Source of the DNA: a virus
Lineage: Duplodnaviria > Caudoviricetes
Strand: one strand, 5' to 3'
IMG/VR virus record: IMGVR_UViG_3300042328_000814
Coordinates: 1 to 57,637 of that record
Length of the DNA: 57,637 bases
In this document: piece by piece, positions 1-57,637 of the stretch
How positions within the stretch are numbered: position 1 is the stretch's first letter
Layout: each line of letters starts with the position of its first letter
Notes under the pieces: generated by a model
What the model saw: only the letters and a program-made list of their open reading frames with translations
Database searches by the model: none
Told to the model about the DNA's origin: nothing
Made by a program: the position numbers and the translations under genes

Positions 1-96
1 TGCATTCAGTAACCTTTCCTATTCTAGGAATATTTACAATATTCTCTGAAAAGAAGAATATATCAGTTATCGAGTCTATTACTAAAAGGAAGTACA

Positions 97-342
97 ATGC
101 TTCGTGAAATTCGTTATACTAAAGTTAGTGGACAAATGAAAGAATACTCAGTTTATCCGTTAACAGAACCAGTAGATAGTATGATGGCTCTAGACGTATC
201 CGATTTAGATGTTGAAGAAATTGAATTAGTAGAGGAAAAGCTCAAAGACTTCTTTGAAAAGAGAGCTGAACTCTTTAAGAAGTATAAGTTAGATGTTTAT
301 CTTAAACGCTTCAAACTAAAAGGAGTAGACTGGATTGTTTAA
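97..342 (+). CDS. hypothetical protein
   Basis: ORF with AAAGGA RBS; packed with the downstream genes. Confidence 0.75.
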   Translation: MLREIRYTKVSGQMKEYSVYPLTEPVDSMMALDVSDLDVEEIELVEEKLKDFFEKRAELFKKYKLDVYLKRFKLKGVDWIV

Positions 343-585
343 ATGTACACAATTGTAGGTAAAGAAAATCTGGAAGCAGTAAATACTGTAGCAGATCGTG
401 CAATGCAAATTATGCGAGATGAGTCTGCTATTAAAGCACTAGAGGAAGACAAAGCAGTAGGTGTAAGAGCTGACCATTTAATGTCCTTAGCGACAGGTTA
501 TTTATTCTTATATCAAGCTGTACTAGACCACGGACTTTTGCCTAGTCAGAAGTCTGCTAAACATCAAATTTTTAAAGTTCATTAA
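343..585 (+). CDS. hypothetical protein
   Basis: 80-aa ORF directly abutting the previous stop codon. Confidence 0.7.
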   Translation: MYTIVGKENLEAVNTVADRAMQIMRDESAIKALEEDKAVGVRADHLMSLATGYLFLYQAVLDHGLLPSQKSAKHQIFKVH

Positions 586-597
586 GGAGTAACAAAT

Positions 598-981
598 ATG
601 GCATGGGATGACGACAAGAAAGCTAAAGTAATTAAGGCATATACCGATGCAAAGCCTACAGGTGCAAACTCTATTGAGATTGTTAAGCAATTAGCAGAAG
701 ATTTTGGCGAAACACCGAATGGTGTTCGCATGATTCTTAGCAAAGCAGAAGTCTATGTTAAGAAAGAAGAAGTTGCAGGTACTAAGAAAGCTGCAGCAAC
801 TAAAGAAGGTGCTACAGCTCGCGTATCAAAAGCTGATTCTCTATCTGCCCTAATCAAGGCAGTTGAAGAAGTTGGCTATACTGTTGATAACGATATTATC
901 GACAAACTAACTGGTAAGCAGGCAATCTACTTTACCAATGTAATCAAAGCTGCTCTAACCACTACTGAAGACGGAGAGTAA
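598..981 (+). CDS. D3: T5 D3-like protein
   Basis: TPNGVRMILSKA and IIDKLTGK motifs recalled from T5 D3; AAGGAG RBS. Confidence 0.8.
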   Translation: MAWDDDKKAKVIKAYTDAKPTGANSIEIVKQLAEDFGETPNGVRMILSKAEVYVKKEEVAGTKKAAATKEGATARVSKADSLSALIKAVEEVGYTVDNDIIDKLTGKQAIYFTNVIKAALTTTEDGE

Positions 982-983
982 TA

Positions 984-1607
984 ATGGCTGCTGCAAAGAA
1001 GTCAGTTAAAGTAAAAGATACGGAAGATTTATCCGATTCTAATATTGAGAAAGTAATTGCACTTCTTTCAGCAGAAAAGCCCTGTACTAAAAAAGAGGCT
1101 TGCAGTATTCTAAGAATCACTTACAATACTACTAGATTGCAGACTATTATTGACAACTTTCTAGAAAAGAAAGATAGAACTGCGAAGCTTAGGGCTGAGA
1201 AAGCACATAAACCTGCCACAGAAGCAGAGATTCAGTACTCTATTATGGAGTACCTGGGGGGTGCTACAGTTTCTGCAATTTCAGAGTCTCTTTATAGGTC
1301 AGCATCTTTTGTAGATAAAGTTCTAGAAAGATGTGGAGTACCACGTAGGGCTACAGGCTGGTCATACCAACGTCCTCAACTAATCCCCGAAGAAGCGATT
1401 AGAACTTCTTTTGAGATTGGAGAGAAAGTATGGTCAGCGCGTTATGAGTCACTAGCAACGATTAAATCAGAAGTAACAAACCAACCACATCCTTCTAAAG
1501 TATATCGTGTATACCTAGAAGATGAGTCTTGGCAGCAATCAGCGTACCAACCAGCCGAGGAATTAGCTTCCTTGCAACACTTAACTAAATATGGAGTTTC
1601 AATTTAA
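984..1607 (+). CDS. D2: T5 D2-like DNA-binding protein
   Basis: TKKEAC, YLGG..IS.SLYRS and ELASLQHL motifs resemble T5 D2. Confidence 0.8.
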   Translation: MAAAKKSVKVKDTEDLSDSNIEKVIALLSAEKPCTKKEACSILRITYNTTRLQTIIDNFLEKKDRTAKLRAEKAHKPATEAEIQYSIMEYLGGATVSAISESLYRSASFVDKVLERCGVPRRATGWSYQRPQLIPEEAIRTSFEIGEKVWSARYESLATIKSEVTNQPHPSKVYRVYLEDESWQQSAYQPAEELASLQHLTKYGVSI

Positions 1608-1907
1608 ATGAACAAAAATGCTTTTCTTCACTCTATGAATGAAGGTGGGGACTGTTACATCAACTATATTTCACCAGTCTCTAAGAAGCAGAAGTACCAT
1701 GTTGGTACTACAAACTTTTCTGTAGCAATTTCACCCTATATTGCTAAGAAACTAGACGAGTATACCTGGCCTCGAATGAATGAGAATCAGGTACTAGTAT
1801 TCTGTTATGATATGGATACATTCAAACCAGTAGATACTGCTTTGGTTATTAGTGTACTTCCGACTAATAAGGTAATTAGACAACCAGATGAGCAACAACG
1901 ATTCTGA
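1608..1907 (+). CDS. conserved T5-like hypothetical protein
   Basis: Resembles the small T5 ORF that precedes the PC4 homologue. Confidence 0.65.
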   Translation: MNKNAFLHSMNEGGDCYINYISPVSKKQKYHVGTTNFSVAISPYIAKKLDEYTWPRMNENQVLVFCYDMDTFKPVDTALVISVLPTNKVIRQPDEQQRF

Positions 1908-2148
1908 GGTTTTATTTACTCATACCCTAAAAGAAAATCTGGATGACTTCTCTCAGTGGAGATTAACAGTTACCGAATTTAGGGGTGAGCAATATCTAAA
2001 TATACGAGAGTACTTTCTAGACTTTGATAGTGAGTTTCAACCTACTAAGAAAGGTATCTCAATTCCATTAGAGATGACCTTTACCGCAAATCTGCTAGAA
2101 GGTTTGAAACGCTTAGTATCAGAAGGGGAACAAGACGATGTGGAGTGA
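1888..2148 (+). CDS. PC4/p15-like ssDNA-binding protein
   Basis: VTEFRGEQYLNIREYF...PTKKGISI is the PC4 family signature; syntenic with T5. Confidence 0.88.
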   Translation: MSNNDSEVLFTHTLKENLDDFSQWRLTVTEFRGEQYLNIREYFLDFDSEFQPTKKGISIPLEMTFTANLLEGLKRLVSEGEQDDVE

Positions 2149-2251
2149 TCAGTTTCTATCCGAAGCTGGAAACATACTTCTATGGATTATACTTGGTAGT
2201 TTCTTAACTGGTCTAGGTATAGGAATACTTTTAATTGGAGTATTGGGATGA
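2138..2251 (+). CDS. small single-pass membrane peptide (37 aa), not in the ORF track
   Basis: Hand-translated MWSDQFLSEAGNILLWIILGSFLTGLGIGILLIGVLG*; AGGGG upstream; ATGA overlap with the ligase start. Confidence 0.6.
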   Translation: MWSDQFLSEAGNILLWIILGSFLTGLGIGILLIGVLG

Positions 2252-3246
2252 AGTTTGAAGTAGCAAAAGCAGAGCTAATTGATGATTTACTAGTAAAGGC
2301 TTCTAAGGCTTACTACGATGGTGAACCAATTCTATCTGATGAACAGTTTGACTATTTAGCTGATTTAGTAGATTTTAAAGGTTTGGGTGCTAAACCTAGT
2401 GGAGATACTAAGAAACATTATAATCGGATGTTTTCTTTGCAGAAGTATTATGCAAATGAGGGTAAAGTACCTCTGTCAGATTATAAAGGGTTCAAGTACT
2501 TATCACCAAAGCTAGACGGTGCTGCTATCTCTGCACTTTATATTAATAAACAGTTAGTTCAAGTACTAACTCGTGGCGATGGTTTCGAAGGTACAGATAT
2601 TACTGAAAAGTTCTTATTTAGCACTAAACCAGTTCTGCCTAAATCTATCAATATAGATGGGATTGTTCAAGTAACGGGCGAAATCACTACTCTGTCAGAT
2701 GTAGAGAATGCTAGAAACTATGCTTCCGGTGCACTAAACTTGGGCAGTATTGATGAGTTTAATTCTAGGGATTTATACTTTACTGGATACGGATTATACC
2801 CACAGACTCAGACATATGAGTTAGACCTTGAGACACTACGCTTAAATGGTTTTAAGACTGTTGCTGATGAAGATTGGTGCAAACAGTTCGCCACAGATGG
2901 TATCGTTGTACGTATCAATGATACCGAAGACTATAACGCTCTAGGCTTTACAGCTAAACATCCTCGTGGAGCTTATGCTATCAAAGAGCGTAAATTCGGA
3001 GCTATTACTACTCTGCTAGATGTAGAATGGCAAGTAGGTAAGTCAGGCAAGGTGACTCCAGTAGCAATCCTAGAACCTTGTAAGATTGGAGACTCTACAG
3101 TAGCAAGAGCAACCCTAAACAATATAGCCTTTATCGAGTCTTTAGACTTAGAGATCGGTTGTAAAGTAGAGGTACAAAAAATGGGTGATATTATTCCCGG
3201 CATTGTTCGTAGAATCCATGAAAATGATATTGATTTTGTAGAGTAA
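2248..3246 (+). CDS. ligA: NAD-dependent DNA ligase, subunit A (adenylation + OB domains)
   Basis: YY..PILSD.QFD, KLDG, TRGDG, DGIV, WQVG..G.VTPV motifs. Confidence 0.95.
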   Translation: MKFEVAKAELIDDLLVKASKAYYDGEPILSDEQFDYLADLVDFKGLGAKPSGDTKKHYNRMFSLQKYYANEGKVPLSDYKGFKYLSPKLDGAAISALYINKQLVQVLTRGDGFEGTDITEKFLFSTKPVLPKSINIDGIVQVTGEITTLSDVENARNYASGALNLGSIDEFNSRDLYFTGYGLYPQTQTYELDLETLRLNGFKTVADEDWCKQFATDGIVVRINDTEDYNALGFTAKHPRGAYAIKERKFGAITTLLDVEWQVGKSGKVTPVAILEPCKIGDSTVARATLNNIAFIESLDLEIGCKVEVQKMGDIIPGIVRRIHENDIDFVE

Positions 3247-3258
3247 CTACAGTATAAT
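3230..3258 (+). promoter_or_regulatory. sigma70-type promoter upstream of ligase B/D5
   Basis: TTGATT-N17-TATAAT with AT-rich upstream sequence. Confidence 0.75.
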
Positions 3259-3283
3259 ATTTCCTTCTACAGTTGAAAAGCAA

Positions 3284-4045
3284 ATGAAAATAATCCAACC
3301 AGAAAATTGTCCTGTATGTAACTCCAAACTGATTTTGGTAAAAGATCAGTTATTTTGTAGAAATAAGGAGTGCTCAGCCCAAACAGCTAAAAAGCTGGAG
3401 CACTTCTGTAAGACTGTGAAGATGAAAGGTTTTGGGCCAGTAGCACTAAGTAAACTAGATTTTGAATCTATACTAGATATTTATACTTTTAGTGAATCAA
3501 CTTATAAGTTCTTACTTGGAGATACCATTGGAGTGAAACTCTTTAAAGAAGCTAGAATGAGTGAGAAGAACACTGATTTACAGCAAGTCTTAGCAGGATT
3601 AAGTATTCCGTTAGTAGGAGCAACTGCTTCCAGTAAACTTTGTGAGTTTATTGATAGTGTTGATGACATTAATGAGGATTCTTGTAAAGCAGCAGGACTC
3701 GGAGAGAAGGTCACAAACAATCTTCTAGAATATGTTAAATCCGAGGAATTTGGCAGTTTGCAAAAGCTTCTTAGGAAGTTTAAAGTAGGCAGTACCCAGA
3801 AAGTTGAAACACCATCATTAGGTTTGACCGTATGTATTACTGGAAAGCTAAATGATTTCAAGAATAGATCAGAAGCTGGTAAACATCTTACTAGCTTAGG
3901 GTTTACGGTAGTGGACAGTGTAACTAAAGCTACCAACATTTTAATTAACGAAGAAGATAGAGAAAGTTCAAAGCTAACAAAGGCTATATCCCTAGGAATT
4001 AGGGTAACTACTATCAAAGACTTAGAAAAGGAAATAAATAAATGA
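3284..4045 (+). CDS. ligB: NAD-dependent DNA ligase, subunit B (Zn finger, HhH, BRCT)
   Basis: CPVC..C..C Zn finger, LSIPLVG HhH, VCITGKL...VTKAT BRCT. Confidence 0.92.
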   Translation: MKIIQPENCPVCNSKLILVKDQLFCRNKECSAQTAKKLEHFCKTVKMKGFGPVALSKLDFESILDIYTFSESTYKFLLGDTIGVKLFKEARMSEKNTDLQQVLAGLSIPLVGATASSKLCEFIDSVDDINEDSCKAAGLGEKVTNNLLEYVKSEEFGSLQKLLRKFKVGSTQKVETPSLGLTVCITGKLNDFKNRSEAGKHLTSLGFTVVDSVTKATNILINEEDRESSKLTKAISLGIRVTTIKDLEKEINK

Positions 4046-4779
4046 CAGTTCAAAAATGGACCGACGAACGTACCGCTATGCTAACCTCACTTGCTGGTGT
4101 TGCTACTCCAGTTAGCGCAGATACCGTAAAGGCCGCTGCCGTAGAATTAGTTTGTAGTGAGCGCTCTGTAGCTGCTAAACTACGTAAGATGGGTTACGAA
4201 GTCGCTTCAATGGCGAAGTCTAGTGCTCCTACCTTCACCGAAGACGAAGCTACTGCTCTAGGAGCTTTCGTTGAAGCCAACAGCGGTGTTCTAACGTATG
4301 CTCAGATCGCTGAAGCCTTCCAAGACGGTGACTTCTCAGCTAAGCAAGTACAAGGTAAGATTCTATCAATGGAACTTACTGCACATGTTAAGCCTACTGA
4401 AAAGGTTGAAGCAGTCCGTACTTACACCGAAGCCGAGGAAACTACTTTCATCAGCATGTGTGCTGGCGGTTCCTTCGTAGAAGACATTGCAACTGCTCTG
4501 AATAAGACTATTAATTCAGTTCGCGGAAAGGCACTTAGTTTACTTCGTAGCGGAGACATTGCAAAGATGCCTGCTCAGAAGGAATCTCATGCTAAGGCAG
4601 AAGCTGATGTTGTTGATACCCTAGGTGACCTAAGCAAACTAACAGTTGCTCAGATTGCTGAGAAGTCTGGAAAGACTGAACGTGGTATCAAGACTCTTCT
4701 AACTCGCCGTGGACTAGTTGCTAGTGACTATGATGGTGCAGCAAAGAAAGCAAAGAACACAGCTAAAGCAGCTGAGTAA
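4042..4779 (+). CDS. D5: T5 D5-like DNA-binding/transcription regulator
   Basis: AKQVQGKILS.E.T, RGKALSLLR.G, ERGIK..L.RRGL...DYDGAAK closely match recalled T5 D5. Confidence 0.92.
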   Translation: MTVQKWTDERTAMLTSLAGVATPVSADTVKAAAVELVCSERSVAAKLRKMGYEVASMAKSSAPTFTEDEATALGAFVEANSGVLTYAQIAEAFQDGDFSAKQVQGKILSMELTAHVKPTEKVEAVRTYTEAEETTFISMCAGGSFVEDIATALNKTINSVRGKALSLLRSGDIAKMPAQKESHAKAEADVVDTLGDLSKLTVAQIAEKSGKTERGIKTLLTRRGLVASDYDGAAKKAKNTAKAAE

Positions 4780-4796
4780 TACCTAAATAGGTAATT

Positions 4797-4832
4797 AAGG
4801 CGGTTTAGGGATTCCTCTAAATCGCCTTTTTT
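4797..4832 (+). terminator. rho-independent terminator after D5
   Basis: AAGGCGGTTTAG...CTAAATCGCCTT hairpin followed by a T-run. Confidence 0.85.
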
Positions 4833-4845
4833 CATGGAGTAATAA

Positions 4846-5145
4846 ATGAAGGTAACAATAACTTATTATGACAACGACTCGCTTACTATCGAAGAAGTCG
4901 TTGCTCGCGCCAAACACGCTTACGGAGACTTTGTTGAAGTTTCCGTGCAACCAACAAGCAATAAGCCTTCAGATATGCTTTACTTTGCTTTGCAACAAAT
5001 GTTGACTCATGAACAGCTATCAATATTTTTTGATGACAAGAATCAGTATCCTGCTAGATTAAGTAATTTACGTTCTGAGACACTAGCTATAGTACAAAAG
5101 GAATTATCAGCAGTAATTAAGGATAATGAAATAAAGGTAACTTAG
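4846..5145 (+). CDS. hypothetical protein
   Basis: GGAG RBS; 99-aa ORF between D5 and the helicase. Confidence 0.75.
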   Translation: MKVTITYYDNDSLTIEEVVARAKHAYGDFVEVSVQPTSNKPSDMLYFALQQMLTHEQLSIFFDDKNQYPARLSNLRSETLAIVQKELSAVIKDNEIKVT

Positions 5146-5146
5146 A

Positions 5147-6571
5147 ATGGCAGATATAGGCGCAATAGTACTACATAAAGTATTAGAGGGTAAAGATCTA
5201 TCTGCATTTTCGAGACTGAAGTTAGCTTTTTTCGACTCCTCTTACACTAGCGTATATAGTGCTATTACGAGCCATTACGATAAGTATGGGGCTATACCTA
5301 ATTTTGTTGAACTACTAACAACAGCTAGAAGTAGTGCATTAACGAACGCTTTAACAACACTTCAAAGTCTTGAAATTGAAGATGATATAGATATAGATGT
5401 AGCTGTCGATGCTTTAATAGATAGCTACACACAAAGTGAGGCATTAAAACTACTAGATAAATTCGTAGACAATATCACATTAATGGATAGTCAGGAGATT
5501 AAAGACTCACTATCCGCAGCAGTAATGCATCTAGATGAAAAGACTCATACTAGTGAGACTATTCTAAGTGCTAGCGATATTATGCTATTTAACTCAGTGG
5601 AAGATAAAGAACACTATAAGTTTCCTAGTGGTATATCGAACACAATTGACGCTAAATTGGGTGGATTGTTTAGACAAGAGACTATTCTACTTGGTGGTAA
5701 GCGTGGTGCTGGTAAATCTATTGTATGTGCTAATCTAGTGGAAGCACAGTATTCAATGGGTAACACTTCAGTATACTTTACTATTGAAATGACTGGTAGA
5801 GAAACATTTCAGCGTATCATGGGTATTAATGCTGGAATTCCTCATTCACTACTAAAGCAGGACGCTTTATCAGAAGCAGATATTCTCAAGCTAGTAAAAG
5901 CTAGAGCAGCCATGTACATGGATGCAGATGATTTAGTACAGGAATTTGTTATTAGTGGAGATAGTCTAAAGTTCGAAGGTGACCTAGTTAGAACTAAATT
6001 TCTAAAACCGGATAACCAAATCATTATTATTGATGATAGAGAACTTAGTATTACTGCTATCGACCTGCATATTCAGAAGTTAAAAGCTAAATTCGGAGAT
6101 AAGCTAAAACTAGCCGTTATCGACTACCTAAATCAGATTACAGTACCCGGTATTCCAGGTGGTATGTACGAGTGGACAACTCAGATTTTCGTAAGTAAAA
6201 AACTGAAAGAATTAGCTAGAAAGCACGATATATGCATTGTGTCTCCTTATCAAATTGATGATAATGGTGGTACGCGATTCGCTAAAGGTATTCTTGACTC
6301 TTGTGATATTGCTATGCTACTGGATGCACATGATAAGTCTGATAATACTATATCTTTCGACACTACTAAGATTCGTGGTGGTCCACCTCTTGCATTCAGT
6401 AATGGTATTAATTGGGAAACATTAAAGATTAATCCAGCAGAAACTGATAAGCCACAGAAGAAAGCTAAGAAAGAAAAGGAAGAGGAATCTTCTTATACTG
6501 GAAAAGAAGATGCAAACGATATTGACGCTCCATTCCCTGGAGGAACTAAAATACAAGGTGAAAAATGGTAG
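5147..6571 (+). CDS. D6: DnaB-like replicative helicase (T5 D6-like)
   Basis: Walker A GKRGAGKS, FTIEM, VIDY Walker B; synteny. Confidence 0.9.
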   Translation: MADIGAIVLHKVLEGKDLSAFSRLKLAFFDSSYTSVYSAITSHYDKYGAIPNFVELLTTARSSALTNALTTLQSLEIEDDIDIDVAVDALIDSYTQSEALKLLDKFVDNITLMDSQEIKDSLSAAVMHLDEKTHTSETILSASDIMLFNSVEDKEHYKFPSGISNTIDAKLGGLFRQETILLGGKRGAGKSIVCANLVEAQYSMGNTSVYFTIEMTGRETFQRIMGINAGIPHSLLKQDALSEADILKLVKARAAMYMDADDLVQEFVISGDSLKFEGDLVRTKFLKPDNQIIIIDDRELSITAIDLHIQKLKAKFGDKLKLAVIDYLNQITVPGIPGGMYEWTTQIFVSKKLKELARKHDICIVSPYQIDDNGGTRFAKGILDSCDIAMLLDAHDKSDNTISFDTTKIRGGPPLAFSNGINWETLKINPAETDKPQKKAKKEKEEESSYTGKEDANDIDAPFPGGTKIQGEKW

Positions 6572-7428
6572 ACGAAGTAAGAACACTACTCGATAATTTT
6601 GATATTAAGTATATCCCTAGTGGTAGGGATTACTTAATACACTGTTTAAACCCTGAGCATCCGGATAGGAATCCTTCACTTAGAATTGACAAATTGAAGG
6701 GTATAGGCCAGTGTTTATCTTGTGGCTATAAAGTAAACCTATTTAAGCATTTTAATGTCTTTACTGATGGTAAGTCTGCGCAAATTGCTTCCTTAAAGGA
6801 AAAGATTGCGAAATGTATGTCAGATAGTGTAGGACTAAAAATACCTGGTAAAGCTATTCCTTGGAGAGAAGATTACAGGAACATTAAGGCTAGTACGTTT
6901 AGAGAGTTTGATGCTTTCACATACCACGAGGATTTCGGCAATCGCTTAGTATTCCCAATGTATGCTGCCAGTGGCAAGATTGTTGCTTTCAATGGACGTG
7001 CCCTAGGTAACGAGTCTCCTAGATATGATATATATCCGTCACATGTAGAATTACCTATGTTTCCTGGCAGACCTAAACCAGTAAACTCTACTCTAGTACT
7101 AGTGGAAGGTATATTTGACTTCTTAAATCTGCATGATAAAGGATTGACAAACGCAGTAGCCCTTATGGGAGTAACTACTCTACATAACAAGAAAGGCTTG
7201 AATAAGAACAAAATAAACCTATTCAAAATGAGTGGGACTACTAGGATATTCCTATGCCTAGACGCTGATGATGCAGGTAGAAAAGCAACTGAAGAACTAA
7301 AACCATTATTAGAAGCTGAAGGTTTCTATGTTGGTGTAATAGAATTAGAAGACGATAGTGACCCAGGTGAATTAAGTAAATCTGAAGTAGAGTGGGTCAT
7401 TGATTATATAAATGGAAGGCAGTCCTAG
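6565..7428 (+). CDS. DNA primase (Zn finger + Toprim)
   Basis: CLNPEH..PS...CLSC Zn finger, VEGIFD and LDADDAG Toprim motifs. Confidence 0.93.
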   Translation: MVDEVRTLLDNFDIKYIPSGRDYLIHCLNPEHPDRNPSLRIDKLKGIGQCLSCGYKVNLFKHFNVFTDGKSAQIASLKEKIAKCMSDSVGLKIPGKAIPWREDYRNIKASTFREFDAFTYHEDFGNRLVFPMYAASGKIVAFNGRALGNESPRYDIYPSHVELPMFPGRPKPVNSTLVLVEGIFDFLNLHDKGLTNAVALMGVTTLHNKKGLNKNKINLFKMSGTTRIFLCLDADDAGRKATEELKPLLEAEGFYVGVIELEDDSDPGELSKSEVEWVIDYINGRQS

Positions 7429-7447
7429 CCTTAATAAAAGGAGTAAT

Positions 7448-9763
7448 ATGAGAATAGCAGTAATTGAAAAAGGCCCTAGTAATATAAGGTTTAACCAGTA
7501 CTTTCAATTTGAATTTGATCAGTATCAACTATGTAGTGTAAAACTACCTAAAGTTCTAAAGAAAGACGTAGATATTGTAATTGATGAGTCACAATATGAC
7601 TATATAATTACAGTAGGCAGTGAAGCAGCAAAGTACTTTGCCAAGATCACTAGTGTGACCGATTTAGCTGGACACTTAGTAGATGGTAAGTATATTCCAA
7701 TTATTAATCCTATGATGATTACCTTCAAACCAGAAGGTAAACCAGCATTTGAAAAGTCCTTAGAAAGGCTACATAAGGTAGTATCTGGGCAGAATCTAAT
7801 TAATACCACAGGTATTTGGATTGGTATTACAGATTCGGATGAGGCGCTAGAATACTTAAGAAAGATTGATGAGTGGGCTAGTTCAACTAAAGTAATCGCA
7901 CTCGATACTGAAACTACAGCACTTTATCCTACTGACGGCTACGTCCTAGGGATAAGTATCTGCGCGAAATTAGGTAACGCTGCCTATATCTCCACAGAGT
8001 GTGTAAACGAAGAAGTTGAAGCCTTCTTACAGTACTTATTCTATAAGTATACCATAGTATTCCATAACGCAAAATTCGATATTAAGATGTTACGTTATCA
8101 TTTTAATTTCAAATTCCCGTCATTTGAAGATACAATGGTTATCCATTATGTGCTTGATGAAACACAGGGTAGTCATGGCTTGAAGAGCCTAGCACTAAAG
8201 TATACAGATTTTGGTGCTTATGATGACGATCTAGATACCTATAAGAAAGAGTATTGCAGATCACATGGTATTCTAGAATCAGATTTTACGTATGATCTGA
8301 TACCTTTTGAAATCATGGTTCCATATGCTGCTAAAGATACAGGAGTAACTTTAGCACTATACGTTAAGTTTAAGCCAATTATAGATGCTAACCCCAAATT
8401 GTTAAATCTATACAATAATCTTCTTATTCCAGCTCTAACAGCTTTGATTAAGATTGAGCTATCTGGTGTTCCTTTCCATAGAGGTAGACTAGAGTTCGCT
8501 AAGGCTACGATTGATAAGGCTATTAAAGATGCGGAAACTCATCTATATAACCTTCCAGAAGTTAAACAGTTTGAAAAGGATCAGGGCAAAGAGTTTAACC
8601 CAAATAGCGTTCTTCAACTAAGAAAGCTACTATTTGATGCTCTGCAATTAGAACCACTAGCTAAGAAGACTGGAACTGGTCTACAGAGTACAGATGCTGA
8701 AGTTCTGGAAAGTTTGGAAGGTCAGCACGAAGTAGTTAATAGTATTATTGCGATCAGAAAACTTGGTAAAATCAAGAATACTTATGTTGATAATCTACTA
8801 CGTAATCTAGACTCAGATGGTAGAGTTAGAACTGGATTCAATATAACCAGTACAACTTCTGGTAGACTATCAAGTTCTGGTAAATTTAACGCTCAACAGC
8901 TTCCTCGTGATGAGAAGCGCGTAAAAGGAGCCATTAAAGGTTCTGGAAAGCACGAAGGTTGGAAGATAGTTTCTCAGGATTTGGCAACCGCTGAAATGTA
9001 CTATGCAGCGGTTCTATCGGGAGATAAGAAACTTCAGAAGGTTTTCCAAGACAAGGAAGACTTCCATAGTTCTATTGCTAAGCAAGTATTCTCTCTGCCA
9101 TGTTCTGTTGCTGAGGTAAAGAAATTCTTCAAAGATAAGCGTCAAGCTGCTAAGGCTATCTCATTCGGTATCCTTTACGGTTCGGGTGCTCGTAAAGTAT
9201 CTGATACAGTATCCAAGGACTCAGATACACACTTCTCTCTAGAAGATGCGCAGGAATCTATTGACTTATACTTCAGTACGTTTAGTCAGCTAAAGAAATG
9301 GCTGAAGGGTACGGAGGAACTTATTAAGAAGCAAGGTTTCTTATACACCTCTGTTGGCCGGAAGCGTAGGCTTAAGAACGTATTTAGTCCTGATAAAGGT
9401 ATTGCATCACATGAAATCAGAAGTGGTATTAATGCCGCAGTACAGTCCCTAGCCTCTGATATTAATCTATTTGCTGTTATTGATATGATGGCTGAGATTA
9501 AGAAGCATAAGCTACGTGCTGAGATTTTCATGATGGTGCATGACTCTATTGTGGCTATTGTACACCCGGACGATGTAGAGAAGTACTGTGAATTACTAGC
9601 TATGTGTACTCAGAAGGATAGAGGTTTCTCTATTCCAGGCTGCCCAATCGGTATTGACCAAGAAGTTGGTGATGACTACTCATTCGATAGCTGGGAGGAT
9701 GAGTGGAGGGAGTGCTACGATGATTTTATCCAAAGTAGTATGGCCGGTTTACCAACTGAGTAA
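7448..9763 (+). CDS. pol: family A DNA polymerase with 3'-5' exonuclease, T5-type N-terminal domain
   Basis: DTET ExoI, HNAKFD ExoII, TTSGRLSS, RQAAKAISFGILYG motif B, VHDS; start moved to ATG 7448 (GGAG RBS, T5-like MRIAVIEK). Confidence 0.96.
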   Translation: MRIAVIEKGPSNIRFNQYFQFEFDQYQLCSVKLPKVLKKDVDIVIDESQYDYIITVGSEAAKYFAKITSVTDLAGHLVDGKYIPIINPMMITFKPEGKPAFEKSLERLHKVVSGQNLINTTGIWIGITDSDEALEYLRKIDEWASSTKVIALDTETTALYPTDGYVLGISICAKLGNAAYISTECVNEEVEAFLQYLFYKYTIVFHNAKFDIKMLRYHFNFKFPSFEDTMVIHYVLDETQGSHGLKSLALKYTDFGAYDDDLDTYKKEYCRSHGILESDFTYDLIPFEIMVPYAAKDTGVTLALYVKFKPIIDANPKLLNLYNNLLIPALTALIKIELSGVPFHRGRLEFAKATIDKAIKDAETHLYNLPEVKQFEKDQGKEFNPNSVLQLRKLLFDALQLEPLAKKTGTGLQSTDAEVLESLEGQHEVVNSIIAIRKLGKIKNTYVDNLLRNLDSDGRVRTGFNITSTTSGRLSSSGKFNAQQLPRDEKRVKGAIKGSGKHEGWKIVSQDLATAEMYYAAVLSGDKKLQKVFQDKEDFHSSIAKQVFSLPCSVAEVKKFFKDKRQAAKAISFGILYGSGARKVSDTVSKDSDTHFSLEDAQESIDLYFSTFSQLKKWLKGTEELIKKQGFLYTSVGRKRRLKNVFSPDKGIASHEIRSGINAAVQSLASDINLFAVIDMMAEIKKHKLRAEIFMMVHDSIVAIVHPDDVEKYCELLAMCTQKDRGFSIPGCPIGIDQEVGDDYSFDSWEDEWRECYDDFIQSSMAGLPTE

Positions 9764-10241
9764 GTATATTGAGACCAAGGAGTATAATAACATGCTTCTT
9801 GGTCGTAATTCCGCAGAAGATGACTTTAGATTAATAGATGACAGATCAAGGGATTCACCTTCCCTTGGTTTGCGCCGTATTAAGTATGAATCAAGCCCAA
9901 GTATTGAAGGGTACAAATTATACAAGCTATCTACACCAATCTATAAATACTCTAGCTTAATACTACTAACCCACAAATCTAGTAAGTTTATAGATTTCTC
10001 TGGTAAAGTATTTAATTATGTAAAGAGTATGCGAGTACCTCTCAAATACCATAAGATTACTAGGTATACTCAGGTAGATCATGGCTATCTGGTTCACTTA
10101 TATGGAATTCATTGTTCCTTCTATATAAATTATGAGCCAGCTTTAGAGGTTAAATACGCTGGGCTTCTACATGTAGGTAGGGGGTATGTTCTTTATTCAT
10201 TAGAGGAGTCTAAGTTACCAGACACTAGGAGGATAATATGA
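9720..10241 (+). CDS. conserved T5-like hypothetical protein between pol and D10
   Basis: WPVY.L, FIDFSG motifs and synteny with T5; start at ATG 9720 after GGAGGGAG. Confidence 0.75.
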   Translation: MILSKVVWPVYQLSKYIETKEYNNMLLGRNSAEDDFRLIDDRSRDSPSLGLRRIKYESSPSIEGYKLYKLSTPIYKYSSLILLTHKSSKFIDFSGKVFNYVKSMRVPLKYHKITRYTQVDHGYLVHLYGIHCSFYINYEPALEVKYAGLLHVGRGYVLYSLEESKLPDTRRII

Positions 10242-10333
10242 TAGATTTGATGGTAAATATATTAGCTATTTTAGGTGGGTTACTTATAGCTTTGTATATA
10301 ATAAACATTGTTGGAGTTATTAGTGGCGCGTAA
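10238..10333 (+). CDS. small hydrophobic membrane peptide (31 aa), not in the ORF track
   Basis: MIDLMVNILAILGGLLIALYIINIVGVISGA*; strong AGGAGG RBS; ATGA overlap with the upstream stop. Confidence 0.6.
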   Translation: MIDLMVNILAILGGLLIALYIINIVGVISGA

Positions 10334-11621
10334 AGCCGTTTTAAGTGATAGAATATATTTAGACAATGTAACTCCAGAAGAGATGGACATACTAGAGGCC
10401 CAGACTACTTATGAAATTGTAGCTAGAGCCGGTAATAATACCTTTAGAGAAATTATTAATAATTTCCGAAGAATAAGTCCTAATATGTGTTCTGTTCCTT
10501 CTGGTAGAGTTGATCTGATTAATATAGACTACGAAGTTATTGACAAAAGAATTTTAAAACCAGTAGTATTTCCAGAGTTTAGGGGTAAGTTAAGAGAATC
10601 ACAGCAAGAAGTATATGACGCAGTAGATGAGTCTTGTATGATTAATGCCTTTCCAAGTTGGGGGAAAACCTACTCTGCTTTAGCTATAGCAGCTAAGTTA
10701 GGACAAAAGACTTTAGTTATTACTCATACTACTGGACTTCGTGATCAGTGGATTTCTGAGATTGAGAAGGTATTTGGAATTGAAGCTGGTATAATTGGTA
10801 GTGGTAAGTATAATACTAAACCAATTATAGTTGTTGGAAATGTTCAGTCCATAGTTAAAGTAATTGACCAAGTTAGGGATGACTTTGGCACTCTAATACT
10901 AGATGAGATGCATCACGTTAGTGCAGCTACATTCTCTAAAATTGTAGATAGGTCTAAGGCTAGATATAAGATAGGATTATCTGGTACTCTTATACGTAAG
11001 GACAAGAAACATATTATATTCCAAGACTACTTTGGATTTAATGTGTTTAAACCAGAAAAGGAAAACTCTTTAACTCCACAGATCGTAATAGTTGATACTA
11101 ATATAGTATTGAAACCATCTGAACACTGGAGTAACCGAGTAACTGATCTAGAGGTTTATAATCACGAGTATAGGCATATGGTTGTAGACCTAGCTAATAA
11201 CGCTGCTAGCAAGGGTTACAAAGTGCTCGTAGTGGGGTCACGTGTTGAATTCCTAAAGTGGGCGGCCGAACAAAGTGAGAAAGCGATTAGTATTACTGGA
11301 GAAATGAAATCTACAGAAATGCGAGCGGCAGCATTAAAGAGTTTATCTACTCCAGACGTAGATATTCTATATGGTACTATGTCTATATTCTCAGAAGGTA
11401 TATCACAAAATGACTTAAGTTGTTTAATACTAGCAACACCTATTAATAATGAGCCATTACTTACACAGTTAATAGGTCGTATTATTAGAGAAGCTCCGGG
11501 TAAAAAGCAGCCATTAGTATTAGATATCCATTTAAAAGGTAATTCTACTAGAGCACAAGCCCAGACTAGAATGGGTCACTATATAAGACAAGGTTACCAA
11601 GTAAGAATATTGAAAAAGTGA
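10323..11621 (+). CDS. D10: SF2 helicase (T5 D10/UvsW-like)
   Basis: LRESQ, GKT, DEMH, GLSGT, QLIGRI.R motifs; probable GTG start at 10323 after GGAG. Confidence 0.92.
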   Translation: MARKAVLSDRIYLDNVTPEEMDILEAQTTYEIVARAGNNTFREIINNFRRISPNMCSVPSGRVDLINIDYEVIDKRILKPVVFPEFRGKLRESQQEVYDAVDESCMINAFPSWGKTYSALAIAAKLGQKTLVITHTTGLRDQWISEIEKVFGIEAGIIGSGKYNTKPIIVVGNVQSIVKVIDQVRDDFGTLILDEMHHVSAATFSKIVDRSKARYKIGLSGTLIRKDKKHIIFQDYFGFNVFKPEKENSLTPQIVIVDTNIVLKPSEHWSNRVTDLEVYNHEYRHMVVDLANNAASKGYKVLVVGSRVEFLKWAAEQSEKAISITGEMKSTEMRAAALKSLSTPDVDILYGTMSIFSEGISQNDLSCLILATPINNEPLLTQLIGRIIREAPGKKQPLVLDIHLKGNSTRAQAQTRMGHYIRQGYQVRILKK

Positions 11622-11638
11622 GAGATTTTATTTTTCAA

Positions 11639-11654
11639 TTACAGTATAATATTA
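11639..11654 (+). promoter_or_regulatory. probable promoter -10 element
   Basis: TACAGTATAATATT, identical to the -10 context of the promoter at 3248-3261, in an intergenic gap; -35 is poor. Confidence 0.5.
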
Positions 11655-11676
11655 TTTCTCAGTGAGAAATCAACCT

Positions 11677-12036
11677 ATGAAACCTATATTTTTTGATTGG
11701 GACAAGGTTATAAAAACTAATAAGCATGACCATTATAAAATACTGGATATGTTTAAACAGTTTTCGAAAGAAGGTGTACCTACAAAACTGGCTGGAAACA
11801 GCTTTATCTTAAATGTACAGGACTTGATGAATCAAGGTGGTTTCGATTCTGAAAAGTTTGACTACATTATCTTAGCTGCAATCAGAAACTATTTCGATTA
11901 CGAGTATCAAGGTGAGCTTGGCTTATGGCTTCCGCAATCACCAATTGATACTGTTAAAATCTCTAAAAATAGGCTATTGCAAATTTGCGACAACTACATA
12001 CGATTTAAATACGAGGAAATACAAAATGGCACTTAA
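11677..12036 (+). CDS. conserved T5-like hypothetical protein
   Basis: IFFDWDK...GNSFILN; syntenic between D10 and D11. Confidence 0.75.
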   Translation: MKPIFFDWDKVIKTNKHDHYKILDMFKQFSKEGVPTKLAGNSFILNVQDLMNQGGFDSEKFDYIILAAIRNYFDYEYQGELGLWLPQSPIDTVKISKNRLLQICDNYIRFKYEEIQNGT

Positions 12037-12670
12037 ATTTGCTAATACTAAAGGCGCTGCAATTAAAGGCGCAGAAGCTTACACTTACAAAGATGGCGAG
12101 AATACTATTCGTATCTTTGGAGACGTTCTACCACGTTACCTATACTGGATTAAAGGCAAGAACAATAAAGATATTCCTCTAGAATGTCTTTCTTTTGATC
12201 GTGAGAAAGAAAAGTTCACCAATAAAGAAAAAGATTGGGTTAAAGAGTATAATCCAGAACTAAAGTGTGGTTGGGCTTACTGTGTAATGGGATACTCCCT
12301 AGCAGATAAGAAACCCGTAGTAGTTAATCTTAAGAAAAAGTTATTTGAACAGATTCTTAGTGCTGCTGAAGACTTAGGTGATCCTACCGATCTAGATACT
12401 GGTTGGGATATTGTCTTTAAGCGCGCAAAGACTGGAGCTCAGGCTTTCAATGTAGAATACACTCTAAGTGTACTACGTTGCAAAAATCGTCCTCTATCAG
12501 AAGAAGAACGTGCTCTAGTAGCCTCTGCTAAAACTGTTGATGAACTTGTTCCTCGTCTATCCCCTGACGAACAGAAGTCTTTCCTAGACAGTCTGAAGGC
12601 TGATTCTGATAGTGCTAACGAAGTACCTCCAGAAGTAGCTGCTGAACAGGTTGATGACATTCCGCAGTAA
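12026..12670 (+). CDS. D11: single-stranded DNA-binding protein (T5 D11-like)
   Basis: VLPRY.YW, ECLSFDREKE, DPTD..TGWD, acidic C-tail; start at ATG 12026 (GAGG RBS). Confidence 0.88.
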   Translation: MALKFANTKGAAIKGAEAYTYKDGENTIRIFGDVLPRYLYWIKGKNNKDIPLECLSFDREKEKFTNKEKDWVKEYNPELKCGWAYCVMGYSLADKKPVVVNLKKKLFEQILSAAEDLGDPTDLDTGWDIVFKRAKTGAQAFNVEYTLSVLRCKNRPLSEEERALVASAKTVDELVPRLSPDEQKSFLDSLKADSDSANEVPPEVAAEQVDDIPQ

Positions 12671-12676
12671 AAGATA

Positions 12677-12700
12677 TAAAAGCTCCTTCGGGAGCTTTTA
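12677..12700 (+). terminator. hairpin terminator with C(UUCG)G tetraloop
   Basis: TAAAAGCTCC-TTCG-GGAGCTTTTA. Confidence 0.85.
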
Positions 12701-12715
12701 TTGCCTGGAGAACAT

Positions 12716-12907
12716 ATGAGAGAGCAAAAAATAACTTTTACTTATGGAGAATTGATTGAAGCATTCAATGAGTGGAATAAAATATTAGAGCAAGATAAAG
12801 TACCAGAAAGGCCTACAGGTAATACCTGGGGCGAAATGTTTACTAATTATCTTATTACTTCTGTCAATAAGATAAGGGCCGAGAAGCTTACTAGCTATAG
12901 ACAATGA
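12716..12907 (+). CDS. hypothetical protein
   Basis: GGAG RBS before ATG 12716; stop overlaps the D12 start. Confidence 0.65.
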   Translation: MREQKITFTYGELIEAFNEWNKILEQDKVPERPTGNTWGEMFTNYLITSVNKIRAEKLTSYRQ

Positions 12908-13854
12908 AAATACTATTCACAGCCGATTGGCATATTAAACTTAATCAGAAAAACGTACCTATCGACTGGCAAAGGAATAGGTATTTAGAATTAGTACAGC
13001 AACTTAATAAGATTATAGTTTATCAAGAAATTAAACTTGTAGTGATCGGTGGAGATATATTTGACAGGGTGCCAACTATTGAAGAATTAGAGCTTTATTT
13101 TGAACTTATAGAGGCTTTAAACTGTATGGTAGATATAATCATTTACCCCGGTAACCATGAGGCTGTAAAAAAGCATACTACTTTCTTATCTAGACTTATA
13201 GCTATAACTTCCACCATTAATTCTAGAATAATTATTCTAGATGACTATTACAATATAGATAATATGGACTTTATTCCATATAATAAGTTGAAAGATAAAT
13301 GGCCGGAGTTTAGTGGTAATATACTATTTACTCACGTTAGAGGTGAAATCCCTCCACACGTTAAGCCGGAAGTAGACTTAGATTTGTTTAATAGATGGGA
13401 GCTTGTATTAGCTGGTGATTTACATTCACATAGTAATTGTCAGCGTAATATTGCTTACCCAGGTTCTCCCTTAACTACAAGTTTCCATAGAAATGAAGTA
13501 GAGACTGGTGTAATAATTCTAGACTCTAAAACTGCTGACTGGCAATTTGAAAATCTTTGGCTACCACAACTATTAAGGAAGACTGTATCTAGTCCAGAAG
13601 AAATGATTCCTACAGATTATCATCATACTATATATGAAATCGAAGGCGATGTTGGTGATTTAGCTAATATCAAGAACTCTGAACTATTAGACAAAAAGAT
13701 TGTAAAACGCGAACATAAGTCAAGACTATCTCTCAATAATTTAAGTATAGAGGAGGAGCTTAGACTATACTTAGATCAGGTACTAGAAATATCAAATATT
13801 GATGAAATATTGAGAGGAGCAAATGATTACATTAAAGACATTAACTTGGAGTAA
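12904..13854 (+). CDS. D12: Mre11/SbcD-like recombination nuclease
   Basis: ADWH, GDIFD, GNHE, GDLH metallophosphoesterase motifs. Confidence 0.93.
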   Translation: MKILFTADWHIKLNQKNVPIDWQRNRYLELVQQLNKIIVYQEIKLVVIGGDIFDRVPTIEELELYFELIEALNCMVDIIIYPGNHEAVKKHTTFLSRLIAITSTINSRIIILDDYYNIDNMDFIPYNKLKDKWPEFSGNILFTHVRGEIPPHVKPEVDLDLFNRWELVLAGDLHSHSNCQRNIAYPGSPLTTSFHRNEVETGVIILDSKTADWQFENLWLPQLLRKTVSSPEEMIPTDYHHTIYEIEGDVGDLANIKNSELLDKKIVKREHKSRLSLNNLSIEEELRLYLDQVLEISNIDEILRGANDYIKDINLE

Positions 13855-15631
13855 CTTATTCTCCTATGGTGCAGGGAATACAATTTCATTAAGTGAAGAA
13901 CCAATTACACAGCTAGTTGGGTTAAATGGTCATGGAAAGTCAAGTATTCCACTTGTACTAGAAGAAGTCTTGTTTAATAAGAATTCTAAAGGTATTAAGA
14001 AAGGCGACGTAGTTAATAGGCAACTAGATACTAATAAGTACTCTGGTGCTTGTTCTTTCTCAATCTTTGATAAAGAATATCAAATGTCAATTGATAGGTC
14101 TGGTGCTACCCAAAAAGTAAAACTAGTTGAAGATGGGGTAGATATTTCTAGTCATACGGCTACAGCTACTTTTGCTCAGCTAGAGGATTTATTTGGTGTG
14201 GATGCTAAGACTTTTAGCCAGTTAGTGTATCAAAATAGTGGGTCATCTTTACAGTTTCTGACTGCTACAGATAGTAATAGAAAGAAGTTTCTAATTGATC
14301 TACTATCACTAGATAGGTACATAAGTATCTTTGAGCGAGTGAAAGTAGCACACAAAGAGGTATCTGATAAGCTATTACAACTTGGAGCCAAAGAAGCTAC
14401 TGTGCGCAGTTGGCTGGAGACTGCTGGTAAGACAGTCCTGACAGAAATTGCGTTAGCCACAGTACCGCCGTTAGATAGTACAAAAGCGACCCAATTGGGA
14501 ACATTAAAAGCACAGCTAGCAGAAATTAATAGTATAAATTCGAAAATTAGTGCCAATAATCTGTACAAAAAGAAAATTTCGTCTATTGATTCATCAGCAT
14601 TAGTAAGTACAAAAGCGATCATTTCTACAAAACAGTTAGAACAGCAACGTGCCGAAGTTCAGCTAGAAATAAAACAGTATGCTACCATTACTAAAAAATA
14701 TTCTGGATTAACTAGTGGTGAGTGTCCTACGTGTACGCAGCCAATTGATACTGAGCGAATTAAAGCTATTGTAGATGATGCTCATGCATTATCAGCTATT
14801 AAACAAGCCACAGAGAAACGTATTCTAGAAGAAATAGCTTTAGCAGAAGCTAATAATAAAGAAGTTTCTGCTCATCAAGCATTAGTTAAGGAGTTTGAGC
14901 AGTTATCAATACTAATTGATAAAACTCTACCAGAATTAACTTTAGATAAAGATGAACTTGATACTAAAATTGTTGAGTTGCAGGAATATATAACCTCTAT
15001 AAATGATAGTATAGCTAAGGTTACTAAGTTTAATAATGTTGCCTCTGCGACTAATGCTAAGGTTGCTGCAATTAAAGAACAGTTAGCTAATTATACGAGT
15101 GAGCTAGAAGTGATTTCTACTGATATAGCTAAATTAGAGAAATCCTTCTCTGTACTAGAAGTTTTGAAGAAAGCTTTTAGTACTACTGGGCTAATTGCAT
15201 ATAAGATTGAGAATTCTGTAAAAGAGCTAGAGGCTCTTACAAATGAGTACTTGTCTGAACTTAGTGATGGTCGTTTTGAACTACTATTTGTTCTAGAAAA
15301 GGATAAACTTAATATAGTAATTGTAGACAATGGCAAAGAAATTGAAATTACTGCACTTTCTGCAGGTGAGCTTGCTAGAGTAACTACTAGCACACTTCTT
15401 GCTATTAGAAAGTTAATGTCTAGCCTATCTAAGTCACGTATCAATATATTGTTTCTTGATGAAGTCATTGATGTGCTCGATACCTATGGTAAGGAAAAGT
15501 TGATTGAAGTTCTTCTAAAAGAAGATGGTCTTAATACCTTCCTAATATCACACTCATACTCCCACCCTCTAGTAAAAAGATTAGAAGTTATAAAAGAAGA
15601 AGGTATTTCGAGGTTGAATTATGGTTCCTAA
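13823..15631 (+). CDS. D13: Rad50/SbcC-like ATPase
   Basis: GLNGHGKS, coiled coil with CPTC Zn hook, LSAGE signature, FLDE. Confidence 0.95.
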   Translation: MITLKTLTWSNLFSYGAGNTISLSEEPITQLVGLNGHGKSSIPLVLEEVLFNKNSKGIKKGDVVNRQLDTNKYSGACSFSIFDKEYQMSIDRSGATQKVKLVEDGVDISSHTATATFAQLEDLFGVDAKTFSQLVYQNSGSSLQFLTATDSNRKKFLIDLLSLDRYISIFERVKVAHKEVSDKLLQLGAKEATVRSWLETAGKTVLTEIALATVPPLDSTKATQLGTLKAQLAEINSINSKISANNLYKKKISSIDSSALVSTKAIISTKQLEQQRAEVQLEIKQYATITKKYSGLTSGECPTCTQPIDTERIKAIVDDAHALSAIKQATEKRILEEIALAEANNKEVSAHQALVKEFEQLSILIDKTLPELTLDKDELDTKIVELQEYITSINDSIAKVTKFNNVASATNAKVAAIKEQLANYTSELEVISTDIAKLEKSFSVLEVLKKAFSTTGLIAYKIENSVKELEALTNEYLSELSDGRFELLFVLEKDKLNIVIVDNGKEIEITALSAGELARVTTSTLLAIRKLMSSLSKSRINILFLDEVIDVLDTYGKEKLIEVLLKEDGLNTFLISHSYSHPLVKRLEVIKEEGISRLNYGS

Positions 15632-16151
15632 TATATTAACTCAAGAGAGTCTGAAAGGTATATTGTACTATGATGAGAATACCGGGGAGTTTATTAATAA
15701 AACTAGTAGGGGTAGGTCTAAAAAAGGTAGTAAAGCTGGCTCTGTAAAAAAAGATAGTGGATATATAACTATAAGTATAGACAGCAAAGGTTATTATGCT
15801 CATAGATTGGCTTGGTTATACATTTATGGTGAAATTCCGAATGGTGAGCTAGATCATATAGATGGTAATAAGACTAATAACAGAATTGGTAATTTAAGAT
15901 TATGTACTCATCGTAATAATGTATTCAATTCTATTAAAGGAAATACTACCTATTATAGAGGAGTAGCTAAGAATAGATCCAGGTATAGAGCGCGTATACA
16001 AGTAGATGGTAATTATATAGATTTAGGTACTTATAATACTCCAGAAGAAGCTTCTATGGCTTATGAGATAAAAGCAAAGGAACTACATGGAGAATTCTAC
16101 TTAAATCCTAAGTATACCTATAATATAGAAGAGGTTATTAATGGCAGTTGA
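15621..16151 (+). mobile_element. free-standing HNH-AP2 homing endonuclease gene
   Basis: AHRLAW...DHIDGNKTNNRIGNLR HNH motif plus YRGV...LGTY.TPEEA..AY AP2 domain, inserted between D13 and D14. Confidence 0.92.
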
Positions 16152-16599
16152 TAGTAGAGCAAAGGGCGCGAGGGCTGAGACAGTTGTTAGGGATGAGCTA
16201 CGAAAGTTAACAGGATTGCAATGGGAGCGTATTCCTGCTTCTGGAGCACTTTCGGCAGTTCACCAACTTAAAGGTGATTTATACATACCGGGGGAGTATA
16301 ATCATTACTGCGTAGAAGTCAAACATTACGCAGAAGATCAATTATCTTCTACTTATCTAACTGGTGTGAATCCGCAGCTTTCTCAATTTTGGGAACAAAC
16401 AGTTAGAGAATCTGGTCAGGTTAATAAGAAACCTTTATTAATTTATAAGTATGATAGATCTAAACTATATGCCTGTATGGACGATTTATTAGTAGATCAG
16501 AAAAGTTACCCTCACCGCTATTTGTATAGTCATGAAGGATTTTATATTACTAGGCTAGAACAATGGATTGACTTTTGTAAACCGGAGTGGATTAAATGA
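16141..16599 (+). CDS. D14: T5 D14-like PD-(D/E)xK nuclease / putative Holliday junction resolvase
   Basis: DSRAKGARAE, SGA, KGD, VEVKHY. Confidence 0.88.
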   Translation: MAVDSRAKGARAETVVRDELRKLTGLQWERIPASGALSAVHQLKGDLYIPGEYNHYCVEVKHYAEDQLSSTYLTGVNPQLSQFWEQTVRESGQVNKKPLLIYKYDRSKLYACMDDLLVDQKSYPHRYLYSHEGFYITRLEQWIDFCKPEWIK

Positions 16600-16778
16600 G
16601 TTATAAACTACTTGATCAGGATTCTTTTGAATATAGAAAATTACTTGAAGAATTCCCAAATAATGCTCCTTTTTACTACTATGAATCTGAAGGCGACTAT
16701 TATAATAGAGCATTTACAGAGTTTTTCAATAGATACCAAAAATCAATTAAAGTAAAGGTACACGACTATTATGGTTGA
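16596..16778 (+). CDS. hypothetical protein
   Basis: 60-aa ORF overlapping both neighbours. Confidence 0.6.
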   Translation: MSYKLLDQDSFEYRKLLEEFPNNAPFYYYESEGDYYNRAFTEFFNRYQKSIKVKVHDYYG

Positions 16779-17640
16779 AGAAATTGACGAATTAGACCAA
16801 CTTAGTACTAAATCTACTAAATCCTTTGCATCAATGTCTAAGAAGAATGAAAATATAGTTATGGTTGTAGATGCTTTGAACTTAGCTTTTCGCTATTTAC
16901 ATAGTGGTCAACTTGACTTTGCTAATGAATATTTAAAAACTGTACAAAGTTTAGCACAAAGCTATGCTGCTGGTAAAATAATTATAGCATGTGATAAAGG
17001 TTCTTCTTCTTATAGAAAAGCTATATATCCAGAATATAAAGCTAATAGAAAAGAAAAGTATGAGGTTCAAACTGAAGAAGAAAAAGCTAAGTTTGATAGA
17101 TTCTTCAAAGATTTTGAAGATACATTAACCTTATTATCAGAATATTATGAGGTTTTACGATATGAAAATGTTGAAGCAGATGATATTGCAGCTTATATTG
17201 TTGCTAATTATAATCATGAGCATATTTGGCTTATATCTTCTGATAAAGACTGGGACTTACTCGTATCCCCTTCCGTTTCAAGGTTTAGTTACGTAACTAG
17301 AAAAGAAATAACGGAAGATAATTGGCCATATGATTGTAGTAAAGAAAATTATCTTGGACTTAAATGTTTACAAGGTGATTCTGGTGATAATATAAAAGGC
17401 ATAGAGGGCATTGGCCCAAAGCGAGCAACTACTCTATTAGAACAATATGATGATATTTTTAGTATTATTGACCTATTACCATTACCTGGTAAACAAAAAT
17501 TTATACAAAACCTCAATGCGTCTAGTTCGTTGCTAGAACTTAACTTAAAACTTATGGATTTACCAACTTATTGTGAAGAAGCTATTGGTGAAGAAAACTT
17601 GCAAGATATCAACAGGAGACTAAAAATTGTTATTAATTGA
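16771..17640 (+). CDS. D15: flap endonuclease / 5'-3' exonuclease
   Basis: VD..NLAFR, YKANR, EADD, SSDKD, GDSGDNIKGIEGIG.K.A. Confidence 0.95.
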   Translation: MVEEIDELDQLSTKSTKSFASMSKKNENIVMVVDALNLAFRYLHSGQLDFANEYLKTVQSLAQSYAAGKIIIACDKGSSSYRKAIYPEYKANRKEKYEVQTEEEKAKFDRFFKDFEDTLTLLSEYYEVLRYENVEADDIAAYIVANYNHEHIWLISSDKDWDLLVSPSVSRFSYVTRKEITEDNWPYDCSKENYLGLKCLQGDSGDNIKGIEGIGPKRATTLLEQYDDIFSIIDLLPLPGKQKFIQNLNASSSLLELNLKLMDLPTYCEEAIGEENLQDINRRLKIVIN

Positions 17641-18055
17641 ATATAATACAGAAGATATTAACTTAATGCCATCTAGAGCACACGCTACAGATGCTGGAGC
17701 AGATTTGAAGGCTGCGGAAGCATATACTATTAGACCACATACAGCAGAACTAGTAGATACTGGTGTTAGAGTGGCAGTACCCCATGGGTACTTTGGATTG
17801 CTGGTTAGCAGGTCTGGTCATGGAAAACAACGCATTTCACTAGCTAATCGTGTTGGTATTATTGATTCTGACTATCGTGGTAATATTATGGTTAGACTAG
17901 AAAACTTAGGAGATAATGACTTTGTTATTAATCGTCTAGATCGTATTGCTCAATTAATAATTATTCCTTGTTTGCTACCAGACTTTGTTTTATCTGATAC
18001 ATTAGATGAAACTGAGCGTGGTGAAAATGGATTTGGTAGTACTGGAGTATCTTAA
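17627..18055 (+). CDS. dut: trimeric dUTPase
   Basis: AGADL, RSG, GIIDSDYRG, RIAQL, RG..GFGSTG. Confidence 0.96.
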   Translation: MLLIEYNTEDINLMPSRAHATDAGADLKAAEAYTIRPHTAELVDTGVRVAVPHGYFGLLVSRSGHGKQRISLANRVGIIDSDYRGNIMVRLENLGDNDFVINRLDRIAQLIIIPCLLPDFVLSDTLDETERGENGFGSTGVS

Positions 18056-20022
18056 TGTATCAAGCATCAACTAGAGCGGCCGTTATAACTAGAAGAACCT
18101 ATAACCGTCCATTAAATGACGAAGGAACAGTATTTGAGACTTGGAAGCTTACTGTAGCGCGTGTTATTGACCATCAACAATGGTTATGGGAACGTGCCAA
18201 AGGTTCAGAACTAAACGATGCAGAATTTGCAGAATTATATGAACTAGAAGAACTAATGCTAGACCGTAAAGTTTCTATGAGTGGTCGTACTTTATGGCTT
18301 GGTGGCACACAAATATCAAAATATAGAGAGGCTAGTCAGTTTAATTGTTCCTATACTAATATTGAAACAGTATATGACATAGTAGACAGTCTATGGCTAC
18401 TACTACAAGGGTGTGGTTTAGGTGTAAGACCTATTGTAGGTACTTTAAATGGCTTCGTTAACCCTATAGAAGATATCCAGATAATTCCTAGTACTAGAAC
18501 GACCAAGGGTGGATTAGAGTATAATGAAGAATTTTGGGATGTAGAAACTGGTATTTGGCGTATTAAAATTGGTGACTCAGCAGAAGCATGGGCTAAATCA
18601 ATTGGTAAGTTAATTGCTGGTAAGTATCCAGCAAAGACATTAATTCTAGACTTCTCAGAGTTACGTCCTGCAGGTGAAAGATTAAAAGGTTATGGATGGA
18701 TTAGCTCTGGTTATTTTGCCATAGCTAAAGCATATAAAGCTATTGCAGAGATTCTATCATCTAAGGCAGATTCCTTATTATCTAGAATAGATATTATGGA
18801 CATTATTAACTGGCTAGGTACTATTCTTAGTAGTCGTAGAAGTGCTGAAATTGTTATTTTTGAATATGGTCAGCCAGAGTGGGAAGAGTTTGCAGTAGCT
18901 AAGAAAGATTGGTGGTTACATGATAATGCTCATAGAACACAATCTAATAACTCTCTATTGTTCAAAGAAAAACCTACTATTAAGGAACTTACTAAGCTAT
19001 TCCAAATTATGGAAGAAGCAGGTGGTTCTGAGCCAGGTTTTATTAATGGTGAAGAGGCTTTGCGCCGAGCTCCCTGGTTCCAAGGTTGTAATCCATGTGT
19101 AGAGATTTTACTTGGATCTAAATCTTTCTGTAACCTTACAGAGATTGACATTGGTAAATTTAAAAAGAATGCTTCTGGTCTACATAGAGCAGCATATCTA
19201 GCTGCTAGAGCTAATTATAGGCAGACTTGTGTAAACTTAAAAGATGGTATTCTACAAGAATCATGGCATCTTAATAATGCTTTCTTAAGGTTATGTGGTG
19301 TTGGTCTAACTGGTATTGCTAAGCGTCCAGACATGAAGGCGTATGATTATCAATATCTACAGCGTACTGCTACTTCTGCTGCAATCGGTATGGCAGATGA
19401 ACTTAAGCTACCACATCCAAAGAATGTAACAACAGTGAAACCTTCAGGAACCTTATCCAAGATTATGGATACAACAGAAGGTGCTCATATGCCATTAGGT
19501 AAGTACATTTTTAATAATGTACAGTTTAGTAAGTTTGATCCTGTAGTAGAAAAGCTACGTAATGCAAATTACAATGTAATTAATCATCCAACAGATGATT
19601 CAGGAGTTCTAGTTACTTTCCCTGTTAAATGGGATGATGTACCTTTTCATAAAGCAAATGGAAAAGAAGTTAATTTAGAGTCTGCTATCGATCAGTTAGA
19701 AAGGTACAAATTACTACAGAAAAACTGGACTCAGCAAAATACTTCTGTGACCATTAGTTATGATCCATCTGAAGTAGAAGGAATTGTTCAGTGGTTATAT
19801 GATAATTGGGATATTTATGTAGGTGTTAGTTTCTTATATAGAACTGACCCAACTAAGACAGCTAAAGACTTAGGATACTTATATTTACCTCAAGAAGTAG
19901 TAACTGAAGATGAGTATAATAGGTATGTAGCAACATTACTAGAAGTAGACTTAGAGGATGCTAACTCCTTTGAAGAATTAAGAGATGAAGGATGTGCCAC
20001 TGGTGCATGCCCAATTAGGTAA
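18055..20022 (+). CDS. nrdJ: class II adenosylcobalamin-dependent ribonucleoside-triphosphate reductase
   Basis: GRTLW..G, FNC, RRSA, NPCVEI, CNL.E, TTVKPSGT, C-terminal CATGACP; no small subunit nearby. Confidence 0.9.
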   Translation: MYQASTRAAVITRRTYNRPLNDEGTVFETWKLTVARVIDHQQWLWERAKGSELNDAEFAELYELEELMLDRKVSMSGRTLWLGGTQISKYREASQFNCSYTNIETVYDIVDSLWLLLQGCGLGVRPIVGTLNGFVNPIEDIQIIPSTRTTKGGLEYNEEFWDVETGIWRIKIGDSAEAWAKSIGKLIAGKYPAKTLILDFSELRPAGERLKGYGWISSGYFAIAKAYKAIAEILSSKADSLLSRIDIMDIINWLGTILSSRRSAEIVIFEYGQPEWEEFAVAKKDWWLHDNAHRTQSNNSLLFKEKPTIKELTKLFQIMEEAGGSEPGFINGEEALRRAPWFQGCNPCVEILLGSKSFCNLTEIDIGKFKKNASGLHRAAYLAARANYRQTCVNLKDGILQESWHLNNAFLRLCGVGLTGIAKRPDMKAYDYQYLQRTATSAAIGMADELKLPHPKNVTTVKPSGTLSKIMDTTEGAHMPLGKYIFNNVQFSKFDPVVEKLRNANYNVINHPTDDSGVLVTFPVKWDDVPFHKANGKEVNLESAIDQLERYKLLQKNWTQQNTSVTISYDPSEVEGIVQWLYDNWDIYVGVSFLYRTDPTKTAKDLGYLYLPQEVVTEDEYNRYVATLLEVDLEDANSFEELRDEGCATGACPIR

Positions 20023-20252
20023 TGGATAAGTTACTTGAAGATTTAAAACCAAGACAGTTAAGGCCAAAAGCCTTATACTGTACAGCTAACAGTAACTGTT
20101 GGTGTTTTAAACTAGAGACTAGACTACCTAGTCATAATGGGTACGATGTATGTATGACACCAAAAGAATTATTAGAAATGTATAGTGCTGAACTAACTTC
20201 TAATGATATTAATTATTTAAAAAGTGTTGAATCAAGGGAGTGTATATGGTAG
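20022..20252 (+). CDS. small Cys-containing protein (CWC motif)
   Basis: C-x5-CWC...C motif; TAATG coupling to nrdJ. Confidence 0.6.
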   Translation: MDKLLEDLKPRQLRPKALYCTANSNCWCFKLETRLPSHNGYDVCMTPKELLEMYSAELTSNDINYLKSVESRECIW

Positions 20253-20428
20253 ATTTTAAATTTGAGATTGGTAATGAAGTATATCATGGTCGTACTGGTA
20301 TTGGTGGTCATGTAATTGGTCTATTTATAGGTAGAGATTTAGTTAAATATGTTTTAGTAGAGTACACTACGGAAAGTGGTAGTGTACAAAATAATTATTG
20401 GCCTGAACCCGAACTTGAGTTAATGTAA
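20240..20428 (+). CDS. hypothetical protein
   Basis: 62-aa ORF ending at the terminator; the start may be the second Met. Confidence 0.6.
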   Translation: MYMVDFKFEIGNEVYHGRTGIGGHVIGLFIGRDLVKYVLVEYTTESGSVQNNYWPEPELELM

Positions 20429-20429
20429 T

Positions 20430-20468
20430 AAAAAAAGCCCTAACAGATTTCTCTGTTAGGGCTTTTTT
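20430..20468. terminator. bidirectional terminator between the convergent early and late regions
   Basis: AAAAAAGCCCTAACAGA-TTTC-TCTGTTAGGGCTTTTTT perfect inverted repeat with A/T tails. Confidence 0.93.
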
Positions 20469-20919
20469 ATGCTACTAATCCTACCTTATAAATTGTTTTA
20501 CCATTTTCTTTAACAGCAGTTAGTACTTGCTGCTTGCTACCATAAGATATATGTACCCAACCAGAATCTAGATTACCAGGAGTATAGAACTCTAAAATAA
20601 GTTGCTTGAATTTTAAATGTTGTTCACACCATTTTGCTAGCATATAGTTTGATAGGTTAGTTACTTCTATATCTGCAGCTAGACCTAACACATGATCAGA
20701 TGTTTTTGATCCACCAATTGCTACATTTAATTGTGGACTTCTATACCCACTATTAATAATTACAGTACCAAATTCATCTCTAATAGGTTGTAAAATTTTT
20801 ACTGCTAGTAGAGATAAGTTACTAATTATTAAACTAGAAGGAGTATTATCAATACTATTTCTGATAGCATACTCACTTTTAATTAGTTCTTCTAGTGAAA
20901 AGTTTTTACTTAGTAGCAT
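20467..20919 (-). CDS. endolysin, peptidase M15A family
   Basis: SGYRS..LN..IGG...SDH..G.AAD and WVHIS Zn-peptidase motifs. Confidence 0.88.
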   Translation of the reverse strand: MLLSKNFSLEELIKSEYAIRNSIDNTPSSLIISNLSLLAVKILQPIRDEFGTVIINSGYRSPQLNVAIGGSKTSDHVLGLAADIEVTNLSNYMLAKWCEQHLKFKQLILEFYTPGNLDSGWVHISYGSKQQVLTAVKENGKTIYKVGLVA

Positions 20920-21166
20920 TGAATTCCTTTAAATAATTTTTATAAGAGTTAGATAAAGCCTCTTGTTTTCCATAACACTCCTCAAAAGCCTTTTTGTCTT
21001 TAGCTTTTTGTGCAATAACATCTTCCCAACTAGAAAATGGTTTTTCTAGAACTGATACGGTACACTTTGATGTTATATAGTCTGAGAATTGAGGGGCTTT
21101 TGGTACTGGTGAACAACACCCAGTTATTAATATACAACTACTAACTATTAGGCTTTTTAGTAACAT
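20906..21166 (-). CDS. o-spanin (Rz1-like lipoprotein)
   Basis: Signal peptide with lipobox ITG-C followed by Pro residues; overlaps the i-spanin gene. Confidence 0.72.
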   Translation of the reverse strand: MLLKSLIVSSCILITGCCSPVPKAPQFSDYITSKCTVSVLEKPFSSWEDVIAQKAKDKKAFEECYGKQEALSNSYKNYLKEFNATK

Positions 21167-21491
21167 TATCTATCTCCATCCATGCTTTTGAGAAGTCCTC
21201 TGAAGGAGTACATGGTACATTAGAAAGTGGTTTTTGTTTTATTTTACCAATAATAATATTTAATCTAGCATCTATTTCTGACATATTATTTTTAGCATTA
21301 TTTGCTGCATTCTCAGAAAATTCTTTTACTTTATCAAGTTTACCTTGTATTTTCTCAAATTGTTGTAGTCTTTCTAATTCTACTTTATCTGCTTTATAAC
21401 TATACCCACTAGCAAATCCAAATATTAAAGCAGCTAAAGCCGCTAGTAATATCTGGAAATACTTATTTTTCAGTATTGTTATTAGTTCCAT
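21141..21491 (-). CDS. i-spanin (Rz-like)
   Basis: N-terminal TM helix, coiled coil, C-terminal Cys. Confidence 0.72.
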   Translation of the reverse strand: MELITILKNKYFQILLAALAALIFGFASGYSYKADKVELERLQQFEKIQGKLDKVKEFSENAANNAKNNMSEIDARLNIIIGKIKQKPLSNVPCTPSEDFSKAWMEIDNVTKKPNS

Positions 21492-21717
21492 ACTTAGCTC
21501 CTAAAAACTTATTAGCAAATTTATTGCCAGTTACTATTCCCATGTAGGATAAAGTATACCAAGCTAGACCTTCTAAATCTACTGCTTGTGCTTTTGCTGC
21601 ATGATAAGAAGCATATACAAATACAGCCGTAGCGGCTGTATTTGCTATGTTAAACCAAACCCTTGAACTAGAAAGCTTACCATCTTGGCTATCTTGAACT
21701 AATTCTTTTAACCTCAT
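21463..21717 (-). CDS. putative holin (2 TM)
   Basis: DGKLSSSRVW start, two hydrophobic helices, basic C-tail; adjacent to spanins. Confidence 0.65.
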   Translation of the reverse strand: MRLKELVQDSQDGKLSSSRVWFNIANTAATAVFVYASYHAAKAQAVDLEGLAWYTLSYMGIVTGNKFANKFLGAKYGTNNNTEK

Positions 21718-21718
21718 A

Positions 21719-22207
21719 TTACCATCTAACTACAAATCTAGAATAGTCAGCTTCCATAGCAACTGTGCTAGCAGCAACAATTCTTTTTAACCAGACAATT
21801 AGGTAGCTTCCAGCTGGTATAGTAGTTAAACTAAGTGGAGAAGCACTAGTTGGAATACTAAAGGTAATGCCGGCTGGTGCAGTAGATTCATCTGCAATTG
21901 CTGGGTTTAGTGCCATAGTTAACGAAGTAACTACTGCTCCCAAACCGAAAGATAATGTAACAGTACCACTAGTAGGTTCTGTTTGTAAAAATAGCTCCGC
22001 AGAGATTAAACTCTCTGTAGTGCTTTCATTTTTAATATAAATACACCTATACTCAATATCACCCGCCGAAGCTTCTGCCGTAGTTACAGCATCAAATAGT
22101 GCATTTACAGAACTAGATACTGCTACAGTTGTTGGGTTATCTACAGTTGCTCCAATACTAGGATTGGTAAGGGTTTTTAATATTACTATTTCTGCTAATT
22201 CAGGCAT
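21719..22207 (-). CDS. virion structural/fibre-associated protein
   Basis: LFD.V...EA..GD.EYRC.Y.KN motif typical of phage structural proteins; beta-rich. Confidence 0.6.
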   Translation of the reverse strand: MPELAEIVILKTLTNPSIGATVDNPTTVAVSSSVNALFDAVTTAEASAGDIEYRCIYIKNESTTESLISAELFLQTEPTSGTVTLSFGLGAVVTSLTMALNPAIADESTAPAGITFSIPTSASPLSLTTIPAGSYLIVWLKRIVAASTVAMEADYSRFVVRW

Positions 22208-22214
22208 TTTTTTC

Positions 22215-25200
22215 CTATTCTACTTCCCAAGATATATCTTGAGGATTCCATTGTCTTATAGACCAGTTTAAATCACTAACTACACTATTATTAGTTATAT
22301 ACCAGGTTAAACTGCAGGGTACTATATTAGCTATAGTCCAGTTTAATTCTTTACTTAGTATAGTTCCTATACTCCAATTAACATCTATAACTTTAGTCGG
22401 AGCTAAATCCCATAGAATATCTTGTACAATATATTGTGTTATACTATAATTAATTTCTACTCTTTTCTCGATATAAGGTCTAGTGCCCCAATTTAGTTCT
22501 TGTTGAAGTACTTGGATTGGAGTAGTTGACCAGTTTAGATTAGTAGCAATATTATATGAATTTGGGCCGATGACCCAATTTAGGTCCTGTTCTTTATTAA
22601 TAGTTGATTTACCTATAGACCAGTTTAATTCTTGATACTTTGTAATTATAGGTGGAGCACTAAGCATCGTAAATGCTTTAGTTGGTGGTGTAAAGTTACT
22701 AGTATAACGAGCTGCTTTGGTAACACGTAATTCATCTACTTTAAAGTTATTAGCAGTTGAATTAGAGTAAGGATACCAAAATGGGGACGTAAAATTATAA
22801 GTAAGGGCATTACTCCATTGCTTAATACCAGCTAAGAAAGCAGATAATATACCATCTTTTCGTACATAAGCAATATGTACCCATTGATTTAATGGTACTG
22901 GATCACCTCCAGTAATGGCTCCTGCATTATACGCTGAAAGTCTTCTGGTAGAAGATTGAATTTCAGCTGGTATGGCAGCTTGATTAGTTTGCCATATTCT
23001 AATATCTTGAGTAGCATCTATTAAAAATACTAATGCTTCCATTGTAAAGTCACCAGTGCCTAGTATAAAATCACTAGAATCAACCGAGAATAAACTTCCA
23101 AAGCAATTATTAGAGATTAGAGACCCTACTCCATAACAACTAGCTGTAGTTATTCTAGGTATAGAAGATGTTGTTGTTACAGTATGACCTTTTTCATCGA
23201 TAAATCTTTCTTGCTTACCATAACCTACCCATGTAGTATATAAAGAATTATCGGAATCATTATATACTTGACAAGAATCAGTGGATGTATTATGTATACC
23301 ATGCTTCCCCCTAACGTATGCCTCTATCACACCAAGTGAACAAGCTAGCTCTTTGGTCTCATGCCATTTAGCGGATGCAAAACTAGGTACATGGTATAAA
23401 GGTAAATCATCAAAATGCATTAATAATATAGTACTATCCAAATAAGGGTCATAATTACTAGATATAATAGGTATAGCAGTGCACTGTTTATTATAAAATG
23501 CTTCGGTAGGTATTACACAACTATCTGTAACATTTAAACCAGTACTAATCTTTAACTCATCCATATAACCTTCAAAAAAGCTATCTGTTGGAGGATTATT
23601 GAAAGTCCCTATTCGCCAATCATTCCCTGGTGGCATATAGATGTTGCCTGCTTGAGTTACAGATACTAACTGCACACAGTTAGCTTTTATAGAATAAATA
23701 TTACCAACTCTAGAATACGTTAAAAATACCCACTGTTCTTGAGGAATAGTTGTAGGGCTACTGACTGAAAAATAAGCAGTACCATCTGAAGATATTGTCA
23801 TGTAGGGTTTATCATTATTATCAATACCTATAACAATACCTCTTGAACCAGAACTATTCCATCTACCTAATATATAATGATGATTCCCTACAAAGTCTAA
23901 TCGTACAAAAGCAGATACTTTCCAGTTACCAGTCGCGAGTGAAAGAGCAGCTTCTGGGAAAGTTAAATAACTAGCCCCATTAAGTCTTAAACTTGAGACC
24001 CCAAATTTACTTTGTGCTGTACTTATATATGCACCAGTACTACTTCGCGTTACAGTATGACCTTTTTCATCTATAAAAATATTATTATTATAACTTACTG
24101 ATACGGATCCACCGTAATAACCAGTAAAATTTATAGTACCAGTACTATCACCATTATCATATATAACAGGTATTAGTTGGCTACTACCACTTATAGTGGG
24201 GCAGCCACTCCAATCAGCACTGGGTTGACACCCATTCGCATCACGAATAAAATTAGTAATCTGTATACGAATATCCTCTACAGAATTATATATTCCAGCT
24301 GGTGTATACGTACCACTAACTACATTATAAGCACCAACCGGAGAAATACCATCAAAATGCATAGCAAGCACTACATCATCCCAATAAGGATCACAAAAAT
24401 CACTACCAATACAACTAACATCCATAATCTTAGTCAAATTAGGATACATGCCAGTTGTATAAATTTTAAGTTTACCCTCCCAAGTAGATGCAGGTATAGA
24501 GTATGGAATTTTGTAAGTTCCAGTAGTTAAACCGTCCAGACTCTTTGTATGAACTATGTTGCCTGAGCTATCTTCTATTACTAGCTGTTTAGTAAAAGGT
24601 TCAAAACTTTCAGTTGGTGGAGTAAAATTAGCTGTGTATCTAGCAATACCTTTAGTGATTCTAAAAGAATCGATATATCCGCCAGCTCCTAGTATAGTGC
24701 TACCATATAACTCATAGGAACCAATACAAAATGAAGTTATATATTCTATTAAATCTCTATCAAAGTATCTTATGGATGCTTTATACCCATTTGGGTTAGA
24801 TTCACTTAGTATACCATTACAAAATAAACGTACATTATTACTACTATCTCTTGTAATAGCTACATGATTCCAAGTATTAGTAAATATATTATTATTATAT
24901 ATTGTTTCTGTAGCAAGTATACTAGAAGGTGTTTTATGTTCTAAAGAGACTCCTAGAAATCCATTATATATATGCATGGCTATTCTATTAGTATTAAGTG
25001 CTGTTCCTCCAACTATAGCTAGATTACCCGCACCGAAAATAGAGCCATTAGTGGTGATATCTGATGTATAAAAGAAAAATTCTATAGTCATTTCATTTTC
25101 AAAATGGAAATCACTATTAACATCAGTACATCTTATATATCCTGCTTCACCATAATTTCTACTAGTAGATAGGAGGCTACTAGCCCCAAACTTATGCTGT

Positions 25201-25328
25201 GCTGTAGAAATACTAATATAGCTATTACCTACAGCTACAAATTGGTGATTTTTAGCCGAGTCCGTATAGCCATTATCAAAGTTACATAATAGAGTTACAT
25301 TAGCCCAATATGGATCATAAGTTGGCAT
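22215..25328 (-). CDS. adhesin/fibre with three LamG (ConA-like) domains and C-terminal LNW repeats
   Basis: Three DPY..V.L..xFD-started modules with W.H.A..R and IDxxRITK..ARYT.NFTPPT motifs. Confidence 0.78.
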   Translation of the reverse strand: MPTYDPYWANVTLLCNFDNGYTDSAKNHQFVAVGNSYISISTAQHKFGASSLLSTSRNYGEAGYIRCTDVNSDFHFENEMTIEFFFYTSDITTNGSIFGAGNLAIVGGTALNTNRIAMHIYNGFLGVSLEHKTPSSILATETIYNNNIFTNTWNHVAITRDSSNNVRLFCNGILSESNPNGYKASIRYFDRDLIEYITSFCIGSYELYGSTILGAGGYIDSFRITKGIARYTANFTPPTESFEPFTKQLVIEDSSGNIVHTKSLDGLTTGTYKIPYSIPASTWEGKLKIYTTGMYPNLTKIMDVSCIGSDFCDPYWDDVVLAMHFDGISPVGAYNVVSGTYTPAGIYNSVEDIRIQITNFIRDANGCQPSADWSGCPTISGSSQLIPVIYDNGDSTGTINFTGYYGGSVSVSYNNNIFIDEKGHTVTRSSTGAYISTAQSKFGVSSLRLNGASYLTFPEAALSLATGNWKVSAFVRLDFVGNHHYILGRWNSSGSRGIVIGIDNNDKPYMTISSDGTAYFSVSSPTTIPQEQWVFLTYSRVGNIYSIKANCVQLVSVTQAGNIYMPPGNDWRIGTFNNPPTDSFFEGYMDELKISTGLNVTDSCVIPTEAFYNKQCTAIPIISSNYDPYLDSTILLMHFDDLPLYHVPSFASAKWHETKELACSLGVIEAYVRGKHGIHNTSTDSCQVYNDSDNSLYTTWVGYGKQERFIDEKGHTVTTTSSIPRITTASCYGVGSLISNNCFGSLFSVDSSDFILGTGDFTMEALVFLIDATQDIRIWQTNQAAIPAEIQSSTRRLSAYNAGAITGGDPVPLNQWVHIAYVRKDGILSAFLAGIKQWSNALTYNFTSPFWYPYSNSTANNFKVDELRVTKAARYTSNFTPPTKAFTMLSAPPIITKYQELNWSIGKSTINKEQDLNWVIGPNSYNIATNLNWSTTPIQVLQQELNWGTRPYIEKRVEINYSITQYIVQDILWDLAPTKVIDVNWSIGTILSKELNWTIANIVPCSLTWYITNNSVVSDLNWSIRQWNPQDISWEVE
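22230..22640 (-). repeat. about 10 short (11-16 aa) [ED]LNW[ST]I-type repeats
   Basis: ELNWSI, DLNWVI, NLNWST, ELNWGT, EINYSI, DVNWSI, ELNWTI, DLNWSI in the translation. Confidence 0.75.
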
Positions 25329-25340
25329 TTAATTTCCTAA

Positions 25341-27368
25341 TCATAAGTATAATCCTTCCCAAGACCCTTGTTGCACATTCCAGCCAAAATTAGCATCAAT
25401 GTAAGTGCACCTAATACTACCACCAACATAATCTAATTCTACATTACCAGGAAGTACAGGGTAGGTAGTTCCACCTACTTTTACACTACCAGGTACAATA
25501 GTAACCATATTTGTCCACCAACTATCATCATGCCTAAACCATATCTCATCTCCTATAGAAGGATTCAATGGTAAGCTTAGTCTAATTGGTCCACTAGTGG
25601 TAATAGGCCATATTCTATCTCCAGAAGAAGCAGAGTAGTTACTATATACTTTAATCCAATCAATTGTTGGTGTAGGTAGCACTATTATAGGTTCTTCACC
25701 AGGTTGAGGAGTATCAACTGGTGGGACTGGAACTCCTGGTTCTGAGTACTCTCCAATTCTAAGCTCTACCTCGAAGTTTATACTATCTTTTTGTTCTACT
25801 GAGAAGTAAGATTCAATGCTGGTTTCTCCATTTGTATTAATAAACCCATTAACTGACCATACTGTACCATTTTTACCGAACCAAGTATCTTCTCCGAAAT
25901 TATTACAAAACTCACCAACACTACTTAATAATTGACACTTATAGTGACTTTTTATACGTTCACTACTTAATGGATAGTCATAAAACACTACTTCATCTAT
26001 AGTACCATGAAATCTTGTTCTATATTGTCCACTAGGTTCTCCAGGGTATTCATCTGAACCGCCAATTCTCCATAGTAAACTAGATGCATTAATGGCAAAA
26101 TTTATAGTTTTTGATTCTATCAAGTATCCATTTATCCAAAGCTCACAGCTAGCACTTGGTCTATATACAAATATTAAGTTATACACAGTATCTTTAGCTA
26201 TTAAAAAAGTAAAAATATTATCAGAGTTATAGTCATCACCCTTAGATAGTGCTACAGATACTTCACTAGTTATATTATTATATCTAATACCAAAAGGATG
26301 CTCTGTCCACGTTCCAGCATAATACCTTCTTTGTGCTACTATAGTATAATCTCTACTTATAGAAGTATTAATGTTAGCATCTACTTTAAATGTAACTTCT
26401 ATAGTAAGTCCACTAGTAAAATGAGTGTTAAACCCAGTATTAATATTTGGTGCAGAATAAGAAGTAGTATCACCTGAAAAATATGTTGCTTTGCTCGTAG
26501 GATCAGATGCTAGTAAACCAGTTACAGATGTTGCAGAGAAATTTTCATAACCACCGTGTCTATTGTTTCCACTATAGTCAATTGCAGAAGTTCCAGAAAT
26601 TTCTCCAAGCTTATAATAAGCATATGGATTATCAGCTAATATTTCTTCTTGACAACTAGGTAATACTTGTGCACAATTTGTGAAACCTAGATTAGCATTA
26701 GCAATAGATGTTGCTGAATCTAAATTATTAGTATACTTTGGAAATAGTTCTGCTTTAATAGATGTAGTATTGATTAAAGTGCCTACATCTTTTTTATATA
26801 TAAGCTGAAGTCTATTTTCTAGTGTCATGCCTACATTCATTATTCTACCAGAAGGCACTGAGGCAGAAAGTGTATATTCTATTGTGAATCTATCGCGTTG
26901 TTGTCTATAGTATATTCCTCCAGCTCTTATATAAAATAGCATTATATCACTATTAGTTGTTTCTGACTCACGCTTATCATCGTAACATAACATAGGCGAA
27001 GTACACCCAGCATAACTTAAAGTAGTATAACCAGGTATTATGGCATCATACCAATATAGATTAGTTGTTGTACCTACTAAATATGCAATAACAGGTACCA
27101 TAGAACCATCAAATGTGATAGATAATTCCAATACATTTGATAGCCCACTATTAACTAAAATAGGGATAGCATCAGCTTCATTATTTAGATAAACATTTCC
27201 ACTGGTATACCACCCCTTCCATACTTGTGTATATCTACCTTGTGATGCATCACTTAGTGCTACTCCTCCAAGCTCAAAATCTTCTAATAAATTTAATCTA
27301 TTAGCAGCATCACCTATATTATATACTGTAGGCGACACTGAAGAAGCAAGTACGCCATCTGGTAACAT
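25341..27368 (-). CDS. tail-associated protein with LamG domain
   Basis: ILADNPYAYYKLGE...D.SGN and FHGTIDEV.FY..LS LamG motifs; Pro-rich linker; C-terminal fibre-like domain. Confidence 0.7.
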   Translation of the reverse strand: MLPDGVLASSVSPTVYNIGDAANRLNLLEDFELGGVALSDASQGRYTQVWKGWYTSGNVYLNNEADAIPILVNSGLSNVLELSITFDGSMVPVIAYLVGTTTNLYWYDAIIPGYTTLSYAGCTSPMLCYDDKRESETTNSDIMLFYIRAGGIYYRQQRDRFTIEYTLSASVPSGRIMNVGMTLENRLQLIYKKDVGTLINTTSIKAELFPKYTNNLDSATSIANANLGFTNCAQVLPSCQEEILADNPYAYYKLGEISGTSAIDYSGNNRHGGYENFSATSVTGLLASDPTSKATYFSGDTTSYSAPNINTGFNTHFTSGLTIEVTFKVDANINTSISRDYTIVAQRRYYAGTWTEHPFGIRYNNITSEVSVALSKGDDYNSDNIFTFLIAKDTVYNLIFVYRPSASCELWINGYLIESKTINFAINASSLLWRIGGSDEYPGEPSGQYRTRFHGTIDEVVFYDYPLSSERIKSHYKCQLLSSVGEFCNNFGEDTWFGKNGTVWSVNGFINTNGETSIESYFSVEQKDSINFEVELRIGEYSEPGVPVPPVDTPQPGEEPIIVLPTPTIDWIKVYSNYSASSGDRIWPITTSGPIRLSLPLNPSIGDEIWFRHDDSWWTNMVTIVPGSVKVGGTTYPVLPGNVELDYVGGSIRCTYIDANFGWNVQQGSWEGLYL

Positions 27369-28471
27369 TATAGTGTTTTCCTAGCCCAAGATATTGATGC
27401 ACTTAATGTCATTGTCTTTGTATTATCTTTAGGAATTGGTGGAGAAAAGCTTACTTGAAATGCAGCTCCGAAAGATGACTGAAATAGTATTGCAGATATA
27501 TTACCATTTTGTTGAGAAACTGAATAATTGAAAGTACCACTACAAGTATAAGATCCTGGCACATAAGCATGAGCAGTAAATGTATTCTGACTACTACCTA
27601 TGTTAGAAGTTGGTATTCCAGTTATTGCTCCTAAGGAGCCACTATAGCAATTAGCATAATCATACAGTTTCATATATGAATAACTACCAGAACCAGGTGT
27701 CCAATAACTTGTACTGCCTGCGCCAGCAGCTCTAAGAACAGTAGTATAAGTTATACCACCAATTACTACAGAGCCATTAACATCTGTGAGAGGCGGATAT
27801 AATCTTATTTCATAACTAACATCCAAGATTTCATCTGATAAAATTGTAATAGATCCAGGGGAGCCAATTACAGTAGAAGTCATAGATGCAGATGCAGCAG
27901 TACTACTTGCAGATAGCTGATAAGTACCAGTTCCTCCTGTACCTGTTAAAAATGCTACTACTACTGAACCACTTTCTACATTAGGTCCATCAATAACAGC
28001 ACCTAAAACTATAGATCCTGAGCCTACTGCTGTTACTGTAAGTGTTGTGTTTGAAATACTACCAGTTATTGTAGATTGAGAACCTCCTTGCATAATTAGT
28101 GCACGAGAGAACATATGGGTTGAATCCCAGCCTACTCCTACCTCTCTAAGTGTACCCGCAGCTACACCAACAGCAAATCTAAAATTATAGCGTCTCCATG
28201 CGTAGTAGGGGGGAGATGTTACAGCACCATAGCTATTACCTGTTGGAGCTGCAGTTGCTGAATAAGCTATTGGGGCTACTAATGAAGTCTGTAATACACT
28301 TACAGCTGTTGCACTTGTACCTATAGAACAACCATAAATTGGTTGTGCTGTACCAAGTTTATCTAAGCCAGCATCTAAGATTTCATTGCTAAACCAGTCT
28401 GCTACTAGCCTTTTACTTCCATCTGGCTTAATAGCCTCTATTTTAAATCTTCCTGATAATTCGTTAAGCAA
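27368..28471 (-). CDS. virion structural protein
   Basis: G/S/T-rich beta protein; WF.N.ILD.GL, G.LREVGVG, F.PPIPK motifs. Confidence 0.65.
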   Translation of the reverse strand: MLNELSGRFKIEAIKPDGSKRLVADWFSNEILDAGLDKLGTAQPIYGCSIGTSATAVSVLQTSLVAPIAYSATAAPTGNSYGAVTSPPYYAWRRYNFRFAVGVAAGTLREVGVGWDSTHMFSRALIMQGGSQSTITGSISNTTLTVTAVGSGSIVLGAVIDGPNVESGSVVVAFLTGTGGTGTYQLSASSTAASASMTSTVIGSPGSITILSDEILDVSYEIRLYPPLTDVNGSVVIGGITYTTVLRAAGAGSTSYWTPGSGSYSYMKLYDYANCYSGSLGAITGIPTSNIGSSQNTFTAHAYVPGSYTCSGTFNYSVSQQNGNISAILFQSSFGAAFQVSFSPPIPKDNTKTMTLSASISWARKTL

Positions 28472-29636
28472 GTGTGCCTCCTAATATTTGAGCAGAGACA
28501 TCCATTGCCTCTGGTGAATAATAACTATTACTTCTATAAGCTAATACTACCTGGATTGTTCCAGCTAGAAATTGTGCAGAAGTATCTATAGCTTCTGGTT
28601 GATAAAAACTATTACTTACATAACCTACTACTCTCTGAAGTGTTCCAGACAGAAGTTGAGCAGAGGCATCTATAGCTTCTGGTTGATAAAAACTATTACT
28701 TACATAACCTAATACTCTTTGTAGTGTACCAGATAGAAGTTGTGCAGAAGTATCCATAGCTTCTGGTGTCCAATTGTTATTATAAGTTTGTACTGATGCT
28801 CTTAAAGTACCTGATAAAAGTACTCCAGATATATCTAATGCTTCAGCTTTATCATATGGATTTACTAGCATTCTACCACCTATAATGGTGGCAGATATAC
28901 TCAGTGCTTCTTTATTAACTAAAGGATAAGGCTTACTAGCAAAGTATAGTTTATCATCGTATAGTGGTAATTCTACTGTGACTTCACTCTCATTTATAAA
29001 AGAATAGTATAGTGGTTCATAACTACTTCCTGATAGATATGATATTTTAAATCTACCAGCATATGCCTCTAGAAAATTAAAAGATGAAAAGGTGATGGTT
29101 TCACCCCCTGGGCTATTACATAAATCTAGTGGGCCTGTAGGGTTTACTTGTATTGAGTATTCTGTTGATGGTGTTATAGTTCCACCAGTGCCACCAGACG
29201 CTTTATCATAATAATAGAATATATTTTGAATAAGGAGATCACATGGATTATTATTTTGTATAAATACTACATGTATTCTACCTTGCCACTGTCTAGTATA
29301 GTTAAATACTTGAGCAGTTACTGTACTAGTGCCTATCGGTAATCCTGATATATCTACTTCCGTTACATTAAGTATTCCGCCATCATCATATATTATTATT
29401 GCTGATAATGGATTAAGTATATTTAATACTTTGATATCAAAACGCAAATTAATAATATCACCAACATCACTTAAAGATTCAGTAGATACTAAAGTTAAAT
29501 CATCATAATTTGTACAATTCTTATAGCCACCATTTATTGTATCCCACACACCTGGTGGTGTTACTACCCAACCTCCAGGATCAAAAATTTGAGGGGGAGG
29601 ACTAACCCCTTCTACATACTTCTCCCAAAATTGCAT
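28464..29636 (-). CDS. tail-associated protein with C-terminal 28-aa repeats
   Basis: ORF in the fibre cluster with PEA.D.SAQLLSGTL repeats. Confidence 0.65.
   Translation of the reverse strand: MQFWEKYVEGVSPPPQIFDPGGWVVTPPGVWDTINGGYKNCTNYDDLTLVSTESLSDVGDIINLRFDIKVLNILNPLSAIIIYDDGGILNVTEVDISGLPIGTSTVTAQVFNYTRQWQGRIHVVFIQNNNPCDLLIQNIFYYYDKASGGTGGTITPSTEYSIQVNPTGPLDLCNSPGGETITFSSFNFLEAYAGRFKISYLSGSSYEPLYYSFINESEVTVELPLYDDKLYFASKPYPLVNKEALSISATIIGGRMLVNPYDKAEALDISGVLLSGTLRASVQTYNNNWTPEAMDTSAQLLSGTLQRVLGYVSNSFYQPEAIDASAQLLSGTLQRVVGYVSNSFYQPEAIDTSAQFLAGTIQVVLAYRSNSYYSPEAMDVSAQILGGTLA
28475..28850 (-). repeat. 84-bp tandem coding repeat (4-5 copies)
   Basis: TCTATAGCTTCTGGTTGATAAAAACTATTACTTACATAACCT recurs at 84-bp spacing. 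Confidence 0.85.
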
Positions 29637-29645
29637 AATTAGTCC

Positions 29646-30218
29646 TTATAGTGGCCAGATAATTTGATCAAGCTCTTTTTTACTATTACAGTTATTAATC
29701 ATAGCCCTTAAGTCTCCTGCTACTTTATAAACATAACTAATATGTTCACTAAGTTTAGAAGAAAATAAGGCTATATTCTCTTTTGCCAATACTATATAGC
29801 TATTATCTTGTGCATACCATTTCTCCGTATGTGTTTGATTAATAGCTATAGTATTAAGTAGTCCATTGATTTTGATTTGATCAGATAAAGTACTATTAAA
29901 TACTTTACCATCAAATTTAAATCCACCAAGCTCACTATTACTTCTAGATACTTTTATTTCTTCCCATTTAGAAGTTTTTAGCTCTTCCAAATCTCGAAGG
30001 TCTATCCAACGTAATGTTTCACTATCAAAAGTATGATTAACATTAGGAGGTACTTTTGATATGCCAGTATCTATAACCTTTCCATTATTAAATATACATA
30101 TATTTTTTACATTTACTTCCTGAGTACCAATATCAATAAATCCAGATAATAGCTCAGTACTAGATGATATGTTGTATTCTATAATTAAACCATAGTTATC
30201 TATTTTTATTGACTTCAT
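29646..30218 (-). CDS. DUF4376-like tail fibre-associated protein
   Basis: LEELK..KW.EIK..R....GGF.FDG..F and EL..I.W ending; follows gpJ. Confidence 0.7.
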   Translation of the reverse strand: MKSIKIDNYGLIIEYNISSSTELLSGFIDIGTQEVNVKNICIFNNGKVIDTGISKVPPNVNHTFDSETLRWIDLRDLEELKTSKWEEIKVSRSNSELGGFKFDGKVFNSTLSDQIKINGLLNTIAINQTHTEKWYAQDNSYIVLAKENIALFSSKLSEHISYVYKVAGDLRAMINNCNSKKELDQIIWPL

Positions 30219-30220
30219 AT

Positions 30221-33200
30221 TTACCTCTTACTTAGAAGTGTTGTTACATGAGAGTGGAAATAATATGGAAAAGTTTTACTACCTTTTATACCTATTCTAA
30301 CTCTACCATTAGTACCACTTAAAGTACTAAATGCTGTAGCAAACTCAGAACGTCCAGAACCACTAGCAGTAAAAGCTGCATCCATCTTCCATACTTCATC
30401 TATATAAATAGTAAATGTAGCAGTCGCCGATGTATTAGTTGCAGGATAACACTCAAAATTAGCTAATACTATAAACCCACCATTTTGTGGAGAACTAAAA
30501 AATGTTTTGTCAAATATAGTTTGCTCAGTAGGAGTTACATTAGCAGATCCCCACTGTTGCTCTAAATAATTAGATATTGTAACAGCATTTCCTGCAATTT
30601 GTAAAGTATCTACAGCTAAATCGCCAATTACACCAGAAGCTGCCGTAATAGTCTTAGTAGACAATTTACTAGCAGTAATAGTATTTTCTACTATTAAACT
30701 ACCATTCATTCTTAAGATTTGCTGTATCCAACCAGTTGGTAAATACTCATAAATTCTATATTCGCCAGTACTAATTTGTACAGTAGCTAAATCCCCCACC
30801 ATAGGAAGCCTACCAAGTTTAGCAGTTACTTCTACATTAGTAGGTGCATATATATCTACCTTTTGTAGTATAAAAGATACTGGTGAGTTGCCATTAGTAC
30901 CAGGAGGACCAGCGGGTCCTATAGGACCTATTTCTCCGTTCTTAGCTATAGATACAATATCATAAGCTACGTTAGTCCAGTCCAAATTAGAATTAACTGT
31001 TGTAGCAGCTACTGTTAGAGGTATTGTTATTCTCCATAGTATACTACCAGGAGTTAAGTTTGTTGGTGCTTCTACACCCCAAGTACTTGGTGCTGTATAC
31101 GCGCCGGTAGCCCATATGTAGCTAGACTGAGTAGTTGGTCTAGTTGGTGGAGTTGTAGTTGTTGTCCATTTATATATTGTTGGGAAAGCACTCATCATGC
31201 CGTGTTGTCCGGCCTGACCAGGAACCCCACTATATACTACTGGCATAGTAACGGTTTTAACTATTGGAGATACTAATGTGATACCATTAGTATCTTTTCC
31301 ATTAATTGTTAATGTTACCTCTATTGAAGTGATATTAGCTGTAGGTACTATTGTAGCAGATATTAAGTTATTAGCAGAAGTTAAACATGCTCCTGGAGTA
31401 ACTGTCCATAAATAGGTTGGATCTATAATATTCTGTGTACTAGCAGTAAGTGTAGCGGAAGTAGGTGTTGGTAATCCACCAGCATTGACACTGAATCCAG
31501 TGAATCCTAATATATCAACTATAGGAGTTAGGGCTGGTTTTAATAAAGCAATACCATATACACCACTAGTTGTACCAGAAGGATACCATACTGATTTTAG
31601 GCCTAACTTATCTACTGTTCTACCCCAGTAATAAAATTCATGAATAGCAGGATTTGTTAATGTATGTAAGTAAGACTTTAGAGGAGCATTGGTTATTGAT
31701 AATAATTGAGCTATAGCCCTATTATTAGTAGTAGAATAGTATATCTCAGTACTAACTATATCATCAGCCGGTACTGGTAGTGTCCAATCAAGTAAAATAC
31801 TTTCTGTAGCACTAGTAGTAGTAAGAGTACTAATTCCTGCTGGTCCAACAATAGTTACAGATATCATTGTTGGAGCACTTTTTATACCTAAGCTATTAAC
31901 AGCAACAAACCAAAATTTATATACATCATCTAGGTTGTCATCTATTAAATCTTTAGTATAATAATCTAAGAATTTAGTAGTTATATCAGTATATCCTAAA
32001 ACTGAAGTAGCAAAAGTTTCATTTACTGTAACTTCATAATGACTAAAGTTAGGGTCACTACTTGGTCCTTCCCACTCAAAATGTATATAGCTCTTCTCTA
32101 CTAAGTATGTAATTGCAGATACTGCTGGTAGAGGTGCTTCTGATATATAAATTAGTATATCAGTAAAGGTTGTAGAGGGACCTTTCTGATTAAGTGAATT
32201 AATTGGAGTTACTCTAATACTATAGTATTCTTGCGAAACTAGATTATATATAGTATGTTCTAATGCAGTTATTCCAGTTGCTGAATACTCCCAATTACCA
32301 TTTGATCTTTTTATCTCTATATCAAATTTAGTAGCATACTTTGGAGCTTTATAGCTAACAGTTAAATAAGGGCTCTTTACTTTTGTAAGTGGATCAGTTT
32401 TTATACCTTGAAAGTATGATATATCTGTGTAAGGTATGGCAAATGGTATACCTGTTACAGATGAATAGTTACTTTCATCAAAGGCTATATCATTTTCTAT
32501 GTAGTCAAACTTACCTGGTTTATGCTTCATAGCAGATATATCATATATACCTACTTGATCAGATTCTCTTAAACTAACTATTCTATATAAGTCTTCATCT
32601 AGTATTGAACTAGAAATGGACCATACAGTATTTGGTCCAATAGATGCATGTAAACTACCAGATATACTTATAGTAGTAGTAGGACTATTAGTTACACCAA
32701 CTACTAAGTACTCTACAGTATTTACTGACTCTACAGTTCCAGTATCTTCAATAATATTAAATCTAATATTATAAATATTTGAAGTACTTAATGTAACTTC
32801 TCTATCTAAGGTTACTAGTGTTGAATTATTCTTATTAATTAGCCTACCACTATAAGGTATATAGGCCATCCCCTCATCAAATACTTTAATTATTTGACCA
32901 GGTTTACAAAAACCAGCCTCTAGTCCAGCTTTAAATGATACGATATTAGATTCTACTTTTTCTGTATATAGTAGCCACTTTCCAAGTCTATGCGCTTGCC
33001 CTCTTGAAGTACATCCAAAAGCTATTATCTCAGAGGGGTTATATCCATATCTTGATATTGCTTCTCTATCTTCTATATATTCTATTTTTTGAGCATATAA
33101 CGCTTTGGGGTCATTCCAGCTAACTAAAGCTGCTGTGTGTATTACTTTTCTTGATGCCCCGGCATACTCAAATGCTCCATTAACTACGTTACTATTAGTA

Positions 33201-34762
33201 AACTGTATTGCTGATGAGTCTGAGTTAGAATCTTGTGCTACACTAATTCCACCTTCTGCATAGTAAACCATACCTCTGAAAACACTAGCCATATCCATTA
33301 CTAATTTTATAGCATCTTCTTTAGTTTGAATATATGTATTAAGTGTAAATCTAGGTTCGTATCCTCCGCTGCCATCTGGTACTAAAGTGTCGCAGTATTG
33401 ACTTATACTATATAAGGCCCATTTATCAACTAGGCTTGCTGGTATATACTCGCCTAATCCATATCTTGAATTAGTTAATAAGTCATAAAAACACCATGCT
33501 GGATTATTTGTCCAACCATAATTAGTTAATTGCCCATCCCATATACCAGTATATGTTCTAGTATCTGCGTCATAGTTACTAGGCATTTTAACTTTCATAA
33601 GTTTAAGATGATATCCCCTTGAAGGTACAGAACTAAATTGTTCTGAAGCAATTTTTACACCGCATAAAGCAGTATGAGGATAGACTAATTTAGTATCAGT
33701 TATTAATGTGCTACCATCTAACCAAATCTCATTTTGTATCTTTAGACTTGTAGAATCATCTGATAGTCTTGTTATTCTTATATCAAAGTAATCAGTGTCT
33801 AAACTTCTATTTAGAATTATGATGTGAGAAAACTGGTATCTAGTAGAACATTTTCCTGATAAAGTTTTTTCTATCTCTTTTACGTAAGCACCACCATTTT
33901 TTGATATTTCAATAGAATACCTTACCTCACTACCAGTAGTATCACCATTATCTTTATACTCAGATAATGAAGGGATACCTAATGTAATACGTACTCTATC
34001 TACTATAACCGCTGGTATGGATACTACTTTAGGTATATCTTTTGAAATTTTACCGTTCGGTGCAGAGTTACCTGGAGATTCAACTGAATCAAATCCTGGT
34101 ATGTAACTTTGATTAGGAGTACCATTTCTTAATGTATACTCATAGTCTGTAAAATTATATGTTCCTGTAGAGTTTTTTAGTGGTGTATTATTAATATATA
34201 TACATTGGTCAGCATCATCTTTAGCAAACCCATGAATTTCACCCTCACAAATAGCATCCAAAACATGTGCATAAGAAGTAGATCTTAGAGTATCTGGGGA
34301 ATTAATAGGGGTTTTACTACCCTTACCTCCACCACCATTATGAACTCTAATGTTATTAGCTATATATGTATGATAAGTTTTTACAGTTAAGTTATAAACA
34401 GTACCTTTACCAATATACTTATAACCAATAATAGGTACTAATAAACCACTAGTATTAATTAGAGATAAACTTTCATTAATACTAGCTAATTCACAGAAGA
34501 AGTTCTCACTAGTTAAAACCCAGTGATTGGGTGTTGCATATAGTTTATTACCGCCCCATAGAGAATACTCGTATATATCTAAGTTATCATGTATATGTGT
34601 ATTCTCTACAGTAGAAGTATGTAGTATACCTTTATCATCAAAAGCTATTATTTCTTGACCTACTTTAATATCTTCAATATTAGTGTAACCAAATGGAGTA
34701 AGTACTGTAGTACCTTTTCTAAAACATCCACCACTTCCAGAAATAATATTATTAATACTCAT
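30221..34762 (-). CDS. tail tip/central fibre protein (lambda gpJ-like) with N-terminal Hint domain
   Basis: D.ICEGEI.G, YP.TA..G, WTNNPAWCFYDL...RYG, GCTSRGQA.R.GKW gpJ motifs; FN3 domains; start at 34762 by ATGA overlap with gpI. Confidence 0.93.
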   Translation of the reverse strand: MSINNIISGSGGCFRKGTTVLTPFGYTNIEDIKVGQEIIAFDDKGILHTSTVENTHIHDNLDIYEYSLWGGNKLYATPNHWVLTSENFFCELASINESLSLINTSGLLVPIIGYKYIGKGTVYNLTVKTYHTYIANNIRVHNGGGGKGSKTPINSPDTLRSTSYAHVLDAICEGEIHGFAKDDADQCIYINNTPLKNSTGTYNFTDYEYTLRNGTPNQSYIPGFDSVESPGNSAPNGKISKDIPKVVSIPAVIVDRVRITLGIPSLSEYKDNGDTTGSEVRYSIEISKNGGAYVKEIEKTLSGKCSTRYQFSHIIILNRSLDTDYFDIRITRLSDDSTSLKIQNEIWLDGSTLITDTKLVYPHTALCGVKIASEQFSSVPSRGYHLKLMKVKMPSNYDADTRTYTGIWDGQLTNYGWTNNPAWCFYDLLTNSRYGLGEYIPASLVDKWALYSISQYCDTLVPDGSGGYEPRFTLNTYIQTKEDAIKLVMDMASVFRGMVYYAEGGISVAQDSNSDSSAIQFTNSNVVNGAFEYAGASRKVIHTAALVSWNDPKALYAQKIEYIEDREAISRYGYNPSEIIAFGCTSRGQAHRLGKWLLYTEKVESNIVSFKAGLEAGFCKPGQIIKVFDEGMAYIPYSGRLINKNNSTLVTLDREVTLSTSNIYNIRFNIIEDTGTVESVNTVEYLVVGVTNSPTTTISISGSLHASIGPNTVWSISSSILDEDLYRIVSLRESDQVGIYDISAMKHKPGKFDYIENDIAFDESNYSSVTGIPFAIPYTDISYFQGIKTDPLTKVKSPYLTVSYKAPKYATKFDIEIKRSNGNWEYSATGITALEHTIYNLVSQEYYSIRVTPINSLNQKGPSTTFTDILIYISEAPLPAVSAITYLVEKSYIHFEWEGPSSDPNFSHYEVTVNETFATSVLGYTDITTKFLDYYTKDLIDDNLDDVYKFWFVAVNSLGIKSAPTMISVTIVGPAGISTLTTTSATESILLDWTLPVPADDIVSTEIYYSTTNNRAIAQLLSITNAPLKSYLHTLTNPAIHEFYYWGRTVDKLGLKSVWYPSGTTSGVYGIALLKPALTPIVDILGFTGFSVNAGGLPTPTSATLTASTQNIIDPTYLWTVTPGACLTSANNLISATIVPTANITSIEVTLTINGKDTNGITLVSPIVKTVTMPVVYSGVPGQAGQHGMMSAFPTIYKWTTTTTPPTRPTTQSSYIWATGAYTAPSTWGVEAPTNLTPGSILWRITIPLTVAATTVNSNLDWTNVAYDIVSIAKNGEIGPIGPAGPPGTNGNSPVSFILQKVDIYAPTNVEVTAKLGRLPMVGDLATVQISTGEYRIYEYLPTGWIQQILRMNGSLIVENTITASKLSTKTITAASGVIGDLAVDTLQIAGNAVTISNYLEQQWGSANVTPTEQTIFDKTFFSSPQNGGFIVLANFECYPATNTSATATFTIYIDEVWKMDAAFTASGSGRSEFATAFSTLSGTNGRVRIGIKGSKTFPYYFHSHVTTLLSKR
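34337..34726 (-). other. Hint (intein-like/BIL) domain, 130 aa, no endonuclease
   Basis: Block A CFRKGTTV, IEDIKVGQ, block B TPNH, block F VYNLTV..HTY.AN, block G VHN; the +1 residue is Gly. Confidence 0.92.
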
Positions 34763-35754
34763 ATAGTTCCCCACTCCGCAGGTTTTACACTACTACCGTT
34801 TGTAGAACAGTAATTATCCTTATTCATACTACTTGAATATCTCCAACCTACATTACAATCTGGGGCAGTACGTTTAAACATTCCAGTTATAGGATTATAC
34901 TCATATTCATATAGCTGTTCTGATGATGGTTTAGATACGCCATTTCCATCAGCATCCCAACACATTTCTTCGTTATCACTATTAATAGAACAAGTTATAC
35001 CAAAGAATGAAGGATCTACATTTTTCATAGTAGAATGATAATACTTATTAGTTACATGGTTATACCAAATATTTGTAGTAGTATTCTTGTAAAAATTTGG
35101 ACTAGCAACTACCCAACCATCAGTATCTAAAGTAGTAAACATCCATGCAGCATTACCAGTACCTATTGAATCTACTGATATACCAGCACTTATAACTGCT
35201 GAGCCAACAATTAATTCACCATATCCTATAGGAACTGGGTTTCCTTGAGCAATCGTATTTACAGCACCATTAAAATAAGTATTCGGAGTATTTTCTTCTT
35301 TTTGATTAACAGTAGCTTTTGGTGGTGCAAATAATAGTGCAGAAATACCAGAGAGTACTAAACCTACTCCAATTTGGGATGCTATGGCAGCACCAGTCCA
35401 TCCAGCAGCAAATCCAGTTGGTGCTACTCCAGCTATTGCTGTAGCTCCAATACCCCAAGTTGCCCATATAAGAAAGGCACCAAGAATAATAGTTCCAAAT
35501 TTGCCAGAACCAGCAATAGCCGGTATAATATGTATATCTTCACTATTGCCTATAATGTCATTTATTTCATTCTTTTCTTTAAATATGTCACCTATTTTAA
35601 TATGGAATCCTGGAGTATAATTCTGTATATAATCAGCAAATCCTTTAAAATTAGCCTTTAAAGCACGTATAGCTTCACCTACAGAGTGTATATCTAATAC
35701 TACTTTGTCAGTAAATTTTAAGCCTAATTCACCATGTAAGTAAACTGTTTTCAT
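34759..35754 (-). CDS. tail assembly protein I (ubiquitin-like N-domain) with C-terminal extension
   Basis: V.LHGELG.KF, IHIIP.IAGSG, F.G.VNT..QG.PVP..YGE..VGSAVISAG. Confidence 0.9.
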   Translation of the reverse strand: MKTVYLHGELGLKFTDKVVLDIHSVGEAIRALKANFKGFADYIQNYTPGFHIKIGDIFKEKNEINDIIGNSEDIHIIPAIAGSGKFGTIILGAFLIWATWGIGATAIAGVAPTGFAAGWTGAAIASQIGVGLVLSGISALLFAPPKATVNQKEENTPNTYFNGAVNTIAQGNPVPIGYGELIVGSAVISAGISVDSIGTGNAAWMFTTLDTDGWVVASPNFYKNTTTNIWYNHVTNKYYHSTMKNVDPSFFGITCSINSDNEEMCWDADGNGVSKPSSEQLYEYEYNPITGMFKRTAPDCNVGWRYSSSMNKDNYCSTNGSSVKPAEWGTI

Positions 35755-36464
35755 ACTAAGTCCTTATGTCTATATACTGCTACTGCACATTTATTCCAAT
35801 AGCCACCAAAAGCGTCTCTAGTGGATAACCTATTTTCACAGTGATGTAAGAAAGTACCATTATCATGTAAAATACCAACATGATTTGGTACCTTAGATTT
35901 TCCAGATTTAAAAAGTATTATATCATACTTTTTAGCCTCAGAAAAATTAATTTTCTTAAATCCGTATTCTTCAGAATGTTCCTCTAGAATATTTAAACCA
36001 TTAGTATACCACTCTTTAGAGGTTACTAATAATCTACCTACATTTATATTTTTTTCATATTTGAGGACATCTGAAATAAGCCCCCAGCAATCAGTAGTAC
36101 CAAAACTATACTCCCTACCTAGTAGTGGTATTTCTATGCTATTAGGTACTAAATAATATATATCTCTAGATACAGCTGAACATATAGCCCACGTAGTACT
36201 ACCAGCGTTACAACTATGTATATCTGCCTGTGTTGGTCTACACGATATTCCTAGATGACTATGACATATTAAGTCTATAGTACCTAAACTAGAATACTTT
36301 GCATAATCTATAGGATCCATAATAAAATTATGTGGATCTTCTGATATATTTGAGCAAGGATAATACTTATCATTTATAACTAGACCACATATTTCCTTAT
36401 CAGTACTACTTTGACTATGATTTATAAAATCAAGTGTATAATCCTGCACCAGGAAATCCTCCAA
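35751..36464 (-). CDS. tail assembly protein K (JAB/MPN + NlpC/P60)
   Basis: EICGL, HSH......PT.AD JAMM motif; DCWGL, NHVGI NlpC motifs. Confidence 0.92.
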   Translation of the reverse strand: MEDFLVQDYTLDFINHSQSSTDKEICGLVINDKYYPCSNISEDPHNFIMDPIDYAKYSSLGTIDLICHSHLGISCRPTQADIHSCNAGSTTWAICSAVSRDIYYLVPNSIEIPLLGREYSFGTTDCWGLISDVLKYEKNINVGRLLVTSKEWYTNGLNILEEHSEEYGFKKINFSEAKKYDIILFKSGKSKVPNHVGILHDNGTFLHHCENRLSTRDAFGGYWNKCAVAVYRHKDLV

Positions 36465-37149
36465 AATTTAATATCTTTGTAGTCTGATTAAAACGTAATT
36501 TACAGTCTGATAATCGTTTACCACATACATCCTCTAATACATTAGGTGTGACTGTACCATCTGCTTTATAATAAATAGGAGATACTGCGTATGAATAATT
36601 ACATGTTGTAGCATCTTTATACCTCCAAGGACATAAATTTTGCAAAATAGTTCTTCTAGGTAATTGAACTGAACTAACGTCTAGTGCTGATACTAATTCA
36701 TATTCAGAGTAGTATGCTGTTTGTACTACTTTTCTATCCACATAATAAATATCTGGTGGAAATGACGCAGTAGGATCAGCATATGTATTTATACCAGAAT
36801 CAAAATTAACAGCATCTATAAATTTAATCATAGTGCGTATTCGAGTTATTTTTAACCCTAACATATCTTGATACTGACTGTTTAGGACTGTAAGAAATCC
36901 ATCTACGTTAGCTACTTTAAATTTAGGTGTTGGTAGTTGGCCTGCGCCGGACCACTCTATATCAGTCATTTCACATGGTATACTATTATACTCATGCGAG
37001 TTCCAAAATATATTATCCCCTAACTCATTAGTATCACTAAAAAATCTAAGTATAGTAGGCTGACCTAAACTATTAAAGTCAGCCTCATATAGGTCTATAA
37101 TTCTACTTGGAGAACTTTTTAATGCTTCTGTAAGAATTGGATTACTCAT
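36430..37149 (-). CDS. minor tail protein L (Fe-S cysteines)
   Basis: LPRR....CPW.Y....C.Y, D.CGKRLSDCKLRF, FGGFPG. Confidence 0.93.
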   Translation of the reverse strand: MSNPILTEALKSSPSRIIDLYEADFNSLGQPTILRFFSDTNELGDNIFWNSHEYNSIPCEMTDIEWSGAGQLPTPKFKVANVDGFLTVLNSQYQDMLGLKITRIRTMIKFIDAVNFDSGINTYADPTASFPPDIYYVDRKVVQTAYYSEYELVSALDVSSVQLPRRTILQNLCPWRYKDATTCNYSYAVSPIYYKADGTVTPNVLEDVCGKRLSDCKLRFNQTTKILNFGGFPGAGLYT

Positions 37150-37493
37150 ATTGTTTTATCATATACTCTTTTAAATGTAGCAGTTATAGTTCTACTAAAA
37201 TGGGCTACATATTCTTCGCTCCACTCTGTACATATAACCTTTACAGAACTAGAGGCACCTTCTGGTGTAAATAAAAAATATTCGGACCCACCTTTAGACT
37301 CAAGAAATGCTATTATTTGAGAAGCCTGAACTAAAGTTTGATTTATAAAACTTAAATTCCAGGTACTAGTTAGTGTATTAGTACTATAGGATACTCTTTG
37401 TGAGTAACCATCACCAAAAGTTAAAGTACTAACTTTTGGCTTTGATTGTTCAGAATATCCTATAGATGGTTTCCATGTAAATGTATCAGTCAT
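37146..37493 (-). CDS. minor tail protein M (distal tail protein), copy 2
   Basis: TFTW.P, FGDGYSQR, FL...GG...F.FTP, C.EW. Confidence 0.9.
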   Translation of the reverse strand: MTDTFTWKPSIGYSEQSKPKVSTLTFGDGYSQRVSYSTNTLTSTWNLSFINQTLVQASQIIAFLESKGGSEYFLFTPEGASSSVKVICTEWSEEYVAHFSRTITATFKRVYDKTI

Positions 37494-37837
37494 AGTATAT
37501 CATTAACTTTAGTAAACTTTGTATTAATTGTAATACTAATATGTGATTCATACTTAATATCCCATTCACTAGCTATTACTAAATATGTAGTAGTAGAGCC
37601 GGGTGGTGTGAAATAAAAAGATTCACACCCACCTCTAGCCTTTAAAAAATTAATAATTTCATTAGCTTCAGCAATAGGTTTATTACTGAAAGCTAACTCC
37701 CACTCTAAATTTAATAAATTTATACCAGTACGTTTTCTATACTCAAGAGGACTATTATCATATTGAATAACGTTAACTCTTGGAGACGACTTCTTAGTGA
37801 AATTTAATGAAGGGTTCCAGGTAAAAGTACTAGGCAT
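37490..37837 (-). CDS. minor tail protein M-like paralog, copy 1
   Basis: TFTWNP, GIN, FLKARGG..SF.FTPP; same length (115 aa) as its neighbour but lacks FGDGY. Confidence 0.85.
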   Translation of the reverse strand: MPSTFTWNPSLNFTKKSSPRVNVIQYDNSPLEYRKRTGINLLNLEWELAFSNKPIAEANEIINFLKARGGCESFYFTPPGSTTTYLVIASEWDIKYESHISITINTKFTKVNDIL

Positions 37838-40800
37838 TTAATAGGCCCCTTGGACGCATCTGTTTAATTAGTTCTTCTTGAACTGTGGCTTTAACTGCTG
37901 CAGCCATAGAAACACTAAACTTTTTAGATTGTTCAACATCAACAGTACTACTACTTCCGCTTTCACTATTATTAATTTTTACAGTAACGATAGTATCCCC
38001 ATTAGTAATAGAAGCCCCACCACCTCCTGATAAAGTAACTGGAATAGTCCTATTATCTGGTAGTGGAACATAAGCTTCATTCTTTCTACCTTCTCCAAAC
38101 ATTGCAATTTGGGGTGAATTAGCTATACCACCTCTAGCATACTTGTGCAAAGGTATATCACCCATTTGTCCAACTATACCACCCTTTGCTTTTGCAAAAA
38201 TACTAGGGAAAGCGTTAGTTAATCCGCCTGTTATACCCCCACTAATAACACTAGTGGCTACCCCCATTAGTATTCCACCGAGAGCCCCTTTAGCACTACC
38301 TCCAGTAGCAAGTGCACCAACTAAAGCACCTACTGCTCCATGCATAACAGTAGTAGCCATGTTAAACTTATCAGCAGCTACGTCTATTTTTGTTCCACCC
38401 TTCTCAATATTAGTAGTGGCTGTCTTATTCAGAGTAGGTATACTACTATCTTGCATAGCTGGTGGTTGCATAACATCCGGTACGGGTATACTGCCTGGGT
38501 TAATCTTTTGTGCTATCTCGTTAAGAAGTCTATTAGTTTCTTTAGCGGAAGCTGCTGTAGAACTAACTGGCTGTACTAAAGGATCGTAAGTTCCAGCTGG
38601 TGCGCTAGTAGCGCCAATACTAGATACACCATCTAGTTGCCTAGACATAATAGATGCACTAGTTGGATATGGATATGGGGATGTTCTAACTCCAGTATCA
38701 TTAGCTTTATTAGCTTTCTCCCAATCAAGGTTATACTGTTTATCCAAATCTATGCCTTGTTGAGCTATAGGATCTATCTTACCTGGTACTAATGCCTGTA
38801 GTAAAGCCCTCATATCCTGTTGAATTAACTTTAGTTGATCAAGAGAACTATTAGCAGTAATCTGTAGTGCACTAGCCGCTTTTTCTTGGTTAGTACGAGT
38901 ATCATACCCAAAATTTGCTGCTAGTAACTTGATTCCACTCTTCATAGCATTTTTAAATGCGTCTGAGGCCATATCCCTAAACATGTCGCTTAAAGTATTT
39001 CTGACCATATCACTAAAAGCTTTGAAAGTTAATTTTGTCTCATCCATTTTCTGTATCATAGTAGTAAAACTATCTACTATTATATCTGCAGAATCTACAA
39101 TTCCAGTAGCCAGTTGAGACATAACAGACTTAGATTTACCTGTAGTTTCCTCTATTCTATCCATGGCTATAGTTATAGCCTCTTGTAGTCCTTCAGTACC
39201 AAAAATATCTGAAGCTCTACCAGACTGCTCTCTTATTTTTAAGCTGAGCTCAGTTTCCTTTTTAAATAGATCAGTTAATTTTTGATGAGTATCTAATTTA
39301 AAAGCTAAGTGTTGCTGTTGTAAGTCTACTATCTTCTGTTCTGCTTCTATATCTCCAACTTTAGATTTTTCAATAGCTATTTGAGCTTCAAGTATTCTCT
39401 CTTGTATTGAATATTGTTCTAGTAGTGTTTGAGTACTTACTGTATTAAACTCAGCAATTTTACTATAGTTAGTAGATACACTAAGTAAATAATCAGAGTA
39501 GGAAGAGGCTAGGTCTACTTGTTCACTTAAATTATCAGAAAGTTTTTCAGTTATTTCTAGGTTAGTTTTTCTAATTCTTAAATTTTCTTCGTCTTGTATA
39601 ACCTTGGGTAGGTCACGTAGTGGTTCACCTTTTTTGAAAGCTTCATCCCTAGCCCTAGCTTTACCAACTACAGCTTCTCCTATAGATACATTAGTAGGAT
39701 CTTTTATTAATTGTTCTACAAGAGTATTATACTCCCCTATCTTTATTGCTAAATCTTTCTCATATTGTAATATATCAGCTTTTGCTTTAATAAGATTAAT
39801 TTCACTATCTACTCTAGCAGATAAGTAAGATGAATCTAGTAATGCAATACTTTGTGATTTTTTCTCTAGATTATTGAGCTCTTCGAATAGTTTATCTTCT
39901 TCAGGTTTAAATTTCTTATCAGCTTCAGCATCAGTTTCCTTAAATTCTGCTCTAGCCTCGGATTCTCTAGCTTTGCCTAGGGAGGCTCTGATTGAGTCTA
40001 TTTTTAGAGTTGCAATTACACTAGCAGCCCCTAAGGACTCTAAACTATTAACTAAGGATAGAATTTGAGATGCTATAGACCCATCAAGTTCTTTTACTGA
40101 TAAAGCTTGGATAGCTTGATCTTTTACAGATCCTGTACCTAGAGGACTAGGATTATTGCTTTTGCTATTCTTAAATAGTTCTTTTGAGGCTAAAGATAGA
40201 GCAGTTCTTAATTGTTGCTCTGTATTTGATTTTTGAGCATCTATAGCTGCTGCATTAGTTTTTTCTGCTTTTATTTGAATATTTGCTATTTTTTCTTCAG
40301 TTTTACGTGCTTCTCTAATAGCTCTAGCTTCTCCTTCTTTTGAAAAACTACCATAAAATTGAGTTTCTTTAAGCTTAGCGGATAGACTAGTTTGTGCCAA
40401 GGATGCGCGTCCGGCTGCAGTAGCTAAGTCTGCTAAACTTTTTGAAGCTTTTAATGAATATCCGATATAGTCCTGTTGTACTTTTTCAATTCCACCGTAT
40501 GAGCCTAGTAGTGAACTAGTACCTTGACTAAGAGATTTTGCTCTATCATCCTCTGCTTTTTTCTGAAGATCTTTATCAGACCCAGCCAATTCCATAGCTG
40601 TTTTATAGTTATTATTTACATCTTCTTGTAATCTATTTAGCCTAGTACGTAATAATTCTAGATCCGCTGGTAGACTTATACCAGACATTTCTTCAAATTG
40701 ATCTGTAATGCCAGATAAAAATTCTTGAATATTAGCACCAGATTTAGTAAGATCATTTTTATCTAGAAGTTTAATAGCTTGTGCACTAGAAGTACTAAAA

Positions 40801-43205
40801 GCATTAAGAGCCTTTAACTCTTTTGATTGATTAGTAATAGAAATAATATAATCACTAGAAATATCATTAAGTTCTTTTAGATTCTTTGACATTCCTGAAG
40901 CGGTATCGGCGTACTCTTTGGCCTCTTTTCTCAATTTGGGGTCATTTAGAGCGCTGAATACTTTTCTTACTACGTCTTCTGTATCACCAAGTCCTAGTGC
41001 ATTAGCTCTTCTAAAAGATGCTGCAGCTGTGGTACTGGCCCCTTTAATATTGGTTGTGAAAGTATCTTTATTAGCAGCAGCAAATTTCTTATCTGTAGCC
41101 ATCCTCCTATCAAATTCTTCCATGATAGGATCCATAGCAATTTTACCGCCACTACCTCCATACCCAAGAGTAAACATATTAGCCATGTCATCAAAGTACG
41201 ATGTTAGTAGTCCAGCATTAGCTTTAAAGTCATTATACTTTTTCATTGCTTCACTTACTGCACCTAATGATTCTGCGAAGCTCATAGCAGACGAAGCATT
41301 TAGCTCAAATATAGTATGAAAGTCACCAGCTACCTTTAAATCTTCACTAATTTTTTTACTTAGATCTAGCTTACTATTTAGAGAAGTCATGCTTTCTTCT
41401 AACTTAGCCGCATGATCTGTAGTTAATCCTAATGCATTAGTTATACCACCTAATATAGGTAGTAATATTGCTGCGGTGGCACCCCAGACAGAAAAAGTAC
41501 CTAATAGCCTTCCTACACTTATAGTTAGTGCACCTAATCCACCACGTAGTCTTAACATACCGGCTTCAAAAGGACTTAAATTAAGTTTAGCAATCTCTTT
41601 ATTTAGATCTGCGAAACCATTGCGAAAGCCTAATAATTCTGTTTTTTCATATACTGCTGATAAAGCTTTTCTTTTATTAGCTACATGCTCTAGTGCCTGC
41701 CCCTCTATTTTTAGACTTTGTAAAGCCTTCTCATGTGCATGCGTAGTAGCATTAGCCGAGGCAGCTTGACCTGCTGAAGTAGATGTCTGCTGTATTAATC
41801 CATTATCCCCTTGTAGGCTTTGTAGTGCAGTACGTTGAGTTTCTAGTTTTTTTAGCTCTTTATCACCACTTTTACCTATTCTAGCTAACTCAGCTTGTTT
41901 TTGTTTTATTTTTTTATCTATGTCTTTTAGAGCACTATCAACAGAAGCTAAAGCTAGGTCTCTATTTTTATTTATGTCTTCGGGTTTGCCCCATAATAAA
42001 GAATTAATATTAGTATTTAAACTATCAAATTGTTTTCCACTTAGTGTTTTCTTTAAACCCTTCTCTAAGTTAGATTGAGTTTCTTTAAGGGCTACTTGTG
42101 ATAATCTTTTTTCTTCATTTTTTGCATCTATCAAAGCTTTTTGCTTTGCCTCAATAGCGGCTATTTGTGACTCTACCGCATCTTGCGCAGCTTTACTAGA
42201 AGCAATCCATGCCTCCCTCATATTACCTATAGCAGGTATAGCTTGCTTAAGTAATAAACCTACTATAGCAATCATACCAAGTAGCAAGGCAGTAGGACTC
42301 TGAGAAAGCATATTCACAAATGGGCCTAATACTGAGTTCATAGTAGTTAGTACACCAGTACTTAGATCTTTAATTGTAGAAAATAGTTTAGAGAAGGGAT
42401 TAGCGGCTTGATCTGCTAGTTCTTTGTACTTATTTATACCTTGAGTAGTTACTGCATTAACGAAAGCTTGTCTACGCTCATAGTCTGTTAGTACTGATAC
42501 AGTTTTACCTAGAGTTTTTGCGTAAGCTTTATTTGCATCATCTACTTTTACCATTAAACCTAATTCATCTAATAGTTCTGGTTCGATCTTAATAGTACCA
42601 CGGAATACGCGTTGTAAGGCATCAGTCATATCGCGACCTAGCGCAATAGAGGCACCTTTGGCAACAGTAGTTAATTCTTTAATCTGAGTAGTTGTTAATC
42701 CCGCAGAACTAGCTAATGAGGCGGAACCTAGGGCGTCAGCCATAGATATAGCTCCGTCGGTTAGATCCTTCATATCTTTAGCTAGGCCATTAATACTTGC
42801 ACCTACTTTTCTAGATAGTATATCTGCTGCTTTTTCCATATTAGTGAAATCAGCGGCTTTTGATAAGGCGTTGAATGCAGCACTTACAGCGTATACGTTA
42901 GCTGCGAATGTAGCATATAAGTGAACTAGGCCACCTAGCCCTTGGGCTTGTCTGCCGAAGTCACGCGCGTCACCCCTACCTTGTGCACCTGCAGTTCCGC
43001 GGCCCAGGCCCTCTGTGGTTGGAGGAATGGCTCCTCCGCCTATACCACCAGACGCAGAAAGGGCAGCCGAAGCCGCCCGTGTTTGCACTTTTCTAGGTTG
43101 TGCGGTACGGTCTAATACATCGTTTAGCTTGCGTGCCTCGCCTGCTACTTGTTTTAAAGTACCATTATCTGTTACTTCTACCGTTACTTTTCTAGTATCA
43201 GCCAT
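37830..43205 (-). CDS. tape measure protein
   Basis: 1791 aa, helical, TM segments; T5 pb2-like N-terminus (YA..AAN.Y, K.EPELLDELG); lambdoid C-terminus (A.GG, GE...EA.VPL). Confidence 0.93.
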   Translation of the reverse strand: MADTRKVTVEVTDNGTLKQVAGEARKLNDVLDRTAQPRKVQTRAASAALSASGGIGGGAIPPTTEGLGRGTAGAQGRGDARDFGRQAQGLGGLVHLYATFAANVYAVSAAFNALSKAADFTNMEKAADILSRKVGASINGLAKDMKDLTDGAISMADALGSASLASSAGLTTTQIKELTTVAKGASIALGRDMTDALQRVFRGTIKIEPELLDELGLMVKVDDANKAYAKTLGKTVSVLTDYERRQAFVNAVTTQGINKYKELADQAANPFSKLFSTIKDLSTGVLTTMNSVLGPFVNMLSQSPTALLLGMIAIVGLLLKQAIPAIGNMREAWIASSKAAQDAVESQIAAIEAKQKALIDAKNEEKRLSQVALKETQSNLEKGLKKTLSGKQFDSLNTNINSLLWGKPEDINKNRDLALASVDSALKDIDKKIKQKQAELARIGKSGDKELKKLETQRTALQSLQGDNGLIQQTSTSAGQAASANATTHAHEKALQSLKIEGQALEHVANKRKALSAVYEKTELLGFRNGFADLNKEIAKLNLSPFEAGMLRLRGGLGALTISVGRLLGTFSVWGATAAILLPILGGITNALGLTTDHAAKLEESMTSLNSKLDLSKKISEDLKVAGDFHTIFELNASSAMSFAESLGAVSEAMKKYNDFKANAGLLTSYFDDMANMFTLGYGGSGGKIAMDPIMEEFDRRMATDKKFAAANKDTFTTNIKGASTTAAASFRRANALGLGDTEDVVRKVFSALNDPKLRKEAKEYADTASGMSKNLKELNDISSDYIISITNQSKELKALNAFSTSSAQAIKLLDKNDLTKSGANIQEFLSGITDQFEEMSGISLPADLELLRTRLNRLQEDVNNNYKTAMELAGSDKDLQKKAEDDRAKSLSQGTSSLLGSYGGIEKVQQDYIGYSLKASKSLADLATAAGRASLAQTSLSAKLKETQFYGSFSKEGEARAIREARKTEEKIANIQIKAEKTNAAAIDAQKSNTEQQLRTALSLASKELFKNSKSNNPSPLGTGSVKDQAIQALSVKELDGSIASQILSLVNSLESLGAASVIATLKIDSIRASLGKARESEARAEFKETDAEADKKFKPEEDKLFEELNNLEKKSQSIALLDSSYLSARVDSEINLIKAKADILQYEKDLAIKIGEYNTLVEQLIKDPTNVSIGEAVVGKARARDEAFKKGEPLRDLPKVIQDEENLRIRKTNLEITEKLSDNLSEQVDLASSYSDYLLSVSTNYSKIAEFNTVSTQTLLEQYSIQERILEAQIAIEKSKVGDIEAEQKIVDLQQQHLAFKLDTHQKLTDLFKKETELSLKIREQSGRASDIFGTEGLQEAITIAMDRIEETTGKSKSVMSQLATGIVDSADIIVDSFTTMIQKMDETKLTFKAFSDMVRNTLSDMFRDMASDAFKNAMKSGIKLLAANFGYDTRTNQEKAASALQITANSSLDQLKLIQQDMRALLQALVPGKIDPIAQQGIDLDKQYNLDWEKANKANDTGVRTSPYPYPTSASIMSRQLDGVSSIGATSAPAGTYDPLVQPVSSTAASAKETNRLLNEIAQKINPGSIPVPDVMQPPAMQDSSIPTLNKTATTNIEKGGTKIDVAADKFNMATTVMHGAVGALVGALATGGSAKGALGGILMGVATSVISGGITGGLTNAFPSIFAKAKGGIVGQMGDIPLHKYARGGIANSPQIAMFGEGRKNEAYVPLPDNRTIPVTLSGGGGASITNGDTIVTVKINNSESGSSSTVDVEQSKKFSVSMAAAVKATVQEELIKQMRPRGLLNA

Positions 43206-43214
43206 ACACAGCCC

Positions 43215-43583
43215 TCATTTCTTTTTCTTACTATTTATTTGTTCGGTTTCCTGACGGTCAAATAGAGTAACTATCTTTAATACAGATACTCTATCTGTTA
43301 TACCAAACAGTTCGAATAAATTTGATATGTTCTCAATAGCTTTTCCAAAATAGTGTCCACTGAAGGAATCATACCTATCAGGTAAATAACAATAAATTGT
43401 CCAAGCCTCTTGAGCTTCGTCAGGTAAGTCTCCTAGCTCAATAGGGATTTCATCCTCTAAAGGTTCGGAGCCTAACTGCTCACACATATCAAAGTACATA
43501 TCCCTAGACATGTTAGCATGTCTATTTTGGGAGAAGTTCTTTATCTTACTAATTAGTTCTTCGAACTGAATTTCTGAAAATTT
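43215..43583 (-). CDS. tail assembly chaperone, frameshift-extended (gpT-like) segment
   Basis: The -1 frame is open from the slippery site through MSRDMYFDMCEQLG... Confidence 0.75.
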   Translation of the reverse strand, partial: KFSEIQFEELISKIKNFSQNRHANMSRDMYFDMCEQLGSEPLEDEIPIELGDLPDEAQEAWTIYCYLPDRYDSFSGHYFGKAIENISNLFELFGITDRVSVLKIVTLFDRQETEQINSKKKK

Positions 43584-43975
43584 GATAGATCACTCGTAAC
43601 ATCGGAGATAAAATTATCAAATTCTGTTGAATTCTTCATAAGTACTAGAGCGTTTTCTTCTGAATACTCTAATTCTTCATTTAAATCTTTAATACTAGAT
43701 AGATCCACCAGCATTAGGTCTTGCAGATACTCATACTTAAGACCAGTCCATCCTTTTACAACGGAGGCTACGTAGTTCTTAGTAAATAGTTCGTCATTTA
43801 GTTCTTCGATAGGTTGACGAGTTTTTCTATCAAATTTTGTAGTAACGCAAGCTTTGCGCAACTTAATTAGTTCTTCTCTTGAAAGGAAAGCGACTTTAAC
43901 TTTGAAACCAATCTTGTCTTGAAAATCAACCTCAACTACTTTAGAAGGGGTCAATAGTGATTGTAGTGAAACCAT
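43553..43975 (-). CDS. tail assembly chaperone (gpG-like)
   Basis: Position between tail tube and TMP; VKGWTGL, YS.ENA..LM.NS..F motifs. Confidence 0.85.
   Translation of the reverse strand: MVSLQSLLTPSKVVEVDFQDKIGFKVKVAFLSREELIKLRKACVTTKFDRKTRQPIEELNDELFTKNYVASVVKGWTGLKYEYLQDLMLVDLSSIKDLNEELEYSEENALVLMKNSTEFDNFISDVTSDLSNFQKFSSKN
43577..43583 (-). promoter_or_regulatory. predicted -1 ribosomal frameshift heptamer A AAT TTT
   Basis: X XXY YYZ in the chaperone frame (TCA AAT TTT); a -1 shift joins the downstream ORF with no stop. Confidence 0.75.
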
Positions 43976-43989
43976 TAAATTATTTCTCC

Positions 43990-44016
43990 AAATAGGAGGG
44001 CATAAAGCCCTCCTCT
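43990..44016 (-). terminator. terminator after the tail tube gene
   Basis: AGGAGGGC-TTTAT-GCCCTCCT-ATTT on the minus strand. Confidence 0.75.
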
Positions 44017-44020
44017 TTTA

Positions 44021-45370
44021 TTATAGGATACCGTAGTAGGAAACTACTAGGTTATTTGTCTTCTCAATATTATAGTCGGTGCCTTGGTAACCTTGAGCAG
44101 TAAATCCAATAGTTGTGGAAACTACGTCTTGAATGTCTACAGTAGGTACTTGTAATTGGCAGCCATCCATCAACATCTCAACTCTAGTTTGGTTAGAAAT
44201 ACCACCAATTTCAATCTGAAGTTTAAACTTAGTTTCAGAAGTAGTAGTAAGACCTGCTAGAATATCGGTTAGTAGCTTTGCTGACTCAAAAGAACCAGTT
44301 TTTAGGTAAGCATTTAAACTTCCAGTAATGGAACGTGTACCTGTGAAGTAACCAATAGAGTTATTAACAACACCCATATTTTCAGGAGTTAGATACTCAA
44401 TATTATTATTAATAGTTAAATTACCACCAGTAATTGGTAAACTATAAGTATTCCCTGCTGTACCACTAATATTACTAACTAAAGTAGTAGTACTTAGTTT
44501 ATTGGTAATGTAATATTTAGCATCATTGGTTGGGAAGGGGGTATAGTTACTACCAGTCCATGTTTGTAAGGTAGCCGGGGAAGTTAGTGTAGTACCAAAT
44601 CCACTCCATGCAATCATTGCAATACCTTGTAAATCAAAAGTGATCTCTGCTTGGTTAACCGCAGCATTTGCAACCTTATAGATTGTATTATCTACTTTGA
44701 AGATAAGAGTAAACTTCTGTAGTTCATTCTTATTTGAACCTAGAGTAGAAGATACTGCTTTACTTGCTTCTTCGTGCCACTGACCGGTAAATATAGATGA
44801 GGATGTAACTGTACCATTAGGTCCTGTTGGGGCTACTGTAGTTTCTAAGTCTACAATTATATCATTACCGCTTTTTCCTACTACTCTGAAGTAACCATTA
44901 CCAGTAGAACTACCTGTTAATCCAGTTGTTCCTGTAATTCTGACCATGTCCCCTAAAGCTACAGTATTTGCTGCCTTAGTTAAGGTCATAGCATAAGAAC
45001 CGTTGACTAGAGCTACTGTACCTCCCGTCCATCCGGTTACTGCTGTGGAACTGATAGATGCACTACCCATTAAAGCATTCCATAAATACTTTTCTGGGGC
45101 TGTTACTACTGCTGCTGGTTTGTATGGTCTAATATATGTACTCATACTCCAATCTACTGGATTTAGTTTACTATTGAAAGCACGTTCACCACGAATTGGA
45201 GCAGTTCCTGCTTCTGATAATGTAATAGTTTGTTGTTCTGTATTCTGACTAAAGCTATAGCCATCTAATACTTGAATTTCGAAAGTATTAGCCGCGGTAT
45301 AGTCACCTAGAACATCAGTAGTAGCTGTGCTGAAGAATACCTTTGTATTTCTACTTAAATTTACTGCCAT
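44021..45370 (-). CDS. major tail tube protein (T5 pb6-like)
   Basis: L.RNT..F.ST, EAG..P.RG...FN..LN...WS.STYI.PY, LW.AL, NQAE, ITGG...INNNI.YLTP motifs recalled from pb6. Confidence 0.92.
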   Translation of the reverse strand: MAVNLSRNTKVFFSTATTDVLGDYTAANTFEIQVLDGYSFSQNTEQQTITLSEAGTAPIRGERAFNSKLNPVDWSMSTYIRPYKPAAVVTAPEKYLWNALMGSASISSTAVTGWTGGTVALVNGSYAMTLTKAANTVALGDMVRITGTTGLTGSSTGNGYFRVVGKSGNDIIVDLETTVAPTGPNGTVTSSSIFTGQWHEEASKAVSSTLGSNKNELQKFTLIFKVDNTIYKVANAAVNQAEITFDLQGIAMIAWSGFGTTLTSPATLQTWTGSNYTPFPTNDAKYYITNKLSTTTLVSNISGTAGNTYSLPITGGNLTINNNIEYLTPENMGVVNNSIGYFTGTRSITGSLNAYLKTGSFESAKLLTDILAGLTTTSETKFKLQIEIGGISNQTRVEMLMDGCQLQVPTVDIQDVVSTTIGFTAQGYQGTDYNIEKTNNLVVSYYGIL

Positions 45371-45424
45371 AAAATTCTCCTATATACGAAATTAATAACG
45401 TAGTCAGTATTTACTAGCATTGTA

Positions 45425-45856
45425 CTAAATTTCGTATCTTATTGATAAATTCATTTCACCAACACCAAATGGTGCTAGTAGTCCTTCATCTGTGGTTATT
45501 GAAGTGATAAGAATCTCTGTTGTACTCTTACCAGTTTCATATTCTAGCAGTTCATTATCTGTAACAACCTGCTCTACATCTTGTAGAAGATCCTCTAGCT
45601 TACTAGTTGGGTCTTCTGAGTTGACATATAATTTAAGGGAGACATTTAAAAATCCCCACTTAAATCCTCCTGGGTGATATTCTCTAGTTTCACTACCCGG
45701 AACTATACATACTGCTGGAAAGTCTGAGAGCTCGTCCCAGAATACCAGTCTAGTAAGTATGTTGCTAGGAAACAGAGTACTTTTAAATGGAGAGGCCCCA
45801 TTTATACTTTTGATCTTTTCAGCTAGTTTTTTAGCTATGGAGCTTCTTGCACTCAT
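45425..45856 (-). CDS. tail terminator (T5 p142-like)
   Basis: RSSIAK.L, G.ETR.Y.P, TDEGLL.P.G.GE. Confidence 0.88.
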   Translation of the reverse strand: MSARSSIAKKLAEKIKSINGASPFKSTLFPSNILTRLVFWDELSDFPAVCIVPGSETREYHPGGFKWGFLNVSLKLYVNSEDPTSKLEDLLQDVEQVVTDNELLEYETGKSTTEILITSITTDEGLLAPFGVGEMNLSIRYEI

Positions 45857-45885
45857 AATTCCTCTCTTTTTATATTAACCCACAC

Positions 45886-45914
45886 ATTATATAATAGTAG
45901 AAAAATAATTTCAA
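45886..45914 (-). promoter_or_regulatory. strong sigma70-type late promoter for tail terminator/tube
   Basis: TTGAAA-N17-TATAAT on the minus strand, then GAGAGGA RBS. Confidence 0.8.
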
Positions 45915-45928
45915 CTATATTTTCCAGT

Positions 45929-47461
45929 CTATACTATTACCGTTCTCATCCTAGACTTAGTTAGTTGTGCTGCTATTTCTCTTACTGACCTATCTATTAA
46001 AGCTACAGGACTCTTATCTATGCTACCTTGGTCACCCCCTGGTTCAAAAGTTGCATAAGGATACTTCATGTAGCTTAAAAAAGCAGTTAGTGCGTTTTGT
46101 CTACTATCAAACTGCACAGAGTTTAATTTAACTGACTCTGCAAATCTACCAGTTTGATAAGTTAGCGCCGGAGGCGCCATATTCTTACGTATTACTTCCT
46201 GAAGCCGTGCGGATAGAAGACCCTGTAGATTTACTACTGACTGGAAAGCTCCTGAAGTTGAGCGAAGTCTACTAGTATTTTTTGCTTTAACTATTAGTGA
46301 AGACTGGTTATTTATTCTATTGGAAGCAGTATTTGTATTTAATTTATGAGATACTTGTTTTGTGACCCTAGATATAGTATTAGTACTTTTAGTATTTTTG
46401 CTGCCTAGTATAGTATCTACTATATGGTCAGTTATTTGTTCTCTGAATGACTTAGAACCGTGTAGATCTATAGTACCTGTATAATCCTTACCTAGTTTTT
46501 TATTATTGCGAATAGTAGAAAATAGAGATTCCATTACTAATCGTTTAAACTCATTAGTAATTCTAGACTCTGAATCTCCACCTTGATTTCTAGGAGAGGA
46601 TTCTATAAATACTGTTACTGCTCCTCTACGCTTTTTTATATCAAATTCTGTTTTTTCTACTGTGAAGTTGTGCTTAACTACAGTTTCTTTTGCTTTTGAT
46701 ATTGCAGCTTTTTGTATGCCAGTAACTAGTTTCTTGATTTCTGCTTCTGTTAGTGTTTTTCCTGGTTTATTTAATTGAGGTATCTGGGCTATGGTATCCC
46801 TTACTAATCTATCTAGTAAATCTTTATTAGAGGCGATTAATTCTATTTTCTTATAAGCAACCGGTATATTATGTCCTACGTCAAAACCTAGATCAAGTTC
46901 CTTGCTATATAGCTTGGCATGTAGGGCCTGTGCTTCTTTACCCCCATTCTTTAAAATAGATAGTATAGTTTTGAATTCTTTTGGTTGGCTAAATATAGCC
47001 TCACCTACTCCGGATAACCTTATAAATTCTTCCTTAATACTATTATTATCTTTTACATAATTAAGTATACTAGTATCTCTATCTAGTAGGTTTATTGAAC
47101 TAATAAAAGATCTAACTTGATCAAATGAATCAAAAGTTAATATATGGCCCTTTTCACCAGTACTACTTATAGTCCTATGAGGTACTCTGCCAGATCTATG
47201 CTTCCTAGTTTTCCTATACGCGGCTAATATTGCGTATACTGCACTTTTATCTTTAGTTGCTAATTTATCTATAGATTGTGGAGCTAAAGACTTTAGTAGC
47301 TCTTCACTTATTACTAGTACATGTACTGTTTTGTTTAAATTAGTTCTTAGATCGGAAGTAGTTGTTCTCTCTTTACTACCAACTACCTTGTTACCTAGCT
47401 CATTAATAGGTATTGCTGCTGTAATCTCATCTAATAATTCACCAAGAGCTTTCTTACTCAT
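45929..47461 (-). CDS. tail completion protein (T5 p143-like C-terminus, long basic N-terminal extension)
   Basis: L.YQTGRFA.S, YM.YPY..FEPG, P..LI..S.REIA; synteny. Confidence 0.72.
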   Translation of the reverse strand: MSKKALGELLDEITAAIPINELGNKVVGSKERTTTSDLRTNLNKTVHVLVISEELLKSLAPQSIDKLATKDKSAVYAILAAYRKTRKHRSGRVPHRTISSTGEKGHILTFDSFDQVRSFISSINLLDRDTSILNYVKDNNSIKEEFIRLSGVGEAIFSQPKEFKTILSILKNGGKEAQALHAKLYSKELDLGFDVGHNIPVAYKKIELIASNKDLLDRLVRDTIAQIPQLNKPGKTLTEAEIKKLVTGIQKAAISKAKETVVKHNFTVEKTEFDIKKRRGAVTVFIESSPRNQGGDSESRITNEFKRLVMESLFSTIRNNKKLGKDYTGTIDLHGSKSFREQITDHIVDTILGSKNTKSTNTISRVTKQVSHKLNTNTASNRINNQSSLIVKAKNTSRLRSTSGAFQSVVNLQGLLSARLQEVIRKNMAPPALTYQTGRFAESVKLNSVQFDSRQNALTAFLSYMKYPYATFEPGGDQGSIDKSPVALIDRSVREIAAQLTKSRMRTVIV

Positions 47462-48030
47462 TATCTAATAACCCTATATAAATCTAGGACACGCTTAATG
47501 TGATGAGGGAAATCAGAACTACGAATGTACTCAATACTAACAGAACCTTGGGTTTTTCTAGGAGATGCTTCACGCTTCATATAGTATTCTAGTAAATCTA
47601 GAGCTGCTATATACAAGTCACCTGGAAGTACTGAGTAACCAGCTCTATATGTAATCTTGAAGTAGTTTGGATAATTAATATCAGCAGCACCAAATATGAC
47701 TAGTCTATCATTTTGTCTATCAATTAGATAATCAGTATACTCTGCTAGTGGTATATATGTTTGACCACTGTCTTCTGAATAAGCAACCTCTTCTACACTA
47801 AGTATAGGAAATTCCTCTGTATATAGATAGTCATCTCCTCCATTATAATATTGTACAATATCTAAAAATTCCTCAGTATCAGCATCATAGCTATCAATGA
47901 AACTTCTAGTACAATAATTTTTAATTAACTGACTAATATAAGGTATTAATAGCTCAATGCGCTCATCTTGATCTGTACTGCTAATATTTGTATAGAGCTT
48001 ATAATCGTCGACTGTAATTAGGTTTCTCAT
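47461..48030 (-). CDS. head completion/head-tail adaptor (T5 p144-like)
   Basis: LIT..DYK.Y, ITY.AGY..LP.DL..A, FP.HIKRVLD.YR. Confidence 0.85.
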   Translation of the reverse strand: MRNLITVDDYKLYTNISSTDQDERIELLIPYISQLIKNYCTRSFIDSYDADTEEFLDIVQYYNGGDDYLYTEEFPILSVEEVAYSEDSGQTYIPLAEYTDYLIDRQNDRLVIFGAADINYPNYFKITYRAGYSVLPGDLYIAALDLLEYYMKREASPRKTQGSVSIEYIRSSDFPHHIKRVLDLYRVIR

Positions 48031-48353
48031 TTATTCACCACCTGGATTTTTACACTTCTATCATCTTCTCTACCTAAAGATGTTACAATAGATACTACTA
48101 CTATGTACTCTTTCCCAACTAAACCACCATCTAACCAGAATAGTACTGAAGTATTACTATCTGATATAGTTGAAGATACTACTACTAACTCAGCTGGTTT
48201 GCTAGATACTACTGTGGCTGATACTATAGTTTCCGAATCTAATACTTGTAAATAATCTGTAGTAGCTCCAGGTCTATTATTTGTTTTTGATGCGAAATCC
48301 ATTAAGTAGTCTAACTTAGCTTCTGGATCTTTCTGAAGTTTTTTTATTGCCAT
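48027..48353 (-). CDS. putative fibre adaptor (small Ig-like protein)
   Basis: KDP...LDY..D, WL.GG..G..Y....TS.GR.D.RS motif common in phage fibre-adaptor proteins. Confidence 0.6.
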   Translation of the reverse strand: MAIKKLQKDPEAKLDYLMDFASKTNNRPGATTDYLQVLDSETIVSATVVSSKPAELVVVSSTISDSNTSVLFWLDGGLVGKEYIVVVSIVTSLGREDDRSVKIQVVNK

Positions 48354-48429
48354 ATGTACTCCTATCTGTGGGTGACCACTATTATCCTACTTAGAGGAAC
48401 TCTTCTGAATGAAACTACTATATATTTCC

Positions 48430-48462
48430 AAGAAGAACCCCAGGATTTACCCCAGGAGTTTT
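48430..48462 (-). terminator. possible terminator hairpin closing the appendage cluster
   Basis: AACTCCTGGG-GTAAA-TCCTGGGGTT-CTTCTT (one mismatch) in an intergenic gap. Confidence 0.5.
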
Positions 48463-48468
48463 TCCACA

Positions 48469-49005
48469 TTATATAGGCCCCCAAGGATTAAGTTCAGTAC
48501 CTATTCCGGTAACTTCTATATTATTAACTTTTTGTATATCTGCATGTATTGGTGTAACTTGTGCAGCAGCTAATACTGCAGCAGCGTTTTCATTAGCAGT
48601 AGGGGCAGGTGTTCCAGTAGTAGATAAAGCCTGAGTCATTTGCGAAACTCTAGACTGTATTATTGTAGTTGCCATGGGCCAAGGTATAAAAAATGGTAGG
48701 TTTGGATCTGTTGGATAAAAATTACCATCTATTACTACTTGTACATTACCTACATCTGGAGGAACTCCTCTCCAACCTAAATCATTTCTAATAAAGACAT
48801 ATGCCCCTAGAAAAGTTCCGCCACCTAAGGAGTCTCCACCAGCCGTGGAAAAGGCTGGTGGATACTTTAAATTATCTCCTTGAATAGTCCAATCTACCCA
48901 CTCAGAGTACAACTCCTGAGCAGTAAACTGGAATACTCCACCTACTACAGCAAGCGGGTCACCTTCAATACTCAAAGTTGGTCCATCAAAGATGAACTTG
49001 CTCAC
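48469..49005 (-). CDS. putative virion structural protein
   Basis: AGGAG RBS; LYSEW.DW, GGD.LGGG motifs. Confidence 0.65.
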   Translation of the reverse strand: MSKFIFDGPTLSIEGDPLAVVGGVFQFTAQELYSEWVDWTIQGDNLKYPPAFSTAGGDSLGGGTFLGAYVFIRNDLGWRGVPPDVGNVQVVIDGNFYPTDPNLPFFIPWPMATTIIQSRVSQMTQALSTTGTPAPTANENAAAVLAAAQVTPIHADIQKVNNIEVTGIGTELNPWGPI

Positions 49006-49014
49006 AATATCTCC

Positions 49015-50397
49015 TTATGCGTATACGCGGTCGGTTTCAGCAACCAATGATAGACTAATACCTTTAGTACGTGATAGAGTACCACTAGCAACAGCGAACT
49101 TACCAGTACCTGGCTTAATACCGATTAGAGTAACTGCTCTATCAGTACCTCCTGCAAATCCACCCTGTACATTACCATCATAATCGTAATCAAAGTCAAT
49201 ACTACCGGCAGATATAGTTCCAGTAATTGGAGTACCAGCAGCATTATTAACTGTAATAGCCCCAGTCTCACCATAGTCATTACCGGCACCAGGTGGTGTA
49301 GTAAACATTAAGCGATAGCTGGATCCAGCACCTACTAGTACTGAATTGAAAGACATTGTACCTGCTGCTGTATATGGGTTAGTACGTAGAGTATTAGAAT
49401 CATCGTAGAACTCAATTCTATTACTATCTGCGGATAGAACATCATCAATATAAACTGAAGGTGAAGTTACTAAAATGTCACCAACGAAGCGTAGTAACTC
49501 ATCTTGGATTTTACCAATTTTAGTACCTGCTGTTCCACTAGTATTAATATCAGTACCTTGGCGCAATAGATATTGAACCTTAGCGTAAATCTGCTCTAAA
49601 GTACCACCATTGCCTTCGATAATAATCTTGAAGTTTCTTGAAGCCCCTGCAATAGTACGAGTTTGATTAACTGTATAGTAGGCAACTGTAATACCGTTAT
49701 AAGGTGCACCAGTCATAGCTGTATCAGCTGTAGCTTGTACATCACCTAATAATCCAGTAATCTTTAAGTCATCCTCATTAGATACTAGAAAGTTCTGTTT
49801 ATTAGCCCCGGTAGCAGTAGCACCGGTATCTGCTAGAATAGAAGATTTGAACTTTTTTCCATACTCACGTGCGAATGTCTTTGCATAAGTACGTTTATCA
49901 AAGTTACCATGAGTAGCATCACCAAATACTTTAATACCAACGTTGAATTGATCAGTAAAGGGGAAGTTAGTTGGTGCATCTGTTGGTGCTAGATGATAAT
50001 ATGGTTGTACAGTACTAGCCGGAGTAATACTACCAAGACCTACGAAACCTGAATACTGCTGCAATAGTACTCCAGCAGCTGAATACTCTGACCAACCACC
50101 ATCTCGCAGCATGTTACGCGTTGCATCAGAATTGAAAGTCCATCCAGAGAAGGTTGCACCATCTGTACCAATCTGGAACTGACCAGACAGCGCATCAATG
50201 GCGTAGAATGGAAACGGACTATCTTGATAAGTTGGGGTTGCCCATAAGTCAACAAAGAAGGAGTAAAGTGCCTGCCAAGTGACACCATCCTTGGCCACTA
50301 AATCCCCAGCTACATTCAATGTTATTACACGATTTGGTTCATCAATACTAACTTCTGTTCCTACAGCTAGTAATGTTTTTGAAGTAATTTTTGCCAT
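49015..50397 (-). CDS. putative virion structural protein
   Basis: AAGGA RBS; G/T/A-rich 460-aa ORF ending DRVYA. Confidence 0.7.
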   Translation of the reverse strand: MAKITSKTLLAVGTEVSIDEPNRVITLNVAGDLVAKDGVTWQALYSFFVDLWATPTYQDSPFPFYAIDALSGQFQIGTDGATFSGWTFNSDATRNMLRDGGWSEYSAAGVLLQQYSGFVGLGSITPASTVQPYYHLAPTDAPTNFPFTDQFNVGIKVFGDATHGNFDKRTYAKTFAREYGKKFKSSILADTGATATGANKQNFLVSNEDDLKITGLLGDVQATADTAMTGAPYNGITVAYYTVNQTRTIAGASRNFKIIIEGNGGTLEQIYAKVQYLLRQGTDINTSGTAGTKIGKIQDELLRFVGDILVTSPSVYIDDVLSADSNRIEFYDDSNTLRTNPYTAAGTMSFNSVLVGAGSSYRLMFTTPPGAGNDYGETGAITVNNAAGTPITGTISAGSIDFDYDYDGNVQGGFAGGTDRAVTLIGIKPGTGKFAVASGTLSRTKGISLSLVAETDRVYA

Positions 50398-50405
50398 ATA
50401 TTTCC

Positions 50406-53400
50406 TTAAATATAGTTACGATCTTGGATGAGGGAAACAGGAATAGTCGAACTGGTCAGCCCTAGCGTCAGATTGCGAATGAATTGCACCTGATACCCCG
50501 GCTTAATGAATCCCACATCAATCGTGGGCGTGCCTGCGTAGGCATAGGCGTAGGAAGTCCCTACGTTCTGATCAACCTGATCAATGATGGTGTTTGTGCC
50601 AGCGGTCAGAATCACAATGTCACAACCAGACGGCAAGCCAGTGAATGTCACCGTGGTCATGTCATCAGGATAAGTAGCGGTCTGATCTACCGTGGTCCAG
50701 AGGTACAGACCTTGGATGTAACTATTGAACGATGGGCCAAGAGCAAAAGACGTGTTGACGTAAACGATATTGGCTCTTGCTTGGCTATCTGAGTCCCTGA
50801 CAATGGCGGAGTTGGTTGTCCAATTACCTACTACTTCATCAATCACACAAACGCCCGCAACCCCGCCGGATGGGAAATCAGCAACGATCCTAGCCGTGCC
50901 TCCGCCAGCAACATGGCGCACCGTTTCACCCACTACGAAGTTGTTGGTTCTGGACGAGTAGCGGAAGAACTGACGTGCAGTCAGCTTGATCTTGATATTG
51001 AAACCAGTGGTTGCTGATACAGACAACGCAGCCATGTTGGCAGGCGTAGCCTCAATCCAGCTTCCATAACCTGAGCCAGTATCAATCTGAACCTCGATCA
51101 GCAGAGCTTGGGGAACGTCTACATAGTTACTGGAATACTCAAGGTCGGCTGTGAGGACTTTGGGCAGAATTGACCTAAAGCCACTCACCCCATAAATCTT
51201 ATGCGGCCAAGTGTAAGTTACAGAGTCCCCTGCTTGCTGAAGATATAGCCTGCCGGTATTGGAGAAGGTAGCTAGACCAGTGAGTTCATAGGGCTTGACA
51301 GCTTGAGTAGAGGCGGTAAATACCAGCCCTAGCGCACCCGTAGTTGGGGTGTGATACATCTCGGTAAAGTGAGTGTCGAACACACCTAAGCCGCTTTGCG
51401 TTAAACCATCTATAGTGCTACCAATATTCCAAAGAGGCGTAGTCGCCGCCCCATCTGCCTTAGATGCACCACCGCCTCCTACACCTTTGAAAATCATGCC
51501 GTTGTTATAGGTATATAAGGCAGCACTTCCGAATTCAGTTCTTACATTTTCCAAAATTGTATCGTTGGCGGTATTCAACGTATAAACAACTGGATTGCTA
51601 GCCTCTCTCGCCATATTGCCATCTATTTGAATATTCTTAAAACGGTTTCTGTTTGAGTCAAGCTGAATATCTATATTAGCGAATGTGCCACTTAAATACC
51701 CAGTGCCTAATTTCAGATCAATATTACGAATATAGTTATCTGAACTTGAAGCGGTTAGATTAAAGGCCATCTGAATAGCCCCGCCCCATCCAGATTGTGT
51801 TACGTTTTCTAATACATTTCTATTTGAGGATGTAGTAAATACAAAGAATGGCGTTGCGGCAGAGTTCCAATACAAAATGTTTTCCTTGCTGGGTACAAAG
51901 TCAGGATCAGTGCCAATGCACCATACATTCCACACCAAGTTAGAAGACCCATTAAGAATTATTCCTTGGTTGCGAGTTTCACCTCCACCCGTATAACCCC
52001 TAGAACCCGCATAACTCATACCAATATCTGGAGTGACTGCGCTAGCGCCGGTTCCTTGCGTAAATACAGGAACAGATGTGGCTGTTACAAATACACCTTC
52101 ATAAGCAATAACGTCAGCCGATCTATTCATTCGTATAACTAAATCATGGCTTGTTGCAGTAGCCACAAAAGTGACATACTTTACTTCTAGCGTATCTGTC
52201 AGTGTGAAATCAGTAAATGCTGTACCAAAGGTAATCCTACCGGCCACCGTTGGGTAAAGCGTATTCGTTGCCTTGCGTGGAACTGCCCGCATCAGTATAG
52301 ATGCGGTATAGGTAGTCGCTATCGTTAGACCAGTAACGGAGAGTGTTGCCGTTCCATTATCTGCCGTTGCAAGCAGTTGTCTGATTGACGTACCTGTATT
52401 TCCATCCATACCAGAGGCAGGCCATGCTGCTGTAGACCCCGCTGTGATATTGGACTTAACCCATGTTGAACTACTAATTTCGTGGGAGTATCTGGCGAAG
52501 TTCGTATATCCATTAGCCGCTGATGGAGTCGCCCTTAATGCGGGAGTGTCAACATAAACGCCAGCAGAAGAATATTTACGCAACACATAGTAATAAGTGG
52601 TTCCATTGACTGCCGTAGCGTCTGCCGCAGTAACAATAGTTACCGTATTTGTTGTAAATACCCGAGTGCCAGCATCTCTTACAGGAACCGCAGGATCAGT
52701 AGACCGATAGACCTCATAAGCTGGAGATGTGTGTGTTGGATCGAGTCTAGTCCAGCTTACAGAAACCGTATTGTTTCCCGGTGTTACCCAAACTTGAGGA
52801 ACGCCATCTGTAGGCATAAGGTGCGGAACAGCAGAGTGCTCACGCCAATTACCATAGAAGCCGGTGTAGCCCCTATTGGCATACTCTTGCCAGAATGGCT
52901 TAATATAGTACCGTGTATTTTCAGCTAACGGATTACCTGTTACCGGATCATATTGTGCCGACAGAGTGTACCTAGTGTAATCGTAAGAAACACCTTCTGA
53001 ATACACACTCATTCCAAACACTACGTTACTTACTTTGTTATCAGAAGAAGTGACAAAACGAATGGGTGGGCCACCATACGTTTCTACACCATCAATAATT
53101 GAGTTATTGACATAATATAGCGCAAGCATGGATTGAGCATTTCTGCCACCCTGACAAATAAGACGAGTGTCTTCTAAAGTAAGTCCATCGCAATAGTCGA
53201 AGCGCAGAATGCTGGAAGTACCACCACCAATCTGTTTAGTGGCGGCTATGTGTATTTTTTTAACTGAACCGGTAATGTAGCTAATAGCCCAAAGCGTGCC
53301 GTTGCTTCCAGCGTTGGTTGCAGTAGTATCAAGTACAGGTGTAGTTGCTCCCCAATGATTACGGAAGGGACGTACCGCCACACACATATCATCAATATCA

Positions 53401-54428
53401 ATGCCGTAAACCTTACTGAGCGTTGGCGGATAACTACAACCAATACGTTTCAGTGAAAGTTTCTCTGCTCCGGTATAGTTACCCGGCGCTACATCAAATA
53501 GGCAAGTATCGGCAGTCAAACTACCTGAGTTTGTCAGCGTGATATAGGTTCCAGAACCCGCTCCATTGTGTATATTCTCTCCGCATACATGTGTCACCAT
53601 GATGTTCGGGATTCTGATCTTGCAACCGTTCGGCGGAATTGCACCGTCGAAGTCATCACCGAATACCACTTGGTTTGTATGCTGCACTTCCCAAGTGGTG
53701 TAGATGGTTAGCGTCACTATTCCTAATGACGTGCCAATAGCGTTAGCATTCACTTCAAACTGTGTGGCTGACAACACTCTCTCAACTACCGAATTTGCTG
53801 CAAGGGTGGTCCCGGTAACGTGTGCGCCAGGGGATATGTCGGTAGTGTCACTCACCTCAATTATTCTGCTTCCGACCAAACATGAACAGTTGGTCAGGAC
53901 AATATTGCGATGCTGTGCGGTATTAGGTGTCTGTTTGAACACCATACCCTTGCGACCTTTACCAAACGCAGCAAGACCAGACAGCAGCCATTTAGGCACC
54001 ATGCCGTAAGGTTCACCAGCATTGGCCCAGGACTCATAGACGCCAGAACTAGGCGCAGTCTCTACCCACAACGCAGCCACATAGTCACGGTAAGGCACAG
54101 TGAAGGTCTGGCCTGCTGTGCCGTTACTTGTACCCACTTCAATCCAGTTACCTGCAATCTCGATTGATCCCAATCCAGAAGAAGGCGTGATGGTTGCGGC
54201 TGAAGTTCCTGTCACTCGCCCCATTATGAAACGAATGGCATCAGTCGTACTGGTATTCTCAATTCGTAACTTACCATTATTGATAGTAATGCTATTCCAG
54301 AACTTATCTTGATTCGTATTGACCGTAACCACTGCACCATCATTGATGGTCAATCCGTCATTGGAACGCCATGCACCCGATGCAATCGCATCAGCATTCA
54401 CGTTGGCTGTAACTGTCTGGACAGCCAT
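50406..54428 (-). CDS. large fibre/spike-like protein (beta-helix-like segments, FN3, carbohydrate-binding-like module)
   Basis: YEVYRST...NGTTYYYV FN3; N/S/T-rich beta-helix-like stretches; visibly higher GC than the flanks. Confidence 0.65.
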   Translation of the reverse strand: MAVQTVTANVNADAIASGAWRSNDGLTINDGAVVTVNTNQDKFWNSITINNGKLRIENTSTTDAIRFIMGRVTGTSAATITPSSGLGSIEIAGNWIEVGTSNGTAGQTFTVPYRDYVAALWVETAPSSGVYESWANAGEPYGMVPKWLLSGLAAFGKGRKGMVFKQTPNTAQHRNIVLTNCSCLVGSRIIEVSDTTDISPGAHVTGTTLAANSVVERVLSATQFEVNANAIGTSLGIVTLTIYTTWEVQHTNQVVFGDDFDGAIPPNGCKIRIPNIMVTHVCGENIHNGAGSGTYITLTNSGSLTADTCLFDVAPGNYTGAEKLSLKRIGCSYPPTLSKVYGIDIDDMCVAVRPFRNHWGATTPVLDTTATNAGSNGTLWAISYITGSVKKIHIAATKQIGGGTSSILRFDYCDGLTLEDTRLICQGGRNAQSMLALYYVNNSIIDGVETYGGPPIRFVTSSDNKVSNVVFGMSVYSEGVSYDYTRYTLSAQYDPVTGNPLAENTRYYIKPFWQEYANRGYTGFYGNWREHSAVPHLMPTDGVPQVWVTPGNNTVSVSWTRLDPTHTSPAYEVYRSTDPAVPVRDAGTRVFTTNTVTIVTAADATAVNGTTYYYVLRKYSSAGVYVDTPALRATPSAANGYTNFARYSHEISSSTWVKSNITAGSTAAWPASGMDGNTGTSIRQLLATADNGTATLSVTGLTIATTYTASILMRAVPRKATNTLYPTVAGRITFGTAFTDFTLTDTLEVKYVTFVATATSHDLVIRMNRSADVIAYEGVFVTATSVPVFTQGTGASAVTPDIGMSYAGSRGYTGGGETRNQGIILNGSSNLVWNVWCIGTDPDFVPSKENILYWNSAATPFFVFTTSSNRNVLENVTQSGWGGAIQMAFNLTASSSDNYIRNIDLKLGTGYLSGTFANIDIQLDSNRNRFKNIQIDGNMAREASNPVVYTLNTANDTILENVRTEFGSAALYTYNNGMIFKGVGGGGASKADGAATTPLWNIGSTIDGLTQSGLGVFDTHFTEMYHTPTTGALGLVFTASTQAVKPYELTGLATFSNTGRLYLQQAGDSVTYTWPHKIYGVSGFRSILPKVLTADLEYSSNYVDVPQALLIEVQIDTGSGYGSWIEATPANMAALSVSATTGFNIKIKLTARQFFRYSSRTNNFVVGETVRHVAGGGTARIVADFPSGGVAGVCVIDEVVGNWTTNSAIVRDSDSQARANIVYVNTSFALGPSFNSYIQGLYLWTTVDQTATYPDDMTTVTFTGLPSGCDIVILTAGTNTIIDQVDQNVGTSYAYAYAGTPTIDVGFIKPGYQVQFIRNLTLGLTSSTIPVSLIQDRNYI

Positions 54429-54916
54429 TAGCGAGCCTTCAAGTGTTTGATGTGCTGCATGATGGCAGCAGTCATTTCAGCTTCAGAAGGTACTCGGTCG
54501 AAGATAAATTCTTCAGTAACAACCTCGCCCTTGGTGTCATTCAGGAAATCAACCTTGGTGTAATAGTTACTGCCACGCATTTCAGCGCCGTAGCGATTCG
54601 CTTCGGTAATCTCATCCTGAGCCAGAATGTTGACCGTGAATGAATCCAGTTCAGGGGTGTCAGGCGTCGCATGAATGGCAGCAGCTTTCTCAGCCGAGAT
54701 AACACCGTAGCCTTGCAGCACAGATACCAGTGCCTGCACTTGAGGCAGACCCACATCCACACCATTCGTCCAGTCGAACTTCTGCTTCTCCAGCTTCAGC
54801 GTAGTGAGCAAAGGTTCTTGAACCCCGAATTGAGCAGGGTCCATCATGAATGCAGTAAAGGCGCTTGCTTCATCATCTAGGAGGGTGAGCAAGTCACCTT
54901 TAGTGAGATATTTCAT
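54428..54916 (-). CDS. hypothetical protein (possible fibre chaperone/partner)
   Basis: GGAG RBS; TAATG-coupled to the large gene; GC-rich codons. Confidence 0.65.
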   Translation of the reverse strand: MKYLTKGDLLTLLDDEASAFTAFMMDPAQFGVQEPLLTTLKLEKQKFDWTNGVDVGLPQVQALVSVLQGYGVISAEKAAAIHATPDTPELDSFTVNILAQDEITEANRYGAEMRGSNYYTKVDFLNDTKGEVVTEEFIFDRVPSEAEMTAAIMQHIKHLKAR

Positions 54917-54918
54917 TT

Positions 54919-57637
54919 TTAAACTCCAAATAAAGTTCTATCGTCCTTAGCTATTAGTAAGAACCTATTTTCTATAGGTATTAAAACATACCTATTATCA
55001 GTACTTGTTACTATTATTCTAGCTTCTGGAATAATATTATTAATCCAAATGATATTATTTATAAAACTACTATGAAGAATATCAGATATAATTAACTGTG
55101 CTTGTGTACCTAATTCTAAATTATCAGTAAAAGAACTTACATCTAAGTAGTCAACTAATAATACATTACTCTGGTTTAATTCTATAGTGCTATTAGTATT
55201 TGATACTAATAGATTTAGTAAACTTATAGTTATGCCTTGTGAAAGTGCAAACTCTTCTATACTAGAATTTATATTTAGACTATCAATTAGTAAACTATGT
55301 GCTTGGTATAATAATACTGGGCTAATTGAATTTGAAGAAGCTAAACTATGTAGTATTAGACTATTAGCTTGAATTAAATCAGCTGTAGTAATTAAATTAC
55401 TGTTAGCTAAATGATTAACTAGAAGATTTAATCCTTGACTTAGTAGTACATTATCAATTATTTTTGCATTAGTTAAGTTCTGAACTGTTAATGTATATGC
55501 TTGGTATAGTAATACTGAACTTATTGAGTTTGAAGAAGCTAAACTCTGTAGTATTAGACTATTAGCTTGAATTAAATCAGCTGTAGTGAGTAAACTACTA
55601 TTAGCTAAATGATTAACTAGAAGATTTAATCCTTGGCTTAGTAGTATATTATCAATTGTTTTTGCACTAAGCAGATTATTAACCGTTAGTACATAAGCTT
55701 GGTATAGTAATACTGAGCTTATTGAATTACCAGTAGCTAGACTTTGTAATATTAAAGTATTAGCTTGAATTAAATCAGCTGTAGTAAGTAAATTACTATT
55801 AGCTAAATGATTAACTAGAAGATTTAATCCTTGGCTTAGTAGTATATTATCAATTGTTTTTGCACTAAGCAGATTATTAACCGTTAGTACATAAGCTTGG
55901 TATAGTAATACTACACTAATTGAGTTTGAAGAAGCTAAACTCTGTAGTATTAAACTATTAGCTTGAATTAAATCAGCTATAGTAAGTAAACTACTATTAG
56001 CTAAATGATTAACTAGAAGATTTAATCCTTGGCTTAGTAGTATATTATCAATTGTTTTTGCACTAAGTAGATTATTAACCGTTAGTACATAAGCTTGATA
56101 TAGTAATACTGCACTAATTGAGTTTGAAGACGCTAAACTCTGTAGTATTAAACTATTAGTTTGAATTAAATCAGCTGTAGTAACACTATTAGAAACTAAA
56201 ATACTATTTAGTAATAATGCTATATGCATACTAATATCAGCACTACTAACTGTATTAGTATTAATAATATTAGCAAGTTGAATCAGATTTTGCTGAATTA
56301 AACTGAAAGTTTCAGATGAAGTGGAATTTATTAGATTTGCTAGGTTTAGGGTTAATGAGCCACCTAATGTTGTCCATATTCCATTTGCCTCTACGACGTT
56401 AGAATATTTTGTACCATCAAATACTACAGCAGCAGAATCATACTCAGTTCCAGGTAAAAGCCCAGTAACTTCTAAATACTGCCCTGGGCCAGACCATACT
56501 GCATTGCCCGCCCAAGATGCTGGTGTACCTAATGCATTCTGCTCCGCTACTATCTGAGCCGCTGATGGTGTACCCATACCTGCTGGATAGGTAACAATAA
56601 GTAAAGTCTGTAAATCGGAACGTTTGAATGCCCCAACAATCAAGCCGTGACGTGATGAGACCCCCGCTGTGGTTTGCAGCGTACCCGTAGCACCCGCTGT
56701 GACCTTGACAGCGTGTGCGAAGGTATTAGTAGTGTCCGCACCTGTTGCTGTGTTTCTTTCGTCAACCTCGCCCCAGAAGTTAGGGTTGGGTATGTGTGCC
56801 CCACCCGTTGCTGAGGACTGATTATTGGGGCTTGTGGCTGCGGTGAAGAGTGACGCGGTAGTGTTATCCGCACCAAAGAAAAACGAGATTAGAAGCTCGC
56901 CGTCCTCAGCGACCGTGATAGATGTGGCGGTTACTGTGGTGCTATTCGCACCTAGCGTGTTCGCACTGCCTGTGTCGTAAGTTACAGGTATTGCATATCC
57001 ATACTCCTCTCGGTACACAGCCAAGCGACCGAAAGCCACATCACCGCCTGACCGTGTAAACGTGTAACCAGGAGGTGAAGCGGCGTCATAGACACAATAG
57101 GCCATCAAGCCGGAACCAATAGAGCTCGCTGCCGTTGTGGATATGTTACCTGAACTCTGCTGTGTGGCGACTAGGTTCCAACCCGAAGGTAGCGTGAATG
57201 CTGCAGTGCTGCGGTAGGCGATCATAGCGACGAAAAGATCGCCGGTTTTCAGTACAGGGCACGTCCATGTCGTTCCATCAGGCGAAGTGATGACAGTACC
57301 TGACACACCTACAGCGACGAAGAGATCTGATGAGCAAGTGACTCCGAACAGCGAGTTAGCCGTACCGCTAGTCCGCGTTGCCCATGTAGTACCATCAGGT
57401 GAAGTGATGACGGTGCCCCAAGCACCTACAGCGACGAAGAGATCTGATGAGCAAGTGACCGCGGCCAGCGCGTTAGTCGTTCCGCTCGTCCGAGTCGTCC
57501 ATGTTGTAGAGTCAGGCGAGGTGATGACTGTGCCTGACAAGCCTACCGCTACGAAGAGGTCTTCGGTGGATGAGTAGGTGACGCCGGTCAAGTAATTAGT
57601 CGTACCGGAAGTACGAGTTGTCCATGTAATCCCATCA
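54919..57637 (-). CDS. fibre-like protein, 5'-truncated by the window edge: BNR-like repeats + 66-aa shaft repeats
   Basis: The frame is open to base 57637 (DGITWTTRTSGTTNYL...); repeats are visible. Confidence 0.75.
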   Translation of the reverse strand, partial: DGITWTTRTSGTTNYLTGVTYSSTEDLFVAVGLSGTVITSPDSTTWTTRTSGTTNALAAVTCSSDLFVAVGAWGTVITSPDGTTWATRTSGTANSLFGVTCSSDLFVAVGVSGTVITSPDGTTWTCPVLKTGDLFVAMIAYRSTAAFTLPSGWNLVATQQSSGNISTTAASSIGSGLMAYCVYDAASPPGYTFTRSGGDVAFGRLAVYREEYGYAIPVTYDTGSANTLGANSTTVTATSITVAEDGELLISFFFGADNTTASLFTAATSPNNQSSATGGAHIPNPNFWGEVDERNTATGADTTNTFAHAVKVTAGATGTLQTTAGVSSRHGLIVGAFKRSDLQTLLIVTYPAGMGTPSAAQIVAEQNALGTPASWAGNAVWSGPGQYLEVTGLLPGTEYDSAAVVFDGTKYSNVVEANGIWTTLGGSLTLNLANLINSTSSETFSLIQQNLIQLANIINTNTVSSADISMHIALLLNSILVSNSVTTADLIQTNSLILQSLASSNSISAVLLYQAYVLTVNNLLSAKTIDNILLSQGLNLLVNHLANSSLLTIADLIQANSLILQSLASSNSISVVLLYQAYVLTVNNLLSAKTIDNILLSQGLNLLVNHLANSNLLTTADLIQANTLILQSLATGNSISSVLLYQAYVLTVNNLLSAKTIDNILLSQGLNLLVNHLANSSLLTTADLIQANSLILQSLASSNSISSVLLYQAYTLTVQNLTNAKIIDNVLLSQGLNLLVNHLANSNLITTADLIQANSLILHSLASSNSISPVLLYQAHSLLIDSLNINSSIEEFALSQGITISLLNLLVSNTNSTIELNQSNVLLVDYLDVSSFTDNLELGTQAQLIISDILHSSFINNIIWINNIIPEARIIVTSTDNRYVLIPIENRFLLIAKDDRTLFGV
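55290..56190 (-). repeat. 198-bp (66-aa = 3 x 22-aa) tandem coding repeat, about 4.5 copies
   Basis: AAGATTTAATCCTTG at 55423, 55621, 55819 and 56017 (198-bp spacing). Confidence 0.92.
57262..57637 (-). repeat. 38-41-aa beta-propeller blade (BNR/Asp-box-like) repeats
   Basis: DLFVAVG..GTVITSPDG.TW.TRTSGT.N.L recurs at least 3 times. Confidence 0.88.

What the first reader, a model, noticed from the sequence alone, without database searches (positions are those of the whole stretch)
34337..34762. Self-processing Hint domain with a Gly +1 residue at the N-terminus of the tail-tip protein gpJ
Seen: MSINNIISGSGG|CFRKG...TPNH...VYNLTV...VHN|GGGGKGSKTP...DAICEGEI. Removing the 130-aa domain restores an ordinary gpJ N-terminus. 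Cys1, TxxH and terminal His-Asn are intact, there is no homing endonuclease, and the +1 residue is Gly rather than Cys/Ser/Thr. Known: canonical splicing needs the +1 nucleophile, while A-type bacterial intein-like domains lacking it auto-cleave and can ligate by aminolysis. Phage inteins usually sit in conserved replication or packaging enzymes. Inference: this may be a domesticated maturation device. It could release a free poly-Gly N-terminus on gpJ, form a Gly-Gly thioester that acylates a partner, or gate tail-tip assembly.
Basis: partly seen in the sequence, partly recalled or inferred. Interest (0 to 1): 0.85.

Follow-up and report, generated by a model that had tools for sequence, protein, structure and literature searches.

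The report
Self-cleaving Hint domain in tail-tip protein
A small intein-like, self-processing domain sits inside the glycine-rich start of a lake phage's tail-tip protein J; it belongs to a large family of such inserts in uncultured phages and lacks the residue that ordinary protein splicing needs.

Summary
The gpJ-like gene (30221-34762, minus strand) starts with a 12-residue leader. A 130-residue HINT domain follows (34337-34726), with Cys1, Thr-x-x-His and terminal His-Asn, and the +1 residue is Gly. There is no homing endonuclease. Removing the domain restores the standard leader of Hint-less J proteins. The nearest solved structure is a Clostridium thermocellum A-type bacterial intein-like (BIL) domain.

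It is not a one-off. At least 287 protein clusters and 589 IMG/VR loci carry the same insert at the same site. The catalytic residues are invariant in 130 of 130 proteins examined, and median dN/dS is about 0.10. The +1 residue is Ala, Gly or Thr, rarely Ser. Presence is patchy: close relatives lack the domain, and a J tree needs 15 gains or losses, at least 9 of them well supported. No GenBank phage record searched has it.

Best reading: an optional BIL-A-like domain that removes itself by N-terminal thioester formation and Asn cyclisation, perhaps religating by aminolysis.

Two features suggest more than a passenger. The leader motif is kept on both sides of the domain under protein-level selection, and a Gly-embedded Lys always follows it. 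This is a new variant of a known kind, and no chemistry was tested.

The parts
30221..34762 (-). gpJ-like tail-tip / central fibre gene, 1513 aa plus stop
   Evidence: translation. PHROG phrog_31 'central tail fiber J' E 2.8e-255. Pfam FNIII-A_GpJ 1.1e-25 and Phage-tail_3 1.2e-20.
34727..34762 (-). N-extein, the 12-aa leader MSINNIISGSGG. It carries the leader motif (hydrophobic)-x-G-[AS]-G-G and ends in Gly-Gly (-1 = Gly12).
   Evidence: The same kind of leader of 8-25 aa was seen in the 118 of 120 relatives that were parsed. The -1 residue is Gly in 128 of 130.
34337..34726 (-). HINT (BIL-A-like mini-intein) domain, residues 13-142, 130 aa, no endonuclease
   Evidence: Length is 129-132 aa in all 133 copies found in 130 proteins.
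34724..34726 (-). Cys13 (intein position 1), the predicted thioester nucleophile
   Evidence: Invariant in 26 of 26 divergent representatives and 130 of 130 proteins.
34523..34534 (-). Block B, Thr77-Pro-Asn-His80 (TxxH)
   Evidence: Thr and His are invariant in 26 of 26.
34337..34399 (-). Blocks F and G: VYNLTVKTYHTYIANNIRVHN, ending in His141-Asn142
   Evidence: V-[YWF]-N-[LFI] and R-V-H-N are invariant in 26 of 26. The Asn in 'VYN' is shared with BIL 2lwy, while the DnaE intein has Asp (alignments).
34307..34336 (-). C-extein start GGGGKGSKTP: +1 Gly143, +2 Gly144, Gly-embedded Lys147
   Evidence: The +2 residue is Gly in 130 of 130. A Gly-embedded Lys is present in 55 of 55 Hint-bearing representatives and 79 of 103 Hint-less ones.
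34163..34306 (-). Conserved start of the J body (..SPDTLRS..DAICEGEI..), residues 153-200
   Evidence: NCBIfam lambda_TipJ positions 2-57 align to residues 143-200. The same motif follows the leader in Hint-less relatives.
34759..35754 (-). gpI-like tail assembly gene, 331 aa, directly upstream. Its ubiquitin-like domain ends in IIPAIAGSGK (35500-35529), which resembles the J leader motif.
   Evidence: Pfam Lambda_tail_I E 0.0035, below cut-off, residues 1-83. Motif translated. The motif is present in 47 of 48 related loci.
35751..36464 (-). gpK-like gene: weak JAB-like N-terminal half plus an NlpC/P60 peptidase
   Evidence: NLPC_P60 7.3e-15. Prok-JAB E 0.0023, 18.2 bits, below the cut-off of 25.

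Best explanation
Residues 13-142 of the tail-tip protein are an A-type-BIL-like HINT domain lodged in the poly-glycine leader of gpJ. The proposed chemistry is as follows.
1. After translation, Cys13 attacks the Gly12 carbonyl, helped by Thr77 and His80, and forms a Gly-Gly thioester.
2. Asn142, helped by His141, cyclises and cuts the Asn142-Gly143 bond.
3. Because +1 is Gly, no branched ester can form.
4. The leader thioester is then either hydrolysed, so the leader is lost and J starts at GGGGKG, or attacked by the freed alpha-amine of Gly143. The second route would rebuild MSINNIISGSGG-GGGGKG, the leader that Hint-less J proteins encode directly.

Either way the 14-kDa domain is removed from J. 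In evolutionary terms it is an optional passenger that has been gained or lost many times. Its catalytic residues are kept intact because an unprocessed J would be unfit.

Shown here: the domain, its fold, the precise insertion site, the invariant catalytic residues, purifying selection and the patchy distribution. Inferred: every chemical step, the products and the timing.
For: - Domain and fold.
- Precise insertion: Hint-less relatives such as P0122 (55.9% J-core identity to the window's J by BLASTP; 58%) read M-x-I-I-G-S-GGGG-K-GGG-..TP.E.PD.L.S without interruption. By my pattern, 98 of 107 Hint-less proteins with an 8-60 aa leader carry that motif.
- Catalytic residues: Cys1, TxxH and HN are present in 130 of 130 Hint-bearing proteins. 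The only other long N-terminal extensions among the 263 proteins are two I-J fusions.
- Selection: median dN/dS is 0.097 (IQR 0.067-0.137) over the 428 of 1835 pairs where dS could be computed.
- The +1 residue lacks a nucleophile in 121 of 130 (Ala 96, Gly 25).
- The BIL-A mechanism is described in a review (PMC4031507, passages).
- Optional nature: 17 of the 150 nearest representatives carry the domain. A FastTree of 184 representatives needs 15 changes. An IQ-TREE of 64 rows that I picked, out of those 184, also needs 15 changes, at least 9 forced by starred branches.
- Composition matches the host gene: GC 0.28 against 0.34.
- The identical allele appears in contigs of independent lake metagenomes. 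One contig spans both junctions with 0 differences.
Against: - No experiment exists, and no cultured phage carries the insert.
- All Pfam Hint models score below cut-off for this copy.
- There is no endonuclease, in the domain or seen next to J, to explain spread.
- One clade of 28 representatives is uniformly Hint-bearing, which shows long stable retention.
- If only self-removal mattered, the N-extein could drift. Instead, in the Ala, Thr and GGHRE types the leader motif is kept on both sides of the domain. The amino acids are identical but the codons differ, for example L049 (9 of 9 residues, 5 of 9 codons differ) and L084 (9 of 9, 7 of 9).
- Own-pair motif similarity exceeds all 5000 shuffles. 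That control does not correct for relatedness.
- A Gly-embedded Lys follows the domain in 55 of 55 representatives, against 79 of 103 Hint-less ones. This too is not corrected for relatedness.
- Nine proteins have Thr at +1 and two loci have Ser, so some members could splice canonically.
Confidence: 0.6

Rival explanations
1. Domesticated maturation or timing device. The bulky domain blocks the J N-terminus until it is cleaved, so tip assembly with gpI, gpK and gpL is gated. The leader motif on the precursor and its second copy after the domain bind the same partner in turn.
For: - A uniformly Hint-bearing clade of 28 representatives.
- Strong purifying selection over the whole domain.
- The leader motif is kept on both sides with synonymous differences.
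- Tandem double Hints, both intact and 50-55% identical to each other, in P0004, P0005 and P0013.
- In lambda, gpJ's N-terminal region lies where gpI and gpL dock (PMC10721106, passages).
Against: - Close relatives work without it.
- At least 9, and most parsimoniously 15, gains or losses.
- Only 17 of 150 nearest representatives carry it.
- Lambda J is resolved from residue 1, with no processing needed there (PMC12617516, passage).
Confidence: 0.2
2. Conjugation device. The Gly-Gly thioester is resolved by a lysine side chain, either Lys147 in GGGG-K-G or a lysine of a partner. The leader peptide ends up isopeptide-linked, without ATP, as reported for the BIL2 domain of Tetrahymena BUBL loci.
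For: - The Gly-embedded Lys is invariant after the domain (55 of 55 representatives, 130 of 130 proteins).
- Each Hint of the tandem pairs is followed by its own GGGGGK.
- BIL2 of BUBL is the second-best fold hit and forms a Lys isopeptide (PMC8616854, passage).
- The leader ends in Gly-Gly and resembles the tail of the gpI ubiquitin-like domain.
Against: - The Lys is also present in 79 of 103 Hint-less J representatives, so it is not specific to the domain.
- The association is not corrected for relatedness.
- In the Ala types the Lys lies 15-20 residues downstream of the domain.
- There is no direct evidence of any kind.
Confidence: 0.08
3. Inactive structural or decorative domain that stays on J in the virion.
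For: The +1 Gly forbids canonical splicing. Pfam scores are below cut-off.
Against: - All catalytic residues are invariant in 130 of 130, which an inert fold would not need.
- Hint-less relatives show that the site is a flexible leader.
- The AF2 model gives no confident contact between the domain and its flanks: pLDDT is under 50 for residues 1-9 and 144-164.
Confidence: 0.04
4. Ordinary class-1 intein that splices canonically in this phage.
For: Blocks A, B, F and G are present. NCBIfam intein end models pass their cut-offs. Thr or Ser at +1 occurs in some relatives.
Against: In this window +1 is Gly, and the next hydroxyl or thiol residue is Ser149. The +1 residue is Ala or Gly in 121 of 130.
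Confidence: 0.03

Closest known systems
A-type bacterial intein-like (BIL) domains, e.g. the Clostridium thermocellum BIL domain (PDB 2lwy)
   Same: - Best fold match: E 2.5e-10, rmsd 1.7 A, TM 0.86 on the target. Sequence hit 1e-6 over the whole domain.
- Cys1, C-terminal His-Asn, no +1 nucleophile, no endonuclease.
- Asn in the VYN stretch of block F.
- The review describes thioester formation, Asn cyclisation and aminolysis, with cleavage products dominating (PMC4031507, passages).
- A related Hint (34% identity) sits in a 2340-aa Ca-binding repeat protein of Kiloniella with +1 Val, a classical BIL setting.
   Different: - The host is a phage tail-tip protein, not a hypervariable secreted bacterial protein.
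- The site is fixed, inside the poly-Gly leader, with a very short N-extein of 8-25 aa.
- Hint-less alleles have a seamless site, as for inteins.
- The family includes Thr and Ser +1 members.
- Many members duplicate the leader motif downstream.
- The original BIL papers (Amitai 2003, Dassa 2004, Aranko 2013) were seen only as references, not read.
Class-1 mini-inteins (Npu DnaE, Ssp/Npu DnaB, Mtu RecA splicing domain, gp41-1)
   Same: Same fold and blocks A, B, F and G. In-frame insertion that leaves a normal host protein when removed. Patchy distribution among relatives.
   Different: The +1 residue is Gly here, so trans-esterification is impossible. The insert lies in a low-complexity linker rather than a conserved active site. 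Block F has Asn where the DnaE intein has Asp. The host is a structural tail protein, not a replication or packaging enzyme.
BIL2 domain of Tetrahymena BUBL loci (PDB 6y75)
   Same: Second-best fold hit (E 5.8e-10). A HINT domain preceded by a Gly-Gly-ended segment. Reported to pass its N-extein to a lysine without ATP (PMC8616854, passage).
   Different: There the N-extein is a folded ubiquitin-like domain. Here it is a 12-aa peptide. Sequence identity is only 17%. No evidence of isopeptide formation here.
Pretoxin-HINT (PF07591) and Hedgehog Hog domains
   Same: Same superfamily. Precomputed Pfam hits of many relatives list PF07591 and PF01079. PT-HINT passes its cut-off in L003 and L004.
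   Different: Those domains release a C-terminal toxin or add cholesterol to an N-terminal signalling domain. Here the cargo is the whole J protein on the C side and a peptide on the N side. This copy scores below the Pfam cut-offs.
lambda gpI / gpK ubiquitin-like plus JAB pair (Iyer, Burroughs, Aravind 2006)
   Same: The window has the L-K-I-J order. The gpI ubiquitin-like domain ends in a hydrophobic-x-G-[AS]-G motif in 47 of 48 loci. That paper predicts the JAB domain cuts there (PMC1779556, passages). The J leader motif looks alike.
   Different: This is only a resemblance of short motifs. The JAB hit in gpK is weak. Lambda J itself lacks the motif and is intact from residue 1.

Membership tests
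HINT superfamily | Hedgehog/intein fold with N- and C-termini brought together | tested here: met
   AF2 pLDDT 83-96 over residues 10-140. 65 PDB chains match with Foldseek E <= 0.001; those listed are inteins, BIL or Hog domains.
A-type BIL domain | N-terminal Cys/Ser nucleophile and block B Thr-x-x-His | tested here: met
   Cys13 and Thr77-x-x-His80. Invariant in 26 of 26 and 130 of 130.
A-type BIL domain | C-terminal His-Asn like inteins (which separates type A from type B) | tested here: met
   His141-Asn142, present in 130 of 130. Definition taken from PMC4031507 (passage).
A-type BIL domain | No nucleophilic residue at +1 | tested here: met
   Gly143. Family: Ala 96, Gly 25, Thr 9 of 130. 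Ser occurs in L013 and L014. So the window copy meets this feature, but the family is mixed.
A-type BIL domain | Sits in non-conserved parts of hypervariable, often secreted, bacterial proteins (as stated in PMC2814812, passage) | tested here: not met
   It sits at one fixed site in the leader of a conserved phage tail protein. The site itself is a low-complexity Gly run.
A-type BIL domain | Demonstrated auto-cleavage or splicing | not testable with these tools
   Needs expression and mass spectrometry.
Class-1 intein | Cys/Ser/Thr at +1 for trans-esterification | tested here: not met
   +1 is Gly.
Class-1 intein | Blocks A, B, F, G, and curated intein end models | tested here: met
   TIGR01445 25.3 bits (cut-off 24.5) and TIGR01443 17.6 bits (cut-off 15.6). 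Pfam Intein_splicing is below cut-off, 29.3 against 35.8.
Class-1 intein | Precise in-frame insertion, with intein-free alleles of the host protein | tested here: met
   Hint-less relatives have an uninterrupted leader. lambda_TipJ positions 2-57 align directly after the domain.
Class-1 intein | Homing endonuclease, or a trace of one | tested here: not met
   The domain is 130 aa, and all 133 copies are 129-132 aa. Only 30 of 130 residues align weakly to Hom_end_hint (E 0.092).
lambda-type tail tip protein J | J-specific N-terminal region, FNIII-A and Phage-tail_3 domains, in an L-K-I-J gene order | tested here: met

The most novel reading that the evidence does not exclude
The domain is a built-in, ATP-free activating enzyme for the J leader peptide.

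The leader ends in Gly-Gly and mimics the tail of the neighbouring gpI ubiquitin-like domain. The Hint turns that end into a thioester. The thioester is passed to the invariant lysine in the GGGG-K-GGGG linker, or to a partner tail protein, giving a branched or cross-linked tail tip. The gpK JAB-like peptidase reads or trims the same hydrophobic-x-G-[AS]-G-G motif.

This would be a phage-encoded ubiquitin-like tagging circuit in tail assembly. It would also explain why the motif is kept on both sides of the domain.
Probability: 0.08. Interest if true: 0.85.

Novelty: new variant of a known kind. Interest (0 to 1): 0.6.

Why it matters
Inteins and BIL domains are known mainly from replication and packaging enzymes and from variable secreted bacterial proteins. 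Here a HINT domain without a +1 nucleophile occupies one fixed site in a virion structural protein. It does so in hundreds of uncultured phage lineages from lakes and other waters.

- **A natural comparison set.** The family holds Gly, Ala, Thr and Ser at +1 on one scaffold. This is a natural experiment on how splicing turns into cleavage or aminolysis.
- **A small self-processing module.** The domain works in an all-glycine context with a very short N-extein, which may interest protein engineers.
- **An old open question.** The shared leader motif, the Gly-embedded lysine and the neighbouring ubiquitin-like (gpI) and JAB-like (gpK) genes bear on what gpI and gpK do in lambda-type tail assembly. 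With a Hint-bearing J, that question can be tested by simple expression and mass spectrometry.

In four literature searches I found no paper linking a Hint, BIL or intein to gpJ.

Tried and rejected
- **Neutral remnant:** rejected. The catalytic residues are invariant and dN/dS is about 0.1.
- **Recent DNA duplication or gene conversion as the cause of the two leader-motif copies:** rejected. Identical peptides use different codons.
- **Recent foreign acquisition in this phage:** no sign. Hint GC is 0.28 against 0.34 for the rest of J.
- **Cultured phages with the fusion:** tblastn of the first 201 aa against 50,697 GenBank phage records matched 280 records, and none covered 80% or more. Matches that seemed to reach into the Hint in Klebsiella, Ralstonia and Acinetobacter phages were checked. 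In each, the J gene starts after the match start, so the overlap is spurious extension through Gly-rich sequence.
- **Near-identical DNA in GenBank phages:** megablast of 44000-57637 found none.
- **A Hint-less allele of this same phage:** contigs of 4 lake-water runs showed no joint across the domain. Contigs cannot show absence.
- **Two metatranscriptome runs** held a small share of the sampled words. I did not lay them, so nothing can be said about expression.
- **Covariation of the gpI tail motif with the J leader:** I looked by eye only. The two belong to the same motif class, but I saw no clear residue-by-residue match and ran no statistic.
- **Where the J N-terminus lies in the assembled tip:** not found in the passages read. 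Supplementary figures and tables of those papers are closed and may show it.
- **Literature:** searches found no paper tying a Hint, BIL or intein to gpJ, host-specificity or tail-tip proteins. The library lacks many subscription papers, and Amitai 2003 and Dassa 2004 were not read.
Full report
**What is there.** The window is a 57,637-base IMG/VR virus record, about 51% complete by CheckV. It is 33-39% GC over most of its length. It carries a DNA polymerase, an SbcC-like protein, a ribonucleotide reductase and a lambda-type tail module. That module runs on the minus strand in this order:
- tape-measure protein (37830-43205)
- two gpM paralogues
- gpL
- gpK-like (NlpC/P60, with a weak JAB-like N-terminal half)
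- gpI-like
- a 1513-aa gpJ-like protein (30221-34762)

The ATG of J at 34762 overlaps the stop of gpI as ATGA. It has a 12-aa leader ending in Gly-Gly, then a 130-aa block that runs from Cys13 to His141-Asn142, and then GGGGKGSKTP and the conserved start of J.

**Is it a HINT domain?** Yes.
- NCBIfam's intein N-terminal and C-terminal models pass their cut-offs: 25.3 against 24.5 bits, and 17.6 against 15.6 bits.
- phmmer against PDB sequences finds the Npu DnaE intein (2e-7), the C. thermocellum BIL domain 2lwy (1e-6, aligned end to end) and the Mtu RecA mini-intein.
- An AF2 model of residues 1-190, built on a 9-sequence alignment, has pLDDT 83-96 over residues 10-140. It falls below 50 for residues 1-9 and 144-164.
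- Foldseek ranks 2lwy first (E 2.5e-10, rmsd 1.7 A). The BIL2 domain of Tetrahymena BUBL comes next, then many mini-inteins and Hedgehog.
- Against this, every Pfam Hint-type model is below its gathering score for this copy.
- The block F stretch reads VYN, as in 2lwy, where the DnaE intein has VYD.
- There is no room for an endonuclease.

**The insertion site.** The NCBIfam lambda_TipJ model, positions 2-57, aligns to residues 143-200. I searched 1.84 billion representatives with the J body (residues 143-640). This gave 6848 hits, of which 150 were listed. Of those 150, 17 carry the domain.

The rest start with a short leader of one type. It runs from Met through a few residues and a hydrophobic residue to x-G-[AS]-GGGG-K-GGGG, and then ..TP.E..D.L.S. 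My pattern finds this leader in 98 of 107 Hint-less proteins with an 8-60 aa leader.

P0122 lacks the domain. Its J core is 55.9% identical to the window's by BLASTP (58%). Its leader reads like the window's leader joined directly to the window's C-flank. So the domain sits precisely inside the poly-Gly run, and removing it restores an ordinary J start.

**A large family.**
- Searching the first 200 residues found 287 proteins at E <= 0.001 among 693 candidates. All 120 listed have the leader, a Hint of 129-131 aa and the J start, at 35-79% identity.
Of these, 589 were confirmed and 80 loci were kept.
- Among all 263 proteins in hand, 130 carry the domain and three of those carry two in tandem. 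The only other long N-terminal extensions are two I-J fusions.
- All 130 carriers have Cys1, the TxxH block and His-Asn.
- The -1 residue is Gly in 128. The +1 residue is Ala in 96, Gly in 25 and Thr in 9. The +2 residue is Gly in 130. Two loci have Ser at +1 and one has Pro at -1.
- An alignment of 26 representatives at 70% identity or less shows the same invariant positions.
- Median dN/dS is 0.097 over the 428 of 1835 pairs where dS was computable. These pairs are not independent, and most pairs were saturated.

The domain is therefore active or recently active everywhere it is seen. It is not a remnant.

**Distribution.**
- On a FastTree of the J body, with 184 representatives at 80% identity or less (55 with the domain, 129 without), presence changes at least 15 times.
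- One clade of 28 representatives, all of the Ala type, is uniformly Hint-bearing.
- I then built an IQ-TREE on 64 rows that I picked from those 184: 31 with the domain, plus 33 without it that stood near them in the first tree. It again needs 15 changes. Branches with SH-aLRT of 95 or more force at least 9.
- The window's J lies in a well-supported set of six rows, four with the domain and two without.
- In a tree of the domains themselves, the flank types (GGGG, TGSG, GGHRE-like, AGLG) are coherent. Hint and J distances correlate only moderately, with Spearman 0.56. The Thr and GGHRE types sit in several separate J clades.

This pattern means repeated loss, transfer by recombination, or both. 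Poly-Gly codons on both sides offer an obvious route to precise in-frame deletion. That last point is an inference.

**Other settings.**
- No GenBank phage record has the fusion.
- A related Hint lies about 210-220 residues into an 818-aa tail protein of a Magnetococcales MAG, again followed by GGGGKGSS.
- Another lies in a 2340-aa Ca-binding repeat protein of Kiloniella with +1 Val, a classical BIL setting.

**Two features that a pure passenger does not explain.**

First, the leader motif is duplicated in some types. In the Ala, Thr, Ser and GGHRE-like types a 4-12 aa linker follows His-Asn. A second copy of the leader motif comes next, and then the poly-Gly-Lys run. The two copies often match even in rare variants: IQGASTGG in L049, GSKGG in L074-L076 and in P0215, and IRG or IKG in the Thr type. 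Yet they use different codons. L049 has 9 of 9 residues identical with 5 of 9 codons different. L084 has 9 of 9 with 7 of 9, and L036 has 8 of 8 with 6 of 8. Over 77 non-redundant pairs, own-pair similarity exceeded all 5000 shuffles. Within the Ala type alone, identity at the x position was 17 of 63 against a shuffled mean of 11.2, and 124 of 5000 shuffles reached that value. These shuffles ignore relatedness.

Second, a lysine embedded in glycines follows the domain in 55 of 55 representatives, against 79 of 103 Hint-less ones. This is also uncorrected for relatedness. Each Hint of the tandem pairs has its own GGGGGK.

The gpI ubiquitin-like domain ends in a similar hydrophobic-x-G-[AS]-G motif in 47 of 48 related loci and in this window. 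Iyer et al. predicted that the JAB domain of gpK cuts gpI at that glycine (PMC1779556, passages).

**Mechanism.** According to a review (PMC4031507, passages):
- BILs lack the +1 nucleophile and cannot form the branched intermediate.
- Type A BILs end in His-Asn.
- They form the N-terminal thioester and cleave at the C-terminus by Asn cyclisation.
- They can ligate when the freed amino group attacks the thioester, although cleavage products dominate.

That scheme fits this domain feature for feature, so I adopt it. Cys1 and block B are conserved as strictly as His-Asn, so the thioester step seems to matter, not only the C-terminal cut. For this window's type, ligation would recreate the native leader. 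For the duplicated types, C-terminal cleavage alone leaves a near-native leader.

The BUBL BIL2 precedent of a lysine isopeptide (PMC8616854, passage) keeps the conjugation reading possible but unsupported. In lambda, J is modelled from residue 1 (PMC12617516, passage). Its N-terminal region, gpL and gpI pack together (PMC10721106, passages). Three 14-kDa domains left attached would probably interfere with that packing. This is an inference.

**Occurrence.** The exact stretch is held by 22 lake-water DNA runs, filed as 22 studies dated 2020-2025. One of these may be the source sample. I laid contigs of four of these runs. One 926-base contig spans both junctions with no difference, and no contig joins across the domain.

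**Verdict.** It is too strong on 'domesticated', because the domain is optional for J in evolutionary terms. I file it as a new variant of a known kind: a BIL-A-like HINT domain at a fixed site in a phage tail-tip protein. It is widespread and not found in print by my searches.

Noticed in passing
window 35500-35529 (-), and the gpI genes of L005-L084: The ubiquitin-like domain of gpI ends in [IL]-x-P-[VA]-[IV]-x-G-[AS]-G in 47 of 48 related loci. Here it reads IIPAIAGSGK. This resembles the J leader motif and is the site where Iyer et al. predict JAB cleavage.
   Followed up: partly
P0004, P0005, P0013 (residues ~22-292): These have two tandem intact Hint domains, 50-55% identical to each other. 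They are separated by GGGGGKG or GGGGGGGGKG, and each is followed by poly-Gly-Lys.
   Followed up: partly
L003:7383-9839 (+): In a Magnetococcales MAG contig, a related Hint (PT-HINT 38.1 bits) lies about 210-220 residues into an 818-aa tail protein with a Phage-tail_3 domain. Its C-flank is GGGGKGSS, so here the N-extein is a whole domain.
   Followed up: partly
L004:809-2400 (+): In Kiloniella laminariae, a related Hint (34% identity) lies in a 2340-aa open frame with EF-hand/Ca-binding repeats, and +1 is Val. This is a classical BIL setting.
   Followed up: partly
window 37146-37493 and 37490-37837 (-): [quoted passage not shown]
   Followed up: no
window 34759-35754 (-): The gpI-like protein is 331 aa, against about 190-260 aa in most related loci. 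It has a Cys-, Asn- and Tyr-rich C-terminal extension of about 130 aa with no family hit.
   Followed up: no
P0199, P0262: J homologues whose N-terminus is a whole gpI-like protein (I-J fusions). The poly-Gly-Lys linker is kept at the joint in P0262.
   Followed up: no
P0010, P0012 and others: Several J homologues match the J body in 2-3 separate stretches, with offsets of several hundred residues. This points to large insertions inside the J core.
   Followed up: no
window 50001-55000; ORF 50406-54428 (-): GC rises to 0.46, against 0.33-0.39 elsewhere. The 1340-aa ORF there has no PHROG hit at E <= 1e-5.
   Followed up: no
window 34737-34768, runs X2 and X5: Contigs of other phages in the same lakes share only this 32-base stretch at the I/J junction and leader (2 differences) and diverge on both sides. 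One of them is 4354 bases at depth 10.
   Followed up: no
L086:888-1477 (Ralstonia phage Dina): A HicB-like antitoxin and toxin gene pair is annotated on the opposite strand between the tail assembly genes and the J-like tail gene.
   Followed up: no
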